64,000 nucleotides of DNA from an uncultured Gemmatimonadales bacterium (GCA_963701965.1 OY969695.1:4224001-4288000), one strand, 5' to 3'; shown: positions 1 to 64,000, counted from the first letter of the stretch. The notes: generated by a model from the sequence alone, not told the origin. A program made the numbers and translations.

Positions 1-241
1 GTCCCGAAAAGGGCGCGATGGTCGGCGGCGACCAGTGGTCTCCGACGCGGTGCGATTCGAGGATGACGCTCCACCCGGCGCCGGCGCGCGTGAAGTACAT
101 CGCGCGCCCGTCGGGGGTGAACGCCGGCGATCCGGTGCTCGCTATCCCCGACACTACGCCCGGCGCAAAGATGGTCGGTGCGGGCGGCTGAGCCGCGGCG
201 GTCGCGGTAGTGAGGACCAGCACGGCCAAGGTGCATCTCAT
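1..241 (-). CDS. PD40/TolB-like beta-propeller secreted protein (5' part; runs off window)
   Basis: Manual translation from ATG at 241: MRCTLAVLVLTTATAAAQPPAPTIFAPGVVSG...SPAFTPDGRAMYFTR...HWSPPTIAPFSG. Signal peptide plus PD40 motif; paralogous to the upstream gene. Confidence 0.75.
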   Translation of the reverse strand, partial: MRCTLAVLVLTTATAAAQPPAPTIFAPGVVSGIASTGSPAFTPDGRAMYFTRAGAGWSVILESHRVGDHWSPPTIAPFSG

Positions 242-1229
242 GGGACGGTGCATGCTCCCCGCGGGCGAGGGGGTATCGAGTCTTTGAGAACTGGCGCCAG
301 GTCCACCCGCCAGAATGTTGGCGAGGCTGTTGTTCCAACTCTGGAGCTTGTCGACGGCCACCGGCGAGCCCGGCGGACCCGTAACCAGTCGCTCGCTGCC
401 AAAGAACAGCGTATGGCCATCGGGAGCCAGGTGCGCTTCGTACTCGCCCACGGGGCTGTTGATCGTAGTGCCGAGTGACATAGGAGTTCCCCAGGTGCCG
501 TTTCGGCGGAATACGACGAAGAGATCGAGATCGCGCTCCGCCGCGGGAGGACGGTTCGAGGAGAAGACGGCGAACGATTCGTCGGGCGCGACCGAGGCGT
601 CGACGTTGCCCCATTGATCGTCGCTGAATGGGAGGCGCTCCGGTGTCTGGAATGTGCCGTTGGCGAATTGAGCCCGGAAGAGCTGGAACTTGCCCCCTTC
701 CGTGGGAGGCTTCATGAAGTAGATGCTGCCATCAGCGACGACGCTGGGGCTGAACACCGCGCTCGAGCCGTTGATGACATTCCGGGAGCCGAACGGGGGT
801 ACTCCACCCCGAGCCTTTGCGGTCGACCCGCCACAGGTTGCCGCCGCGCGCGGGACGTATCGCCCCACTGTAGTTGCCCGCGACGGCTGTGCCGCCCTCG
901 GTGGCAGGGCGGTTCGATGCGAAGACCAGGTACGATCCGTCCGGGGCCATCGCCGCCTCGAGATCGCGCCAGCGGCCGGAGAAGGGGGCCACGACCGGTG
1001 CACTCCAGCGGCCGTGCTCGAATCGCGACGTCATGATCACGTCGTCGGGTCCGTTGCCGACCGTGTAGTAGACGGTCCGACAGTCCGGGGTGAACGCGGG
1101 TGTGAGGTCGATGGCGCCGCTGGAAATGACACCCGGTGCGAAGATCTCGGGTGTTTGCCCTTGGGCGATTGATCCGGTCGCGGCGAATGCGGCGAATGCG
1201 AGGCTGGCTCCCGTGTAGCGACATGTCAT
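238..1229 (-). CDS. PD40/TolB-like beta-propeller secreted protein, two apparent +1 frameshifts (~780, ~314)
   Basis: PEIFAPGVIS..TPAFTPD, AMAPDGSYLVFASNR; continues in other frames as SPSVVADGSIYF, VAPDESFAVFSSNR, LAPDGHTLFFGSER, NIWRVDL; stop overlaps the next ATG. Confidence 0.75.
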
Positions 1230-1327
1230 GGGGCACGAACCTATGGAGCGGTCTCTGGCATCGACAGCGCGAGACCATGACGATGCAGGCAACGCGCGCA
1301 ATCGTGCAGCGAGTGGCGCTTGTGCGG

Positions 1328-1858
1328 CTAAAGGGGCGCCGCTGGCGCATGGAGCACCCAGTGGAGCGCCGCGAGCGCGGTGAGGTCGAGGAAGAACCCG
1401 AACGAGAAGGGGAACGCGATGACCTCGAGGCCCGCGTGCGGATGGAGTTTGGCCACCCCACGGCTCGCCCAAGGCAATACGGCCAGCGCGATCACGAATG
1501 AGACGCAGAAATGCGCGAGACTGAGACTGCCCGGCGCCCACGAGAGGTCTTCGACGTCAATGCCCTGGCGCGCGACGATGCCGGCCGTCATCGCCGTCCA
1601 GGACAGGAGCTCGAGCGGCAGGGCGCGGAGCCAGACCGCCTTTTTGCGCGCGCCGGTGGGGCGCGGCGCCATACGAAGTCCCAGAGCGAAATACCGGCGA
1701 ACCCCGTCCGAAACGTGCTCGTGGCCACGCATTAGTGGACAGGTCCCATCGATCATCACGTACGTCATCGCCGCGGGGCCCGCCGCCTCCACGGTGATCC
1801 GTGACCCAAGGTCCCCAGAGCGCACGGACCCGTTGCAGAAAAGACAGATCGAATACAC
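1328..1858 (-). CDS. Hypothetical membrane protein (start uncertain)
   Basis: Three hydrophobic segments in the C-terminal half. Confidence 0.45.
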   Translation of the reverse strand: MYSICLFCNGSVRSGDLGSRITVEAAGPAAMTYVMIDGTCPLMRGHEHVSDGVRRYFALGLRMAPRPTGARKKAVWLRALPLELLSWTAMTAGIVARQGIDVEDLSWAPGSLSLAHFCVSFVIALAVLPWASRGVAKLHPHAGLEVIAFPFSFGFFLDLTALAALHWVLHAPAAPL

Positions 1859-2037
1859 GGCTACCGTACCGTTTTAGGGGCGCGACATGAACGCCACGAT
1901 AGGTACGCTCGGGCTCGCTGTCAACGCGACAAAGTGCCGCTATATTGTCGGGGTCGCCAATGTGGAGGGCGGGGGGCTAGGTGGCAACTCGATCACCATA
2001 CGCGCCAGTCGGCGGCCAGGGAGCCTAGTTGCCGTAG

Positions 2038-2616
2038 ATGGACTCCGAGTTCGAGTCACTTTTGCGGTGCGTCGATGGCGCGCAACCAGGTGCGGCGGAC
2101 AGGTTGTTCGCCATCTGCTACGCCGAGCTACACCGCCTCGCCGAGCACAATCTGTGGCGCTCCGGATCGACGGTCACCCTGGGGCCGACCACGCTGCTCC
2201 ACGAGGCGTACCTCAACATCGTCGGCCGCGCCGATGTCGCCTTTGCGGACCGACCCCGTTTTCTCAACTACGCCTCCCGGGCGATGCGTGGCCTGATCAT
2301 CGACTACGCCCGCCGCCGGCGCACGAGGAAGTGCGGACGGCAGTTCGAGATCACGCTGGCGACCGACGAGGAGCTCCCCGCTCATCCCGACCACGGCGCG
2401 GAGGATTTGGTCCGCCTCGGAGAAGCGCTCGACGAGTTGTCCACATTGGAGCCGGCGCTGGCGCAACTCGTCGACCTCCACTTCTTCTGTGGTTTCTCGT
2501 TCACCGAAATCGCCACCATGCGGCACGTCTCGGATCGCACCGTCCAGCGGGATTGGCGGAAGGCGCGACTACTGTTGCACCAGGCCTTGCTCGATGAGGA
2601 AAGCCCCGGGGGCTAG
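2038..2616 (+). CDS. ECF sigma factor, Ser/Thr kinase-associated type (TIGR02999/ECF43-like)
   Basis: YAELHRLA, TLGPTTLLHEAYL, ASRAMRGLIIDYARRR, VSDRTVQRDWRKAR. Confidence 0.9.
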   Translation: MDSEFESLLRCVDGAQPGAADRLFAICYAELHRLAEHNLWRSGSTVTLGPTTLLHEAYLNIVGRADVAFADRPRFLNYASRAMRGLIIDYARRRRTRKCGRQFEITLATDEELPAHPDHGAEDLVRLGEALDELSTLEPALAQLVDLHFFCGFSFTEIATMRHVSDRTVQRDWRKARLLLHQALLDEESPGG

Positions 2617-5216
2617 CGTGCCGTCGCGCCGAGGCGCGCCAGCCGCTCCTCGGCTTGCCGCAGGCGAGGGTGCGCCGCGCCGGCGCCAAACCGGAGCGCC
2701 GCGACGGCATGGGTCAGCGCGGCGCGCGCCGCGAGCGTGTCGCCGACGGCCAGTCGGGTGCGCGCCTCGAGCAGGTCGGCTTCGCCCGCGTATGCGCTGC
2801 GCGAGTCGGTCAGCGAATCCACGGACGCCACGGCTCGCGCGGCGCGTATGAAGCCGAGCGCGTCGGCCGTGTCCGACGGCGGCGTAGTTTCCGCGGCCAG
2901 GATGAGGGCCGAGCGAAAGACGCGCCGTTTCTTGCCATCGAAGTAGCCGTGCGATCTCAGCACGTCGACCACCCGCTCGTGTGCGGTGGCGCTGTCGCCG
3001 GACGCCAAAGCCATCCACGCGTCGAGAAAGCGATCGTCGACCACCTGATCGTCCGTGCTCCTGAGCGCGGGATTGCTGACCAACGGACGGAACCGGGTCA
3101 TCGTCCCGCGCGCCAGATCCCTGGCGCCACCACGGATCTGCGCCTGGGCGAGGCCGAACAGGGCCCGTCCTTGCCAGTATGCGTTGTGGGTCTGAGCCGC
3201 CTGACCCGCCAGGACCGCGAAGTACTTCGCCGCGGAATCGAAGTGCGCATTGAACAAAGCCGTGTGCGCATAATGAATGAGTGCCTGCTCCGGCAGGTGG
3301 CCGGCTGGATCGCTCCGTGTCGTCCGTTCGATCACGTCGTGCAAGAGGCGCTCGGCTTCCGCGGTCTCGCCCAGGCGAACGTACGTGACCGCCATGTCGT
3401 GCTCGATGATGCCGCGCGTCAGCGTTTCGCCACGGCCCGTCGAGTCCATCAGCGCGCCCGCCCGTCGATACAACGCGATCGCGTCGCGCGGGTGCCCATC
3501 GAGATCGAGTGACGTGGCCAAGGTCGACAGAAGCCCCACGAACGTCAGGTCCGTCGTGTCCGCCGACATCTGACGTATCGCGACCGCTCGCCGGGCGGCG
3601 TCGACGGCGCGGTGGGGATCGCCGGCCTCGGCTTCCAGGTCGGAGAGCGACTGCAGGCAGGTTGCTTCAACCGGCGCATCCGGCGCCGCGTGAAGGATCG
3701 CATCGGCCGCGCGCAGCGTCCGCCGCGCCTCGTCGTACCGCCCCACGCCCCGGAGGGCGGACGCCTGATGGCAACGGATCTCGGCCAGATCCGGATAGCC
3801 GCCGGCGACCGCGATCGACTCGGCGCGCGCGAGGAGCGTGTGTTGCGTCGTGTTGTCGCCCAGATCGCCGTACTGCGCGGACAGCTGGACGAGCAGGGCC
3901 GCGACCAGGCGCGAGTCGCCGACGTATTGACCTTCGAGCGCGACGCGGCTCCGATCGAGGATTTCGCGCATCGTGAGCGGCCGGTCGCCCAGCTCGGACA
4001 TGAGGAGCGACTGAAATTCGATGAGCGCGTTGGCGCGCCGGGTCGCGAATATCGCCGCATCGCGCTCGCGCTGTGCGGTATGCATCTGCGCCACCGAAAA
4101 CACCGTCGCCGCCAGGAGCGCGGCGCCGATGCCAGTCGCCAAGGCGACACCGGCGCGGTGGCGGCGAACAAACTTGCCCATCCGGTACGCGATCGAGTCG
4201 GGACGTGCGCCGACCGGTTCGTGGGCCAGATACCGGCGCAGGTCGTCGGCGAAAGCCTCCACCGTCTGATACCGTTCGCTCGGGTCCTGTCGCAGAGCCT
4301 TGAGGAGCACCGTGTCGAGATCGCCAAGGTCGAGCGATGGCGGTGCGGTGTCGCGTGGGGGAAGTCGGCCGGCGAGCAGCGCATGCAGCAGCAGGCCGAG
4401 CGCGTAGACATCCGTTGCCGTGGTAATGGCGTCGCCGTGCAGCTGCTCGGGCGCCGCGAATTGCGGCGTCAAGGGGCCGGATCCCTCGCGCGTGAGGGCC
4501 CCCATATCGCTCGCCGGGTCGGCGTCGATCAGCTTGGCGATGCCGAAGTCCAGCAGTTTCACGACGCCGTCAGGCGTGACCAGGATGTTCGACGGCTTGA
4601 GGTCGCGGTGGACGATGAGGTGCGCGTGCGCGTGTCCGACCGCGTCGAGGACCTGGAGCAGGAGGCCAATGCGGCCGTCCGACGACACCGCGTGAGTCGT
4701 GGCGAACGTGTCGATGCGTTCGCCGTCAATGTGCTCCAGGACGAGATACGGCTGCCCGCTCGGACTGACGCCGGCATCGAGGAGCCGCGCGATACCCGGG
4801 TGCGCCAGGCGGGCGAGCAGTGAGCCTTCGCGCCGGAACCGCGCTTGCCCGGCGGCACTGGACAGGGCCACGTTCAGGAGCTTGACGGCCGCGAATCCCT
4901 CGAATTGGCCGTCGGTGCGCCGCGCGAGCCAGACGGACCCCATCCCGCCTTGGCCGAGGAGTCGTTCGAGGGTGTAGGGTCCGAGTTGGACGCCGGCGAA
5001 TGATCCGTCCAGCGTCGGTGTGAACGGCTCGGCCAGAAACCCGCGTCGGTCGGCCGCCTCCTCACCGGACAGGAGCGACGTCAGCTCCTCCGCGACGGCC
5101 GGGGTGCGCTGGCGCAGGTCAGCGAGCCATGAGGCGCGCTCGTCGGGTGTCAGCTCCAGCGCGCGGTCCAGCAGCGGTTCGAGTACGCGCCACCGGTCGC
5201 GATCCATGATGGCCAT
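2613..5216 (-). CDS. Membrane Ser/Thr protein kinase with C-terminal TPR-like repeats
   Basis: GQGGMG, AVKLL, HRDLKPSN, DFG, APE motifs; TM segment; helical repeats. Confidence 0.92.
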   Translation of the reverse strand: MAIMDRDRWRVLEPLLDRALELTPDERASWLADLRQRTPAVAEELTSLLSGEEAADRRGFLAEPFTPTLDGSFAGVQLGPYTLERLLGQGGMGSVWLARRTDGQFEGFAAVKLLNVALSSAAGQARFRREGSLLARLAHPGIARLLDAGVSPSGQPYLVLEHIDGERIDTFATTHAVSSDGRIGLLLQVLDAVGHAHAHLIVHRDLKPSNILVTPDGVVKLLDFGIAKLIDADPASDMGALTREGSGPLTPQFAAPEQLHGDAITTATDVYALGLLLHALLAGRLPPRDTAPPSLDLGDLDTVLLKALRQDPSERYQTVEAFADDLRRYLAHEPVGARPDSIAYRMGKFVRRHRAGVALATGIGAALLAATVFSVAQMHTAQRERDAAIFATRRANALIEFQSLLMSELGDRPLTMREILDRSRVALEGQYVGDSRLVAALLVQLSAQYGDLGDNTTQHTLLARAESIAVAGGYPDLAEIRCHQASALRGVGRYDEARRTLRAADAILHAAPDAPVEATCLQSLSDLEAEAGDPHRAVDAARRAVAIRQMSADTTDLTFVGLLSTLATSLDLDGHPRDAIALYRRAGALMDSTGRGETLTRGIIEHDMAVTYVRLGETAEAERLLHDVIERTTRSDPAGHLPEQALIHYAHTALFNAHFDSAAKYFAVLAGQAAQTHNAYWQGRALFGLAQAQIRGGARDLARGTMTRFRPLVSNPALRSTDDQVVDDRFLDAWMALASGDSATAHERVVDVLRSHGYFDGKKRRVFRSALILAAETTPPSDTADALGFIRAARAVASVDSLTDSRSAYAGEADLLEARTRLAVGDTLAARAALTHAVAALRFGAGAAHPRLRQAEERLARLGATAR

Positions 5217-5359
5217 GGACGGATCTCCCAAAGGACCGTACACGATACTCGGCCGGTCGGCGCGGTGCCAGCCGATCGGCCCACATAACGCGTGTCGGGT
5301 TTGCCCGCTGGATTTCGATCTCCTATGCGAGGGCCATTCCCGGCATAAGGAGCGCACGC

Positions 5360-6763
5360 GTGAGGACGATCTCGTTCGGCTCGGTCCGTCGACCCTGGAG
5401 TGCTTCCGCGGTCGTCGCAGTCCTGTGGGCGGTCGTTGGGGCCTGCACTGACGGCACGGCGCCGCCGTCCAGCGTCGCCCGTTCGAGCGATGTCGCTGGG
5501 GGGGCCGTCCACCGCTCGACGCTCGCGCAAACGGTGCGCGCGTTGGCCGCGGGACGTGGCGTGGTGCCGCTCCCTCCGGCGCCGCGGGTCCGACCCGCGT
5601 TGTCGGTTCTGGGGCAGGCGTTGGCGTTCGACAAGGTCTTGAGCGGCAACCGCAACATCGCCTGTATGACGTGTCATTTGCCGGCCTTCGAGACTGGTGA
5701 CGGGCGGAGCCTGCCCATTGGCACGGGAGGACGAAATCTCGGTCCGGCGCGTGTGCTCGCGAGCGGCTTGATCATTCCACGGAATGCGCCGCCTCTCTTC
5801 AACCTGCACGCGCTACCAGCGTTGTTCTGGGACGGCAGGGTCTCACGGGACGCCGCGGGGCAATACCACACGCCCGCGGGTGCTCAGCTCACCCCCGACA
5901 TGACCCGGGTGTTCGAGTTCGGCGCGGTATCGGCGCAAGGGCTCTTCCCGGTGGTGAATCGGCTCGAGATGCGCGGCATGAAGGGAAATGAGCTGGCGGC
6001 GATCCCGGACAGCAACAACCCCGCCATCTGGCGCGCGGCCATGCGGCGGCTCATGCAGAATCCCCGCTATCGCGAGATGTTCCGCGACGCCTATCCGGGG
6101 ACGCGCGTCGAGAGCATGAACTTCGCCTATGCGACCAATGCCATCGCGGGCTTCTTCATCGACAGGCTGACGATGAACCGCACGCCGTGGGATCGCTTCC
6201 TCGCCGGTGACGACAATGCGCTGTCGACCGATCAACTCCTGGGCGCGCAGAATTTCATGACGCTCAAGTGCTCCATTTGCCACAACGGCGCGACATTCAG
6301 CGACGGCCAGTTTCACGACGTGGCGCTCGCGCAATTCGGGCCGGGCGAGGGGGTAGCACCGAATCCGCTGGATGACTTCGGCCGGTTCAACGTCACGGGC
6401 GATCCGGGGGACAAGTACCGGTTCCGCACGACGCCGCTGCGGAATGTCGAGCTCACGGGGCCATATGGTCACGCGGGGCAGTTCAAGAAACTGAAGGACT
6501 TCATTGGGCACTACAGCCAGTCGGACGTTCAGCTCCGCAACTACGATCCAACGCAGATCGACCGGATCCTGTTCGGCACGCTCCTGAACAACACCAATGC
6601 GGTGCTGGCGCAACGCGATACGCTCCTCAACGGCGTCGTCATTCCGGACAGCACGGTGGCCCGTCTCACGACGTACATGAATGCTCTGACCGATGCGCGC
6701 GCGCGCGATCTCCGGTCGCTCGCCCCCGCGCGCGTCCCGAGCGGGCTGCCGGTGGATCGATGA
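5360..6763 (+). CDS. Di-heme cytochrome c peroxidase/MauG family lipoprotein
   Basis: Two CxxCH motifs (CMTCH, CSICH), RNAPPL, FWDGR, FRTTPLRNVELTGPYGHAG; lipobox VVGAC. Confidence 0.9.
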   Translation: MRTISFGSVRRPWSASAVVAVLWAVVGACTDGTAPPSSVARSSDVAGGAVHRSTLAQTVRALAAGRGVVPLPPAPRVRPALSVLGQALAFDKVLSGNRNIACMTCHLPAFETGDGRSLPIGTGGRNLGPARVLASGLIIPRNAPPLFNLHALPALFWDGRVSRDAAGQYHTPAGAQLTPDMTRVFEFGAVSAQGLFPVVNRLEMRGMKGNELAAIPDSNNPAIWRAAMRRLMQNPRYREMFRDAYPGTRVESMNFAYATNAIAGFFIDRLTMNRTPWDRFLAGDDNALSTDQLLGAQNFMTLKCSICHNGATFSDGQFHDVALAQFGPGEGVAPNPLDDFGRFNVTGDPGDKYRFRTTPLRNVELTGPYGHAGQFKKLKDFIGHYSQSDVQLRNYDPTQIDRILFGTLLNNTNAVLAQRDTLLNGVVIPDSTVARLTTYMNALTDARARDLRSLAPARVPSGLPVDR

Positions 6764-6772
6764 GCGCGCCCG

Positions 6773-7300
6773 CTACGCCACGCCCCTCGCGATCACGAAC
6801 GCGCCCAGCCCCAGGAGCATCATGCCAGCTACCCGGGCCACGAGCGCCGGGCGGGGCGCCAGCCGCTCCATCGTGATCGCTAGCGTCACGCCGGCCATGG
6901 CGGTGACGTTCATCAGGCCCGCGACGAGTAGCACCGCCATGTAACCGGCGCAGCACAGCGCGCACTGCACACCGGCGCGCAGACCATAGGCGAGCGGCCC
7001 ACCCGCCGGCGCGACCCGGCAACGCGCGAGCTGCCGCGTCTTCCAGGCAGTGAGCTGCAGGCCGCCGGCGAGCGCGAAGACGATACCCACGGCCACCGGC
7101 GACAGCCGCGCCGCCCAGGACAATGCGTCGCTCAGTCCAGCGACGATCCCCCATGCCGTCCAGACGCCGAGGTATCCCGCGGCCACGAGCGCCCAACCGC
7201 GGCGGCGATCCCGCCGGTACCGCGCCAGGAGCGCCACGAGCGCCGGGGCCATCATCGCCGGCATCATCGCCACGGACATCGTCACGCCCATCGCGGCCAT
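6773..7300 (-). CDS. DUF2182-like metal-binding integral membrane protein
   Basis: MSVAMMPAM, GYLGVW, LQLTAWK..LARC, CALCC..YM, MNVTAM. Confidence 0.8.
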   Translation of the reverse strand: MAAMGVTMSVAMMPAMMAPALVALLARYRRDRRRGWALVAAGYLGVWTAWGIVAGLSDALSWAARLSPVAVGIVFALAGGLQLTAWKTRQLARCRVAPAGGPLAYGLRAGVQCALCCAGYMAVLLVAGLMNVTAMAGVTLAITMERLAPRPALVARVAGMMLLGLGAFVIARGVA

Positions 7301-7333
7301 CCCCCTGGCATATTCACTCCGACGCGATTATTG

Positions 7334-7351
7334 TTCTACCAACAGGTTGAA
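7334..7351. promoter_or_regulatory. Probable ArsR operator palindrome TTCTACC-N4-GGTTGAA
   Basis: Imperfect inverted repeat between the divergent DUF2182 and ArsR genes. Confidence 0.55.
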
Positions 7352-7361
7352 TATATTCCCA

Positions 7362-7697
7362 ATGGGCGGTCCACAGCAACTCGACGATGTCTACGGCGCG
7401 ATCGCCGATCCCACGCGTCGCGCGATCCTGTCCGCGCTCACGGGCGGCGACCTCAAGGTCGGCAGCTTGGCCGCGCGGTTCCCGATCTCGTTCAATGGCG
7501 TGTCCAAGCACGTGAAGGTCCTGGAGCGCGCCGGCCTCGTTGAGCGCCGGGTTCAGGGCCGCGAACACTGGCTGCGCATTCGGCCGGCGCCGCTGCGCGA
7601 GGCCGCGCAGTGGCTCGACCACTACCGGGCGTTCTGGGACACGCGACTGGACGCGTTGGAGACGATGCTCGTCGCCAACAAGCGCGGGCGCAAATGA
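7362..7697 (+). CDS. ArsR/SmtB family transcriptional regulator
   Basis: AIADPTRRAIL, VSKHVKVLERAGLV, GREH. Confidence 0.9.
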   Translation: MGGPQQLDDVYGAIADPTRRAILSALTGGDLKVGSLAARFPISFNGVSKHVKVLERAGLVERRVQGREHWLRIRPAPLREAAQWLDHYRAFWDTRLDALETMLVANKRGRK

Positions 7698-8140
7698 CCG
7701 GCGCCGGTGCCACTGCCGACGCGGTCGTCGTGCGGCGCGTGCTGCCCGCCTGCCGCGAGCGGGTGTTCGCCGCCTGGCTCGATCCGGCCAGCTTGGCGCG
7801 ATGGATGCGGCCGGGCAACATGACGGACTCCATCGTCGAAGTCGATCCGCGCGTCGGCGGCACGTTTCGCATCACGATGATGCGCGGGTCCGACGGTGTC
7901 GAGCACCGGGGCGAGTACCTGGCGATCGATCCGCCGTCCCGGTTGTCGTTCACCTGGATCTCCACGAATACCGACCACACGCCCTCGGTCGTGACCATCG
8001 AACTGCATGCGCGGGGAGACGAGACGGAGCTCGTGCTCACGCACCGGCGTCTGCCGGCCGCCCGGATGGAATCCCATCGAAAGGGCTGGACCGATATTCT
8101 GCAGCTGCTCGACGGCGTCCTGGGCGCGGCGTCAGTGTGA
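7694..8140 (+). CDS. SRPBCC/AHSA1-like domain protein
   Basis: RERVFAAWLDP..LARW, DPRVGGTFRI, RLSFTW, HRKGW. Confidence 0.88.
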   Translation: MTGAGATADAVVVRRVLPACRERVFAAWLDPASLARWMRPGNMTDSIVEVDPRVGGTFRITMMRGSDGVEHRGEYLAIDPPSRLSFTWISTNTDHTPSVVTIELHARGDETELVLTHRRLPAARMESHRKGWTDILQLLDGVLGAASV

Positions 8141-8950
8141 ACGCGCGACCGCATCACGAGCGTGTGGCGATCGTAACCGGCGGTGGCCGGGGGATTGGCC
8201 GATCCATCGTGCTCGGTCTGGCGCGAGCCGGCGTTCACGTCCTCGCGACCGCGGCGCGCGAGCGCGGCGAGATCGAGGCCGTCGCCCGGGAAGCGGAAGA
8301 GGGCGATGCCAGGGCGAGCGTGATACCCCATCTGGCCGATGTGACGCAGGCGAGCGACTGCGAGCGCCTCGTTGACGCGGCCATCCAGCGTTTTGGCCGC
8401 CTGGACATTCTCGTGAACAATGCCGCCCGCGGCATGAAGTATGTGAACGAGGCGTTCATGACCGAGCCCACCCGTTTCTGGGAGATCTCCCCGGAGACGT
8501 GGCGGCTGCTCGTGGACACGAACGTCAACGGCACGTTTCTGATGGCCCGCGCGGCCGTGCCCGCGATGAGAGGAGTGGGCTGGGGACGCATCATCAACAT
8601 CTCCGTGAGCCGCGACACCATGCGCCGGCGCGGATTCTCGCCATACGGCCCGTCGAAGGCGGCGCTGGAATCGGCGACGGTCATTCTGGTCGCAGGACCT
8701 GGCCGGCACCGGTGTGACTGTCAACAGCCTGTTGCCCGGCGGGGCCACCCGCACCGGCATGCTGCCGAACGTGGTCTCCGACGAACTCCAGTCGAAATTG
8801 TTGGATCCCGACATCATGGTTCCGCCACTCATCTGGCTGATTTCGACTGACGCCGATGATGTCACGGGCAAGCGCTTCGTCGCGACGAAATGGCGCTCCG
8901 ACCTCCCGGGCAGGGAAGCCGCCGAAGCCGCGGCCGAACCCGCCGGCTGA
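8137..8950 (+). CDS. SDR oxidoreductase with one +1 frameshift at ~8685
   Basis: TGGGRGIG, NNA, YGPSK; removing one T gives VIWSQDLAGTGVTVNSLLPG. Confidence 0.85.
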
Positions 8951-8961
8951 GGGTAGGCAGC

Positions 8962-8990
8962 AAAACGGCGCGCCGTGCGAGGCGCGCCGT
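8962..8990 (-). terminator. Intrinsic terminator hairpin
   Basis: ACGGCGCGCC-6-GGCGCGCCGT followed by TTT on the minus strand, between convergent genes. Confidence 0.6.
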
Positions 8991-9027
8991 CCATACCACG
9001 ACCAGCGAGCGACCGACGCGATGGGCG

Positions 9028-10251
9028 TCAGCGCAATGACTTGAACGCCGAGCGGAGATCGGTGACGAGGAGTTGCGGCTGCTCCCAAGCCGCGAAGTGG
9101 CCACCCCGGTCGACCTTGTTGTAGAAGATGAGTTTAGGGTACGCGCGTTCCGTCCAACTGCGCGGGGCCTCATAGAGCTCATCTGGAAACGCGGTGACGG
9201 CGACCGGGATAGGGACATGCTTCGGCGCAAAGAACGCGAGCTTGCTCTCCCAGTAGAGACGCGCCGACGAGATCGTCGTGTTCGTCAGCCAGTAGAGCGT
9301 GGCGTTGTCGAGGATGTCGTCCCGGGTGAGCCCCTCCGGCTTCCCGTCGAAGACGCGCGCCATGAGCGCGTAACTGACCGCGTCGTGGTCGATCATCCAC
9401 GCGGCCATCCCGACCGGCGAATCCCCGATCCCGTAGATAGTCTGCGGACGGTTCGCCATCTCCGTGGCGTAGCCCAGTCCGTGCGTGTAGAAAGCGTTGA
9501 TCTGATCGTACGCATGCTTCTCGTCGGCCGACAAGTTGGCGGGCGGCGGACCTCCGGACGCCAGCGCCTTGGCCACGTCGTCGGGCACGGTCGCCGGCAT
9601 GTTGGTATGAATGGCGATCAACTCCGGCGCCCCAAGCAGCGCCATCTGCTCCGTGACCGCGTTCCCCCAGTCGCCGCCTTGCGCCACGAATCGGGTGTAT
9701 CCCAGGCGCTTCATTAATACGACCCACGCCCGGGCGATGCGGATGGGATCCCAACCCGTCGTGGTCGGTTTTCCCGAAAACCCGTAGCCCGGAAGGGAAG
9801 GAATGACGACATCGAACGCGTCCGCCGCATTCCCGCCGTGCGCCGTGGGATGCGTCAGCGGATCAATGATCTTGAGCTGCTCGATGATCGACCCGGGCCA
9901 CCCGTGCGTGACGATCATCGGCAACGCGTTCTTTTCCTTCGAGCGTACATGAATGAAATGAATGTCGACGCCGTCGATGGTCGTGACGAATTGCGGCAAG
10001 GCATTGAGCCGCGCTTCGACCTTGCGCCAGTCGTACTGCGTGGCCCAATACTGCGCCAGCTTTTGTATCGTCGCGAGCTGGACGCCTTGCGATCCATCGG
10101 CCACAATCTCCCGATCCGGCCAGCGGGTCGCCGCGATGCGGCGCTTCATGTCGGCGAGCGTCTCGTCCGGAAAATGGACGTGAAATGGGCGGATCGCTTC
10201 CGGGCCCGTGTCCGACTTCGTGGACTGGGTTTCCATTTGTGTCTGCGGCAT
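9028..10251 (-). CDS. Epoxide hydrolase (EHN N-terminal domain, alpha/beta hydrolase)
   Basis: IRPFHV, HGWPGS, QGGDWG, GGHFAAWEQP. Confidence 0.92.
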   Translation of the reverse strand: MPQTQMETQSTKSDTGPEAIRPFHVHFPDETLADMKRRIAATRWPDREIVADGSQGVQLATIQKLAQYWATQYDWRKVEARLNALPQFVTTIDGVDIHFIHVRSKEKNALPMIVTHGWPGSIIEQLKIIDPLTHPTAHGGNAADAFDVVIPSLPGYGFSGKPTTTGWDPIRIARAWVVLMKRLGYTRFVAQGGDWGNAVTEQMALLGAPELIAIHTNMPATVPDDVAKALASGGPPPANLSADEKHAYDQINAFYTHGLGYATEMANRPQTIYGIGDSPVGMAAWMIDHDAVSYALMARVFDGKPEGLTRDDILDNATLYWLTNTTISSARLYWESKLAFFAPKHVPIPVAVTAFPDELYEAPRSWTERAYPKLIFYNKVDRGGHFAAWEQPQLLVTDLRSAFKSLR

Positions 10252-10429
10252 GGCGATCGTTTCCCCTATTCTCGAGTCGCCACGAGGTTATGCCAATACT
10301 CGCACCGTTGCCATGATCCCTTCGTACCATTGTGACCGGGCCCAGCCGGCGCGCTCAACAGTGTGGTTGGCACGCAGGTTGATCTAGGAGGCGCAATTTA
10401 TCCGACACCCAGGTCGAAGGAGAGACACC

Positions 10430-10807
10430 ATGCTCAACCGTTCAAATCCGATGGCTACGATTCCTGTGAAGGACATGGCAGCCGCGAAGCGATTCTACGA
10501 AGGGACGCTCGGGCTATCCCAAGTCGACGATACGATGGGCGCGATCACGTACAAAGGCGGCGACGCGAAGCTCATGGTGTACCAATCGGAATTCGCCGGG
10601 AGCAACAAGGCGACCGCGGCGACCTGGCAGGTGGGCAAGGAAGTCGACGCGATCGCTCGCGATCTTGCCGCCAAAGGTGTGCCCTTCGAGCACTATGACG
10701 ATATCCCGGATCTGCGGCGCGAAGGGGACGTGCACATCGCCGGCGACTTGAGAATGGCGTGGTTCAAAGACCCGACCGGCAATATCCTGGCGATCGTCAG
10801 CGGGTGA
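10430..10807 (+). CDS. VOC/glyoxalase family protein
   Basis: IPVKDMAAAKRFYEGTLGL, AWFKDPTGNIL; RBS aggag. Confidence 0.88.
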   Translation: MLNRSNPMATIPVKDMAAAKRFYEGTLGLSQVDDTMGAITYKGGDAKLMVYQSEFAGSNKATAATWQVGKEVDAIARDLAAKGVPFEHYDDIPDLRREGDVHIAGDLRMAWFKDPTGNILAIVSG

Positions 10808-11090
10808 TCGCTCGACGGAGACGCCTCGCACCCGCTGGCAGTGCGGTAACCGTGCCGGAGCGTGTCACGAGACCGACGTCCGCCTCGGTAGACTCACGCC
10901 CACCGGTCTCAGCGGCTCTTCACGACTCTCTTATGCGCACCGCGTGCCTCTTCATGCGCACTTCATGACCGACTCGAGATATTTCCTGTCATGAGCAACG
11001 ACACCTTCCCGATGGACTGGAGCGAACGGCTCGTCCGTTGGACTGCGGCATTCGTGGAGAGCGTCCGTCGTGCGGCTGACCACAAGACGA

Positions 11091-11354
11091 CTACACCAGT
11101 GGAGCATGGCGCGCGCTACGTGGGGATGACGAGCGATCCGGAGCTCCATCCGCACTAGTTGGACACAACCGGCGCGATGACCTGAGACGGCGCCTGGCGC
11201 GGACGAGAGTCAACGCGCGCGCCAGGTCGTCCGCTTCGCGGGGATCGAGTTGGACAGGACTCAGGGTACGGAGTACGACGAACAGCGCGAGACCGACGAT
11301 GACGACCGGTGGGATCCACCACAGCATCGCATCGGTGAGCACACTGGCTGGCAT
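11091..11354 (-). CDS. Small hypothetical membrane protein
   Basis: One hydrophobic helix (WWIPPVVIVGLALFVVL). Confidence 0.3.
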   Translation of the reverse strand: MPASVLTDAMLWWIPPVVIVGLALFVVLRTLSPVQLDPREADDLARALTLVRARRRLRSSRRLCPTSADGAPDRSSSPRSARHAPLV

Positions 11355-11443
11355 GCCGCCAGTTTATCGCGTGCTCCATGAACAAGTCATGAACGCGATC
11401 GTCGCGCGCGTGAAGGATTCGTGAATCCGCGCGTCCTGTCAGG

Positions 11444-11857
11444 TCATTCGACGAACCGACGGACCTCGACATGCCCTCCGTACTTCCAATGCGGACACGT
11501 CGCCGCCACTCGATCGGCATCGGCGTCGCTCGGGGCCCGAACGATGAACATGCCCGTGATCTCGCCGGGCCCGATCAATCGTCCCCCCCGATCGACTCCC
11601 ACGCTATCGGCCCACCGTGCATACTCGTGGATCCGCTCCTCCATATGGCCCGGCGGTGGCAGGCGATACGTGGAGTCCTGGTGCAGGAGGAAGACGTAGG
11701 GACTGCCTTTCTGCGCCGACCAGTTGTGGACGAAGAGCAGCACGAGCGCGGCGGCGAGGGGGGCCAACAGCCACATCGCCGATCGTCGCCGAGGCCGGAT
11801 TTCGCCAGCTTGGATCAAGGCCCGCACCACGCGGTCCTCGAGAGGGACGTGTGTCAT
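11444..11857 (-). CDS. Putative anti-sigma factor: TM helix plus YCII-like domain
   Basis: Overlaps the sigma stop codon; TM helix; ITGMFIVRA..A..VAATCPHWKYGGHVEVR. Confidence 0.7.
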   Translation of the reverse strand: MTHVPLEDRVVRALIQAGEIRPRRRSAMWLLAPLAAALVLLFVHNWSAQKGSPYVFLLHQDSTYRLPPPGHMEERIHEYARWADSVGVDRGGRLIGPGEITGMFIVRAPSDADADRVAATCPHWKYGGHVEVRRFVE

Positions 11858-12387
11858 GGTAGCAATCCCCGGAGCAGGCTCCGAGCGCGGTTGAGTTGGC
11901 TTTTTGATGTCCCGACGACAATGCCCAGCATGCCGGCGATCTCTTCGTGAGTGTAACCGTGGACGTCGTGCAGGACGAAGATGTCGCGCGCACCCTCCGG
12001 TAATCCGGCGATGGCGCGTTCGAGATCCAACGCGTCATCGGTGACGACGCCGTTGGGCGCGATCGCGTCGTCTACGGGTGCTTCCACGATGCGCCACGCC
12101 GTGCGAATACGTTCGCGCCGCACGTTGACCAGAAAGCCGCAGAGCCACGAGCGCAGCGTCGATTCGGCGCGGAACGTGGAGAGCGCCCGAACCGCCCGCA
12201 GCCAACTCTCCTGAACCAGATCCTCGGCTTCGCCGGCGTCGCCACCCGCGAGGCGAAGCGCCAGCGCATACAGCGCTGGCGTATGGATGCGATACAGCGA
12301 TCGAAACGCGTCCTCGCCGCGCGACCGTAAGAACTGCCGGACGAGCGCGAGGTCGTCGTTCACCGGGCGGGCGTGGGGTCGATCCAA
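11854..12387 (-). CDS. ECF RNA polymerase sigma-70 factor (copy 1)
   Basis: EAEDLVQESW, LRSWL, FVLHDVHGYTHEEIAGMLGIVVGTSKSQLNRAR. Confidence 0.92.
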   Translation of the reverse strand: MDRPHARPVNDDLALVRQFLRSRGEDAFRSLYRIHTPALYALALRLAGGDAGEAEDLVQESWLRAVRALSTFRAESTLRSWLCGFLVNVRRERIRTAWRIVEAPVDDAIAPNGVVTDDALDLERAIAGLPEGARDIFVLHDVHGYTHEEIAGMLGIVVGTSKSQLNRARSLLRGLLP

Positions 12388-12959
12388 TCGCGAGCGACAA
12401 TGACGAGCGCCGAGCTCGGCGTCGCTGGATCGAGCACCATGGGGATGCTACCGTCGGACGATGGCACCAGTCCCATGTCCGCGGTGCGCATGCCCGGGTA
12501 GAAGACCATGACGTGCGGCAGCCACTTGCCGATCACGGTCCCATCGGGATTGGGCAACCGCTGGGCGGACGACAACATGAACACGAGCGCCGGGCGCGAA
12601 GGCGTCCGGAAGCGACCGGCGGCCCTCCCGTCCGCTATGGCGCGGGCGATGTCGGCATTCGAGCGGCCCGCCAGACGCTGCTCGACCCGAAAGCGCTCCA
12701 CGGCCAGGATGGTGGTATCGGCCTCGGCGTCACCGCACTCCGGTTCCAGTGACGTCTCCACGCTCCGAATGACCATGCACGCCTCGCCGGAATGACCGGG
12801 CTCGGCGACGACATAGTGGTTGTCGGCGAGCACATAGATCCGGGCGTCCTTCGCAACCGCCGGCGGCGCCGCGCTTCGGGCGAGCCGGATTTCGTCATTG
12901 CGCGACTGGGCCGCGGCGATGACGGGAACCAATAGGGCTACTGATAGAAGTATACGCAT
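12360..12959 (-). CDS. Secreted hypothetical protein (SAAP / C..C / PHxM family, paralog A)
   Basis: Signal peptide; EIRLARSAAP, ACMVIRS, PECGD, LVFMLS, WLPHVMVFYP. Confidence 0.75.
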   Translation of the reverse strand: MRILLSVALLVPVIAAAQSRNDEIRLARSAAPPAVAKDARIYVLADNHYVVAEPGHSGEACMVIRSVETSLEPECGDAEADTTILAVERFRVEQRLAGRSNADIARAIADGRAAGRFRTPSRPALVFMLSSAQRLPNPDGTVIGKWLPHVMVFYPGMRTADMGLVPSSDGSIPMVLDPATPSSALVIVARDWIDPTPAR

Positions 12960-12966
12960 ATCCATG

Positions 12967-12992
12967 AGTGAAGGAAGCGGCACTTAAGGTTG
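12967..12992 (-). promoter_or_regulatory. Putative ECF promoter A, CAACCTT-N13-TTCACT
   Basis: One of three copies; ends 7 nt before the ATG at 12959. Confidence 0.65.
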
Positions 12993-13010
12993 TAGGGCCT
13001 ACGAGTCGTG

Positions 13011-13553
13011 TCACGGCAGCGATTCCCGAAGTAGGCGCCGGGCGCGGTTGAGTTGGCTTTTGGATGTCCCGACGACGATGCCGAGCATTTCGGCGATCTC
13101 CTCATGGGTGTATCCCTCGACGTCATGCAGGACGAAGACGTCGCGCGTTCCCTCGGGTAACCCGGCGATAGCGCGCTCGAGATCCGGCGCGTCGCCGGTG
13201 ACCCCGTGGAGCACGATCGGTTCGTCCGCGGGCCTCTCCACGGTCCGCCACGCCGTCCTCAGTCGCTCGCGCCGCACGCTGACCACAAAACGGGTGAGCC
13301 ACGAGTGCAGAGTCGATTCGGCGTGGAACGTGGAGAGCACGCGAACGGCGCTCAGCCAACTCTCCTGGACCAAGACCTCCGCCTCGCCCGCGTCGCCATC
13401 GGCCAGACGAAGCGCCAGCGCGTAGAGCGCTGGCGTGTGGATGCGATAGAGCGACCGAAAGGCGTCCTCTCCGCGGGAGCGTAAGAAGTGCTGGACGAGC
13501 GCGAGATCGTCGCTCCCACTGACGCGGGCCGGGTGCGGTTGTGGTGTAGGCAC
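13011..13553 (-). CDS. ECF RNA polymerase sigma-70 factor (copy 2, near-duplicate of copy 1)
   Basis: Long identical stretches with copy 1, e.g. FLRSRGEDAFRSLYRIHTPALYALALRL; probable GTG start at 13553. Confidence 0.9.
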   Translation of the reverse strand: MPTPQPHPARVSGSDDLALVQHFLRSRGEDAFRSLYRIHTPALYALALRLADGDAGEAEVLVQESWLSAVRVLSTFHAESTLHSWLTRFVVSVRRERLRTAWRTVERPADEPIVLHGVTGDAPDLERAIAGLPEGTRDVFVLHDVEGYTHEEIAEMLGIVVGTSKSQLNRARRLLRESLP

Positions 13554-13560
13554 ATACGTT

Positions 13561-13586
13561 AGTGAAGGAACCGGCCCAAAAGGTTG
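13561..13586 (-). promoter_or_regulatory. Putative ECF promoter B, CAACCTT-N13-TTCACT
   Basis: Ends 7 nt before the GTG at 13553. Confidence 0.65.
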
Positions 13587-13647
13587 GAAGGCCCGCCGGC
13601 GGAGGCGGTGCATGGCGGGGGACCGCCCCTGACGTCAACGACTCCTC

Positions 13648-13673
13648 CAACCTTTTGTCGGTCGCGCGTCACT
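13648..13673 (+). promoter_or_regulatory. Putative ECF promoter C, CAACCTT-N13-GTCACT
   Basis: Divergent copy upstream of paralog B. Confidence 0.6.
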
Positions 13674-13729
13674 CAGTGTGATAGACCCAGCACCAGAATG
13701 CTATCACGGATACTTCTCTGAGGAGACGG

Positions 13730-14444
13730 GTGATGCCACGAAGGATCACAGGGTCGATCGTGTGGACACGCGTCGCCACGGTCGCGGCCCTGGGACTCGC
13801 GCAATCATCGCACGCCCAAAGCGCCGCGACCCCGTATCCCCGCATGGCGCCTATTGGGCAATACCTGATGGATCGCACGGCGGAGATTGCCCTGGCCAAG
13901 AGCGCCGCCCCCGCGTCGGTATCGGATAAAGCCCAAATCCTGGTGCTCGGACCGAAGGGCTACGAGACCGCGATCGAAGGGACCAACGGCTTCGTCTGCC
14001 TCGTCGAGCGATCGTGGCAGGCCGATTTCGACGACCCGGAGTTCTGGAATCCCAAGATTCGAGGCGCCGGGTGCTTCAACCCTGCCGCCGCACGCTCCGT
14101 CGTACCGGCGAAGGTGAAACGGCAGCAGATGATCCTGGCGGGACTGTCCAAGGCGCAGGTGATGGACAGTATCAAGGCCGCATTGGATCGGGGAACCCTG
14201 GTGGCACCCGCACCCGGCGCGATGTGCTACATGATGTCCAAAGTCGCGTACCTGAACGATCACGGCGACATGGCCCATTCTGATGTTCTTCCTCCCGCTC
14301 ACCGACGACAAAGTCTGGCCCGCGAGCGGGCCGACGCCGCCGTTCTTTGTCGATCAAAATCCGGTGGACCGCGTCACCACCCTCATCATCCCGACCGGCC
14401 ATTGGTCGGACGGCGCCCCGGCGTCGACTGGCGCGAAGGGATAA
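13730..14444 (+). CDS. Secreted hypothetical protein (paralog B), +1 frameshift at ~14278
   Basis: EIALAKSAAP, GTNGFVCLVERS, AGCFN, MCYMMS; the corrected frame reads HLMFFLP...GAKG-TAA at 14444. Confidence 0.75.
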
Positions 14445-14488
14445 CCGGGATCCGCAGGACAGGCACCTTCAACCTTTCGGAGGCACAC

Positions 14489-17488
14489 GTGACGACAGTA
14501 TTTGTGCGAAGAGTGTGGCGAACGGCACTCACCATCGGTCTAGTAGCGCTGGGGAGCGCCGCGTCGACGGCAGCCCAGGCCCAGGGTACGCCGCGTCGTC
14601 TCACAGGGCATGTCATCGAGGCCGACGGGAAATCCCCCGTCCCGGCGGCGAGTGTCCGGGTCGGCAACAGTACCATCGGAAGTTTGACGACGGACAGTGG
14701 CACGTTCTCGCTCCGCGTGCCGGACGGCGCGCTGACGTTGACGGTCCGACGGATCGGCTATACGAGCAATACCGTGTCGGTCGCCGCCGATCAGAATGAT
14801 GTGACCATCTCGCTTACGCGCGACATCCTCAAGCTCGATGCCGAAGTGATCACCGGAGTGGCCACGACGATCTCGTCGAAGAACTCGGCGAATGACGTCG
14901 CGGTACTCAACGCGGATCAGATCAACCAGGTCCCCTCACCGACGATCGAGAACGCCCTGCAGGGCAAGATCGCGGGCGCCGTGATTCAGCAGAACAACGG
15001 TGGCGCCCCCGGTGGCGGCATGCAAGTCCAGATCCGCGGCGTCACGTCGATCAACTCCGATGCCTCGCCGCTGTACGTGGTCGACGGCGTGATCCTGAAC
15101 AACCAGACGATGAATAGTGGCGCGAACGCTGTGACCCAGTCAGCGAGCGTCATGCCCAAACAGTCGAGCCAGGACAACAGCGCGAACCGCATCGCCGATC
15201 TGAACCCGGACGACATCGAGACGATCGAGGTGTTGAAGGGGGCGTCGGCGGCCGCGATCTACGGGTCGAAGGCCGCATCGGGTGTCATCGTGATCACGAC
15301 GAAGAAGGGCCTCCCCGGCGCGCCGCAGTGGGATCTGTCGGGACAGGCCGGCACATACACGCCGTCGAACACGCTCCAGATGCGTACGTTCCCCACCTAT
15401 CAGAGCGCGAACGCGTGGTATATGAAGGACTTTCGCAGTCCGACGCCCTTGCCCTTGAGCATGTACGCCGGCAATCAAGACTATCAGAACCAGCTCTTCG
15501 GCGGCGGCCAGCTCTCGGGTCAGGGCGATCTGAGCGTCCGCGGCGCGAACAACAACACGAACTACTATGCGTCATTGCACGATCAGTACGACAATGGGAT
15601 CATGCTCGGTACTAGCTACAACAAGCAAGCGGCCCGGACGAACCTGACCGAGACGTTCTCTCCCGCGCTCACCGTCTCGACGAACCTGTACGTTCAGCAC
15701 TCGGTCACCACCCGCGGCATCACCGGCAATGACAACGTCGGGGTCAGCCCGTACAACATCTTTTCGGTGACGCCGCAATTCGTCAAACTGAATTCGTTCT
15801 CGCAGAATACGTGGGCTAATAATCCGTTCGGATTCGGCAATCCGTTTGCCGACGCCGCAGAGATTCAGACGCCGTCGGACGTCAATCGCTTCATTGGCGG
15901 CGGCACCGCGAACTTGCAGCTGTTCCACAGCGACCGGCAGGACCTGCGCCTGTCGCTGATCGCGGGGGTCGACCTGACCGGCGAGCACGACATCAACTAT
16001 GCGCCGCCCGATCTCGAGCTCGAGCAGCACCAGTCGCTGCCGGGCACGTCGAACCTGAGCAATGTGAATACCACGTACTACAACTACTCGATCAGCCTGA
16101 TCCATCACTTCACGGGGCTCTCGTTCCTCGACGCCACGACGTCGATCGGCGAATCGCAGGATCGGCGTACGGTCGACAACCCGAACCTCGTTGGACAAAG
16201 CCTTCCGCCCGGGATTGTCAGTCCGACCGCCGGACAGGTACAGACGACGTTCGAGAACAGAACCGATACGAAGACAATGACACTCTACGCGCAGGAACAG
16301 CTGCTCACGCTATCCCAGCGGCTATCCCTCACGGCCGGCGTGACGGCGGATCGCAACTCGAACAACGGCAACTTCTCGGCCTACTATCTGTATCCGAAGT
16401 TCGCCGCATCGTTCCGGATCCCGCAGTTCGTGGGCTTCATCAATGACGTCAAGCTCCGCTCGGCATACGGTCAGTCGGGCACGGCGCCGACATACGGATT
16501 CAACTACGCCAGCAACTCGAGTTGCGCGCCCGCCCTGAACACATCCCAGGCGCTGCTCTGCGGCTATACGGCGCCCAACGTCAATCTGAACGACCCGCAC
16601 ATCACGCCCGAAAAGAGCACCGAGACCGAGGCGGGAATCGACATCACCGCGTTCAAGTCGCGGGCGCAGTTCTCCGGTACGGTCTACAACAAGCAAATCT
16701 CTAACCTCGTGCTGTTCACGGCACCGGCGCAGGCGACCGGCTTGAGCCAGATCATCCTGAACGGTGGGCAATTCACCAATCAGGGCATCGAGCTCTCGCT
16801 CCAGATGTCCCCGATCGCCAACCCGCGAGGGCTCACCTGGATCTCGAACGCGACGTTCTACCGCAACTACAGCCGCGTGGACGCGCTCCCGTTTGGACCG
16901 TTCGTCGCGGGGTCCGGGTTCGGTGGGGGGTTTGGGGAGAACGAAGTTCGGGTCGGGCGTTCCGTAACGCAGATCGTCGATCCGGGTATCAAGAACGCGG
17001 ATAGCAGCGTGAAGCAGATCGGCGATGCGCAACCGTCCAATGTGATGAGCTTTTCGCAGCAGCTCTCGTTTGGTCGTCTGCATCTCTCCGGCGTGCTGGA
17101 TTGGTATGTCGGTGGGAGCGTCGCCAATTTGACCAACGCCTACTTCGATACGCGGCTCCTTCTGCTGGCCGATACGGCCGCGTCTCTGGCGCGCGCGAAT
17201 GCGCCGCCGACTCAGCACCCGTACATCGAATCCGCGCGGTTCGTCAAGCTCCGCGAGGTTCGGCTGAGCTATGATGTGCCCGATCGGTGGGTGCGTACGA
17301 TCGGAGCGGGACGGCTCCGCACCATGCGCATCGACCTGTCGGGTCGCAACCTCATATCCAGCTTCCCCTATTCCGGACTTGATCCGGAAGTGTCGAACTT
17401 CGGCAATAGCCAGATCTCACGCGGGCAAGACGTCACGCCGTATCCGCCTGCCAGAAGCTTCTTCTTCGGCGTCGACCTAGGGCTCTGA
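14489..17488 (+). CDS. SusC/RagA family TonB-dependent outer membrane transporter
   Basis: Own RBS ggagg and GTG start; N-terminal extension, PLYVVDGVI, DLNPDDIETIEVLKGASAAAIYGSKAASGVIVITTKKG, GLDPEV, C-terminal YPPARSFFFGVDLGL. Confidence 0.93.
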   Translation: MTTVFVRRVWRTALTIGLVALGSAASTAAQAQGTPRRLTGHVIEADGKSPVPAASVRVGNSTIGSLTTDSGTFSLRVPDGALTLTVRRIGYTSNTVSVAADQNDVTISLTRDILKLDAEVITGVATTISSKNSANDVAVLNADQINQVPSPTIENALQGKIAGAVIQQNNGGAPGGGMQVQIRGVTSINSDASPLYVVDGVILNNQTMNSGANAVTQSASVMPKQSSQDNSANRIADLNPDDIETIEVLKGASAAAIYGSKAASGVIVITTKKGLPGAPQWDLSGQAGTYTPSNTLQMRTFPTYQSANAWYMKDFRSPTPLPLSMYAGNQDYQNQLFGGGQLSGQGDLSVRGANNNTNYYASLHDQYDNGIMLGTSYNKQAARTNLTETFSPALTVSTNLYVQHSVTTRGITGNDNVGVSPYNIFSVTPQFVKLNSFSQNTWANNPFGFGNPFADAAEIQTPSDVNRFIGGGTANLQLFHSDRQDLRLSLIAGVDLTGEHDINYAPPDLELEQHQSLPGTSNLSNVNTTYYNYSISLIHHFTGLSFLDATTSIGESQDRRTVDNPNLVGQSLPPGIVSPTAGQVQTTFENRTDTKTMTLYAQEQLLTLSQRLSLTAGVTADRNSNNGNFSAYYLYPKFAASFRIPQFVGFINDVKLRSAYGQSGTAPTYGFNYASNSSCAPALNTSQALLCGYTAPNVNLNDPHITPEKSTETEAGIDITAFKSRAQFSGTVYNKQISNLVLFTAPAQATGLSQIILNGGQFTNQGIELSLQMSPIANPRGLTWISNATFYRNYSRVDALPFGPFVAGSGFGGGFGENEVRVGRSVTQIVDPGIKNADSSVKQIGDAQPSNVMSFSQQLSFGRLHLSGVLDWYVGGSVANLTNAYFDTRLLLLADTAASLARANAPPTQHPYIESARFVKLREVRLSYDVPDRWVRTIGAGRLRTMRIDLSGRNLISSFPYSGLDPEVSNFGNSQISRGQDVTPYPPARSFFFGVDLGL

Positions 17489-17490
17489 CC

Positions 17491-18978
17491 ATGACACTCT
17501 CTTCACACGCTCATCGCATCGCCACGCTCGGCATCATCGCGAGCCTGGCCGGTTTCGCCGGTGCGTGCAACACGAACCCGGTGGCGAATCTCAATCAGGT
17601 CGAGGCGGGCACATCGCCCTCCGGGTATCAAGCGCGCTTCCTCGGCATGCTGTACTTCCAGCGGCAAGACTTCGGGGATCGCGTCATCATGTTTAGCGCG
17701 TTCTCTCGGGACGGCGGTAATTTCACGACGACGGAAAAACGGTTCATCACCGAATGGCTCGGCGACGGAGCGGGCATCGAGGACGGCACGTTCTTCGGGG
17801 GCTCCAGCGAGGAATCCCAGCTGTCGTCGATCCGCCAGTCGGAGCAAATCCTTGCCGATCTGCCGAAAGCCGTGCCGGCGTATTCGGCAAGCGACATCGC
17901 CAAGTGGAAAGGGCTGATCTACACGATCGATGCCCTCGGGTATATGAACGTCGCGGTGCCCCACGACACGGTCGGATTCCCTATGGCGTCGGCAACAACG
18001 ACGACGCCGTCGATTCAGACGCCGATCCTGTGCACAAAGAACGTCTGGCAGCAGATCGTCGCGCTACTGGACTCGGGGTTCACGCAACTCAACGCCGATC
18101 AGAGTCCGGGACTACCGATCACGCTGCCGCCGGGATTCTCACTGGTCAGTGCCCAGGCGAGCCCGAGCACGAAGATCGGTTCGTTCGCGGCGCTCAATCG
18201 CGCCCTGGCCGCGCGCGCCAACCTCGAGCTGGCCTACGCGATCGCGCGGTCGCCAGGTGGAACGCCGCCGACCCCGACATCGCCCGGGGCTCCGGATCAT
18301 GCGGCACTGATCCGCGCCGACAGCGCGCTGCACGCGTCGGCGCTGTACTCGGCAACGAATCTGGCGCCGCCTGCCGCCGGTGCATTCAACAATGCGCTCG
18401 CGGTCTACCAGGATTTCTCGGGCCAGTCCGGCGATCTCCCGAATTTGTTCCTGCAACAATACCAAACGACGTTCTACATCCTCAACGAGGCGATGGCCGA
18501 CATCGATCCGGCCGATAAACGGTTAGTGAAAATCATACCCGCCGCCGGGCCGGCTGGTACCCCGTTCTCCTCGGTGGCCTCGGCGAACACGATTGGGATG
18601 TATCCCTCGGCGGACAGTCATATGCCGATCATCCGTAACGAGGAGCTCAACCTCTTCGAGGCGCAGATTCGACTCGGACTGGGTGATATCCCCGGTGCGA
18701 TCAATGCGATCAATGCGGTGCGGGTGCAGGTCGGCGGATTGCCGGCCCTGTCGGCGGCCGGACAGACCTACGTGTCCGTGCGCAATCAGATTCTCAAAGA
18801 GCTCCGGGCGTCGACGATCGGCGAGACGAATGGCGATCGGGTCGCCGCCATCCGGGACTACGGCTTGCCCGCCCTCGCGGACACGACGTGGGGCAAGGTC
18901 GACACCCACGCCACGGTCATGACGCTCGCTGCCAATGATGTGGAGGGGCGCGCGAGTTCGAATTACACCTGTCACTAA
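17491..18978 (+). CDS. SusD/RagB family lipoprotein
   Basis: Lipobox FAGAC; PIIRNEELNLFEAQ, AINAINAVR; directly follows SusC. Confidence 0.85.
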   Translation: MTLSSHAHRIATLGIIASLAGFAGACNTNPVANLNQVEAGTSPSGYQARFLGMLYFQRQDFGDRVIMFSAFSRDGGNFTTTEKRFITEWLGDGAGIEDGTFFGGSSEESQLSSIRQSEQILADLPKAVPAYSASDIAKWKGLIYTIDALGYMNVAVPHDTVGFPMASATTTTPSIQTPILCTKNVWQQIVALLDSGFTQLNADQSPGLPITLPPGFSLVSAQASPSTKIGSFAALNRALAARANLELAYAIARSPGGTPPTPTSPGAPDHAALIRADSALHASALYSATNLAPPAAGAFNNALAVYQDFSGQSGDLPNLFLQQYQTTFYILNEAMADIDPADKRLVKIIPAAGPAGTPFSSVASANTIGMYPSADSHMPIIRNEELNLFEAQIRLGLGDIPGAINAINAVRVQVGGLPALSAAGQTYVSVRNQILKELRASTIGETNGDRVAAIRDYGLPALADTTWGKVDTHATVMTLAANDVEGRASSNYTCH

Positions 18979-19012
18979 CCCGCCGGAATCGTCCCGGCGC
19001 GACACGACACAC

Positions 19013-19050
19013 CACAACGGCCCTGGGTCTCTCCGACCAGGGCCGTTGTG
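19013..19050. terminator. Hairpin between convergent susD and SDR genes
   Basis: CACAACGGCCCTGG-10-CCAGGGCCGTTGTG perfect 14-bp stem. Confidence 0.7.
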
Positions 19051-19064
19051 CTTCACCACGAGGG

Positions 19065-19787
19065 CTACCACCGGCCCGTGTGCGCGCCGGCGTCCACGTG
19101 GAGCACCTCCCCCGTCACCTGACTCGCTTCCGTCAGATACACTACCGCCTCGGCGATATCCTGTACGTCGGCGATTTGGCCCATGGGGGAGAGGGTCTTG
19201 AGGAACTCCTTGGGATCGTCCTTGTGCAGCGGCGTATCGACCATCCCGGGCGCAACCGCATTCACACGAATGCCTGCCTTGGCGTATTCCAGCGCCAGAC
19301 TGCGCGTGATGGCTTCCAGGCCGCCTTTCGTAATCATCGCCACGGACGCGTTCATCCCGACGATCGGGTTGACGACCATGGATGTCGTAATGCTCACGAT
19401 ACTGCCACCGGACCCCTGGGCCACCATTTGCTTGATGGCCAGTTGACTGATGTAGATAAACCCCTCGAGGTTCGTGGCAACCAACGCGGCGAAGTCCTCG
19501 GCGGTGTAGTCGGTAAACGGCTTGGTGACGAAGATGCCCGCATTGTTGACCAGGGCGTCGATCGATCCGAACCGGCGGATAGCGGTGTCGGCAATCCTGG
19601 CTGCGGTCGCGGCCTCACCGATGTCGCCATCGACCAGCGCCAGCCGATCGGATGGCGCGAACGTTTGCGATTTAGTCAGCGTGCGTGAGTTCGCGACAAG
19701 GTTGTAGTCGCGATCCAGAAATGCCCGCACCACCGCGGCGCCGATGCCCTGCGACGCTCCGGTGACGATAACGGTCTTTGGCTTCAC
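19065..19787 (-). CDS. SDR family oxidoreductase (catalytic Tyr replaced, AMITK)
   Basis: TGASQGIG, NNAG, RVNAVAPG. Confidence 0.9.
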   Translation of the reverse strand: MKPKTVIVTGASQGIGAAVVRAFLDRDYNLVANSRTLTKSQTFAPSDRLALVDGDIGEAATAARIADTAIRRFGSIDALVNNAGIFVTKPFTDYTAEDFAALVATNLEGFIYISQLAIKQMVAQGSGGSIVSITTSMVVNPIVGMNASVAMITKGGLEAITRSLALEYAKAGIRVNAVAPGMVDTPLHKDDPKEFLKTLSPMGQIADVQDIAEAVVYLTEASQVTGEVLHVDAGAHTGRW

Positions 19788-19803
19788 ATCGACTCCATAG
19801 GAT

Positions 19804-20271
19804 TTACCTCGAATTCACCTCGAAAATGACCTCCAGCTCGACGGGGGTGCCAAGCGGAAGACTCGCGACGCCATAGACCAAGCGGCACGGGCTCTTGTCT
19901 GGTCCGAACACATCGCGCAGGAGCTCCGACGCCGCGTCAGCGACCTTGGGTTGATCGCGGACGTCGCCCGACGTGGCGACCGATACGCCGAGTCGGACGA
20001 TCCGGGTGACGCGGTCGAGCGATCCCAGGTGCTGCCTCGCGACGGCGAGAACGTTGAGCGCCGCGAGGTACGCCGCCTGGCGGGCCGCGTCCACATCGAG
20101 CTCGGCGCCGAGGCGGCCCGTGAACTTGGCCTGGCGGCCTTCCGTCGGGAGCATCCCGCTCAGAAAGAGCAGGTTGCCGGTCTGTACGGCTTCGACATAG
20201 GTGCCGAATGGCTCAGGCGGCTTCGGGAGCGTCAGCCCCAGCTCCTTTAATCGCTCCTCGGCATCGTTCAT
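19804..20271 (-). CDS. RidA/YjgF family protein
   Basis: GNLLFLSG, VADAASELL, GVASLPLGTPVELE. Confidence 0.9.
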   Translation of the reverse strand: MNDAEERLKELGLTLPKPPEPFGTYVEAVQTGNLLFLSGMLPTEGRQAKFTGRLGAELDVDAARQAAYLAALNVLAVARQHLGSLDRVTRIVRLGVSVATSGDVRDQPKVADAASELLRDVFGPDKSPCRLVYGVASLPLGTPVELEVIFEVNSR

Positions 20272-20306
20272 GTGCGCAACGTGCGCGGGGCACGGAATCC
20301 CAAACC

Positions 20307-20348
20307 ACTACACGATAGTATCGGCGGGCACTGATACTAAAGTATGGT
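20307..20348. promoter_or_regulatory. Two divergent GATACYAWMGTRYRGT boxes
   Basis: GATACTATCGTGTAGT (minus, 20307-20322) and GATACTAAAGTATGGT (plus, 20333-20348). Confidence 0.6.
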
Positions 20349-20405
20349 CCGTCTTCGCCGCGGCCGGGCGTATTCTAATGTTGGCGGCATTGTCCTGGGG
20401 GCCTG

Positions 20406-22070
20406 GTGGACATGGAACTGAGCGGTGGTGAATCAGGGATGTTTTCGAGCGCGTCCATGCTCAACATCCTCAAGCTGATTTTCGCCGGCGCCCCTCTCGC
20501 CGAGGTACTGAGCATCATCGTGCGATTGGTGGAAGCGCAAGGCGATGGCATGTTGAACACCATCTTTCTTCTCGACAAGGATGGAAAAGGGGTCCGCTGC
20601 GCCACGGCGCCAAGCCTTCCCGGATTCATCCCCGCGGTAGGTCGCATTCCGGTCGGCCAGCAATGCGCGTCGTGTGGGACGGCGATTTATCGCCGGGCGC
20701 CGGTCTACGCGACCGACATCATGACGGATCCCCTCTGGGACGACTACCGTCACCTGCTGGTGCCGTTTGGTCTCCGCGCGGTCTGGGCACGGCCTCTCTT
20801 GTCGAGCGAAGGGAAAGTGCTCGGTACCTTCGCCACCTATTACCGCGACGTGCGGAGCCCGAGCCCGACCGACCTGCGGCTGATCGAAAATGCCAGTCAC
20901 ATTGCTGGCATCGCGATCGAGCGCCATCTATATGAGGAACAGCTGTCGCGCAGTGAGACGTTTCTGGCCGAGGCCCAACGTCTCAGCTCCACCGGCAGCT
21001 TTTGTTGGAAAACGGGGACCGACGAAATCACCTGGTCGGACGAGGTCTATCGCATCTTCGAGTTCGATCGCGATACGCCCGTGACGGTCGAACGGATCGC
21101 CGATCGCATCCATCCTGCGGATCTGCCGGAGTTCAGACAGCAGGTCGAGCGATTCCGCCGGGACGGCGGCGATATGGTCTACGACCACCGACTCGAGATG
21201 GCCGATCGCTCGGTCAAATATCTGCACCTTGTCGCCCATGGGACCCGCAACGACCGTGGGCATTGGGAGTATGTCGGCGCGATCCAGGATTTCACGCAGC
21301 GCCGCCTGTCGGAGCAAGCGCTCAGCAAGGTCCAATCGGAGCTGGCCCACGTGGCCAGGGTGACGAGCCTTGGACTGCTGACGGCATCGATCGCGCATGA
21401 AGTGAACCAGCCGTTGTCGGGCATCATCACCAATGCCTCGACTGGCCTCAGAATGCTGGCCGCGGATCCGCCGAACGTCGACGGCGCCCGCGACACCCTG
21501 CGGCGCACGCTGCGCGATGGCAACCGCGCGTCCGATGTGATCACCCGATTGCGGGCGCTGTTCAGCAAGAAGGAGACGACGGTCGAATTGGTGGATGTGA
21601 ACGAGGCGATTCGCGAGGTGGTGGCGTTGTCGTTGAGCAACCTGCACCGGGACCGGGTCACCCTGCGGTTGGAGCTCGCCGACCGCCTTCCCTCGGTGAC
21701 GGGCGACCGCGTCCAGCTGCAGCAGGTCATCCTCAACCTGCTCCTCAATGCCGCCGATGCGATGTCCCAGGTCGACGATCGCCCAAGGGACCTGACGATC
21801 AGAACCGCGGGAGAGGAAGGCGATCAGGTGCGCGTCACGGTGCGGGATACGGGGATAGGTATCGCCTCCCACGATCTCGAGCGGCTGTTCGAGGCGTTCT
21901 ACACGACGAAAACCGACGGGATGGGGATGGGGCTGTCCGTGAGTCGGGCCATTATCGAGCAGCACTGCGGCCGCATGTGGGCGACGCCCAATGACGGCCC
22001 GGGTGCCACGTTTGGTTTGTCTCTGCCGACCGCGATGTCCGCACTCCCGCCGGAGTATTGTGATGATTGA
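20406..22070 (+). CDS. GAF-PAS sensor histidine kinase (NodV/FixL-like C-terminus)
   Basis: GAF (SCGTAIY), PAS/PAC, IAHEVNQPL H-box, DTGIG, GMGMGLS. Confidence 0.92.
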   Translation: MDMELSGGESGMFSSASMLNILKLIFAGAPLAEVLSIIVRLVEAQGDGMLNTIFLLDKDGKGVRCATAPSLPGFIPAVGRIPVGQQCASCGTAIYRRAPVYATDIMTDPLWDDYRHLLVPFGLRAVWARPLLSSEGKVLGTFATYYRDVRSPSPTDLRLIENASHIAGIAIERHLYEEQLSRSETFLAEAQRLSSTGSFCWKTGTDEITWSDEVYRIFEFDRDTPVTVERIADRIHPADLPEFRQQVERFRRDGGDMVYDHRLEMADRSVKYLHLVAHGTRNDRGHWEYVGAIQDFTQRRLSEQALSKVQSELAHVARVTSLGLLTASIAHEVNQPLSGIITNASTGLRMLAADPPNVDGARDTLRRTLRDGNRASDVITRLRALFSKKETTVELVDVNEAIREVVALSLSNLHRDRVTLRLELADRLPSVTGDRVQLQQVILNLLLNAADAMSQVDDRPRDLTIRTAGEEGDQVRVTVRDTGIGIASHDLERLFEAFYTTKTDGMGMGLSVSRAIIEQHCGRMWATPNDGPGATFGLSLPTAMSALPPEYCDD

Positions 22071-22434
22071 CCCGTCGGTCGCAACACTGATCACCGTCGT
22101 CGATGACGACGAGTCCGTGCGCGAGTCGCTGCCGGAATTGCTGCAGCAATACGGCTTTGCGACGCAGGCCTTCGCGTCAGCCGAGGCGTTCCTGGCGTCG
22201 GAATATGTCGACCGGACCCAGTGTCTCATTCTCGACATCGCCATGCCGCGTATGACCGGGCCGGCGCTCCAGCGGGAGCTCGTGCGGCGCCGGCAAGCCA
22301 TGCCGATCGTTTTCATCACGGCGCATGCCGATTTTCCCGCGCTCTCGGATGCAGACGCCGCGCGCTGCCTGCTCAAGCCATTCAGCGAGGCGTCCTTGCT
22401 GGACGCGGTCAACGCCGCGTTACGTGCGAGCTGA
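22063..22434 (+). CDS. Single-domain response regulator
   Basis: VVDDD, LILDIAMP, FITA, LKPF. Confidence 0.9.
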   Translation: MIDPSVATLITVVDDDESVRESLPELLQQYGFATQAFASAEAFLASEYVDRTQCLILDIAMPRMTGPALQRELVRRRQAMPIVFITAHADFPALSDADAARCLLKPFSEASLLDAVNAALRAS

Positions 22435-22446
22435 TCCCCAAGACCA

Positions 22447-23076
22447 ATGCCACACGCCACGCCGATCGTGTTCGTCGTCAATGACGATGTCTCGGTGCGC
22501 GAGTCGCTCGAAGCGCTGATCCGATGCGCCGGCTGGAAAGTCGAGACATTCGCGTCCGCCGGAGCGTTTCTCGCCCGCGCCCGTGTCAATGTGCCGAACT
22601 GCCTGGTCCTCAATGTCTCGCTGCCGGACATCAGTGGCCTCGACCTCCAGACGTGCGTCGCCGGCCATCGCCTCGAGACCCCCATCATCTTCATTACAGG
22701 GCACGGCGACGTGCCGATGACCGTCCGGGCAATGAAGGCTGGGGCGATCGAGTTCCTGACCAAGCCGTTCGGCGATGAGGTATTGCTCGACGCGATCCGG
22801 GTGTGTGTCGAGCGCAGTCGCGGCGCGCTGGAGGAGGAGGCGGGACGACGAGCGCTGCGCGCCTGCTACGGCGCGCTGACGAGTCGCGAGCGGGAGGTCA
22901 TGACTCTGGTCGTCTCGGGCCTCATGAACAAACAGATCGCCCTCGAGCTCGGCATCAGTGAGATCACGGTGAAGTGGCACCGGGGAAGCGTGATGCGAAA
23001 GATGAAGGCGGACTCTCTCGCCGACTTGGTGCGCAGGGCCGCGGCACTCGACATCGCCCTCGTCACACCCGAGTGA
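22447..23076 (+). CDS. FixJ/NodW-like LuxR response regulator with phosphoacceptor Asp to Asn change
   Basis: VVNDD, CLVLNVSLP, FITGHGD, LTSREREV, NKQIALELGISEITVK. Confidence 0.88.
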   Translation: MPHATPIVFVVNDDVSVRESLEALIRCAGWKVETFASAGAFLARARVNVPNCLVLNVSLPDISGLDLQTCVAGHRLETPIIFITGHGDVPMTVRAMKAGAIEFLTKPFGDEVLLDAIRVCVERSRGALEEEAGRRALRACYGALTSREREVMTLVVSGLMNKQIALELGISEITVKWHRGSVMRKMKADSLADLVRRAAALDIALVTPE

Positions 23077-23090
23077 TACCAACGTACAGT
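23075..23090 (+). promoter_or_regulatory. Third box, GATACCAACGTACAGT, upstream of the catalase-like operon
   Basis: Matches the two boxes at 20307-20348. Confidence 0.55.
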
Positions 23091-23124
23091 AGCCTCGCGG
23101 TGGCGTGCCGCTTTAGTTCTGCTC

Positions 23125-24150
23125 ATGATTATGAAGCAATGCATCCTGCCCGCCCTTCTCGTGGCGATGCCTGCGTTGTCGCAGGCGCCGGCGACGCCGG
23201 CGAAAAGTCTCCCGCAGCATATTGCCGATGACTTCATCGCGTTAGCCGAGGGCGCCCACCCCGGCTATCGCATCGCGCACGCCAAGGGCATCGTCGTGAC
23301 GGGGACGTTCACGCCCGCGCCCGGCGCGACGTCGCTGAGCCGCGCGCCTCACCTCTCGGTGGCATCTACCCCGGTCGTCGCCCGCTATTCGAACGCCAGC
23401 GGCCTGCCGACCGTCGCCGACAACGATCCCCACGCGACGATCCGCGGTCTCGCGCTGCGCTTCCAGTTGCCGAACGGCGCTTTCACGGACATCGTCGCGA
23501 ACTCGCACAACGGCTTCGCCGTCGGTACCGGCGAAGACTTCGCCGCATTCCTCGACGCGGTACTCGCCACCAAGCCCGATAGCAAGCACCCATCGCCGAT
23601 CGAGGCATTCCTCGGCGCCCATCCGGCCGCCCGGAGGTTCGTGACCGACCCCGCGCCGGTGCCGGTCAGCTATGGCTCGGAGGAGTACTATGGCAACGAC
23701 GCGTTCATCTTCGTCAACGCGCAAAACGTGAAACAGGCCGGCCGCTACCGGCTTGTCCCTGTCGGCGGCGCAAAACACCTGGACTCGGCCGCCGCGGCCA
23801 AGGTGCCGGCCAACTACCTCGAAGACGAGATCGCGCGCCGGCTGGCGAAGGAGCCGATCAAGATTCGCGTGCTCGTGCAACTCCCAGGGGCGGGCGACCC
23901 GACGTCTGATGCCTCGGTGGTCTGGCCGGACGACCGCAAGCTCGTGGAGCTTGGCGTCGTCACGCTCACGACTGTCGCTCCGGACAACGCCGAGACGCAG
24001 CGGAAGCTCCAATTCAATCCGGTCTACCTGTGTGATGGGGTTCAGCTTTCCGATGACCCATTGCCGGCGCTTCGGTCCGCCGTGTACGCGTTGTCGGTCC
24101 AACACCGCGTGAACGTGACGGTGGCCAAACCTTCAACGAAAGGGGAATGA
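23125..24150 (+). CDS. Periplasmic catalase-related peroxidase (SrpA-like)
   Basis: Signal peptide; RIAHAKG, RGLALRF, DPLPALRSAVY. Confidence 0.88.
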   Translation: MIMKQCILPALLVAMPALSQAPATPAKSLPQHIADDFIALAEGAHPGYRIAHAKGIVVTGTFTPAPGATSLSRAPHLSVASTPVVARYSNASGLPTVADNDPHATIRGLALRFQLPNGAFTDIVANSHNGFAVGTGEDFAAFLDAVLATKPDSKHPSPIEAFLGAHPAARRFVTDPAPVPVSYGSEEYYGNDAFIFVNAQNVKQAGRYRLVPVGGAKHLDSAAAAKVPANYLEDEIARRLAKEPIKIRVLVQLPGAGDPTSDASVVWPDDRKLVELGVVTLTTVAPDNAETQRKLQFNPVYLCDGVQLSDDPLPALRSAVYALSVQHRVNVTVAKPSTKGE

Positions 24151-24154
24151 TCCC

Positions 24155-25000
24155 ATGGGCATCGCCATTGCGCGCGAATCAGGGAACGTCGTCACCGTGG
24201 GACGCGAGAACTCCACCCCGATCGACCTGTACTACGAAGATCACGGCACCGGCAAGCCCGTGATTCTGATCCATGGTTATCCGCTGAGCGGCGCGTCATG
24301 GGAAAAGCAGGTGCCGGCGCTGCTGGCCGCGGGCCACCGCGTCATTACCTACGATCGCCGCGGCTTCGGGAAATCGAGCCAACCAACGGTTGGTTACGAC
24401 TACGACACGTTCGCCGACGACTTGCGCATGCTCATCACCCAGCTGGACCTGAGCGACGTGGCACTCGTGGGTTTCTCCATGGGTGGCGGCGAAGTCGCCC
24501 GCTACCTCGGCAAGTACGGCTCGGACGGAGTGCGCCGAGCCGGCATCATCGCCGGCGTGACGCCGTATTTGCTCGAGAGCGTGCCGCAGGCCGTCTTCGA
24601 CGGCCTCGAAGCCGCGGCCACCGCCGACCGGTACGCGTTCTTCTCGGAATTCTTCAAGAACTTCTATAACACCGACGTTCTGCTGGGGAAGCGCGTCAGC
24701 CCGGAGGCGGTGCAGGCGAGCATGGCGGTCGCGAGCCGAAGCTCGGCGTTCGCGACGACGGCTTGTATCCGGACGTGGTATACGGATTTTCGTGCGGATC
24801 TGGCGCGGGTCGACATCCCGGCACTCATCATGCACGGTGACCAGGATCGGATTGTGCCGATCGCCGTCGCTGGCGCCAAGAGCGCCCAGCTCATCAAGGG
24901 TGCAAAGTACGTGGTCGTCAAGGACGGCCCCCACAATATCGCGTGGACTCATGCGGACGTCGTCAACCCCGAGCTGGTCGCCTTCCTGAGCGGAGACTGA
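24155..25000 (+). CDS. Non-heme haloperoxidase/perhydrolase alpha/beta hydrolase
   Basis: HGYPLSG, YDRRGFGKSSQP, GFSMGG, HGDQD, GPH. Confidence 0.9.
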   Translation: MGIAIARESGNVVTVGRENSTPIDLYYEDHGTGKPVILIHGYPLSGASWEKQVPALLAAGHRVITYDRRGFGKSSQPTVGYDYDTFADDLRMLITQLDLSDVALVGFSMGGGEVARYLGKYGSDGVRRAGIIAGVTPYLLESVPQAVFDGLEAAATADRYAFFSEFFKNFYNTDVLLGKRVSPEAVQASMAVASRSSAFATTACIRTWYTDFRADLARVDIPALIMHGDQDRIVPIAVAGAKSAQLIKGAKYVVVKDGPHNIAWTHADVVNPELVAFLSGD

Positions 25001-25007
25001 GGGATTC

Positions 25008-25985
25008 ATGTCGCACCACTACTCGGGTCCTGACTTCGGCTTCCCGCACGGGGACGCTCGTCTCGATTTCACCGATCTCTATGCGTTCCCCAAGCCGGAC
25101 GATGCCGCGAAATCGATCCTGATCATGAATGTGCACCCGTCGGTCGGCGTGAATCCAACGGGTCCGACGACACCAGTGCCGTTCGCGCCCGAGGCCCTGT
25201 ACGAGCTCAGGATCGACTTGGACGGCAATGCGGTCCCCGATCTTACGTACCAGATCCGTTTCTCAGCCTCCAACGACGGAACACAGATCGGGACCGTACG
25301 CCGCATCACCGGCGCTCTGGCGGCCGGGGCCAGCGACGCCGGCGCGGTGATTGTCGCGCGGGCCCCCGTGTCGACGGGATCGGAGTCGCACGTGACGAAA
25401 TCCGGCGATTACCGGTTCTTCGCCGGATGGCGGAGCGATCCGTTCTTCTTCGATGTCGAGGGTGCGCTCAGCCAGCATTTCACCGGTGCGGATTTCTTCG
25501 GTGACAAGGACATTTGTGGCATCGTCCTGGAGGTCCCGAATGCCGACCTCGGGTCGGGTCCCGTCGGAGTATGGGCTCGCACGTTGGTGAGTGACGCAGG
25601 GAAATGGGTGTAAGTAGACCGCGGGGCTCGGCCCCAACAGGAACCCTTTCTCGCCGGCGATGAGAAGGCGGCCTACCTCGCGGGCGAGCCGGCGGACGAT
25701 GCGCGCTTCGTCGCCGTGTTCGCGCACTCTTTGGAACACTCGGGTGGGCGCACCCCGGAGGACGCGACCCGCGTAGCCCGCACGCTGCTGCCCGACATCC
25801 CGACCTATGATCCCAAGCGTCCGGCTTCGTTTCCCAACAACGGTCGGAGCCTCACCGACGATGTCGTGGACGTGTTCTTTGCGATCTTCTCCAACGGAAA
25901 AGTGACGCGCGACGAGGTCGGGCCGCACACGGACTTGCTCAGCACGTTCCCGTATCTCGGGCCGCCGCACATACCGGTCCGCTAA
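25008..25985 (+). pseudogene. DUF4331-like protein with in-frame TAA at 25611-25613
   Basis: MSHH, DFTDLYAF, FFAGWRSDPFFFD, WV*VDR, NGRSLTDDVVD, FPYLGPPH; same frame on both sides of the stop. Confidence 0.75.
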
Positions 25986-26021
25986 AGCCGGGCAACTCTA
26001 GTGAGCGCGGCCGTTCTCGGG

Positions 26022-27023
26022 TCAACACTCTTTCGCGTCGACAAACGGCATCATCCGGCGGAGTCTCTTGCCGATGCGCTCGATCGGATGCTCCACGTCG
26101 CGCGAACGCCAGTCGGTGAAGCTTACGCGTCCGCTCTCATTTTCAGCCATCCAACGCCGGGCAAACGCGCCACTCTGGATGTCGGCCAAGAGCGCCCGCA
26201 TGACGGCACGCGTCTCGTCGCCGACGATGCGCGGCCCCGCGGTGTAGTCACCGTATTCGGCGGTGTCCGATACCGAGTATCGCATGTAGCTGAGGCCCCC
26301 CTGGTACATGAGATCGACGATGAGCTTGAGCTCGTGGAGGCACTCGAAGTAGGCGATTTCGGGCTGATAGCCGGCGTCGACGAGGGTCTCGAAGCCGGCT
26401 TTGACCAATGCGGCCACGCCGCCACAGAGTACGGCCTGCTCGCCGAACAGATCGGTCTCGGTTTCCTCGGCGAACGTCGTCTCGATCACACCGGCGCGCG
26501 TGCACCCGATGCCCTTGGCATAGGCCAGAGCGTCTCTCAGGGCCTGACCGGACGCGTCCTGATGCACGGCGACGAGCGCGGGCACCCCGCCGCCCTGCAC
26601 GAACACTTCGCGGACGCGGTGTCCGGGCGCCTTGGGCGCGACCATGCTCACGTCGACGCCGTCCGGTGCCGCGATCTGGCCGTACCGGACGCTGAACCCG
26701 TGGGCGAACATCAACGTCTTGCCGGGCGCGAGCGCGGGCGCGACCTCGGCGTCATAGAGGCTCCGCTGGCTGTGGTCCGGCGCGAGGATCATAATGAGCT
26801 GCGCCTCGCGCGCCGCCTCGCCCGCGGACAAGACGCGGAGTCCCTGGTCGGTCGCTCTCCGTCGGCTCGCTGACGCGACCGGGAGACCGACGCGGACATC
26901 GAGGCCGTTATCCCGCAGGTTGAGGGCGTGGGCATGCCCCTGGCTGCCGTACCCGATGATGGCAATCGGCCGGCCAGCGAGTCGGTTCAGGTCGGCTTGG
27001 GGCTCGTAGTAAAGTGTCGCCAT
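26022..27023 (-). CDS. ilvC: Ketol-acid reductoisomerase
   Basis: [44 protein letters not shown]. Confidence 0.97.
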
Positions 27024-27027
27024 TGCC

Positions 27028-27552
27028 TTAGTAGCCCACCCCGTCGGCTTGGGCCGCCCAAGAGCGATCCGTTCGGATCGTCAGTGCGGTCCCTCGCAGC
27101 ATGGTGATACGACCGGTTCGGATCATCTCGGTGATCCCGATCGGGCGCACGAGCCCCACGAACCGTTCGATCGCCTCCGGTGTGTCGGTCAGCTCGAGCA
27201 CGGCGCTCGCCGTCCCGATGTCGACGATCCGCGCGCGGTGCGCGGTGGCGAGCGCGATCAGTGGGGCGCGCGTCGCCGCGGTGGCGTGCACCTTGATGAG
27301 TAGCGTCTCGCGATCGACGGTCGTGTCCTGGGTCACGTCCTGCACATTCAGCACCTCGATTAATCGGTTGAGCTGCTTGACGACCTGCGCCACGTCGGCA
27401 TCGACGACGAGAGTCAAGCGACTGACATCGGGGATCCCGCATGGACCGACGGTGAGGCTGGCAATGTTGTAGCCCCTCCGGCGAAAGAGACTCACGATGC
27501 GGTGCAGCACCCCGGGGTGATCCCGGACCAGCGCGATTATGGTGTGAACCAT
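27028..27552 (-). CDS. ilvN: Acetolactate synthase small subunit
   Basis: [38 protein letters not shown]. Confidence 0.95.
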
Positions 27553-27562
27553 GGGGATCGTC

Positions 27563-29297
27563 CTAGGCGTCCTGGCCGACGCCGACCAGCATCTCGCCGA
27601 GGCTTTTGCCCTGGGGGACGATGGGGAAGACATTCACGGCGCGTTCGACGCGGAAATCGATGACGACCACGCCGTCGTGCGCCCATGATTCCCCGATCGC
27701 GGCGTCGACATGCTCCGGACGCTCGACCGTGAGCCCCCGCACGCCATACGCCTGGGCCAGTTGGGCGAAGTCCGGCCCCGACAAGAGCGTTCCACTGTAC
27801 CGCTTGTTCTCGAACAACTCCTGCCACTGCCGGACCATCCCGAGACAGCCGTTGTTGATCACGGCGATTTTGACGTTGCGAATGCCTTCTTGGACCATCG
27901 TGGCCAGTTCCTGATTGGTCATCTGGAACCCGCCATCGCCGACAATGACCCACACCGTCTCCTCGGGATGGGCGATGGCCACGCCGAGGGCGGCTGGCAC
28001 CGCGAATCCCATCGTCCCGGCGCCGCCCGATGTGATGTGCGTGCGCGGCCGACGCCACTCCAGCAGTTGGGCAGCCCACATTCTGGTGCTGGCCAACATC
28101 GGTGACCACGCGATAGTCTCCGCGCGCGTCGAACGCGCGGTTGAGGGCCGCGTAGACGTCTTGCGGCATCAACGCCGGCGTTGCGGGCCGGGTGACGACT
28201 TGATGACGTCCCTGATATCGGGACTGGAGCTGCCGGATGTACGCGAGCCAGTGGGATACGTCGCCCGGTGGCGTCCCGTCAAGGAGCGCCAGCATGGCGC
28301 GCAGCACACGGCGCGCGTCCCCGACGATAGGGAGCGCGGTGCGCACGTTCTTGCCGATCTCCGACGGATCGATATCGACGTGGATGATGTGGGCGTGCGG
28401 GGCAAACTTGGCGGCGTTGCCGGTGACGCGATCGTCGAACCGGCCGCCGATATTCAACAGAATGTCACAGGCCTGGATCGCCCGGTTCACGTGGACCCAG
28501 CCGTGCATGCCGGGCATTCCGAGATTGAGCGCGTGATCCTCCGGGAATGCCCCGAGTCCGTGAAGTGTGGTAATGACCGGGATCCCGGTCTGCTCGGCGA
28601 GCGCCCGGAGCTCGTCCGCGGCGCCACTCTGGATCACACCGTTCCCAGCCATGATGAGCGGCCGCTCGGCCCGACGAATACAATCGACGGCGGCGCGGAT
28701 CGCCATCGGGTCGGGGTCGTACAATGGTGCATATCCGGGCAAGTCCACGGGCCAATGCCATTGCGGGACAGCGCGCGCCTGCTGCGCATCCTTCGTTACG
28801 TCGATCAGCACCGGACCGGCTCGGCCGGTCGTCGCCAGATGGAACGCTTCCCGGAAGACCGCCGGCAGATCGTCGGCGCGCCTCACGAGATAATTGTGCT
28901 TGGTGATGGGAACCGTGATCCCCGTGATGTCGGTCTCCTGAAAAGCGTCGCTGCCCAGCACGGCGCTCGATACCTGGCCAGTGATCGCGACGAGTGGTGT
29001 CGAATCCATCCACGCATCAGAGATCGCGGTCACCAGGTTCGTCGCGCCGGGTCCGCTGGTCGCGACGCACACGCCGGGCCGGCCGGTGGCGCGCGCGTAC
29101 CCCTCGGCGGCGTGGCCGGCGCCTTGCTCGTGGCGACACAGCACGTGGTGCAACCGGTCGCGAAAGTCGTACATCGCGTGATAGAACGGCATGATCGCGC
29201 CGCCCGGCACGCCGAACATCACCGTGACCCCTTCGCGGACGAGGGCTTCGCACATGATCTGCGCACCAGTGCGCGTGTCAGGCATGGGGGAGTGCAT
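27563..29297 (-). CDS. ilvB: Acetolactate synthase large subunit, +1 frameshift at ~28082
   Basis: RHEQGAGHAAEGYAR, TSGPGATN, GMPGMHG, TDVGQHQ|MWAAQ, GDGGFQMT..NN. Confidence 0.95.
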
Positions 29298-29313
29298 GAG
29301 AAGTCGTGAGGGT

Positions 29314-29344
29314 AAAAACGAAAACCCCTCCCGCGAGGGAGGGG
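29314..29344 (-). terminator. Attenuator terminator of the ilv leader
   Basis: CCCCTCCC-TCGC-GGGAGGGG-TTTTCGTTTTT just upstream of ilvB. Confidence 0.85.
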
Positions 29345-29374
29345 TGGTGGTGTCGAGTCGATCGCTGCCGATCG

Positions 29375-29458
29375 CTAACCCATCGTCCTCCCACGCGCCG
29401 ATACTCCCCCGTTAATGAGGAGGACTACGAGAATGAGGAAGAGGGTGGCGGGCAGCAT
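29375..29458 (-). CDS. ilv operon leader peptide (27 aa) MLPATLFLILVVLLINGGVSARGRTMG
   Basis: Run of Leu/Ile/Val codons followed by a terminator, directly upstream of ilvB. Confidence 0.85.
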   Translation of the reverse strand: MLPATLFLILVVLLINGGVSARGRTMG

Positions 29459-29589
29459 CTCGAACGAACTTTGCATCACGCTTCGCGTCTGTCAACGTGG
29501 AGTGCACCACCGGGCGATGCTCGACAGACCGCGCGCGAGCCGGCACGTTTGGTGCGCCTGGAGAGGCGCCCATTTCCTGGAGACCCGAC

Positions 29590-30229
29590 ATGTCCAAGCT
29601 GCGCCTGCGTATCTCGATGTCCTTCGACGGCTACACGTCGGGACCCGACCAGAGTCCCAAAGCGCCGCTGGGCGTCGGGGGCGAGCGGCTCCACGAGTGG
29701 GTCTTTGTCCTGCGCGTCTGGAGGGAGGCCCATGGCAAGACCGGGGGCGAGGACAACGAGAGCTCGCGGGTGGTCGAGGCCGAGCTCGCGAACATCGGCG
29801 CGACGATCATGGGGCGCCACATGTTCGGGGGTCACCCCGGCGGAATGGGACGCCAACAAGCCGTGGAACGGCTGGTGGGGGCAGAACCCGCCCTTCCATC
29901 ACCCGGTGTTCGTGCTCACGCACCACGAGCGCGCGCCGCTCACGATGGACGGCGGCACGACTTTTCATTTCGTGACGAACGGGATCGAGTCGGCGCTCGA
30001 CCAGGCGCGCCGCGCCGCGGGCGGCAAGGACGTCGCGCTCGCCGGCGGCGCCACGATCTGCCAGCAATATCTCCAGGCCGGTCTCGTGGACGAGATGCTC
30101 ATCCACCAGGCCCCCATTGTCCTCGGCTCCGGTGAACGGCTCTTCGAAGGGGTGAACGACCTCCATGGCCTCCACCTCGTCGAGACCGTCGCCGCGCCCA
30201 ACGTGACGCATTTTAAGTTCCTCAAGTAG
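29590..30229 (+). CDS. RibD C-terminal/dihydrofolate reductase family protein, +1 frameshift at ~29844
   Basis: ISMSFDGY, GATIMGRHMF, PVFVLTH, AGGATICQQYLQAGLVDE, PIVLGSGERLF. Confidence 0.88.
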
Positions 30230-30235
30230 GCGTGC

Positions 30236-31444
30236 TCACCGCACCTCGATCGGCGCCGTCCAGCGAAACGGCCCCCATGCCATCGTGAGCGCGCCACGCG
30301 CCTTGCTGCTGGAGGCAACGGAAATCGTGAACTTCTCGACCGGCGTCGCGAGCGTCTCGGTCTTCATGGGCGCCAGCCCTAAGTCCTGCGCGCCATCGTA
30401 CTCGGTGCCCCACTGCCCGGTCTGTCGGTTGACGATCACGTCGGCGCCATTCACGCGCGGCACGGTCCACAATGTGTAAGTCCCCGCGGGGACTCGCAGG
30501 CCCGCGAACGTCAGGGGAGCCGATGTCGTGAACTGCGTGGCCGCGTTGGCCCCCGTGCGCCACACGTGGTCGTACGGGAGGATGTTGCCCAGCAGCACGC
30601 GCCCGCGTGCCAGGGGACGGCCATAGTCAATGGTGAAGGTCGCATCGCCGATACTGGCGCGAACGGTGTCCCGCACACTCAGCTGCGTCACGCCGCTTTT
30701 CGCCTCGGCAGCCTCGAACCGCGCGGCAGCGGCCCGGACGTCGGGCGGTGTGGTGAGTCGGCTCACATCCACCTTGTACGTCGTCCGCGCGCCCGAGTAA
30801 CCGAGCATGCGGTCGGCGGAGTCGAAGCGCGCCTCTCCGGTTCCGGCCAGCCAGTCGTGCTCGATCTCCGCCCTGCCGCCCGGCAACAGTCGCACCACGC
30901 CATGATGCAGCGGAAACCGGTCGAACTCCCGATCAATGTAAAATTGGCGCATCTGCTCCGTGTCGCCCAATGTTCGCTTCGACCCCTCGGCGCGCTTCAA
31001 AGCCGCGGCGAAGTAGAGCTCATACAGGCTATACATCTGCGGGAGATGCGCCATGGCGGTGGCGCCTCCAGTGGCGAACGTGCGCTGTATCGTGCCCGTG
31101 CCATCACGTTTTGTGATGTGCACGGAATCCCGTGTCACGTCGGCGACGACGCGACGCTGCCGTTGATTCGCCGGCTCGCTCGGCGTGTAGATCTGCATGA
31201 CGAGGTGCCGGATGCCGCCGTCTGGCCCGAGCGCCAATTCGGTGTGACGGACCCGCACCCGCGGGAACCGGTCGACTTCATCGCTGGTCTCGGTGTTGCC
31301 GGCGCGCGTGACGCTCTCGACCGAGATGGTGTCGTTGCCGAGTTGCGTGAGGAACCCGTAGCGTTCAACAGGGCCGGTGGGGCCGCAACCCAGGAGCAGC
31401 AGCGAGGCGACCACGCCGGTGGCGCCAAAGAGGGGCACGTTCAT
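30236..31444 (-). CDS. DUF2911 domain lipoprotein
   Basis: Lipobox LLLGC; IDYGRPLARGR, VWRTGANAAT, GTYTLWTVP, GQWGT. Confidence 0.85.
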   Translation of the reverse strand: MNVPLFGATGVVASLLLLGCGPTGPVERYGFLTQLGNDTISVESVTRAGNTETSDEVDRFPRVRVRHTELALGPDGGIRHLVMQIYTPSEPANQRQRRVVADVTRDSVHITKRDGTGTIQRTFATGGATAMAHLPQMYSLYELYFAAALKRAEGSKRTLGDTEQMRQFYIDREFDRFPLHHGVVRLLPGGRAEIEHDWLAGTGEARFDSADRMLGYSGARTTYKVDVSRLTTPPDVRAAAARFEAAEAKSGVTQLSVRDTVRASIGDATFTIDYGRPLARGRVLLGNILPYDHVWRTGANAATQFTTSAPLTFAGLRVPAGTYTLWTVPRVNGADVIVNRQTGQWGTEYDGAQDLGLAPMKTETLATPVEKFTISVASSSKARGALTMAWGPFRWTAPIEVR

Positions 31445-31488
31445 GCTGCACGTTAGGGCCGGTTGCCGGGGCAGGTATTGGACAAATC

Positions 31489-31544
31489 GGGCCTGCCCAC
31501 GAGGGCCTGCCCACGAGGGCCTGCCCACGAGGGCCTGCCCACGA
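31489..31544. repeat. Perfect tandem repeat, 4 x 14 bp GGGCCTGCCCACGA
   Basis: Read directly; flanked by GACAAA and TTTGTC. Confidence 0.95.
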
Positions 31545-31553
31545 CTTTGTCGC

Positions 31554-34022
31554 TCAGTCCGTGCGGAGCGCCTCGGTCGGCGCCGCCATGACCGCGTCGC
31601 GCGCGGGAACGTAGACGGCCGCGGCTGCCACAATGACCACGAACAGGGGCACGGCGCCGAATGTGAGTCCGTCCATGGGGCTCACCGAGTACAGCAAGCC
31701 TGCCATCACCCGCATCAGCGCGAACGCCGCGCCGAGACCGACGCCAATGCCGAGGCCGACCGTCAGTGCGAACTCGCGGCCGACGAGCGCCAGGATAGTG
31801 GCGCGATTGCCGCCCAGCGCCATGCGGATACCAATCTCGCGGCGGCGTTGGCCCACCCAGTACGCAATCGTGCCGTAGACACCGACCGCCGCGAGGATGA
31901 GGGCAGTCGAGGCGAACGTGGTCAGGAGGAGCATGGCCAGACGGCGGCGCGCCAACGAATCGCGCAGCCGGTGCTCCATGGTGCTGACATCGTACGCGGG
32001 TAGATCGGCGTCGATCGTGTGTACCTCGCGCAGGACGGCGTCGGTCAGACTGGCGACGTCGGTCAAGCCGGGCTGCGTACGGACGACCACGAAGCGGCTG
32101 CCAATCGCGTATTGCTCTACAGGGAAATAGGTCGTGATCGGAGGCGATACGTCAGGCTCATAGGCTTTGGCGTCGCGGATGACGCCGACCACGCTTCGCC
32201 AAGGGCCGTCCGAGCCCTGGCGCAAGCGTTTGCCGATCGCATCCTGGTGCGGCCAGAATCGCGCCGCCAGGTTCTCGTCTACGATGACCACGGGCGGAGC
32301 CTGCCGCGTATCTTGTTCGCTGAAGAACCGGCCCCGCATGAGCGGCATACCCATAGCATGGAAATAGTCCGGGCTGACGTAGCCGCTACTGGCGATAATG
32401 AGATCCGTGCCACTTGCCTTTGGGACGTAGTCTTCGATGCGAATCGGCTCCCACGCGAGCGCGACGGAGCTCAGGGGCAGCTGATAATTGGTGCCGACGG
32501 AGCTGACGCCGGGGAGCGTGCGGAGCCGATCGCCGAGTTGGTGGTAGAATCCCGAGATGGCTTCCGGGGTGGCGTAGCGATACGCTGGCAACGACAGACG
32601 CAGCGACAATGTGTTCCGCGGATCAAAGCCGGGACTCGCGGTGCTGATGCGTCCGTAGCTGCGGACGAGCAGTCCGGCCGCGATCAGTAGTATCAGACTC
32701 AATGCCACTTCCGTGGTGATGAGCGCGTTCCGTAAGCGCCCATGTCCCAGCGTCGACCCCCGTACGCCTTCTTTGAGCGCGGCGTGCGGGTCCACGTTGG
32801 CGGCCCGCAGGGCGGGGGTCAGGCCGAAGACGAGGGTGCTGACGACCGATACCGCGAACGTAAACGCCAAGACGCTGGCATCGATGCCCACGGCGTCGAG
32901 ACGCGGGACACCGGCGGGTCCCGCATGTCGGAGCAGGAATATGCTGCCCGCGGCCACGCCTAGGCCAAGCGTGCCGCTGACGAGGGCCAGCAGCAGATTC
33001 TCGGTAGCGAGCTGCCGGACCAGTTGCCCGCGATGCGCGCCGAGGGCCGCGCGAATCGCCAACTCCCGTTCGCGAACGGTAGAACGGGAGAGCAAGAGAC
33101 CAGCGACATTGCTGCACGCGATGAGCAGGAGGACGGCCACAGCGCCCAAGAGCACGTACAGCGCGAGTCGCGTGTCGCCCACGACTTGATCGATCAATGG
33201 GACCACGCTGATCGTGAGACCGCCGTGTGGCGGATAGGCCTGTGGATATTCGTGCCGCATGCGGGCGGCGATCGCCTCCATCTCGGCTTGCGCCGCTTCG
33301 GCGGATACGCCAGGACGGCGGACGGCGAAAATGTTGTAATCCTCTCCGTCGCGATTGCTCCGTTCACTCGCCGCGATAGGCAGCGGGAGGAACACGTCAA
33401 TGCGTTGCACACCGTTGACCGCCGGCATGATCTCGCGGTCGAACAGGAACCGCGGCGAGAGCACACCGATGATGATCGCACTCTGGCCATTCAGTGTGAG
33501 AGACCGGCCAATGATCGACGGGTCGCCACCGAACCGCCGCTGCCAAAATCCATGAGAGAGCACGACCAATGGGGGGCGGCCGGGTTGATCGTCGTCCGGG
33601 GTGAAGAGATGCCCGAGCGCCGCGCCCGCGCCGAGTATGGGGAAGAGCGACAATGTGCTGCGGACGCCGTCGATCCGTTCCGGCAGGCCGGTGCCGGTCA
33701 TGTTGAAGCTGGCGCCGATGGCCGCTGCCACGCGCTCGAATGCGGTGTTCTCGTCCTTGATGTCGAGATATTGACCGAGTGAGAGCCAGTCGCGCGGTAC
33801 GTCCAGGCCGGGCGATCGTTGCCACAGCATCGCGAGGCGTTCCGCGTGCGGATAGGGCAGGGGGCGCAAGAGCAGCGCGTTGGCCGCGCTGAAGATCGCG
33901 CACGTGGCGCCGATGCCAATCGTGAGAGACAGCACGGCCGCAACCGTGAAGGCGGGAGCCTTCGTGAGCGCGCGTGCGCTTCGAACGAATGTCAGCCCTG
34001 ACGAGTGTCGCGGCCATGCCAA
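31554..34022 (-). CDS. ADOP-type duplicated MacB/FtsX ABC permease
   Basis: TIGIGATCAIFS, LLLIACSNVAGLLL, RELAIRAALGA, RRREIGIRMALG; no adjacent ATPase gene. Confidence 0.92.
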   Translation of the reverse strand: MAWPRHSSGLTFVRSARALTKAPAFTVAAVLSLTIGIGATCAIFSAANALLLRPLPYPHAERLAMLWQRSPGLDVPRDWLSLGQYLDIKDENTAFERVAAAIGASFNMTGTGLPERIDGVRSTLSLFPILGAGAALGHLFTPDDDQPGRPPLVVLSHGFWQRRFGGDPSIIGRSLTLNGQSAIIIGVLSPRFLFDREIMPAVNGVQRIDVFLPLPIAASERSNRDGEDYNIFAVRRPGVSAEAAQAEMEAIAARMRHEYPQAYPPHGGLTISVVPLIDQVVGDTRLALYVLLGAVAVLLLIACSNVAGLLLSRSTVRERELAIRAALGAHRGQLVRQLATENLLLALVSGTLGLGVAAGSIFLLRHAGPAGVPRLDAVGIDASVLAFTFAVSVVSTLVFGLTPALRAANVDPHAALKEGVRGSTLGHGRLRNALITTEVALSLILLIAAGLLVRSYGRISTASPGFDPRNTLSLRLSLPAYRYATPEAISGFYHQLGDRLRTLPGVSSVGTNYQLPLSSVALAWEPIRIEDYVPKASGTDLIIASSGYVSPDYFHAMGMPLMRGRFFSEQDTRQAPPVVIVDENLAARFWPHQDAIGKRLRQGSDGPWRSVVGVIRDAKAYEPDVSPPITTYFPVEQYAIGSRFVVVRTQPGLTDVASLTDAVLREVHTIDADLPAYDVSTMEHRLRDSLARRRLAMLLLTTFASTALILAAVGVYGTIAYWVGQRRREIGIRMALGGNRATILALVGREFALTVGLGIGVGLGAAFALMRVMAGLLYSVSPMDGLTFGAVPLFVVIVAAAAVYVPARDAVMAAPTEALRTD

Positions 34023-34097
34023 GCGTCATGCCGCGCAACTTATCATTTCTCCCGTAGGCTGACTATCTTGGAGCGTCGTCTACCGCGGACTACGCCC

Positions 34098-34745
34098 ATG
34101 CGCTCTCAACCGGTCAGTCTCCTGGCGCTCGCGATGCTCGCCGGCTGCGGGTCAGGGGACGTCCCCGCCCACAACCCCAATGGCATCCTCTTGCTGCGGG
34201 GCACCGTGACCCAAGTCTCGCCCACTCGCCTCGACATCAAGACCGACTCGACTGTGGCGGCCATTGCCGTTGTCCAGCCGTTCCGTCTCTACACGCGCGC
34301 CCCGAGCAGTCTGGCCCGGGTGACGGACTCGACGTTCATCGGGGTGACGACCGTCGAGCAATCCGACGGCACCGACCAGGCGACCGAGGTGCACATCTTT
34401 CCTCCGGAGCTGCGGGGGCTCGGAGAGGGGAGCTACCTGATGGCGCAGAACGCCGCGACGCCGAGCCGCATGACCAACGGGAGCGCATCGGCATCGCGCA
34501 TGACGAACGGTTCCGCGTCGGCTTCGCGTTCTACCAATGGCAGCGTTACGCGCGACGGGGGCAGCAGCAGCCTTGTTGTCCGCTACGGCGGCCGCCAACG
34601 GACCGTCGTCGTTCCTGCAGCGACGCCCGTGACGGCGCTGCAGGTGACGACCGACAGCCTCGCCGTCGGCAGCCGGGTGGTGGTTGTGGCGAAGACGGCG
34701 TCAAACGGGACCTACACGGCTAGCTCGGCGATCCTGGCGAAATAG
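34098..34745 (+). CDS. Hypothetical lipoprotein with OB-fold-like repeats
   Basis: Lipobox LAGC; ATEVHIFPPELRGLGEG; three SRxTNGS repeats. Confidence 0.7.
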   Translation: MRSQPVSLLALAMLAGCGSGDVPAHNPNGILLLRGTVTQVSPTRLDIKTDSTVAAIAVVQPFRLYTRAPSSLARVTDSTFIGVTTVEQSDGTDQATEVHIFPPELRGLGEGSYLMAQNAATPSRMTNGSASASRMTNGSASASRSTNGSVTRDGGSSSLVVRYGGRQRTVVVPAATPVTALQVTTDSLAVGSRVVVVAKTASNGTYTASSAILAK

Positions 34746-34747
34746 CG

Positions 34748-35230
34748 TCAGCCGCGGCGCGCTGCCTCGATGGCCGCGATGTCGATCTTCCTCATGGTCA
34801 TCATCGCATCGAATGCGCGCTTGGCGGCAGCGGGATCGGGGTCGGTAATCGCTTTCGTGAGGGCGATCGGTGTGATCTGCCAGGATAGACCCCATTTATC
34901 CTTGCACCAGCCGCACACACTCGCTTCGCCGCCGTTGCCGATGATCGCGTTCCAATAGCGATCTGTCTCGGCCTGGTCAGTAGTGGCGATCTGAAACGAG
35001 AATGCGTCGGTGTGCTTGACGTTCGGTCCACCATTGAGACCGAGGCAGGGAATGCCCATCACGGTGAACTCGACCGTCAACACATCTCCGGTCTTGCCCG
35101 ACGGAAAATCCCCTGGTGCGCGGTGGACCGCGCCGACGGACGAATCGGGAAAGGTCTTGGCGTAAAACCGGGCTGCGCCCTCGGCGTCGCGATCGTACCA
35201 CAGGCAGATCGTGTTCTTTGCGGGTGTCAC
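34748..35230 (-). CDS. PhnB-like VOC protein (3-demethylubiquinone-9 3-methyltransferase family)
   Basis: ICLWY, LNGGP, CGWCKDKWGLSWQITP, MRKIDIA. Confidence 0.92.
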   Translation of the reverse strand: MTPAKNTICLWYDRDAEGAARFYAKTFPDSSVGAVHRAPGDFPSGKTGDVLTVEFTVMGIPCLGLNGGPNVKHTDAFSFQIATTDQAETDRYWNAIIGNGGEASVCGWCKDKWGLSWQITPIALTKAITDPDPAAAKRAFDAMMTMRKIDIAAIEAARRG

Positions 35231-35278
35231 GCCATTCCTCCTTGTGATGTGGATCTTCCCAGCAAAGCGCTTAGCGCG

Positions 35279-35887
35279 TCATCGCGCAGCGGCAACGGCC
35301 TGAGGTTCGGCTCGCAGCGCTCCAACGTATCGATACGTGTTCAGGAGCAGGCCCGTGGGCGTCGCCCTCGAGCTAACGAAAGCGAGCTCGCGCGGGTCAG
35401 CGCTATCCGAAAAGAATCGTTTGCCGGGGCCCAGCAAGACCGGATAGACGATCAGTACCACCTCATCGACCAGTCCCTGCTCGAGCAACACGGACGTCAG
35501 CGTCGCACTGCCCCAGACGATCAGGTCAGGCCCGTCCGTTGCCTTTACGTCGCGAACACCCTGCACGATGTCCTTGCCGAGATTCGCGACCGGCCCCCAT
35601 GTCAGGCCGTCCGGCCTGTGGGTCGCGACGTACTTCGTCGCGGCATTCAGACCGTCGGCAAACGGACCGCCCTTGACCTTCGGCCAGAAGCCAGCCCAGA
35701 GATCGTAGGTGCGGCGGCCCAGCACCAGATCGAGGCTCCCGTACGCCTTGGCGAGGGACTGTGCCCCTTCGGCGGTTCGATACGGTGCCGTCCATCCGCC
35801 ATTCGCATAGTCGGTGTCTTCGTGCCGCCCGCCGGGCGAGATCACGCCGTCCAGCGAGATGTGTTCGCAGATCAAGAGTTTTCTCAT
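35279..35887 (-). CDS. RibD C-terminal/DHFR family protein
   Basis: HISLDGVI, LGRRTY, KYVATH, VWGSATL, PVLLGPGKRFF. Confidence 0.88.
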   Translation of the reverse strand: MRKLLICEHISLDGVISPGGRHEDTDYANGGWTAPYRTAEGAQSLAKAYGSLDLVLGRRTYDLWAGFWPKVKGGPFADGLNAATKYVATHRPDGLTWGPVANLGKDIVQGVRDVKATDGPDLIVWGSATLTSVLLEQGLVDEVVLIVYPVLLGPGKRFFSDSADPRELAFVSSRATPTGLLLNTYRYVGALRAEPQAVAAAR

Positions 35888-35934
35888 TTCCAGTCGCCCT
35901 TTGTTGGGTGTTTTTTCGATGCCTCTATCTTGTC

Positions 35935-35961
35935 GACGAACGACCGGACGGCAATTCGACA
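35935..35961 (-). promoter_or_regulatory. Putative ECF promoter TGTCGA-N17-CGTC
   Basis: Upstream of the DHFR-VOC pair; resembles ECF41/ECF42-type motifs. Confidence 0.5.
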
Positions 35962-36096
35962 CCCGCGGCACGCGGCGCTGTCGATCCGCGGGTACCGGTA
36001 ACGAAACGCTCCTCGCCGTTGATGAGCGAGGAGCGGCCGTAAGTCCCAATATATCAACCGGTACGGCGGGATTAAATGACGACGAGATCCTCGCCG

Positions 36097-36834
36097 TCAG
36101 GGCGAATAGCGGCCCAGATCAATGGGGCGTTTTCGCCGGAACATGTTCCCCATCATTGGCCGCTTGACGAGGAAAAGGTGCATGCCGACCGCCCCAGCGA
36201 GCGCGAGCCCAATGTGTAGCGGGCTGAACACCAGGTGAGGCAAGAACTCTCGTGCGCCACGAGGCCGCGACAGCGCATAGATGACCCACAGGCCGATAAG
36301 GCCGAGCCGCGCCACGTGCCGGACCAGCCAGTATCCCCTGCGCCGGACGGCCAGGTTCTGATCCACCATCGTCAGCGGCCATGCCGCCACGAACGCGATG
36401 AACGCGGGAAAGTAGATGCGGCCTGAGCCGGTGAAGAGCGAGTCCGTGGCACAGTAGGCGAACACGGCGGAGTAGATGATCCCCGCGATCGAGGCCGCCA
36501 CCGGATACAGGCAGGCCCAGAGCGGAATGGAATAGGGATAGAGGGGCGCGCCAACGAAGATGAGCAGCAGCAGGCCACCGATCGCACCGAACGGATTCCC
36601 TCGGGCATTCTCCGCGTTCTGCACCGGACCCGCGTTCCGACCGAATGGCGACTGCAGCGCCGGCGCCGTGGGTCCGATGAGCTCATACGGCGCCGGGCCC
36701 GCGGCATTCTGACGCCCCAACTCGGCCTGATTCCAGTTCCGAATCGCGCGGCCGGCCTCGAACTCGTTCTGGTTGCCGCCAGCCGGCATCGACAGCCCAT
36801 TGAGGCCAGCGTTCCGGCTATCCAAGTCACTCAT
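36097..36834 (-). CDS. Hypothetical membrane protein
   Basis: RBS ggagg; G/N/A-rich N-terminus then about five TM segments. Confidence 0.65.
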   Translation of the reverse strand: MSDLDSRNAGLNGLSMPAGGNQNEFEAGRAIRNWNQAELGRQNAAGPAPYELIGPTAPALQSPFGRNAGPVQNAENARGNPFGAIGGLLLLIFVGAPLYPYSIPLWACLYPVAASIAGIIYSAVFAYCATDSLFTGSGRIYFPAFIAFVAAWPLTMVDQNLAVRRRGYWLVRHVARLGLIGLWVIYALSRPRGAREFLPHLVFSPLHIGLALAGAVGMHLFLVKRPMMGNMFRRKRPIDLGRYSP

Positions 36835-37131
36835 GGCTACCTCCGTGCTCGACTATGCGCAGGACGGTGCTTCCATCCGTCATCGCGCCGACTCTCTGGC
36901 GACTCGATCGACCCTGGACCCGTCGTCCGTCAAAGCGCGTCCCGGCGCGCGGGGGGCGCAAGCTCGCCTGATCCAAAGACGACCATTGTGTCGGTCAAGC
37001 GCCTAGGTCTTTGACGCGCGGCCCATATTCAATACGAGAGCGAGCAGTCTCCGAATCGGACCGGGGGGTCGCACCTGGATCGCAATTGCGGATCTGACGC
37101 GTCGGCGCAGTCCGTCGCGCGAGTTGCACGA

Positions 37132-37662
37132 TTAAGCGGGAACGTACGTCAACCTGATCACGTCCTCGGCAACTAGATCGCTCGTCACAAGGCGGAGCCG
37201 CGGCCGGGGACCGGCGAAGAATGGCGTGCCGCGACCAAGCACGACGGGGTGGATGTAGAGTCGATACTCATCGATGAGACCAAGATCGGCCAGGCTTCCT
37301 GCCAAGTTTGGTCCGGCAACCGCAAGCTCCCCAGCTAGCTGGGCCTTCAGCCCACGGATCGCCGCCTCAATGTCACCCTCGACAAGCGTGGCGTTGGGCC
37401 CGACCGATTTCAACGAGCGCGAGATGACCCACTTCGGTTGCTTCCGCCACGCCGCCGCGTACTCACGTCTCTCCGCGACCCAGTCCGCTTGGTCTTCGTC
37501 CCAGTAACGCATGACCTCGTACGTGCGGCGACCGTACACCATGCCCGTCAGGTCGCGCACGTGCTCTATGAAGTGACGAAAGAGCGTCGGGTTTGGCCCA
37601 AATTTCAAATGGTCGACGTAGCCATCCAAGGACTGGTTCAATCCGAAGACGAGCTTCGCCAT
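37132..37662 (-). CDS. RibD C-terminal/DHFR family protein
   Basis: NQSLDGYVD, YGRRTYEVM, PKWVISRSL, HPVVLGRGTPFF. Confidence 0.9.
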   Translation of the reverse strand: MAKLVFGLNQSLDGYVDHLKFGPNPTLFRHFIEHVRDLTGMVYGRRTYEVMRYWDEDQADWVAERREYAAAWRKQPKWVISRSLKSVGPNATLVEGDIEAAIRGLKAQLAGELAVAGPNLAGSLADLGLIDEYRLYIHPVVLGRGTPFFAGPRPRLRLVTSDLVAEDVIRLTYVPA

Positions 37663-37824
37663 GCTAGAAATCTCCACCCCAGGGTCAGAACAGCGCGGTT
37701 GGACACAATGGGTGCGGGCGGTGCCCTCGTTACCCACAGAGAATTTGCGTGCACCAGCCCAGCACGCAAGCCCATCGCGCTCGAGAGCCACGCCAGTCCT
37801 GCACTAGCCGGCGCGCCCACGCGC

Positions 37825-38200
37825 TCATCGCACCTTTAGCCGCTCAATGACGGCCTGGATGCGGGGGTCGGACCGAATGGGAGCATAGAGCGTATCCTCG
37901 AGCGAGAAACCAATTCCACCAACGTTCAATGCGGCGCCCTTCACCAACCACTGGATCGCGGTGAGCAGCGGTACAATGTGAGGATGCTGGAGCGTGGCCG
38001 CGAGGAGGATCTCGCGCTTGACCGTTCGAGCGAGACCTGCGCCGCGGTCTCCTACGGGAGCACCTTGATCACGACCTTGCGGCTGAGGGCCGTGTCCTCG
38101 GCCACGAACACGCGTGACATTCCGCCGCCGCCGAGTTCGCGCTCGAGTGTGTACCTGCCGCTCAGGGTCGCTTGGAGCTGATCGCGTAGGTCCGACGACG
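37825..38200 (-). pseudogene. Internally deleted Ser/Thr kinase remnant
   Basis: YTLERELGGGGMSRVFVA..VVIKVLP*, REILLAATLQHPHIVPLLTA joined to a C-terminal YAPIRSDPR tail. Confidence 0.75.
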
Positions 38201-38319
38201 GCAGACGGTGCTCCAAAAGGTAGCGAGACACCGAAGATAAGCCCCGCGCGACTGAAGAGACTAGCACGTGAGACGAGCACTCCCGCCCAGCGTGCCGCCG
38301 TGCCAATGGATCGCCACCA

Positions 38320-38455
38320 GTACAACGCGCGCTCTGGTTCACCGTTGCGCTCGGCCTCCTCGCGCTGCTCGGGATCTACGGCATGATCGCGTACAGCGTC
38401 GCGCAGCGCCCGCGCGAGATCGGCATTCGTGTCGCGCTGGGGGCGGGGGCTCATC
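38320..38455 (+). pseudogene. ADOP permease C-terminal fragment
   Basis: GIYGMIAYSVAQRPREIGIRVALGA. Confidence 0.7.
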
Positions 38456-38715
38456 GCGCCAGCCACGCTCACGGATGCCGACGAGGGCGGGCATTCGCGT
38501 ACGGAGACATGGCGCCAGAACGTGCGGATCCTCGAAGTCGGGATGTGTCTCATGCGCAGCCCGGAGGTGGTCGACGGTGCACACGAGGACTGTTGTGTAG
38601 TTGGCCTGGTCTACTCCCGCCGACGAGTCGAGCTCGACGGCCCCGCAACGCGTTGGGCACGGCTTCTGCCAAGTAAGCAAGAGCACGAAATGCAGGCTTA
38701 CTGCTGGAGGACACT

Positions 38716-39078
38716 GTGACGGACAAAATGAGCAAGGGCATGTCGGAAGCCGGTCGCGAATCAAAATCCGCGGACTGGGGAGCGGAAGAGGAATATTGGC
38801 GTGCGAACTACGGAACGCGTCCTTATGTCACCGCCGATCGTGGGTACGACTACTACGAACCGGGCTATCGGTACGGAACGGAATCCGCATCAGCCTATCG
38901 GGGTCGGTCTTGGGACGAAGTCGAGCCCGATCTGCGCAAGGGATGGGAAGGTGGGAGGCACGCGGCCCGATCGACCTGGGAGGACATCAAATCGTCGGTC
39001 CGTGACGCTTGGGATCGGATCACGGGTCAGTCGTCGAACGCGTCGCCTCGCGACCCAATGAAGCGCATGAACGAGTAA
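38716..39078 (+). CDS. Conserved-looking hypothetical protein (possible general stress)
   Basis: RBS ggagg; EEEYWRANY..RPY, YEPGYRYG, SWDEVEPDLRKGWE, VRDAWDR. Confidence 0.75.
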   Translation: MTDKMSKGMSEAGRESKSADWGAEEEYWRANYGTRPYVTADRGYDYYEPGYRYGTESASAYRGRSWDEVEPDLRKGWEGGRHAARSTWEDIKSSVRDAWDRITGQSSNASPRDPMKRMNE

Positions 39079-39416
39079 GGCCGAGGAATCGGTGGCTCGG
39101 CGCAGACGATGCTGCCGAGCCGCCAGGCCTTCGTTTGGGCACCCCCGCCGCTGCGCTGGCGCACGCCGACGATCCGGGACTCGCGGTCCGGATCGGGGCT
39201 TGGATACCGTGGGACCGCCCAAGCACTGGACCGCCTCGGTGACGGGTCGCCGTTGACATCCCTACGAGCGCGCATTTACGTATGGATGGGGGCGTTTCGA
39301 ACGAGGGCATATCGGTGCCAGGGTACATCGAAGTACCAGGCTACCAAGGTCCGGATCGACGGTCTGAAAAGAGCAACGCGACGCACCCAGAGCGACGCAA
39401 CCCGAACGCGTCCCTG

Positions 39417-39757
39417 ATGCGCGAGGCCAATCGGGTATTGGCTCGCTTGGTTACGACCATCGCGGCGGCCAAGGCAGCGCAAAACGTCCCAGTGCCTGTG
39501 AGTCACTCACCGAGACCCTTGGTGTGGTCGGAGACATTCCTTCGCGATAGCGCTGTTGATCGCGATCAGCTTCGGCAGGTTGTCGGACGGCTGGCTCGTA
39601 GCGAGCGCCGAGGGGGAGCGCCACCAGAGAAATGCTGCTCCTCATGAAGGACCTGCTGCGAAGCGTCACCGCCCCGACGTTGGAGTGGCCAGAAGCGCGG
39701 CGGTTGATGGACGACATCGTGCAATGGAGCGTCGAGGCGTACTACGCCGAGCCCTGA
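39417..39757 (+). CDS. Small hypothetical protein with frameshift at ~39630
   Basis: RRGGAPPEK|MLLLMKDLL...IVQWSVEAYY. Confidence 0.5.
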
Positions 39758-39828
39758 AGCGGACGCTCCTCCCACGACGGCGGATGTTCGGATCGCGGGA
39801 GATCGTCACGGGGCGACTCGAAGGACAT

Positions 39829-40707
39829 CTAGCGTTGTCGCCACCAGTGCGTCACCGACCACTTGAAGTCCTTGGCACTTGGCGCGAATAGGCGCTTGCC
39901 GAGCGTGAGCGCGTGCTGCCGGAGGAACGCTTGACGCCGCATGATCGATCCCAGCACCAGGGCTCTGGTTCGTGCATCGCCGTAGCGATCGTCGCCATCA
40001 AGGAGGATCGCGCGCAAGGTCGCGAGGTCGTGATCCTTGCCCAGCCACTGTTCCATGCGTCGCAAGGTCTGGGCCCGGGACCGTGGACCGTTCGGCAACT
40101 GTCCAAAGAGCCGAACATGATACCAGTGATCTTTGATCCGCTTTCGCCACTCGTGAAAAGCGGCCGCCTCGCCGTCCAGCGCGAGGGTCCGAAAGGCCGT
40201 CCGCGCTTGGCGATAGCTGGCGACGGCGCCAGCGCGGGCGGCACGAAAGTCCCCGGTCCGCTCGACGTGCGCCGGGACCTCTTGGCAGGACACAACGAGC
40301 GCCTGCTTCGCGCGTCCTAGGAGAGGCCGGACCTTGGCCTTGGCTTGGCGTTTCCGTGTGGATAGCCCGCGGCCGCAGGCGCGAACCACCGGTGAGGACA
40401 CGGCCGCGGGATACCGCCCGTGCAGCTCGCGCAGCGTGTCGAGCGTAGCGTCCGCGTCTCGTAATGACGCCAGGGCCTGCGCCACCGTCCGCAGCCGGGC
40501 GTTCTCGTCGGAATAGTCCGAGGCGAGCGGCGTGCGAAGGAGGCGCAACACCGCGCGCGTCTTTTTCACACTCTTGCGCGCCTCGTGGATGCCGGAGTCG
40601 TCAGGGGCGTTTCCGGCCAAGGCTTCCAGAGCGGTACGCAATTCGCCGCGCACGATCCGCCGCAACTGCTTCCGCATGCTGCCCCGTCGCTGGAGACGAA
40701 AGGCCAT
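39829..40707 (-). CDS. CHAD domain protein
   Basis: IHEARKSVKKTRAVLRL, RDAD, FHEWRKRIKDHWY, LGKDHDL. Confidence 0.9.
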   Translation of the reverse strand: MAFRLQRRGSMRKQLRRIVRGELRTALEALAGNAPDDSGIHEARKSVKKTRAVLRLLRTPLASDYSDENARLRTVAQALASLRDADATLDTLRELHGRYPAAVSSPVVRACGRGLSTRKRQAKAKVRPLLGRAKQALVVSCQEVPAHVERTGDFRAARAGAVASYRQARTAFRTLALDGEAAAFHEWRKRIKDHWYHVRLFGQLPNGPRSRAQTLRRMEQWLGKDHDLATLRAILLDGDDRYGDARTRALVLGSIMRRQAFLRQHALTLGKRLFAPSAKDFKWSVTHWWRQR

Positions 40708-40782
40708 GGCAGGTGCTCCGTGGGCGCTCGCGTCTCATCGCGCGGACGCTTGGGGCGCGGATGCTGGGGCGATCGTCCGCCT

Positions 40783-40938
40783 CTAGGACCGTTTGCGTCG
40801 GGCCATCTTGGCGCCCTGTCTTCCGAGTGCGGTGCGTGTTTTCTTGGGCAATTTCGATATGGTGCGCTCGCGCTTGGCTGCAGCCGCAGCCTTCTTGATA
40901 TTCTTGCGCGCGGCGCGCTTCTGCTTGGATGTCGCCAT
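40783..40938 (-). CDS. Small very basic protein (51 aa)
   Basis: MATSKQKRAARKNIKKAAAAAKRERTISKLPKKTRTALGRQGAKMARRKRS. Confidence 0.7.
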   Translation of the reverse strand: MATSKQKRAARKNIKKAAAAAKRERTISKLPKKTRTALGRQGAKMARRKRS

Positions 40939-41026
40939 ACGAGACACCAATTGCATGGCACGTGCCGTCTGAGACGGCCAGCGATCCCTTCCAGGACGGC
41001 CGAATAGCCGACAATCCATGTGGCAT

Positions 41027-41359
41027 TCACACGATGCGCATAGCCAGGATGCGACCGTTGTCAAGCTCAATGGCGTTGCCGAGGACCTTCTTGGACCGTT
41101 CGCCGCCTTCGGACTTGGTGTCGAGTGTGATCTGCAGTTCAATGCGGTCTCCGGCTTGCGCCGCGTCTTGGATGACGACCCTGGCGTCGGCGGTCCGCCA
41201 CTCGTCGGTCCAGTGTGACGCCACCGCCTGTGGCCCGTGCAGCATGTGTCCCTGACCGTCATCCCAGTCGACGTCCGGGCTGAGGTTGGCGAGTGCCTGG
41301 GCAAGATTCCGTCGATTGTACGCATCGTAGGTTTGACGCAATGCGTCGATGGCATTCAT
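41027..41359 (-). CDS. SnoaL/NTF2-like protein
   Basis: YDAYNRRNL..ALANLSPDVDW, HGPQAVASHW. Confidence 0.75.
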   Translation of the reverse strand: MNAIDALRQTYDAYNRRNLAQALANLSPDVDWDDGQGHMLHGPQAVASHWTDEWRTADARVVIQDAAQAGDRIELQITLDTKSEGGERSKKVLGNAIELDNGRILAMRIV

Positions 41360-41684
41360 GCTGTTCTCCAGCGCGACGATCTCCTCGAAATCTTCGAGGG
41401 TGAACGCGTCGATGGGCTTGAAGAGCAGGGCTCCGGCGCTGCTCACAAAGATGTCGAGGCCGCGCCTCTTCGCCGAATGGGCCGACCCGACGATCCTCGT
41501 CATCGGCACCCACTTCGCCGCCCCCACCGCCGGCCACGTCGTCCGCGACGGCGCAGCGTTCAGGTTTGCGGTGTGAGGGCGGCGAGCCCCACTCCCGCCA
41601 TTTCGTCGGGAATTTAGCGCCGCCGAAACGAGTACGTCCCTCCGCTACCGACCCACGTAGTTTCCGCGCGTCAACGCCGAGCCG

Positions 41685-42092
41685 CTAAGCAGACCCGGTC
41701 TCGGTCCAGTCAGCGCGCGCGAGACCGGCAACGCGGTTGAACTCCGCGGTGTTGCGTGTGATGAACGTGTAACCGGTGGCGACGGCAACGCTGGCAATGA
41801 CGAGATCGCGCTCGCCGATCGGGTTCCCGCGCAGCGCGTACCGGAGCTCGGCGTGCCAGCGGGCGGCGTCGCGGTCGAAGGGGAGGCATTCGATCGGCGC
41901 CGACAGAAAGGCCTCGACGCGGGCAAGGCCCGCCACCGGATCCCGGCTGTTCCGGGCGCCGTAGCGGAGCTCGGCCTCGGTCATTGCTGTGACCGCGAGA
42001 TCATCCGGCGAGAGTGCGCGCACGCGCGTGACGACGGGCTCTTTCTCCCGCAGCACCCGAATGCAGATATCCGTGTCGAGTATGTAGCGCAC
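41685..42092 (-). CDS. vapC: PIN-domain toxin
   Basis: ILDTDICI, TEAELRYG, IGERDLVIA, TRNTAEF. Confidence 0.92.
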   Translation of the reverse strand: MRYILDTDICIRVLREKEPVVTRVRALSPDDLAVTAMTEAELRYGARNSRDPVAGLARVEAFLSAPIECLPFDRDAARWHAELRYALRGNPIGERDLVIASVAVATGYTFITRNTAEFNRVAGLARADWTETGSA

Positions 42093-42102
42093 GTGACCCC
42101 GC

Positions 42103-42375
42103 TCAATCGTGGTCGAACGAGTCGAGCGCGGCGTCGCGATGCGGCGAAACCGGCAGCGGCTCCGGGACGACGACGTCCTCCGGCAACGGCGGGAGGCTGG
42201 CCAAGTGCTCCCAGAAGCCCGCCGGCCAGGTGCGCTTCTCGAGCGGCTCGAGGATCACCGCTGCGCCAACCCGCCGGATGCGCACGGCGGACCCGGAAAA
42301 CCGAAACTCTTTGGGTAGACGCACCGCCTGGCTGCCGCCCGATGTGAAGAGACCCGCGGTGGTATACGCGCTCAT
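42103..42375 (-). CDS. vapB: AbrB/MazE-type antitoxin
   Basis: LFTSGGSQAVRLPKEFRF; directly upstream of vapC. Confidence 0.92.
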   Translation of the reverse strand: MSAYTTAGLFTSGGSQAVRLPKEFRFSGSAVRIRRVGAAVILEPLEKRTWPAGFWEHLASLPPLPEDVVVPEPLPVSPHRDAALDSFDHD

Positions 42376-42417
42376 CGTAAGTTACCAAGTGATGGGTATT
42401 ACAGAACTTACGCCAAG

Positions 42418-42434
42418 GTATATACAGTATATAC
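42418..42434. promoter_or_regulatory. Probable VapBC operator GTATATAC-A-GTATATAC
   Basis: Tandem palindromes in the AT-rich region upstream of vapB. Confidence 0.6.
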
Positions 42435-42715
42435 TTCGTTCGAGCTCGACGCAAGATGACCCGCTAGAATCTCAGAGCTTCAACGATGGGTCAACGCCGG
42501 GGGCCCAGGGCTTCGACTGTCAACCAAGGCGTCAATGGCGGTGCGTATTAAAGATACCCCGGCGTCGGCGCCCGACTCGACCTACGAAAATGCCGGGATA
42601 GGCCGGGAGAAACGCGGAACGAACGCGTAATACGCCAGCCGCGGCTAAGCGACGGTACCAGTGCTCGGCGTGTGCACGCCATTCCGTTGGCGGCGTCTCT
42701 TCTAGAGCGTTAGCG

Positions 42716-43357
42716 TTGTTCACCGAAGTCGCCCTGCACGTCGCGGAGGGTCGCTCCTTGCGGATGATCGAGGTTGTCACCGGCCTGCTGGCGATCTCGC
42801 CGGCCGCCGCTCATGCCGCTGGTATCAACGATCGAAGTGGATTGGTGCGAGCTACCGATAGCGTCAATGTCATCGGGTGCTACGAGGTGCGGTCGACGCC
42901 GTGGCCCGCGCAGCTCGCCGCTCACCGAGCGGATGTACCTGACTCGTTTCGTCTGGACTCCGTGATCGGAAGCGGGGCCTTCGAATGTGGAAAGCGCGTG
43001 GTTCGCTCCGTGCGCGATGCGCGAAGCTGGCCCGGTGTTTTCTCGTATTGGGAACCCATCGGTACCGATGAGATACAGGTCGCCTGGACGACAGGATTTT
43101 CCGGACTTGTGATGCGCCTCACGGTTCACGGCGACACACTGCGAGGCGGGGCAACCGCCTTCACTGACTACATAGTTCCGGGAGCCCAGTCACGCAAATC
43201 AGAGATCGTAGCCTGGCGTGTCCCATACGAGTCAGCGCTCCCTGACCCTTCGCCTAAACTCACGTGGAAGGAACTGCTGGTGCTGAGCGACTCGGAGATC
43301 GGCGCCCTGTGGGCCTATCTGCGCACGGCTCCGGCCAAACCTTACGGCGCGCGCTGA
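42716..43357 (+). CDS. Hypothetical protein, possibly chimeric
   Basis: Beta-rich core; last ~30 aa (WKE..LSDSEIGALWAYLRT) resemble a cytochrome c C-terminal helix but there is no CxxCH. Confidence 0.4.
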   Translation: MFTEVALHVAEGRSLRMIEVVTGLLAISPAAAHAAGINDRSGLVRATDSVNVIGCYEVRSTPWPAQLAAHRADVPDSFRLDSVIGSGAFECGKRVVRSVRDARSWPGVFSYWEPIGTDEIQVAWTTGFSGLVMRLTVHGDTLRGGATAFTDYIVPGAQSRKSEIVAWRVPYESALPDPSPKLTWKELLVLSDSEIGALWAYLRTAPAKPYGAR

Positions 43358-43485
43358 TAGGTCACGTGCCAGACCCGGGCCGCCTTGTCGTCGCTGATGT
43401 AGAGCGCGCCATCCGACGCGACGGCGACACCGGTCGGCCGGTGGTCGGCCTTGTCGGGTTGCACGATCGTCCCGGCGAATACGGA
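43354..43485 (-). pseudogene. C-terminal fragment of a PQQ-dependent sugar/sorbosone dehydrogenase
   Basis: HRPTGVAVASDGALYISDDKAARVWHVTY. Confidence 0.65.
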
Positions 43486-43496
43486 CGCGCTGCGGC

Positions 43497-44660
43497 TCAG
43501 CGAAGGGCGCTCTCCACTAGCGTGCACCAGTAGCTGGCGCCGAGCGGTAGGATCTCGTCGTTGAAATCGTAACGGGCGCTGTGTAGCGAGCGGCCGTCGG
43601 CGGTGGAACCGTTGCCGATCCACACGTAGCATCCCGGACGGGCCGCGAGCATGAAGGCGAAGTCCTCGCAGCCCATACTCGGCGGAAGATCGCGGTGGAC
43701 ATTGGCTTCGCCCGCAACGAACACGGCGGCGCGCGCGGCGGACTCGGTCGGGTGCGCGGCGTTGATTGCCGGCGGGATCGGCTTGCGGTACGCCAAGGCC
43801 ACTCGGACACCGTAGGTCGCGGCCACGCCTTCCGAGACCTGGCGCAAGGCTGCGTCGAGCACCCGGCGCAGTCCGGGCTCGAAATAACGGCAGGTACCGC
43901 GCAGTACGACCTCTTCGGGGATGACGTTCCAGGTGTTGCCTCCGTGCACCTGCGTGAGGCTGACGACCACATCATCCTGCGGATCGATGACGCGGCTGGC
44001 GATCGTATGGATCGCACCGATCAGCGCACCGGCGGCGACGATCGGGTCGTCGCCGAGATGCGGCATCGCCGCATGGGCGCCACGGCTGGTGATGGTGATC
44101 TCGAACTTGTCGTCCGCCGCCATGATGGGGCCGGGACGCACGGCGAATGCGCCGACTGGAATGCCGGGCCAATTGTGCATGCCGTAGACCGCCTCGACTG
44201 GAAAGCGGGTGAACAGGCCGGCATCGACCATCGCCTGGCCGCCGCACTCGTTTTCCTCGGCGGGTTGGAAGACGAAGTGGACGGTGCCGTCGAAGCGGCG
44301 CGTCTCTGCGAGGTAGCGCGCGGCGCCGAGCAGCATCGCCATGTGCCCGTCATGCCCGCAGGCATGCATGACGCCCGCGTGAATGGAGGCGTATGGGCAG
44401 GTAGTCTTCTCGTGGATCGGCAGCGCATCCATGTCCGCGCGCAGCGCAATTGCGCGGTCGGCGCTGCCGCCGCGCAGCGTGGCGACAACCCCGGTTCCCG
44501 CGAGACCGCGGTCGATGGGAATGCCGAACTCCGTGAGCTTCGTGGCGACAAAGTCGGAGGTGCGGTGCTCCTCGAAGGCCATCTCCGGATGGGCGTGGAT
44601 GTCGTGCCGCCACGCGGTCATGTCGGCCTGGAACTCGGCGATGCGGCTCAGAATGGGCAT
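43497..44660 (-). CDS. M20D amidohydrolase (hippurate hydrolase-like)
   Basis: HAHPEMAFEE, RADMDALP, MHACGHDGH, FQPAEE, GCEDF, LHSARYDFND. Confidence 0.93.
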   Translation of the reverse strand: MPILSRIAEFQADMTAWRHDIHAHPEMAFEEHRTSDFVATKLTEFGIPIDRGLAGTGVVATLRGGSADRAIALRADMDALPIHEKTTCPYASIHAGVMHACGHDGHMAMLLGAARYLAETRRFDGTVHFVFQPAEENECGGQAMVDAGLFTRFPVEAVYGMHNWPGIPVGAFAVRPGPIMAADDKFEITITSRGAHAAMPHLGDDPIVAAGALIGAIHTIASRVIDPQDDVVVSLTQVHGGNTWNVIPEEVVLRGTCRYFEPGLRRVLDAALRQVSEGVAATYGVRVALAYRKPIPPAINAAHPTESAARAAVFVAGEANVHRDLPPSMGCEDFAFMLAARPGCYVWIGNGSTADGRSLHSARYDFNDEILPLGASYWCTLVESALR

Positions 44661-44693
44661 GGGTCTTACTGGGCGATGGTCACCAGTAAATGA

Positions 44694-45540
44694 CTAGCCC
44701 CGTTTCGTCCTGATGGATTGAACGTTATTGCAGCGCCCCAGGTATTGTCCCGGTGTCACGCCGTAGGCTGCTTTGAACCTGCGAATGAGGTGGCTCTGAT
44801 CGGCGAACCCGGCGGCCGCGGCCGCGATTGCCGGCGGGTCGCCGGAGAGCATCAGCCGCTTGGCGTGGCGCAGGCGAAGCTGCGTCTGGTACTGATGCGG
44901 CGGAAGGCCCGAGCACCGGCGGAAAGCGCGGAGCAGGTGGAAGCGGTCGACGCCGGCGAGGGCCGCCAGCTCGGCCAGGGAAGTATTCTCGGCAAAATTC
45001 TCCGCGAGGTAATCAAGCGCCAACGCGACGACCCGGGGGCTGCGCTGGCGCAGGCCGCCGCGCGGTGCGGTCTTGGCGTGGCGATGGGACAATTCGACGA
45101 GCGCGGCGATGAGCAGCGTCTCCCGCTCGAGCCTTCCTTCCGGATGCTCGAGGGCGCGATGAAGGCGGGAGAGGATGTCGGCGAGCGCTGCGTCGGAAAC
45201 GACTGCGGCGGGGAAGAACGGCGTCGCCACGCGTCGCTCCGCCGCCTCCGCCACTGCGGCGGCGAGTACGGCTTCGTCGACATACAGCATGCGATACGAA
45301 TAGCTGCCGTCGTGACTGGCCGGACCGCCGTCATGAGCTTCGTCCGGATTGACAATGATCACACGGCCCGGAATCGCGGTCCACACCTCGCCCCGCGCCG
45401 CGAACGCGTGCGCCCCCGGCCTGGACGATGCCGAGCGCGTAGCCCTCATGGGAATGCCGTACATAGCGATGGGTGCTGGCATCCGCCCGCAGCAGCTCGA
45501 CGCCAGCCAACCCGTCAAGCCGCCAATACCGTGAAGGCAT
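44694..45540 (-). CDS. AraC family regulator, frameshift in a homopolymer run at ~45415
   Basis: RHSHEGYALG, NPDEAHDG, FHLLRAFRR, GFADQSHLIRRFK..YGVTPGQY. Confidence 0.85.
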
Positions 45541-45559
45541 GCGCTCGCCAGGAAGGGGA

Positions 45560-45808
45560 TTAGGGCGACGCTCGTCGCATTCGGATGAAAGCCCCGAACC
45601 CCACGCCAATCCAGATCACGTTGACGGCGGTCAATGGCCATGCCCAATGCCATGCGGCGTTCGCGCCCACCATCAGACTCCCCGCCAAGTTGAGGCCCTG
45701 AAATACCGCGCCACGCGCCGACAGTCTCTCGAACGACACCATCGCATACGCGCAGATCAGTAACACCCCACCCGTCCACCCGATCACTTCCATCGTCAGA
45801 TCAGGCAT
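45560..45808 (-). CDS. Small three-TM membrane protein (CBU_0592-like)
   Basis: IGWTG..LLICAY, FQGLNLAGS, NVIW. Confidence 0.75.
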   Translation of the reverse strand: MPDLTMEVIGWTGGVLLICAYAMVSFERLSARGAVFQGLNLAGSLMVGANAAWHWAWPLTAVNVIWIGVGFGAFIRMRRASP

Positions 45809-45810
45809 GG

Positions 45811-46524
45811 TTAGGCCACCGCCAAGGTGGCGAAGGCGCGCACTGGAAACGTGCCCATCCCGCGCACCTTCACCGGCGCGGCGGTAAAACGGAATCCACT
45901 GGCCGGCAGCTGCTCCAGATTGCACATGTGCTCCACGATGGGAATCTCCGCTCCGAGCAGCACCGTGTGAACGGGCCGCGTGCCGTCGGCTGTGTCGTCA
46001 ATGTTGTACGAGTCGATGCCCACCAACACCGCGCCGGCGTCGCGCAGGTACTCAGCGGCGGCGCGCGTGAGGTACGGGTGGCCCGAGAAGTATTGCTCCG
46101 TGGCCCAATGGCGCGCCCACCCCGTCTCCACCAGCACCGCCTTACCCCGGACATCCAGCGGCACAAACGCATCCCGGTCCACGGCGCGGCCCGCCAGGCC
46201 CGTCACCCGCGCCACCACCGCGTCCAGCCCCGCCAGCGAAACCAGCTCCAGCTCGGATAGGTCCTTCCCGTGCTCGAAGCGGTGAAAGGGACTGTCCAGG
46301 TACGTACCGGTGTTCGACACCATCTCGATCTTGCCGATCTGAAAGGTTGTACCGTCGCTATAGAATTTGCGCGAGTCCTCGCGACTCAGAAAGTCGCAGA
46401 TCAGCGGCGCCGGAAGCCCCTGATACGTGATCATCCCCTCGCAGACCGTGTGGCTCAGATCGACGTGCACGAGCGCCCTTGGCCTACTCGGCGTTGCGAC
46501 CGGTGCTCCTTTGTGCCGCTCCAT
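45811..46524 (-). CDS. Cyclase/kynurenine formamidase-like metal hydrolase
   Basis: VDLSH, NTGTYLDSPFH, LVGIDS, PVHTVLL, IVEHM, FPVRAFA. Confidence 0.9.
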   Translation of the reverse strand: MERHKGAPVATPSRPRALVHVDLSHTVCEGMITYQGLPAPLICDFLSREDSRKFYSDGTTFQIGKIEMVSNTGTYLDSPFHRFEHGKDLSELELVSLAGLDAVVARVTGLAGRAVDRDAFVPLDVRGKAVLVETGWARHWATEQYFSGHPYLTRAAAEYLRDAGAVLVGIDSYNIDDTADGTRPVHTVLLGAEIPIVEHMCNLEQLPASGFRFTAAPVKVRGMGTFPVRAFATLAVA

Positions 46525-46804
46525 GATAATTTCCTTGTTGAGGATCATTCGGTGCGCCTGACAACGGATGTCGAGTCGGTTGTCGCCACGATCTGGACCG
46601 CCATCCAGCGAAAGACCGATAAATATCCCTCCCGCGCTCGACATCGTGGCGAGCCTGGGCGATGAGCAGGCGACGCAGAATGGCACACCGCCTGACTGGT
46701 GTCCGGGTCGGAAGTCTGACTGAGTCGCTTGGTCTCTAGAGCCAGCGCCCCCAAGCCCCGCAGTCGCCACTCTCCAGTTGGTGGAAGCCCGGGGAAAGTC
46801 TAAG

Positions 46805-46836
46805 AAAAAGCACCCGCCAGTAGCACTGGCAGGCGC
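46805..46836 (-). terminator. Intrinsic terminator downstream of the tRNA 3' fragment
   Basis: GCGCCTGCCAGT-GCT-ACTGGCGGGTGC-TTTTT. Confidence 0.75.
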
Positions 46837-46850
46837 TTTCGTAACTGACT

Positions 46851-46894
46851 GTCGGGACGGCGGGATTTGAACCCGCGACCCCCTGAACCCCATT
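46851..46894 (-). mobile_element. att site: 3' half of tRNA-Pro(GGG)
   Basis: AATGGGGTTCAGGGGGTCGCGGGTTCAAATCCCGCCGTCCCGAC has the anticodon loop, T arm and acceptor 3' strand but no D arm or 5' strand. Confidence 0.85.
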
Positions 46895-47123
46895 GCACTC
46901 CATTGGAGCAGATAGGCGTGCAAAGTGCGGCAGATTCGAAGGATAGCCCGCCTGAATGACTCTAGCACCGTGCAGGATCTGCGCGAGTCTGCTGGCCCGA
47001 AACATAACCCGTTCATACCCCAGTTTGGAGCAGCACCAGCTCGGCGGCGGCCAGCTGGGAATCAACGACTTGTAAGACGAGCACTCCGGCTTCGAGTGCC
47101 CAGCTACAACGACGCTGACGCCG

Positions 47124-47591
47124 CTAATCCTTGATCCTACTTGTGGGGCCACTTGGGAGGGGATCCGTCGAGTCGGCCGCGGCATTCACTCCAATGCAGC
47201 CTGGTACCGTCTCGGTATGACCACTCAGAAGGCGATTCAGCCGGTCCCACCGATCAGGGTCGTGTCGCTGGACGCTATCATCGACGGCATGGACCCGTGC
47301 CATGCCTTCTCCAATTCCGAACGCGTCCATGAGTCTTTCGACTTCACAATCCACCATCTTCGTATCCGGTTTAAGCATTTCGTAGGTCGTATCGCCCAAC
47401 TCCTTGGCGATCAGGCGGACGAGCCGGTCCGTGGCATGTGGATACTGGCTCACGCTTGCTGGCGGGGCGTGAATTTCCTGAACGCACCCGGTCAGCCCGA
47501 GGGAGAGAACGAGGACTACGCTGGAACAACGGAGCAACCGGCGTCGGAACGTCACGCAGGACCTCACTGTGCGAACAAATGCAGGGGGCAT
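47124..47591 (-). CDS. Hypothetical lipoprotein
   Basis: Lipobox LGLTGC; overlaps the end of the upstream gene. Confidence 0.55.
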   Translation of the reverse strand: MPPAFVRTVRSCVTFRRRLLRCSSVVLVLSLGLTGCVQEIHAPPASVSQYPHATDRLVRLIAKELGDTTYEMLKPDTKMVDCEVERLMDAFGIGEGMARVHAVDDSVQRHDPDRWDRLNRLLSGHTETVPGCIGVNAAADSTDPLPSGPTSRIKD

Positions 47592-50044
47592 GTGAAGAGG
47601 TCACATCCGTTGAAGAACATCTCCGGATTGGGACTATTCAATGGGAAGACCGTGAGCGTCCACGTGTCGTTCCAAGGCTGTCCCGGTGGAGCGTTGGGAT
47701 TGCCGGGCGTCCCGGGTGGGAATGTGACCCTGAATTGCCCCGAAACCGGCCACCCATTCGACGTGCTGCTCAACGCAGCGAGGCTGCCGGAGACCGTGGC
47801 CTGCGTGCCGGCGAGAAGTGGCGGCCCAGTGTACGTGCCGGTCACGAGTCCCAAACAACCGGGAACCGTGCACTGAATGGCGTCAGTGATGACCAGCGTG
47901 TTCTGCCCAGACACCCAGGTGCCGCTGGCGTCGACAATGGCGAACCCGCGCACGGTCGTCGTGTCGATCATCGTGACCTTCGATACCGCGATCGGAATGG
48001 AGACGCGCACCCGGTAGCGTGACACGATCGCTGAGTCGGAGCCTGAGGTTCGACCCGAGATCACGCCGGTCGAATCAATCGTGTCGACTGCCGGCGTGAG
48101 TACCGCGTACTTGATTGCCCGGTTGGGCAGCGTGTCGCCGTAACCATTCTTCGCGAAGACCGTGAGAGCGCTCGGGGTGCCGGTTTTGACCTGCACGGAC
48201 GCCGGTGTCACGTTCAACGAGTCGGTCGCGCAGGCGTGGTACAGGCTGTCCACGTCACTGACGATTTGCAGATTCGTTGGAACGGCGGCCAAATACGTTT
48301 GGATGAGGTGCAGTTGAATTCCCGCCATTACCGGGCCGTCCTTGAGCGCGGCCACAGGGGGGAAGGTCGCGTATTCCTGCTTGACGTAGAACGCGGAGCT
48401 ATCGGTGAACGTCCTAGCCCACGTGTTGGTCAGGCGGTCGGCGACTATGTCACCCGACTGCACCACGTGCTGGAGGTAGTGCGCGGGCAGGAACGAGCTC
48501 CAAAAGCTGCTCGTCGGCAATGCGATCGACATCGCCGCGACACATAGGGAGTCCGTTTGTCTGTTGTACGGATTGGATCCGCTTGTCAGCTCCGTCAGCG
48601 CCTGGAGTGCGATCAGGTTCCCCTGCGAGTAGCCGACCAGATTACGTGCCGGCCGAGACTGCGCGACGCTTGGATCGCGTTGTACAACGAGTCGCGGTCA
48701 GTCGTATTCAGCGGCGTGCCAATCATCAGGCCGATCCACTGTTGCGCCGCCTCGAAAATATCATGGTCCTGCATCCGCCGATACGTTGTATCCTGCATGC
48801 ATTTCGCGACGAAGCCCTCCAACGAATTCATGCCCAGCAAGCCATCCTCGACAAAGTTGTCTCCCCTTACGGTACAGTAAGCGAGCTGGTCGCCCGTCGG
48901 CGGCTTTTGGTCGGCGTATGGGTAATTGACCACAAAACGCATGGTCACGGGACCAAGCGTATCACTGAGGGTGGGGAAAGTAGCCCTCAGGGCTTTGGAG
49001 AGCAGGACCGCCTCTCCATGCGCACCGCCCGCATCGGTGTTGATTCCGTTACTGAAAATTATGTCCGTCGGCTCCCACAGGTGCGACGAATCAGGTCGAG
49101 ACGCTCGCGGCCCGGAGTGACCGCCGCGGTGTCGCGCGCGACGCGCCGGACGCGCGACGTTCCCGTAGCGATCGCGCGCGCACCCGAGCTGCCAGCACGC
49201 CGTTCTCCGAAAGCTCGAAGGAGTGCCCCGCGATTGCCGCCATCACGCGCTGCATCGCGGGCGCATCGGCACTATCGTCGAATGAGAGAAAGTCGAGGAG
49301 AGCCAACTTCGCGGCGAGGGTGCCAATATCGAGAGTTTCGCCGTACTGGACCTCTGAGGAAATCAGGCTCTGTTCCGCCGCTACCGGGTCGGCTGCGGTC
49401 AACAGTGATCGGACCTGTGTGTAGAGTGGCTGGAGGTCTGCCGGCAACGTCAGAATCGGATCGGCGCTCGCCACCAACACATGCGTCGAGTCCATGGTGA
49501 TTGTGCCAGACGCGGGCACGAAGTTGCCATCAACGGTTACGAGAAGGTTCTGATATCCCTGCTGCAGGGTGTACGTGTACGTGACCTTCTTACCCTTGGC
49601 CAGAATGGAATCGGGCTTCGTGGGGCTTCCCGTCACGCCAGGGCCGACGGTCGTCAGCAAATGGATCGAGCAGGCCTTGGTGCCCGTGGCCAACGTCGTG
49701 ACTACGGTCGTATCGATCGCGAGTTGCACGCTTCCCGTGCTGTCCGTCGTGAGGTATGCCAACCCTGCAGTCGTACCGACCTTGGCCGGCACGATGATGC
49801 GCCCACTATCCGCCTTGTTGACCACTCGCCAGGTAGCGGTGACCGGCGCAGTCAATGTGTTCTTGACCTGGAACGTCGTGCCGCAGAAGTACGTCATACT
49901 GAGCGGGTTGTTCGCGGTGGCGGCCGCGAGGAGTGCCTCCTCCCGAGTCCGTGGACGGGTGCTGTCGCTGCACGCGACCACGGCGAGGATCGCGATCGCG
50001 GCGACGGCCGAGTGAATCACGACTGCCTGACGGCCTGACATCAT
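47564..50044 (-). pseudogene. Large lipoprotein with alpha/beta-hydrolase (GYSQG) and Ig-like domains, at least two frameshifts
   Basis: Three collinear ORF pieces; lipobox VVAC; IIFSNGINT, HVI-VGYSQGNL, GDIV, HLIQTYL; Ig-like LNVTPASVQV..TIDSTGVISGRTSG. Confidence 0.65.
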
Positions 50045-50379
50045 AAGGTCGGCGCACTCCCGGTTGTCTTACGTCAACGGGCTGGGAACAAACGGCGCCA
50101 ACGGTAGCGTCTACTGAACATTTGGTCAACAGCGTGTTGCGCATCCGTTTGTAACGACTTCTAAGCGCGCGATCCTTCTAACAGAGATTGCAGTTCTGCA
50201 AGGACACCATCCGCGTGCGCGCGAACCGCGGCCTCGCATGACTCGGCGCGGACGGTGAATGCGGTGCCGACGGCGACGGCAAGGACGCCGTTGGCACTGA
50301 CCTCGAAGGGATGTGCAATGTCTGGCCGGACCTGGAATCGCGCACCGCCGTCGAGGGTGAGCGCGCGAGGGCGTCGGTA

Positions 50380-52274
50380 CGTGGCGCGTCGTGGGCTGGG
50401 CGATGCGCCACGCGCTGGCGGACGAGTTCCCGGTCGCCGCGCTCACAATGGTGCTGGCGCAGCGCCAGCCGGCCCCGGGGGTGCTGCACCATTCCGATCG
50501 CGGCAGTCAGCCCGGATTCAACTGGTCGTCGCAACAGTGGCTGAATGTGTGGAACGTAGGAGCTGATCCAGCGCCTGGGCTGGTGTTCTCCAACCGAGGG
50601 TCTTCCGAGGCCTGGTGTTGAGGTTGAGGGCCACGGCTTCCACGTCGGTCGCGCTGTGCAGGCTCAGGTCCGTGCCCTTCGGAAAGTACTGTCGCAACAA
50701 GCCGTTGGTGTTCTCGTTCGTGCCGCGCTGCCGCGGACTGTGGGGGTCGCAGAAGTAGACGCGCAGGCCGGCGTCAATGCGCAGGCGGGCGTGCTGCGAC
50801 ATCTCCGCCCCTTGATCCCACGTCAGCGAGCGTCGGAGCTGCTCGGGTAAGGTGGCGATCGTGCGCGTGATCGCGTCGCAGACCGCCTCGGCGCCATGCC
50901 CGGCGAGGGCAGGCCCGTTCTTCTCGCGAGCGCCGAGGCCATGGCCCGCCATAGGCGGCAGGTGCAGCAAGAGCGTGAACCGCGTCGTGCGCTCCACCAA
51001 GGTGCCGATCGCCGAACTGCCCACGCCCAGGATCAGGTCGCCCTCCCAATGGCCCGGCACCGCGCGGTCGGCCGCCTCCGGCGGGCGCGCGCTGATCATG
51101 AGCTCCGGCGTGACAAAGGCCTTGCCCTGCCCGCGGCTGCGCGCCCGCGGCACGCGCAGCGCCCGCCCCGTCCGCAGGCACGCGGTCAACTCACGGCGCC
51201 GGGCGCCCCGGCCCTGCACGTACAGCGCCTGGTAGATGGCCTCGTGGCTGATGTGCATGGAGGGGTCCGTGGGAAGTCGAGTCGCAGGCGATGGCAATTT
51301 GTTCCGGACTCCACGCCGACGCCCACCGCCGGTGCTGCCGGGGCCCGTGCCGACGCCCCTTCCACGCCACGACGGGACCGGGGACGGCGGCGCCGTCAGG
51401 CGCGACGACCACACCGGCCAGACGGTCTTCCACATACGCGCGGAGCGCCGCATGGACCGCCAGTCGGGGCGACCTTGGACGACGAGCGGCTCGGTCGGCG
51501 TACCACTGCGCCGTCGTGGCCCGATAGGCGAACCCACGGCCACGCGTCGCGGCATTCCGTCGCACCTCGCGCGAGATCGTCGACGGCGCGCGTGTCAAGC
51601 GACGGGCGATCTCGCGCACGCCGTGCCCGTGCGTGCGCAGGATCGCCAGTTCCTCGCGCTCCGCGATCGATAGGTACCGCCCGGACCGGGGTGGCAATGA
51701 CGGCGCAAGGTGTGATGGGGGCATCCCGCCAGTCTCCCGGAACCATCGTCTGCCCACAGCGGGCGACACTCCGACGGCGATCGCGGCGTCATCACTGGAG
51801 CACCCCACTGCGATCGCGACCCAGAATCGTCGCCGCTCGTCCCGTTGTGCCACCGAGGGCCGGCCCGGTGAGCGCAACACGACGACTCGCCCGGCTCGAC
51901 CTGAAGACCGCTGTCTTTTCGTCGACATCGCAACCCCTCTGCTAGGTGTTGCGACGACCGATTGAATCCACCCAGTACGCCGGGCACACCTATCGGGCGC
52001 AACTCGCGGCGCATGGGATGGTGTGCAGTGTGAGCAAACAAGGAGACTGCTACGACAACGCGGTCGTCGAGTCGTTCTTCGTCCAGGTTGAAGGTCGAGC
52101 TGGGGCGGGCGCCGACGCGGCGCGGGCGGCGGTGTTCGAGTAGGTGGATGTCTGGTACAATCGACGGCGCCTGCACTCGTCGTTGGGCTATTGACACCCA
52201 TAGCGTATGAACTGATGCAAGCGACAAAGATCAAAGCAGCTTAACTCACCTGTCCACGAATTGGGTCAGGTCCA
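50380..52274 (+). mobile_element. IS3-family remnant (integrase core and right end) split by IS30
   Basis: RVVGWAM..LHHSDRGSQ | YAG..GDCYDNAVVESFF..WYNRRRLHSSLGY; ends TGTCCACGAATTGGGTCAGGTCCA. Confidence 0.85.
50511..51972 (-). mobile_element. IS30-family insertion sequence; transposase 50518-51928 frameshifted
   Basis: IRs GGATTCAACTGGTCGTCGCAACA / TGTTGCGACGACCGATTGAATCC, CAG on both flanks; WSPEQI, SHEAIY, GHWEGDL, TWDQGAEM, QRGTNENTNGLLRQYFPKG. Confidence 0.92.
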
Positions 52275-52334
52275 TTTGGCGCTCGGACGGTTATCATTCC
52301 CGATAGCCAGCCCCGTGCCGAACAGAGTTCCGCC

Positions 52335-53252
52335 ATGCGCATTCGCCCGGACCTTGCCTCACGATATGAACGTGTCGCGAGCATCGCGGCGGCAACTGCC
52401 ATCACCGTGGGCACCGCCGTGCTCGTCTTGGTGCCGATGCGGCCGCGCCGCGTAGCTGAATCAGTAGCCCCGTCGGTACACCACGCGAAGCAGGTGGCGG
52501 AGCGTCTCGAGTACGTCATCGCCCGCGCCCCGGCTTCTTCGGTCGCAGCTCTACTCCTTCCAACGCATCCGAGGTCGCGTGTTCAGTCCCTAGACATCAC
52601 CAAGTCGCCGCGCGAGAGCAAACGTCGGACCGCCATGTAGAGACGCGTGGCCCCGGTCTCCGAAGCCGTCATTCCACCTTCGATCGCGCCGTCGCTAGCG
52701 GCGGACGCTGGCACTGGCTCGCCACCACGGCCAGTATCGCCGCTCGCAGGGCCGAAAGCCGCAGCACCCAATGAAATGGCGACGGGAACTGCAAGCTGGT
52801 GGAGCGCGATCGGCCGCGCGCGGGCTTTGGGCAGTGCAAAGACTCTTTTTCACCGAGATGCCGAGCCCATGAACTTCGACTCGGCCCTCCAAGTGGTGCG
52901 TGATAGTTTGCACGCCGAGTTCGCCGCCGGACGACCAACGTCCGTGCCACTGACACAAACCGAACGGGACGCGCAGTGGCGTGCGCAAGCGCTCGCTGCG
53001 TTCGCCGAACGCAACAACGGGGAGTTCCATCGCCCGACGATTTCGGCGGGAGCTAGCATCCCCATCGGACTGCCGTTTGGCGGACCGTCGCACGATACGC
53101 GTGAACGCGACCGCGCCATCTACGCTCAGACGAAAGAAATCCAGGCCCGAATCCAGCGTAGGGTGGACTCGACGCTCGCCGCACGGCGACAGCGCCGCGT
53201 CGACTCGCTCGCACGTGTCGACCACGCGATGCGCTCTGCACTACCGGACTAA
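52335..53252 (+). pseudogene. Hypothetical membrane-anchored protein with in-frame TAG at 52638-52640
   Basis: Two ORFs in the same frame; N-terminal TM and Pro-rich linker. Confidence 0.4.
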
Positions 53253-53299
53253 CGACGTATCACGAACGTTGTCGCGCTCAACACGCCCTGTGAACCGCG

Positions 53300-53505
53300 A
53301 GACAGTAGCGCGTGTAACTGAGCGGCGACTCGACTTCGATTGTTGCTTGGCCGGGAGCGCACGGCCCGCGCGCTCTTGTCCGCGATGTTGCGCAACGGGA
53401 TCCTGACCTCGTCAAGCCATCGGGCGCCCGTGCGGCTGGCCTTCCCGCCGCGAGTGACCGCCATCCTCTTTCCGGAGCTCGTGGCCGTACCGGGGCAAGC
53501 GGCAG
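53300..53505 (+). pseudogene. Possible C-terminal fragment of a Fic-family protein
   Basis: ERTARALLSAML..GILTS.SHRAPVRLAFP...LFPEL. Confidence 0.45.
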
Positions 53506-53989
53506 ATCCGGCGGACTCCCCAGTGTCCGACGCGGGATCGGCGCGCGAGAGGATCACGCGGCGGACCATACCGGTGGGGCAACGCAAGAGACCGTAGGCC
53601 GACGGCCAGCGGGGCCGGCCAACGAGCCGGCTTCGGCGCTTACATTGTCACACACGGCTTCGAGGGAAAGGCACCGCAGCTTACCAAACCCTCGTGTGTC
53701 ACCATGAGCCCCGCGAAGCCCGATCCGACGTGACGACTCCCCGGGAGCGTGCGGATGTCCCCCACGTCGACCAACGGCTGGGATGAAGTCGATAAGGGCT
53801 TTTGCCGATCCGACCGCTGACCCTCATGTCCTTGCTAATGTTCAGTACGGTGCTTGTCCTTCTGGTGACTCCGAGACTGACGCAAACGGCATCCATGGGT
53901 TCTTTGTGCCGTTCGTCGTGCTCGTCGTGTTTCAATTGTTCGTTCTGGCGACGATCGCTCGCCTGCCCGCGCGGATGTCGCTGGCATGT

Positions 53990-54115
53990 TTCGCGCTCCG
54001 AGGTGGCGAGTCGCACTTTCATTGGGCGCGCTCTGGGGAATTCATCAGCCAGGTCAGCGCGATTGGCCCTCTTGGCCTGAAGTACATTGACCCTGACGAT
54101 GACCCGCGCAAACAC
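53990..54115 (+). pseudogene. Cupin C-terminal fragment
   Basis: HFHWARSGEFISQVSAIGPLGLKYIDPDDDPRK. Confidence 0.45.
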
Positions 54116-54180
54116 GAGGCTGTGGCCTTCGCGGGAGTCCCTTCAACTGATTGGCGCGCTCCCTTCTGGATGGACGTATC

Positions 54181-54420
54181 ATGGGCAAATTGGGACCCGA
54201 AGAGATCATTCTCATTCTTTTGGTCGTCTTGCTGCTCTTTGGGGCCAAACGAATCCCCGAGATCGGCGCCTCGCTGGGTAAAGGCATCCGGGAATTCAAG
54301 GGAAGCCTGTCCGGAAAGGACGCGCATGTATCGGGGAGCTCACCCGCGGACGCCGCAGACCGGGACGCATTGGAGACAAGAGAGGAGGACGAGAAAGTGA
54401 AGCCACGTCGCTTGCTCTGA
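54181..54420 (+). CDS. tatA: Twin-arginine translocase TatA/E subunit
   Basis: LGPEEIILILLVVLLLFGAKRIPEIGASLGKGIREFK. Confidence 0.93.
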   Translation: MGKLGPEEIILILLVVLLLFGAKRIPEIGASLGKGIREFKGSLSGKDAHVSGSSPADAADRDALETREEDEKVKPRRLL

Positions 54421-54524
54421 GTCACCGGGTCAGCCCACCAGGCGTGTCGCGAACCGCAGCAGCTCCTTAACGGTCACAATCGCCAGCACGAGCGGCCGAG
54501 CCCGAGCGTTGCTGTAGAAGGCGA

Positions 54525-55190
54525 ATGGGCCAGCGTCGAACGGGTCACCAGGGACGGGCCCGCATCCTTACATTAGCGATTCTCACGATCGCGACCGATC
54601 CAACGCACGTCATTGCGATCGTCGCGTTGTTTGTGTCGCTGGGCCTTGACACGCTGGCCGTGGCGCTGAGTTTGGGTATCGCCGGTGTACCGCGGAGCCA
54701 GTGGCTCCGGGTGGGACTCACGTTCGCCATTTGCGAAGGCATCACCCCTGTGATCGGGATTCTGCTCGGCCGGGCCATGAGCGCGGCCCTCGGTTCCGCC
54801 GCCGGTGCAGTCGGGGGGCTGATCGTGATCGGCGTGGGTCTGCGGTCGCTGTTCGAGGAACGGGACCCTGAGCCGTCGGCGGACGCCTCGGCGCGCCTCC
54901 GCACGCGGGTGGCCTCGATGCGGACGTTGATCCCCATGGGTCTCGGCGTCAGCCTGGACGAGCTGGCGGTCGGGTTTTCCCTCGGGGCCGTGCGTGCATG
55001 GCTACCGATCGCCGTCGCCGGCGTCGCTTTGCAAGCGGCGGTGCTGACGTTCGTCGGATTACTCGTCGGTCAGAAGCTCGGGACGCGGCTCGCCGAGCGT
55101 GCCGACCGAGTCGCAGGCCTATTGCTGATCGCGGTGGGCGTCGCGCTGTTGTGGGGGGGCGTGACGGACGTTCTCGGGCGTGCGAGGTGA
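54525..55190 (+). CDS. mntP: Manganese efflux pump MntP family
   Basis: SLGLDTLAVALSLG, VSLDELAVGFSLG, six TM segments. Confidence 0.82.
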   Translation: MGQRRTGHQGRARILTLAILTIATDPTHVIAIVALFVSLGLDTLAVALSLGIAGVPRSQWLRVGLTFAICEGITPVIGILLGRAMSAALGSAAGAVGGLIVIGVGLRSLFEERDPEPSADASARLRTRVASMRTLIPMGLGVSLDELAVGFSLGAVRAWLPIAVAGVALQAAVLTFVGLLVGQKLGTRLAERADRVAGLLLIAVGVALLWGGVTDVLGRAR

Positions 55191-55372
55191 GGACCGGTGC
55201 GGCACGTGACCCTTGGTTCGTCGCCTTGCTCGCCATCCGGCGCAGCGGCGCGCGGTGCGTCGTGTCGAGAACCGCCGGCGTGAGAGACGGCCCGGGGGAC
55301 CGTCCTGGAAGGGTCTCGCCTCGAGGCAACGCTTCGCATTAGAAGAATGAGCCGTGTGAGGCAGCCGCCGTG

Positions 55373-58165
55373 TTACTCCCGTCCATTTGTCGTGGCGGTT
55401 AGCGCCGCGACGCGCTGGCGCGCGTGGACGACGTCGGGCTGCAGCACGATGTCCGCCGTGTCCCAGAGGTCGGCGAGATGGCGGTAGGCGGCGACCGCGC
55501 GGGCGGTGTCGGCGCGCTGCTCGTACAGCGCGCCGAGCCGTGCGTATGCCGTGCCGTGAAACTCCCCGTCGGTGCCCTCCCACTCCGACCACGGCTCGGA
55601 CGCGTATCGCTCATAGGCGATGATGGCGGAGTCACCGGCGCCGGTCAGCTCATACGCGCGACCGAGGTCGGGTGTCGCGCACACCGGGCAGTTGTAGAGA
55701 TCGTCCGCGTGCCGCAGCGTCGCCCGCGCTGCCTGGAAGCGGCCTTCCGCCAGCTCGACGACGCCGAGCGCGCGGAAATATCCCCCATCGACCGCCGCTC
55801 CCTGCGTCCCGCTGAACCCCGAGAGCAAATCGACGGTACGCAGCTCCTGCAGCACGGCGCGCGACTGGGTGTTGCGACCAGCGAGCGCGTACGCGTACGC
55901 CAGAAACTGGTACGGTCGATCGAGTGGCGACATGCGCTCAAACGGATACCGCGCCAACGCATCATCGATCGTCCGCAGGCCGCGCTCCTGGGCGTGCCGA
56001 TACCAGATGTCGATGAAGCCGAGGAAGATCGACCAGTTGACGTACGCACTCCCCGACCCCTGCGCCGCATAGAGATCCAGCATGGCGTGGACCGAGCGCT
56101 CGGCGTCGGTCAGGTGGCCGCGCCGCACGTCGAGCGACGCCATCATGGCCAGCGCCGCGGCCCGCCGGTCCACGTCCGGCCCGGCGCGGGCCACCGCCGT
56201 GTCGATGCCGCGCCGGGCGAGCGGCCAGTTGCCGCGCGCCACGGCGAGCGCGATGCGGATGTGCTGCGCATCCTCCTGGGGCGGAAACCGCTGATCACGG
56301 TACATCAGGGTCGCTGCCGCCGCGTCGAGCGCGCCGGCATTGAGCTGCGCGGTCGCGAGATGGTTGTAGAGTAGCGATACGGACGAGTCGACCGCCAACG
56401 CCAGGTCGTAGTAGCGCCCCGCCTCGCGGTAGTTCTTGAGCCACATGTTGGCCGCGCCGATGTTGGCGAGCGCCCGCATGTCACCCGGGTACCGGTCGAG
56501 CAGCGCACGGTACACGGCGATCGCCTCGGTCGGCTGGCGGATGGTGAGATAGTAGCTGCCCATCGTGTGGTAGCGTTCCCGCGCCGGGAGCCGGTCGCGA
56601 TCGCGAAACGCCCGTTGCATGGCGTCGTGCTCCAGCGCCGCCTCATTGTACTCGCCGTAGTAGGTGCCAAGCTTGCGGTAGGCCATTGAGAAGTGCGGGT
56701 CGAGCGCGACCGCTTCTCGCAGAATGCCAATGGCGCGCCGCTCGTCGCCCTGCACATCACCGACGCGGATCGCCTGCGAGTACTTGCGCAGCGCTTCCAG
56801 TGATCCGGTGGTCACCTGCTCGAGCGGCAACGTCGCGCGCACACTCCACATCGACTCGCCAATACGGCGGCGGAGTCGGCTCGAGACCGCGTCGACGGCG
56901 CGCAGGAGCGCGGTCGAGTCGGTCGCGGCCTCGCGAACGGCCGCAATGATGTCGCCGGTTTCGACGGACACCAGGCGTGCCGAGACCGTGTACGCGGCGC
57001 CGAGCGTGGCGATGTCACCCTCGACGAATGCCTTGATGCCGTCGCGCTCGGCCACTTCCCGGGCGACGACGTCGGTGACGCGGTCGCCGGTGGGGCGCTC
57101 CATGCGCATCAGCACAGCCTGGATCTGCTGGCGCGTCAGTACGTGCAGGCGAGGTGATTGCGCCAAGTCGACGCTCAGGGCCTCGGTCACCGCGTCGCCG
57201 ATCAGTGAGTCGCGGGTCTGGTTGCGAAAATCGGCGACGATGAGGCGGTCGGAGGGGTCGAGCACCGCCCGACGCCATGGCGCGAACACGCCCGCGATGA
57301 TGGCGGTGACGAGTACCGCCAGTGCCGCCAGCGCCGCGCCAGCCCGCCGCCTCGGCCGGCGCGCCGGTATGGGCGCGGCCATCGGCGGCGGTGTGGCCTC
57401 CGCCGGGGATCCGTCGCCAGTCCGGGCCACGACATCGCCGGCGGGCGCGGCGCGCAGTTGCTCGGCGAGCTTGGTCGTCTCGGCTGCCGGCTCGGCGTCG
57501 AGCTCGTCCGCCATATGGCGCGCGAAGCGCTCGTACGCCCGCAGTGCCGGCGTCCGATCCCCGGCGTGATCGAGCACCCGCATCAGCTGCCGCAGCGCCG
57601 CCTCGTCTTCGGGCGCCACCCGACACGCGAGATCGGCCCACCGTGCCGCGTCCGCGAGATCGCCGGTGGCCAGCGAGCCCACGGCCAACGCGCCGGCCGC
57701 CGCGACCGCGCGCCCGCGGAGCGCGCGGCGAACACCGTCGACCCACTGGTCGAACTCCGGTGCCGCATCGGCAACAAACACCGCTTGGAAAAAATCCCCG
57801 TCGTAGAGCGCCAGCGCCTCCGCCGGGCGGCCCGCATTGAGCGCCTGCTCGAACGCGACGACGTCGCACCACAGCCCGCCATCGACGAGCCCGACGCGAT
57901 CGTCCGGCGACGCGACGAGTGCGGATTCCCCCAGCCACCGCCGCAGCGCGTGCAATGCCTGCCGCAACGCGCGCCGTCCTTCATCGGCGTCCAGCTCCGG
58001 CCAGAACATCGCCAGCAGCGCATCCCGCCGCTGCAATCCTCGCGGCGTGGCGATCGCCAGATATGCGAGGACGGCCAGTCGCTTCGGCTGCGTCGGCACG
58101 AGACGCGCGGCTGGCGCATCGCCGGCGACCAGCTCGACTCGACCCAAGGTTTGGAAGCGCAGCAT
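55373..58165 (-). CDS. Transmembrane SARP/BTAD transcriptional regulator with periplasmic TolB-N-like and TPR domains
   Basis: FQTLGRVEL, PKRLAVLAYL, RDALLAMFWPE, LRQAL, CDVVAFE, LYDGDFF; TM segment; VADFRNQT; TPRs. Confidence 0.88.
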   Translation of the reverse strand: MLRFQTLGRVELVAGDAPAARLVPTQPKRLAVLAYLAIATPRGLQRRDALLAMFWPELDADEGRRALRQALHALRRWLGESALVASPDDRVGLVDGGLWCDVVAFEQALNAGRPAEALALYDGDFFQAVFVADAAPEFDQWVDGVRRALRGRAVAAAGALAVGSLATGDLADAARWADLACRVAPEDEAALRQLMRVLDHAGDRTPALRAYERFARHMADELDAEPAAETTKLAEQLRAAPAGDVVARTGDGSPAEATPPPMAAPIPARRPRRRAGAALAALAVLVTAIIAGVFAPWRRAVLDPSDRLIVADFRNQTRDSLIGDAVTEALSVDLAQSPRLHVLTRQQIQAVLMRMERPTGDRVTDVVAREVAERDGIKAFVEGDIATLGAAYTVSARLVSVETGDIIAAVREAATDSTALLRAVDAVSSRLRRRIGESMWSVRATLPLEQVTTGSLEALRKYSQAIRVGDVQGDERRAIGILREAVALDPHFSMAYRKLGTYYGEYNEAALEHDAMQRAFRDRDRLPARERYHTMGSYYLTIRQPTEAIAVYRALLDRYPGDMRALANIGAANMWLKNYREAGRYYDLALAVDSSVSLLYNHLATAQLNAGALDAAAATLMYRDQRFPPQEDAQHIRIALAVARGNWPLARRGIDTAVARAGPDVDRRAAALAMMASLDVRRGHLTDAERSVHAMLDLYAAQGSGSAYVNWSIFLGFIDIWYRHAQERGLRTIDDALARYPFERMSPLDRPYQFLAYAYALAGRNTQSRAVLQELRTVDLLSGFSGTQGAAVDGGYFRALGVVELAEGRFQAARATLRHADDLYNCPVCATPDLGRAYELTGAGDSAIIAYERYASEPWSEWEGTDGEFHGTAYARLGALYEQRADTARAVAAYRHLADLWDTADIVLQPDVVHARQRVAALTATTNGRE

Positions 58166-58241
58166 GAACTCCGCCAGCGAGGCGCGGCCGCGACGACGCC
58201 GTGGCCGGCCCCTGAACCTACGGCCGCGGCACCTCCGCCGT

Positions 58242-59345
58242 CTACTGCCGCGTCAGCTCGACGCGCCGGTTGCGCGCGCGCCCCTCCAGCGTCGCGTTCG
58301 TCGCTTTGGGCGCCGACGCCCCCGACCCGCCGGTGTCGAGCCGCCCGACGGCCACGCCACGCGCGACCAGCGCCGCCTTGACCGCCTCAGCGCGCCGGCG
58401 CGACAGCGTAAGATTCGACGCGTCGCCGCCGATATTGTCGGTGTGTCCGGTCACCGTCAGTGTCCACGACGGCTCGCGGCGCATGATGCCGGCGATCGCA
58501 CCCAGCATCGAGTCCGATTGCGGGCGAATCGTGGCACTGTTGAATCCGAAGTAGATACCATAGACGTCAACCGGCCGGCGCGCCGCCAGCGCCGATTCCA
58601 TGTCGCGCGACGTGCTCGTGTTCGGCCATTCGATCTTGATCACCGTCATGGAGTCAGGTCCGACCCGCATCTTCAACACGACTGGGTTCGCGGCATCGTC
58701 GAGCACGTACAGGTCCGCGTTCCGCACTCCGTCGTCGGAGGAGAGGCGGCCGCTGAGATGCCGGGTCGGCAGAGCGACGAGGGCCCCGTTGACGACGACC
58801 GACAGCGGCACCGCCGTCCGTTCGACGAGCGTCATCGTGCCCGTCGCCGTAAACCCCCCGCCACCCAGCCAATCGGCTGCCGAGCCTGAGCCGGCAATGT
58901 CGCCGACAAGCCCCTTGACCATCCCGCCCAATCCCGACCCGTCATCGATAACCGTGAGCGACGTATGCCCCTTGGCCCGGAGCTCCGCCATGGCGCTCGT
59001 CGACAACTGGAACGACGTTGTTCCCGGATACACTTCGTCACCGGCCGTGCTGATTCGCACCTTCATGGTTCGTGCGTCCCGGAGATCGATGGCGCGCACG
59101 GTGCGGCTGGCCCGCAACTGCTTCGATGCCGCACCGTCGGCGCCCGGCAGCTCGGCGTTGACCGTGAACGAGAGGCCATCGGCGGATATCCGGTCGACGG
59201 TGTGCATCGACTCGTAGTCGCCCTGCGACTCGTGCACGGCCAACACCATGGTCAGCCCCGCGACGAGCGGCACGGCCGGGTGCGGAGGCTGCCCGATCGC
59301 CGAACCGGGTCCCAGCAGGGCAAGGCCCACTATGTATGCGCGCAT
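58242..59345 (-). CDS. OmpA-family peptidoglycan-binding secreted protein
   Basis: GIYFGFNSATI, GHTDNIG, NLTLSRRRAEAV, GRARNRRVEL. Confidence 0.9.
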   Translation of the reverse strand: MRAYIVGLALLGPGSAIGQPPHPAVPLVAGLTMVLAVHESQGDYESMHTVDRISADGLSFTVNAELPGADGAASKQLRASRTVRAIDLRDARTMKVRISTAGDEVYPGTTSFQLSTSAMAELRAKGHTSLTVIDDGSGLGGMVKGLVGDIAGSGSAADWLGGGGFTATGTMTLVERTAVPLSVVVNGALVALPTRHLSGRLSSDDGVRNADLYVLDDAANPVVLKMRVGPDSMTVIKIEWPNTSTSRDMESALAARRPVDVYGIYFGFNSATIRPQSDSMLGAIAGIMRREPSWTLTVTGHTDNIGGDASNLTLSRRRAEAVKAALVARGVAVGRLDTGGSGASAPKATNATLEGRARNRRVELTRQ

Positions 59346-59350
59346 GTCGG

Positions 59351-59941
59351 CTACAGCTTGGCCAGGACGACGCGCGCGACCGCCTTCTCGTGCTCGACAA
59401 CGTCGTGTCCGACCGTACTGTCCTGGATCATCCGCATTGGCTCGGCGTACATGAGGATGCGGATCGTATTGTCGCCGGTGCGGACAGTGAGCGTCCCCAT
59501 GGAAAAGAACGCCTCATTGCCGAGGCCGGAAACGTCGCGACTTTGAAAACCGGGGAGCGAGGCACCGGCCGAGAGGCCGGCGGTCTTGTTCTCGAATCCC
59601 TGTCGCGCCACCTTGATGGGAATCCGCGCCATGGTCGCGCGTGTCGCCGGGTCGGTCGCGTCCTCCTCCGACAGCCACGACAGCTCGACGACGAGCGGAA
59701 CGGCGTCCTTCGACGTGGCGTAGTGGCAGCTCGACGACGTCGAACGGGGGTCGTCGTCCGATGTGGCGACGGTGTACGGTTCGCCTGTTACGGCCTGCAT
59801 CTCCTCTTTGGTGACCATTGAACAGAGCGCATAGTGGTGGCCGGACTGTGGCGCGCGCGCGTCAGCGGCGCGGGGAGCGGCCGTCCGGCTGGTGCACGCG
59901 GCGACGCCGATGGCGATCGCCAGACTCAAGCGCGGCGTCAT
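59351..59941 (-). CDS. Hypothetical lipoprotein
   Basis: Lipobox GVAAC; CSMVTKEEMQAVTG, SCHY, VSGLGNEAF. Confidence 0.75.
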   Translation of the reverse strand: MTPRLSLAIAIGVAACTSRTAAPRAADARAPQSGHHYALCSMVTKEEMQAVTGEPYTVATSDDDPRSTSSSCHYATSKDAVPLVVELSWLSEEDATDPATRATMARIPIKVARQGFENKTAGLSAGASLPGFQSRDVSGLGNEAFFSMGTLTVRTGDNTIRILMYAEPMRMIQDSTVGHDVVEHEKAVARVVLAKL

Positions 59942-61623
59942 GAGCAACTCGGATTGCACGCGTGAACCTTGAGCATGTAGATCCCCTTGTTGTTGTCACC
60001 CGGTCGGGTGCGGTTGAACGTGTGATCGATGACCATCGTGTTGCGTGTCACGGTGACGGGCAGCTCGGCCGGTTTGTTCTCCACGGCGCGGCCGAGGATG
60101 AAGGCGGCGGTCTGAAACGGCAGGTCGTACTTGACGACGATCGGAGCCAGGATCATCGGGCCGATGAGCACGTAGACCACGTGCGCCGCGATCTGGTCGC
60201 TCAGGTCACTCTGCGCCGCCAGGAATCGCAGCGTCAGCTTGTCGCCGCCGGTGATGTCCCCTTCGACCGGCACGATGAACCCGAATGGCGACGTTCCCGC
60301 GAACGTCTTCCCTTCCGTTTCGTTGTAGCCCTGGCCTGGCGGCACGACCAGCTTGCGCAGCATGGTGCTGGTCTTGCCCGTCACCGGATACAGCACGGCC
60401 AGCGCATCTTCCGTGACCGCGAAGTGATTGGCCGTTCCGACGAATTCGCCCGTCACGTGGGTCGCGGACAGGGATGAACCTTTGGCGTAGCGCAGGATCA
60501 GCTTGCCGCCGATCGCCACGTCGTACGACCACCAGGTATGGCCGTCGCGGTAATACTCGGCGTGCATCGTGCCCGACATCGGACCTTCGATCTTCTCGCA
60601 GTACTTCTCGAACTCCTGGCCCTTGGCGAACGCGCCGAGGTCGGCGGCGAGCGCCACGACGGCGACCGGCCACGCTTCGGGGCCGAGCATGATGTTGCTC
60701 GTGAACTTGAACGTCTCGTTGAGCGCGAAGGCGTAGCGCGAGTCGTTCTGCAACGATGCCGGCGTCAGCTTCTGCCGGAATGCGTCGGCGCCGTAATCGA
60801 TGCCGAACGCCTTGACGACGCTCTTGATGCCATCGGACACGAAGTTCATGCCCGCGGAGAACAGCTTGAGCTGCTCGATCGCCTGGTCGAGGCGGTCGCA
60901 GGTCACGCCCGCCGCGGCGCTCCGACTCCGTTGGCTCTCGATCTCGGCCGACTTCGCGTGGGCGCCGTTGGCCACCTCGGCGACCTTGGCGAATATTGGT
61001 TGGAAGTTCTGGGCGGCGGCGGGGAACCGTGTCGGAACCGAGCCCATCTTCGTGATGGCCGCCTTGAGCGCATCCCGCTGTGCGGGCCACTCTTTGACGC
61101 GCCGCTGCGCCGCGGCGAGACTGTCCTGATAACGCATCTTGGCCGGCGATGCCGGAAGGGCGGCGACGAGATCGACGGCCGCGGCCAGAGCCTTGGACGA
61201 CGCGGTGACGACACTGTCAAGTGCTTTCGCCGTCTCGTCGGGGACCTCCGGCGTATCGTAGAGGGTGAGAATCGCGGAGTCAGCGCCCTTCTGGTCGGGC
61301 GCGGTGACGCGGACGCGGTAGCGGCCCCATTCGAACGGATGGTTGATGGTCGCGGTGAAGTTGCCGGCGTTGTCCATCGTCGCCGTCGCCGAGACCTCGC
61401 TGCCCGGCTTGGGGGCCGGGTAGATACGGCTGACGGTGATGGCGACCGTGTGGACATCGCCGTATGGAACGGACGTGCCGGTGACCGTGAACGCCATGCC
61501 CGAGAAGGCGTACGCCGGAGTGACCTTGACGGTCACGGGGAGCGCAGCCGAGGAGCCTTCCTGTGCGCCGGCGCGTGACATGGCGCAGACGGCGGCGCCG
61601 ATGAGGAGCGTTCGCGCGATCAT
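59938..61623 (-). CDS. Large secreted hypothetical protein
   Basis: Signal peptide; beta-rich N-terminus, helical middle, beta-rich C-terminus ending CNPSCS; coupled to both neighbours. Confidence 0.8.
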   Translation of the reverse strand: MIARTLLIGAAVCAMSRAGAQEGSSAALPVTVKVTPAYAFSGMAFTVTGTSVPYGDVHTVAITVSRIYPAPKPGSEVSATATMDNAGNFTATINHPFEWGRYRVRVTAPDQKGADSAILTLYDTPEVPDETAKALDSVVTASSKALAAAVDLVAALPASPAKMRYQDSLAAAQRRVKEWPAQRDALKAAITKMGSVPTRFPAAAQNFQPIFAKVAEVANGAHAKSAEIESQRSRSAAAGVTCDRLDQAIEQLKLFSAGMNFVSDGIKSVVKAFGIDYGADAFRQKLTPASLQNDSRYAFALNETFKFTSNIMLGPEAWPVAVVALAADLGAFAKGQEFEKYCEKIEGPMSGTMHAEYYRDGHTWWSYDVAIGGKLILRYAKGSSLSATHVTGEFVGTANHFAVTEDALAVLYPVTGKTSTMLRKLVVPPGQGYNETEGKTFAGTSPFGFIVPVEGDITGGDKLTLRFLAAQSDLSDQIAAHVVYVLIGPMILAPIVVKYDLPFQTAAFILGRAVENKPAELPVTVTRNTMVIDHTFNRTRPGDNNKGIYMLKVHACNPSCS

Positions 61624-62615
61624 GGGTGCAGCAGGTGGTGCACGACCGACTTGGCCTTCTCCTTGGCCTCGTCTTTGGCCTGCCCGGTGACACCATCACT
61701 GACGCTTTGCGCGACCGAGGGCGTCGGAGGAGCTGCCTCACCCGCCTTCTTGAGCGAGTCGCCAAGCTTGCCGAGGCTCGACATTTGGCCAAACAGGTCG
61801 TTCTTCGTGTAGCCCGCGGGCAGCTCGAACACCGACGCACTGACGGCGCCCGTGGTGAGGTGCGCGAGGGTCATCGTCATGTCGGACCTTGTCGTCTTGC
61901 CATTATCGACGGTCTCGCTGTGCGTGACCGTCTTGAGCGGTGCGCCCTTCGGCAGCTTCGCGTACGCCGCAGTGAGCGCGTCGGTATATGCCGAGTTGGC
62001 ACCGCTGTGACTGCCGGTGAGACTCCGGCCCATCGGATTGATCGCGGCGCTCAGCTTGGGCGCGATCCAGATGTCGGTCGTCGACCGGGTGATGGACTGT
62101 GACCGGCGACCCATGATCGTCATGGTCATAGTCGCGTTGTCGACGACGTGGTACTTGATCGTCGAGTAACCTTCGATTGCCTCGCCTGCACCGGCGATAT
62201 CGCCACTGGCACTCACGTCCGACCACTCGGTCGTGACGAGACCGTCGAGTGACGCCTGCAATCTCTCCGATACCTTGCTCATGGAGTCGGAGTTGAACTC
62301 CACGTACTCGCGCTTCGCCGGGTCCACGAAGTACGAGGTGTGTGTGGCGCCTTTGACGATGATATAGGTACCCGGGCCGAACAGCCCAGGGCGGGCCGGG
62401 CGTCCGGTTGGCGCGCCGACTTGCTGATAGTCGATCCGGGCGTTGCCATCGGCAAACTGGCCGTGAGCGGCCATCATAGGCCGGCTGACCGGCTGGCTGC
62501 TGCGCGGGTCGGTGTACGTGCCGGTCAGGGTCATGTCGTACGTCAGCCCCTGCGCCGACGCAATGCCGGACAGTACCGTGACCGCGATACACGCGGTCAC
62601 GACTCGAGTGGACAT
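61620..62615 (-). CDS. DUF4412-like secreted protein
   Basis: Signal peptide; ARIDY, YFVDPAKREY, GEAIEGYSTIKY, DIWIA, SVFELPAGY; RBS gagagg. Confidence 0.7.
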   Translation of the reverse strand: MSTRVVTACIAVTVLSGIASAQGLTYDMTLTGTYTDPRSSQPVSRPMMAAHGQFADGNARIDYQQVGAPTGRPARPGLFGPGTYIIVKGATHTSYFVDPAKREYVEFNSDSMSKVSERLQASLDGLVTTEWSDVSASGDIAGAGEAIEGYSTIKYHVVDNATMTMTIMGRRSQSITRSTTDIWIAPKLSAAINPMGRSLTGSHSGANSAYTDALTAAYAKLPKGAPLKTVTHSETVDNGKTTRSDMTMTLAHLTTGAVSASVFELPAGYTKNDLFGQMSSLGKLGDSLKKAGEAAPPTPSVAQSVSDGVTGQAKDEAKEKAKSVVHHLLHP

Positions 62616-62664
62616 GTGCGTGCCTCTCCGTCTGTTGAGTGACGGTCGAGGGTAATGAGCACAT

Positions 62665-62704
62665 GTTACCGGCGTGCGGCGGCGCCGTTACCCGGTCCGG
62701 TAAC
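62665..62704 (-). promoter_or_regulatory. GGTAAC direct repeats 22 bp apart plus an inverted copy (candidate SARP/BTAD site)
   Basis: GTTACC at 62665 and 62687, GGTAAC at 62699. Confidence 0.5.
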
Positions 62705-63236
62705 GCCCCGGTGGCGGTATGCCTGGCACTATGGATCGCGAGTGCTGGTGTCGTCCACTCGACGATCGTCCCGGGAACTCGGGCTATCAGTGCTTGACAT
62801 CAATGTGTGTTCGCTCGACCGCGCGCTAGAAGTCCATGGTGTTCATTGGTGTCTGTCGGCGGAGGTCGAGGGATGTCTCTTGAACGATCGGGATGCGACT
62901 CATTTTCGACGCGACGCTCTTGTTGCAGCCCGCGAACGCCTCACGGACCCGTGGGTGCACATCTGGAGGAATCGGGAATGGGACCATACAGCCCCCCTCG
63001 ACTGCGCGTCGTTCTCAAAGCACATTGGACCTCGCTAACCATGTGGTGGAGCATCCAACGCTGACCTCTACGACGCCTGCGCGGATAAGCGAGCCCGGCC
63101 GTAAACATATGCTATTCGGATCGCGCCCGTGAGTAGGGAATGCTGGCGCGTCCGCGTAACGGATCCTTGTCGCTTGAGGGGAGAAGGGCTGGCGGGGAAC
63201 AATAGTCCAGCCCGACTCCTTCACGCCGTGCAATGC

Positions 63237-63304
63237 GTCCGAAATATGCATCGTTCTTCGGACATTCTCTTGGTTTGTCTGAAAAATGTAGTATATTTCG
63301 GACA
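63237..63304. promoter_or_regulatory. Two inverted-repeat operators upstream of the AbiEi-like gene
   Basis: GTCCGAA-N13-TTCGGAC and TGTCTGAAA-N11-TTTCGGACA. Confidence 0.7.
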
Positions 63305-63951
63305 TGACCGCACATGGTCGCGATACCGATCTCCGCAGCCGCGTGCTTAATCGGGTGCGGTCCGACGCCGGAGCGGTGTGGACGCCCAACGACTTCGCCG
63401 ATTTGGCGAACCGTGCGGCGGTCGACAAGACGCTTCAGCGCCTCGTGACTGCCGGCGAATTGCGTCGCATTGACCGCGGTCTGTATGATCGGCCGCGCCA
63501 AAGCGCCCTCACCGGCCAAACGACGGTACCAGACTACCGCGCAGTGATTCAGGCCGTCGTGCGGCGCGATCACGTGCGCGTGTTGATCGACGGCATGAGC
63601 GCGGCGAACGAGATCGGCCTGACGACCGCCGTGCCGGCTCACATCGAGGTGCTCGCCGATGCGCGTATCAAGCCGGTTCGCCTCGGATCCCAGGAAATCC
63701 GCTTCAAGGTCGCGGCCCCGAGTCGACTATACTGGGCGGGCCGACCCGCGATGCGCGTCGTCCAAGCGCTCTATTGGCTGCAGCACACGCTCGACGATCC
63801 CGACGAGCGCGTCCGCATCACGGAGCGGATTCGCCAGCTCCTCGTCGATCCGACGCACGGGCTCATCATTCGTGATGACCTCCGGGCCGGCCTCTCGGCG
63901 CTTCCGATCTGGATGCAGGAGTTCCTCCGCGACTTGATCAACGCCGCGTGA
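63304..63951 (+). CDS. DUF6088 / type IV TA AbiEi-like antitoxin
   Basis: VWTPNDFADL.NRAAVDKTLQRL, RRIDRGLY, AANEIGLTTAVPA. Confidence 0.85.
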   Translation: MTAHGRDTDLRSRVLNRVRSDAGAVWTPNDFADLANRAAVDKTLQRLVTAGELRRIDRGLYDRPRQSALTGQTTVPDYRAVIQAVVRRDHVRVLIDGMSAANEIGLTTAVPAHIEVLADARIKPVRLGSQEIRFKVAAPSRLYWAGRPAMRVVQALYWLQHTLDDPDERVRITERIRQLLVDPTHGLIIRDDLRAGLSALPIWMQEFLRDLINAA

Positions 63952-64000
63952 GCGTCGACGCCTATCGCCAGCTCATCGATGCCGATGGCGTCGAAGAACA
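63948..64000 (+). CDS. Start of probable AbiEii-like nucleotidyltransferase (partial)
   Basis: GTGA overlap with the antitoxin stop; identity inferred from context only. Confidence 0.45.
   Translation, partial: MSVDAYRQLIDADGVEE

Follow-up and report, generated by a model that had tools for sequence, protein, structure and literature searches.

A membrane-type SARP regulator and a cassette of exchangeable envelope-protein genes in an uncultured Gemmatimonadales bacterium

In actinomycetes, SARP activators are known to act in the cytoplasm and to control antibiotic clusters. The genome of an uncultured Gemmatimonadales bacterium, from a barely studied soil phylum, carries what appears to be a membrane-spanning version, encoded beside four genes for exported proteins. 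What does this regulator control, and what do the four proteins build? We analyzed a 64,000-nt stretch of DNA (the window) that a first-pass annotation had described as holding a mobile, uncharacterized five-gene operon. No known system matched in our searches, in keeping with the word 'uncharacterized' in that description, and the cassette points to an undescribed, inducible cell-envelope system.

Gene content and the predicted regulator

All five reading frames are open and lie on the minus strand between positions 55373 and 62615. The first gene, g1 (61620–62615), encodes P0001, an exported DUF4412-like protein of 331 residues that fills a 'carrier' slot, and g2 (59938–61623) encodes P0002, an exported 561-residue protein of an unnamed family that fills a 'large' slot. 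These are followed by g3 (59351–59941), for the DUF3558-like lipoprotein P0003 (196 residues counted from the ATG); by g4 (58242–59345), for P0004, which joins an unnamed N-terminal domain to an OmpA C-terminal domain in 367 residues; and by g5 (55373–58165), for the 930-residue transmembrane SARP-type regulator P0005. The g1/g2 and g2/g3 junctions are each an ATGA overlap, g3 and g4 are 5 nt apart, and 76 nt separate g4 from g5, which confirms the five intact genes and the tight coupling of g1 to g4 reported earlier. A weak terminator-like hairpin just 3' of g5 (55350–55366, minus strand) is at chance level, since four such hairpins were observed in the region and 3.1 were expected.

Three of the exported products resemble known profiles. 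P0001 scores 17.8 bits against DUF4412 (PF14371), below the cut-off of 21.6, and all 14 of its aligned homologs match the same family (best E value 3e-11), two of them over the cut-off. P0001 may have a LolA-like fold; a literature search on DUF4412 found no paper. P0003 has the lipobox VAAC and likewise falls below the cut-off for DUF3558 (PF12079; 24.7 versus 34.1 bits), which its tandem-domain relatives (loci L011, L015, L016, and L030) exceed with scores of 34.4–51.8. The cassette offers a context for DUF4412 and for Gram-negative DUF3558-like lipoproteins. The peptidoglycan-binding OmpA domain of P0004 (PF00691, residues 265–360) scores 73.7 versus 27.2 bits, whereas none of the named OmpA-family equivalogs reaches its cut-off. 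Its head domain, at about residues 20–245, matched in a protein atlas only unnamed clusters below 0.85 and one Chlamydia CT021 cluster at 0.81. PDB sequence searches with alignments of P0001, P0003, and the P0004 head gave nothing significant, and the profiles of the head and of P0001 show no detectable relation (probability 0.3%). With TraB of the outer-membrane exchange system, P0004 shares the OmpA-C part only; we rejected a TraAB assignment, as NF033763 scores 58.5 versus 700 on that part alone and no TraA was seen.

Of the make-up first proposed for the regulator (wHTH-BTAD-TM-TPR), the BTAD domain, a hydrophobic helix, and the TPRs are borne out. BTAD (PF03704) lies at residues 115–238 of P0005 with 59.7 bits versus a cut-off of 22.1, within an N-terminal region that is conserved among relatives. 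A hydrophobic helix at 277–295 (hydropathy 2.58) is preceded by an Arg-rich run, and such a segment, at a hydropathy of at least 1.7, is present in 45 of the 49 closest relatives. TPRs are present, as is a FlgO-like region at 313–413 that scores below the Pfam cut-off. P0005 is predicted to be a single-pass protein whose DNA-binding part would be cytoplasmic and whose FlgO-like/TPR C-terminal part would be periplasmic. The OmpR-type winged helix PF00486 was not reported for P0005 and is listed for one of 120 relatives (P0266).

P0005 resembles AfsR and other 'large' SARPs in having BTAD in an N-terminal SARP-type region and TPRs at the C terminus. It differs from them in that no NOD/NB-ARC domain was found and in its one membrane helix and predicted periplasmic part; moreover, its host is of the Gram-negative Gemmatimonadota type, its predicted targets are envelope genes instead of biosynthetic clusters, and its box includes an inverted pair. 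The cytoplasmic DNA-binding part, single helix, and predicted periplasmic sensor recall ToxR, TcpP, and CadC, to which P0005 adds BTAD and a 630-residue FlgO-like/TPR sensor; as far as its main text goes, the survey PMC10269533 mentions no BTAD, SARP, TPR, or Gemmatimonad. The TM-FlgO-TPR part is also similar to TIGR04510, a putative peptide-modification-system cyclase (E value 5e-45 over 273–693), although P0005 scores 154 versus a cut-off of 400 and no cyclase or precursor peptide was seen.

A predicted operator upstream of the cassette

Two copies of GGTAAC, 22 bp apart, precede g1 on the minus strand at 62692–62687 and 62670–62665, as the first-pass annotation had noted; a third, inverted copy, GTTACC at 62704–62699, had been overlooked. 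Together they form a predicted SARP operator (62665–62704, minus strand) that reads GTTAC-N8-GTAAC-N17-GTAAC and so combines an inverted pair with a direct repeat at 22 bp. A predicted −10 element, TACCCT (62649–62654, minus strand), lies 10 nt past the last repeat when counted from the 5-mer core, or 8 nt if the repeat is taken as a heptamer. No sigma-70-type −35/−10 pair was found in the region. PMC10936776 describes SARP promoters in which direct repeats are spaced by 11 or 22 bp and the −10 follows the final repeat after about 8 bp; both the repeat and the −10 spacing fit this geometry, in agreement with the 11/22-bp periodicity originally invoked. As at SARP target promoters, the repeats (22 bp apart here, 11 bp in sister clades) stand just upstream of the −10, with no good −35.

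The distribution of this pattern argues that it serves as the operator of the P0005 clade. The 5.1-Mb genome contains a single GGTAAC-N16-GGTAAC, and at all four loci with a divergent ortholog (L001, L002, L004, and L020) the operator pattern stands in the gap that separates the cassette from the regulator gene. When 400 other genomes of the phylum were searched blind, six further sites came up in five genomes; two of these sites are near-identical sister loci, and all six precede cassette genes; the control, a reversed pattern, gave none among the matches listed. An nAnnnT element follows at +10 in each of the six and at the same offset after the last repeat in 11 of 11 sites. The full box reads GTTAC-N8-GTAAC-N17-RTAAC-N10-nAnnnT and is unique in the source genome. 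Full-length P0005 orthologs are found in three of 401 genomes, and all three carry the box. Sister SARP clades beside the cassette have a different recognition helix and other repeats in the same geometry; at L066 and L073, GGTGAC recurs at 11 and 22 bp and is followed by N10 and CATCTT.

Because every blind site lies before cassette genes, SARP control is strongly supported, and on this sequence evidence we consider it highly probable that the cassette is regulated by P0005. P0005 would sit in the inner membrane, where its periplasmic part may bind a protein- or peptide-type cue. Its cytoplasmic SARP domain would then bind the GTAAC boxes, positioned over the −35 region, and, in the manner of AfsR, recruit RNA polymerase to a promoter without a good −35, and read-through into g5 could add positive feedback in the source genome. 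Since the predicted operator passed the blind test, the regulon of P0005 should be readable from sequence, and the shared geometry should allow the same for its sister regulators. The genes so regulated define two large unnamed families, that of P0002 (492 clusters at 50% identity) and that of the P0004 head domain.

Conservation and exchange of the cassette

A single-sequence search of genome contigs with P0002 gave no match, and an alignment search did; a plasmid search with P0002 found none. From the matches we drew 20 dereplicated loci with enough flanking sequence. A DUF3558-like lipoprotein lies near the P0002 relative at 17 of the 20 and an OmpA-domain anchor at 12, spanning Gemmatimonadota, Acidobacteriota, Myxococcota, and Pseudomonadota, so the genes do co-occur elsewhere. 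DUF4412 (3 of 20) and SARP genes (5 of 20) are confined to part of the family. The anchor is absent at eight loci, and three are without lipoprotein or anchor. A SARP gene, where present, is usually divergent instead of trailing the structural genes as it does here.

The slots themselves are exchangeable. An unrelated lipoprotein of about 500 residues, lipoprotein X, which has no detectable relation to P0002, occupies the large-protein slot elsewhere, flanked by anchor, lipoprotein, and DUF4412 genes in genomes G357 and G989 and by anchor and lipoprotein genes in G1008. In place of the SARP, the sensor slot can hold single-pass ECF/kinase-TPR or CadC-type membrane sensors: ECF and kinase-TM-TPR pairs flank the cassette at five loci (L008, L015, L016, L064, and L108), and CadC-type (PF00486) proteins fill the slot at L076 and L077. 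The former recall EcfK-PknS, an ECF43/Hanks kinase pair of Xanthomonas citri, by their kinase-TM-TPR pairing, which does not imply membership of the ECF43 group, and the periplasmic part of P0005 itself has kinase-fused relatives of about 40% identity. Unlike EcfK-PknS, P0005 would act on DNA directly, and no T6SS genes occur among the neighbors scanned.

Because the large protein and the sensor are swapped elsewhere, we describe the cassette as four slots instead of the fixed five-gene operon, which we reject in view of these exchanges and the rarity of DUF4412 and SARP genes near P0002 relatives. Five genomes combine the regulator, lipoprotein, and DUF4412 genes without a P0002 match, three of them also without an anchor-domain match, so no subunit set is obligatory. 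The order of the genes varies from locus to locus, and no slot is exempt from loss or exchange; nevertheless, the anchor gene is usually the immediate neighbor of the large-protein gene, in different phyla and with either large protein. The similarity pattern of P0004 tracks that of P0002 over 17 loci (Mantel rho 0.62), a correlation that may arise from shared descent alone, whereas the lipoprotein does not track P0002 (rho 0.08, reached by 312 of 2000 permutations). The type of lipoprotein follows the sensor clade, single-domain with the P0005 clade and tandem with sister SARP clades.

Possible roles of the products

The reading that we favor, with a probability somewhat short of even, is that the four exported-protein genes form a conserved cassette, probably switched on by the adjacent membrane SARP, and that their products assemble into a peptidoglycan-tethered periplasmic module, which would protect or reinforce the envelope on demand. 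Sequence shows its output to be four exported proteins: one large protein, a soluble one of DUF4412-like type, a lipoprotein resembling DUF3558, and a peptidoglycan anchor of OmpA-C type whose head domain is unnamed. The large protein, whether P0002 as here or lipoprotein X as elsewhere, would be gripped by the anchor head and tethered to a membrane by the lipoprotein; the soluble protein may carry a hydrophobic ligand. That P0001–P0004 physically associate is put forward just as tentatively; if they do form a complex, it would represent an inducible envelope module of a new kind, one whose subunits and sensors can be exchanged. A role in inducible envelope defense is possible by analogy, though less secure: PknS/EcfK, which has the architecture of the single-pass ECF/kinase-TPR sensors, induces anti-amoeba defense according to PMC13147305. 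More doubtful still is the broadest version, a modular periplasmic machine of at least four phyla in which an anchored adaptor, a lipoprotein, and a carrier serve an exchangeable large subunit under each lineage's own single-pass TPR sensor, induced on contact with predators, competitors, or envelope-damaging peptides. The Gemmatimonadota form would then supply the first readable membrane-SARP operator code (recognition helix versus GTAAC/GTGAC/GMGAC).

The architecture of P0002 raises a different prospect, an inducible surface adhesion or cell-contact module in which the cell would display P0002 or lipoprotein X on its outside, with the other three proteins serving its delivery and anchoring. 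P0002 matches no Pfam family over cut-off, and a model predicts an adhesin-type Ig domain (30–122), a helical bundle (124–340), and a soluble eight-stranded β-barrel (342–557). The Ig domain matches biofilm-adhesin repeats (6xi3) both by profile (E value 3.6e-20) and in the model (Z 10.8, rmsd 2.5, 94 aligned), and four cysteines are conserved (142/142, 142/142, 120/141, and 120/126 family members). The modeled barrel aligns both with TbpB/NHBA-type barrels of surface lipoproteins (4qq1; Z 7.4, rmsd 4.0, 127 aligned) and with OmpA-type membrane barrels (3nb3; Z 7.5, rmsd 3.8, 116 aligned), at scores that are tied and below 8. Structure comparison of the barrel in VIA gave no match at Z of at least 8, which does not imply a new fold; Foldseek with the full model and the barrel gave low-TM matches only, and a protein atlas search with P0002 gave no usable match. 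Unlike TbpB/NHBA-type barrels, P0002 has about 100 extra residues (a side sheet and helices) and is not a lipoprotein. Slam-exported TbpB-like lipoproteins have a lipobox, a C-terminal soluble barrel, and usually a Slam gene nearby; P0002 was rejected as a Slam substrate, with a lipobox-like motif in four of 142 family members and no Slam among the neighbors scanned. A membrane barrel was likewise rejected on strand pattern and C terminus. In outer-membrane barrels the hydrophobic outer face varies, the polar lumen is conserved, and the C terminus carries an aromatic signal. Across 140 sequences of the P0002 family, by contrast, the conserved face is hydrophobic/Gly and the variable one charged; most of them end in an ACNPxC-type motif, and P0002 has no C-terminal aromatic residue. 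Given also the single Ig domain, the lack of an outer-membrane translocon among 88 + 26 selected neighbor proteins, and the periplasmic action of OmpA-C anchors, surface display seems unlikely.

The same low probability attaches to the idea that the genes encode exported ligand-binding proteins that are co-regulated behind one promoter and physically independent. Shuffled order, the loss or exchange of any slot, and the uncorrelated P0002 and lipoprotein similarities would suit it, as would genome G111, where the operator precedes two separate loci. The module that we favor better fits the translational coupling seen here and an anchor that usually adjoins, and tracks, the large protein.

Much less probable is that the lipoprotein, perhaps with the DUF4412 protein, partners the periplasmic domain of P0005 as in ToxRS or VtrAC, with P0002 and P0004 as passengers. 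An exported partner gene does adjoin the regulator gene in those systems and here, the lipoprotein and DUF4412 protein accompany P0005 orthologs without P0002, lipoprotein type follows sensor clade, and a tandem lipoprotein gene is all that follows a second SARP in the source genome. Set against this, lipoproteins flank P0002 with no SARP found nearby at six loci (L003, L005, L072, L074, L075, and L077), tandem lipoproteins sit with sensors of unrelated periplasmic parts, and the candidate partner P0003 is DUF3558-like by profile, whereas ToxS and VtrC are lipocalin-like. Such sensing would be compatible with the favored envelope module.

Least probable of all is an exported effector, with P0002 attacking membranes and the lipoprotein neutralizing or escorting it: although in Mycobacterium abscessus the surroundings of ESX-secreted substrates are enriched for DUF3558 genes (PMC13491425), ECF43/kinase pairs induce T6SS in Xanthomonas, and the P0002 bundle contains a glycine-containing hairpin, that hairpin is mildly hydrophobic (median best 19-residue hydropathy 1.13; 14 of 142 reach 1.6), the P0002 C terminus is conserved, not polymorphic, the lipoprotein is often found where P0002 is missing and shows no correlated similarity with it, and structure searches gave no clear pore-forming match.

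The surroundings bear in part on the proposed mobility. Patchy spread, a phylum-mixing tree, and absence from two genomes of the same genus favor it, but the cassette has no mobility gene, the window has no tRNA, and recent foreign origin is not indicated by composition, as tetranucleotide usage is ordinary (73rd percentile). The 'decayed neighbors' of the first description are likewise only partly borne out: one transposase is broken into two frames (50518–52234), and no AbiEii adjoins the AbiEi-like gene at 63304, the nearest being 6.6 kb away, whereas the nearest left neighbors, mntP and tatA, look intact.

The gene cluster and its exchangeable slots

The five minus-strand genes at 55373-62615 (g1 to g5) are all open, and their coupling is as tight as the first-pass annotation stated: g2 overlaps both g1 and g3 by ATGA, g3 and g4 are 5 nt apart, and 76 nt precede g5. 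The domain calls stand as well: weak DUF4412 in g1, which may have a LolA-like fold and a carrier role; weak DUF3558 plus a lipobox in g3; OmpA-C in g4; and BTAD, FlgO-like, and TPR regions in g5. No family was found for g2, encoding the 561-residue P0002, in the domain search. In P0005, the g5 regulator, a single hydrophobic helix follows an Arg-rich run; 45 of the 49 nearest relatives have such a helix too.

The genome is one contig (C1) of 5.1 Mb. The neighbors had been called decayed. This fits the transposase, which is split, and the AbiEi-like gene, which is unpaired; mntP and tatA, by contrast, look intact. The transposase (50518-52234, minus; presumably IS30-like) has an rve domain split across two overlapping frames. 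No AbiEii adjoins the AbiEi-like DUF6088 gene (63304-63951, plus); the genome's sole AbiEii match is at C1:4294561-4295211. The stand-alone tatA and the MntP-type gene (54151-55190, plus) converge on the cassette end, and neighbor scans saw neither beside the cassette elsewhere. The left part of the window (2038-5357 and 11444-13613, from ORF starts) holds an ECF-like gene next to a kinase-like region and a duplicated ECF/neighbor pair.

The envelope operon of five genes proposed earlier is a real, conserved feature and is better read as a four-slot cassette under a single-pass sensor, with order and slots that vary. The sequences establish its gene content, export signals, OmpA-C domain, co-occurrence, and conserved upstream box. 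Clustering 52 loci bearing the P0002 C-terminal domain (C-domain) at 85% identity gave 29 clusters, of which we used the 20 flanked on each side by 3 kb or more; the nine dropped include the window's. Within 7 kb lie a DUF3558-like lipoprotein in 17 of the 20 loci, the head of the OmpA anchor P0004 in 12, DUF4412 in three, SARP in five, ECF and kinase in four each, and Yip1 in one. Gene order is shuffled among loci, and because most orthologous loci have a divergent regulator gene, the tail position of g5 is a local arrangement; near relatives L018 and L019 share the window's arrangement for g1-g4.

In some loci the same neighbor genes encircle lipoprotein X (≈500 residues), which has no Pfam match and no similarity to P0002. 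Members of this unnamed, beta-rich family stand beside an OmpA anchor in place of P0002 at L092:3960-5525, L091:8274-9770, L107:5135-6565, and L108:7554-9038. Lipoprotein X occurs in four of 121 family genomes and also in G357, where anchor-X-SARP faces DUF4412-lipoprotein, and in G989 of the same genus, with the order anchor-lipoprotein-DUF4412-X. In G1008 an ECF/kinase pair lies opposite the genes for a small exported protein, the anchor, the lipoprotein, and X. At three further loci (G278, G219, and the second of two in G111), X has neither anchor nor lipoprotein with it. Where DUF4412 is absent, its slot is often taken by DUF3617 or by another small unnamed exported family that seems to fill it (L077:11470-12024, L078:5559-6170, L071:11556-12814, L111:6900-7523). 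This small family, without a Pfam match, is common to Xanthomonadales and Gemmatimonadota loci. The sensor slot is occupied by SARP-TM-TPR, by ECF plus kinase-TM-TPR, or by proteins of the CadC type; each is predicted to have a single membrane helix, and several loci have no sensor nearby.

Structure and spread of P0002

In the full P0002 model (pLDDT 71.7), an Ig domain (30-122) is followed by a helical stretch (124-340) and then by a beta domain. The Ig part matches biofilm adhesin repeats (6xi3; E 3.6e-20, Z 10.8), and surface adhesion is a rival account of the cassette. The helical part, whose hairpin is mildly hydrophobic, matched only generic bundles. Modeled alone (pLDDT 95.8), the C-domain aligns weakly and equally to eight-stranded barrels of the OmpA type (Z 7.5) and the TbpB type (Z 7.4), with no match at Z ≥ 8. 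Across 140 sequences, one face is conserved hydrophobic/Gly, the other is variable and charged, and the terminal aromatic is absent; these column statistics indicate a soluble barrel. Four conserved cysteines probably form disulfides after export.

The family comprises 492 clusters at 50% identity and is sparse, with matches in 13 of 401 phylum genomes at E ≤ 0.001: 10 strong (the window's genome counted) and three short and weak. It also occurs in 4/251 genomes of one acidobacterial class and 6/301 of one gammaproteobacterial order; among named relatives, those nearest to P0002 and P0005 come mostly from Gemmatimonadota records, so we take the window's genome to belong to that phylum. In an unrooted tree of 30 C-domains, Gemmatimonadota sequences are divided among three supported groups; support of 98/98 joins the window's P0002 to sequences from Acidobacteriota, Myxococcota, and other Gemmatimonadota. 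As the tree carries neither root nor clade test, we claim no donor. In two genomes of the same genus, 95% and 94% complete, no DNA match to the operon was found, though one has its left flank. The cassette's base composition is ordinary, and it includes no mobility gene.

The predicted operator and its probable regulator

The two GGTAAC copies noted earlier are part of a larger box, GTTAC-N8-GTAAC-N17-RTAAC (62704-62665), that occurs once in the genome. In L001, L002, L004, and L020 it lies between a divergent P0005 orthologue and the cassette. A blind search of 401 phylum genomes, the window's included, matched six genomes and gave six new sites in five of them, with the reversed-pattern control scoring 0 among the matches listed. 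These five genomes are independent of the motif's derivation because the P0002 search had no match there. All six new sites are upstream of cassette genes: Yip1-lipoprotein-DUF4412 with SARP divergent (near-identical sister loci L083, L084), DUF4412 with a SARP fragment (L085), lipoprotein-DUF4412 (L087, L088), and lipoprotein X, then an OmpA anchor (L089). Full-length P0005 orthologues (E ≤ 1e-170) occur in three of the 401 genomes, all with the box; contig ends truncate the orthologue in two more. A Yip1-domain membrane protein, missing from the window, is the first gene after the operator in L001 (7587-8222), L002, L004, L094, and L095.

An nAnnnT element lies exactly 10 nt downstream of the box in 11 of 11 sites, and the surroundings of 62649-62704 contain no consensus −35/−10 pair. 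According to excerpts of PMC10936776, SARP repeats lie 11 or 22 bp apart, the last ≈8 bp from the −10 element; the cassette boxes agree with this geometry and with the activation mode of AfsR described there. Cassette-adjoining sister SARP clades keep the geometry with different letters: GGTGAC repeats spaced 11 and 22 bp, with N10-CATCTT after them (L066, L073), and AGCGAC or GGAGAC, then N10 and TAnnnT (L069, L071, L067). Recognition-helix residues also vary between clades (QALH, QTLY, NTLY). From these sequence patterns we strongly infer that P0005, by predicted binding, activates the promoter at 62649-62704. P0005 is a variation on known regulator kinds, and its predicted operator is well supported.

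Outside the window, the same genome carries a second SARP-TM gene (G000:C1:1357589-1361508), orthologous to the cassette-side SARPs of L067, L069, and L071 (49-54% in the C-terminal part). GAC repeats plus N10-TAGTCT precede it, the gene after it encodes a tandem DUF3558-like lipoprotein and is split between two frames, and neither P0002 nor an anchor lies beside the SARP-TM gene. At L111:7560-7620, GTTAT/ATAAC repeats 11 bp apart plus N10-TAGTCT stand ahead of the second X gene of G111; downstream of that gene, a different SARP gene points toward it.

Proposed role

No named system matches the structural part, as first proposed, and the function and assembly given here are proposals. Its products may form a peptidoglycan-bound assembly whose large subunit can be exchanged; the rival is a set of co-regulated proteins that form no complex. 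P0002 similarity correlates with P0004-head similarity over 17 loci (rho 0.62; 0/2000 permutations), a correlation that shared descent alone could yield; it does not correlate with lipoprotein similarity (rho 0.08, 23 loci). The FlgO-like/TPR part of P0005, common to kinases and TIGR04510, would bind a peptide- or protein-type cue in the periplasm; co-component sensing is a rival here. The job could be envelope defense, by analogy with PknS/EcfK, in which a periplasmic-TPR kinase triggers anti-amoeba defense (PMC13147305, in excerpt). An effector/immunity pairing competes with this reading, with DUF3558 found beside ESX substrates (PMC13491425, in excerpt).

A full-text search, with subscription journals mostly outside it, returned no paper on DUF4412 and two on DUF3558, and the same mostly open literature none on Gemmatimonadota, SARP, and regulator together. 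Titles and abstract beginnings describe no such cassette in the SARP/BTAD/Gemmatimonad/transmembrane or the DUF3617/Yip1/OmpA/CsgG literature. The main text of a transmembrane-regulator survey (PMC10269533) does not mention BTAD, SARP, or TPR, and its supplements might list such proteins. Six Pseudomonadota loci (L012, L013, L017, L032, L033, L008) all have an extra CsgG-like protein; L013, L017, L032, and L033 also have a second OmpA-C protein, and L008, L012, and L032 an unnamed exported protein of 770-870 residues.
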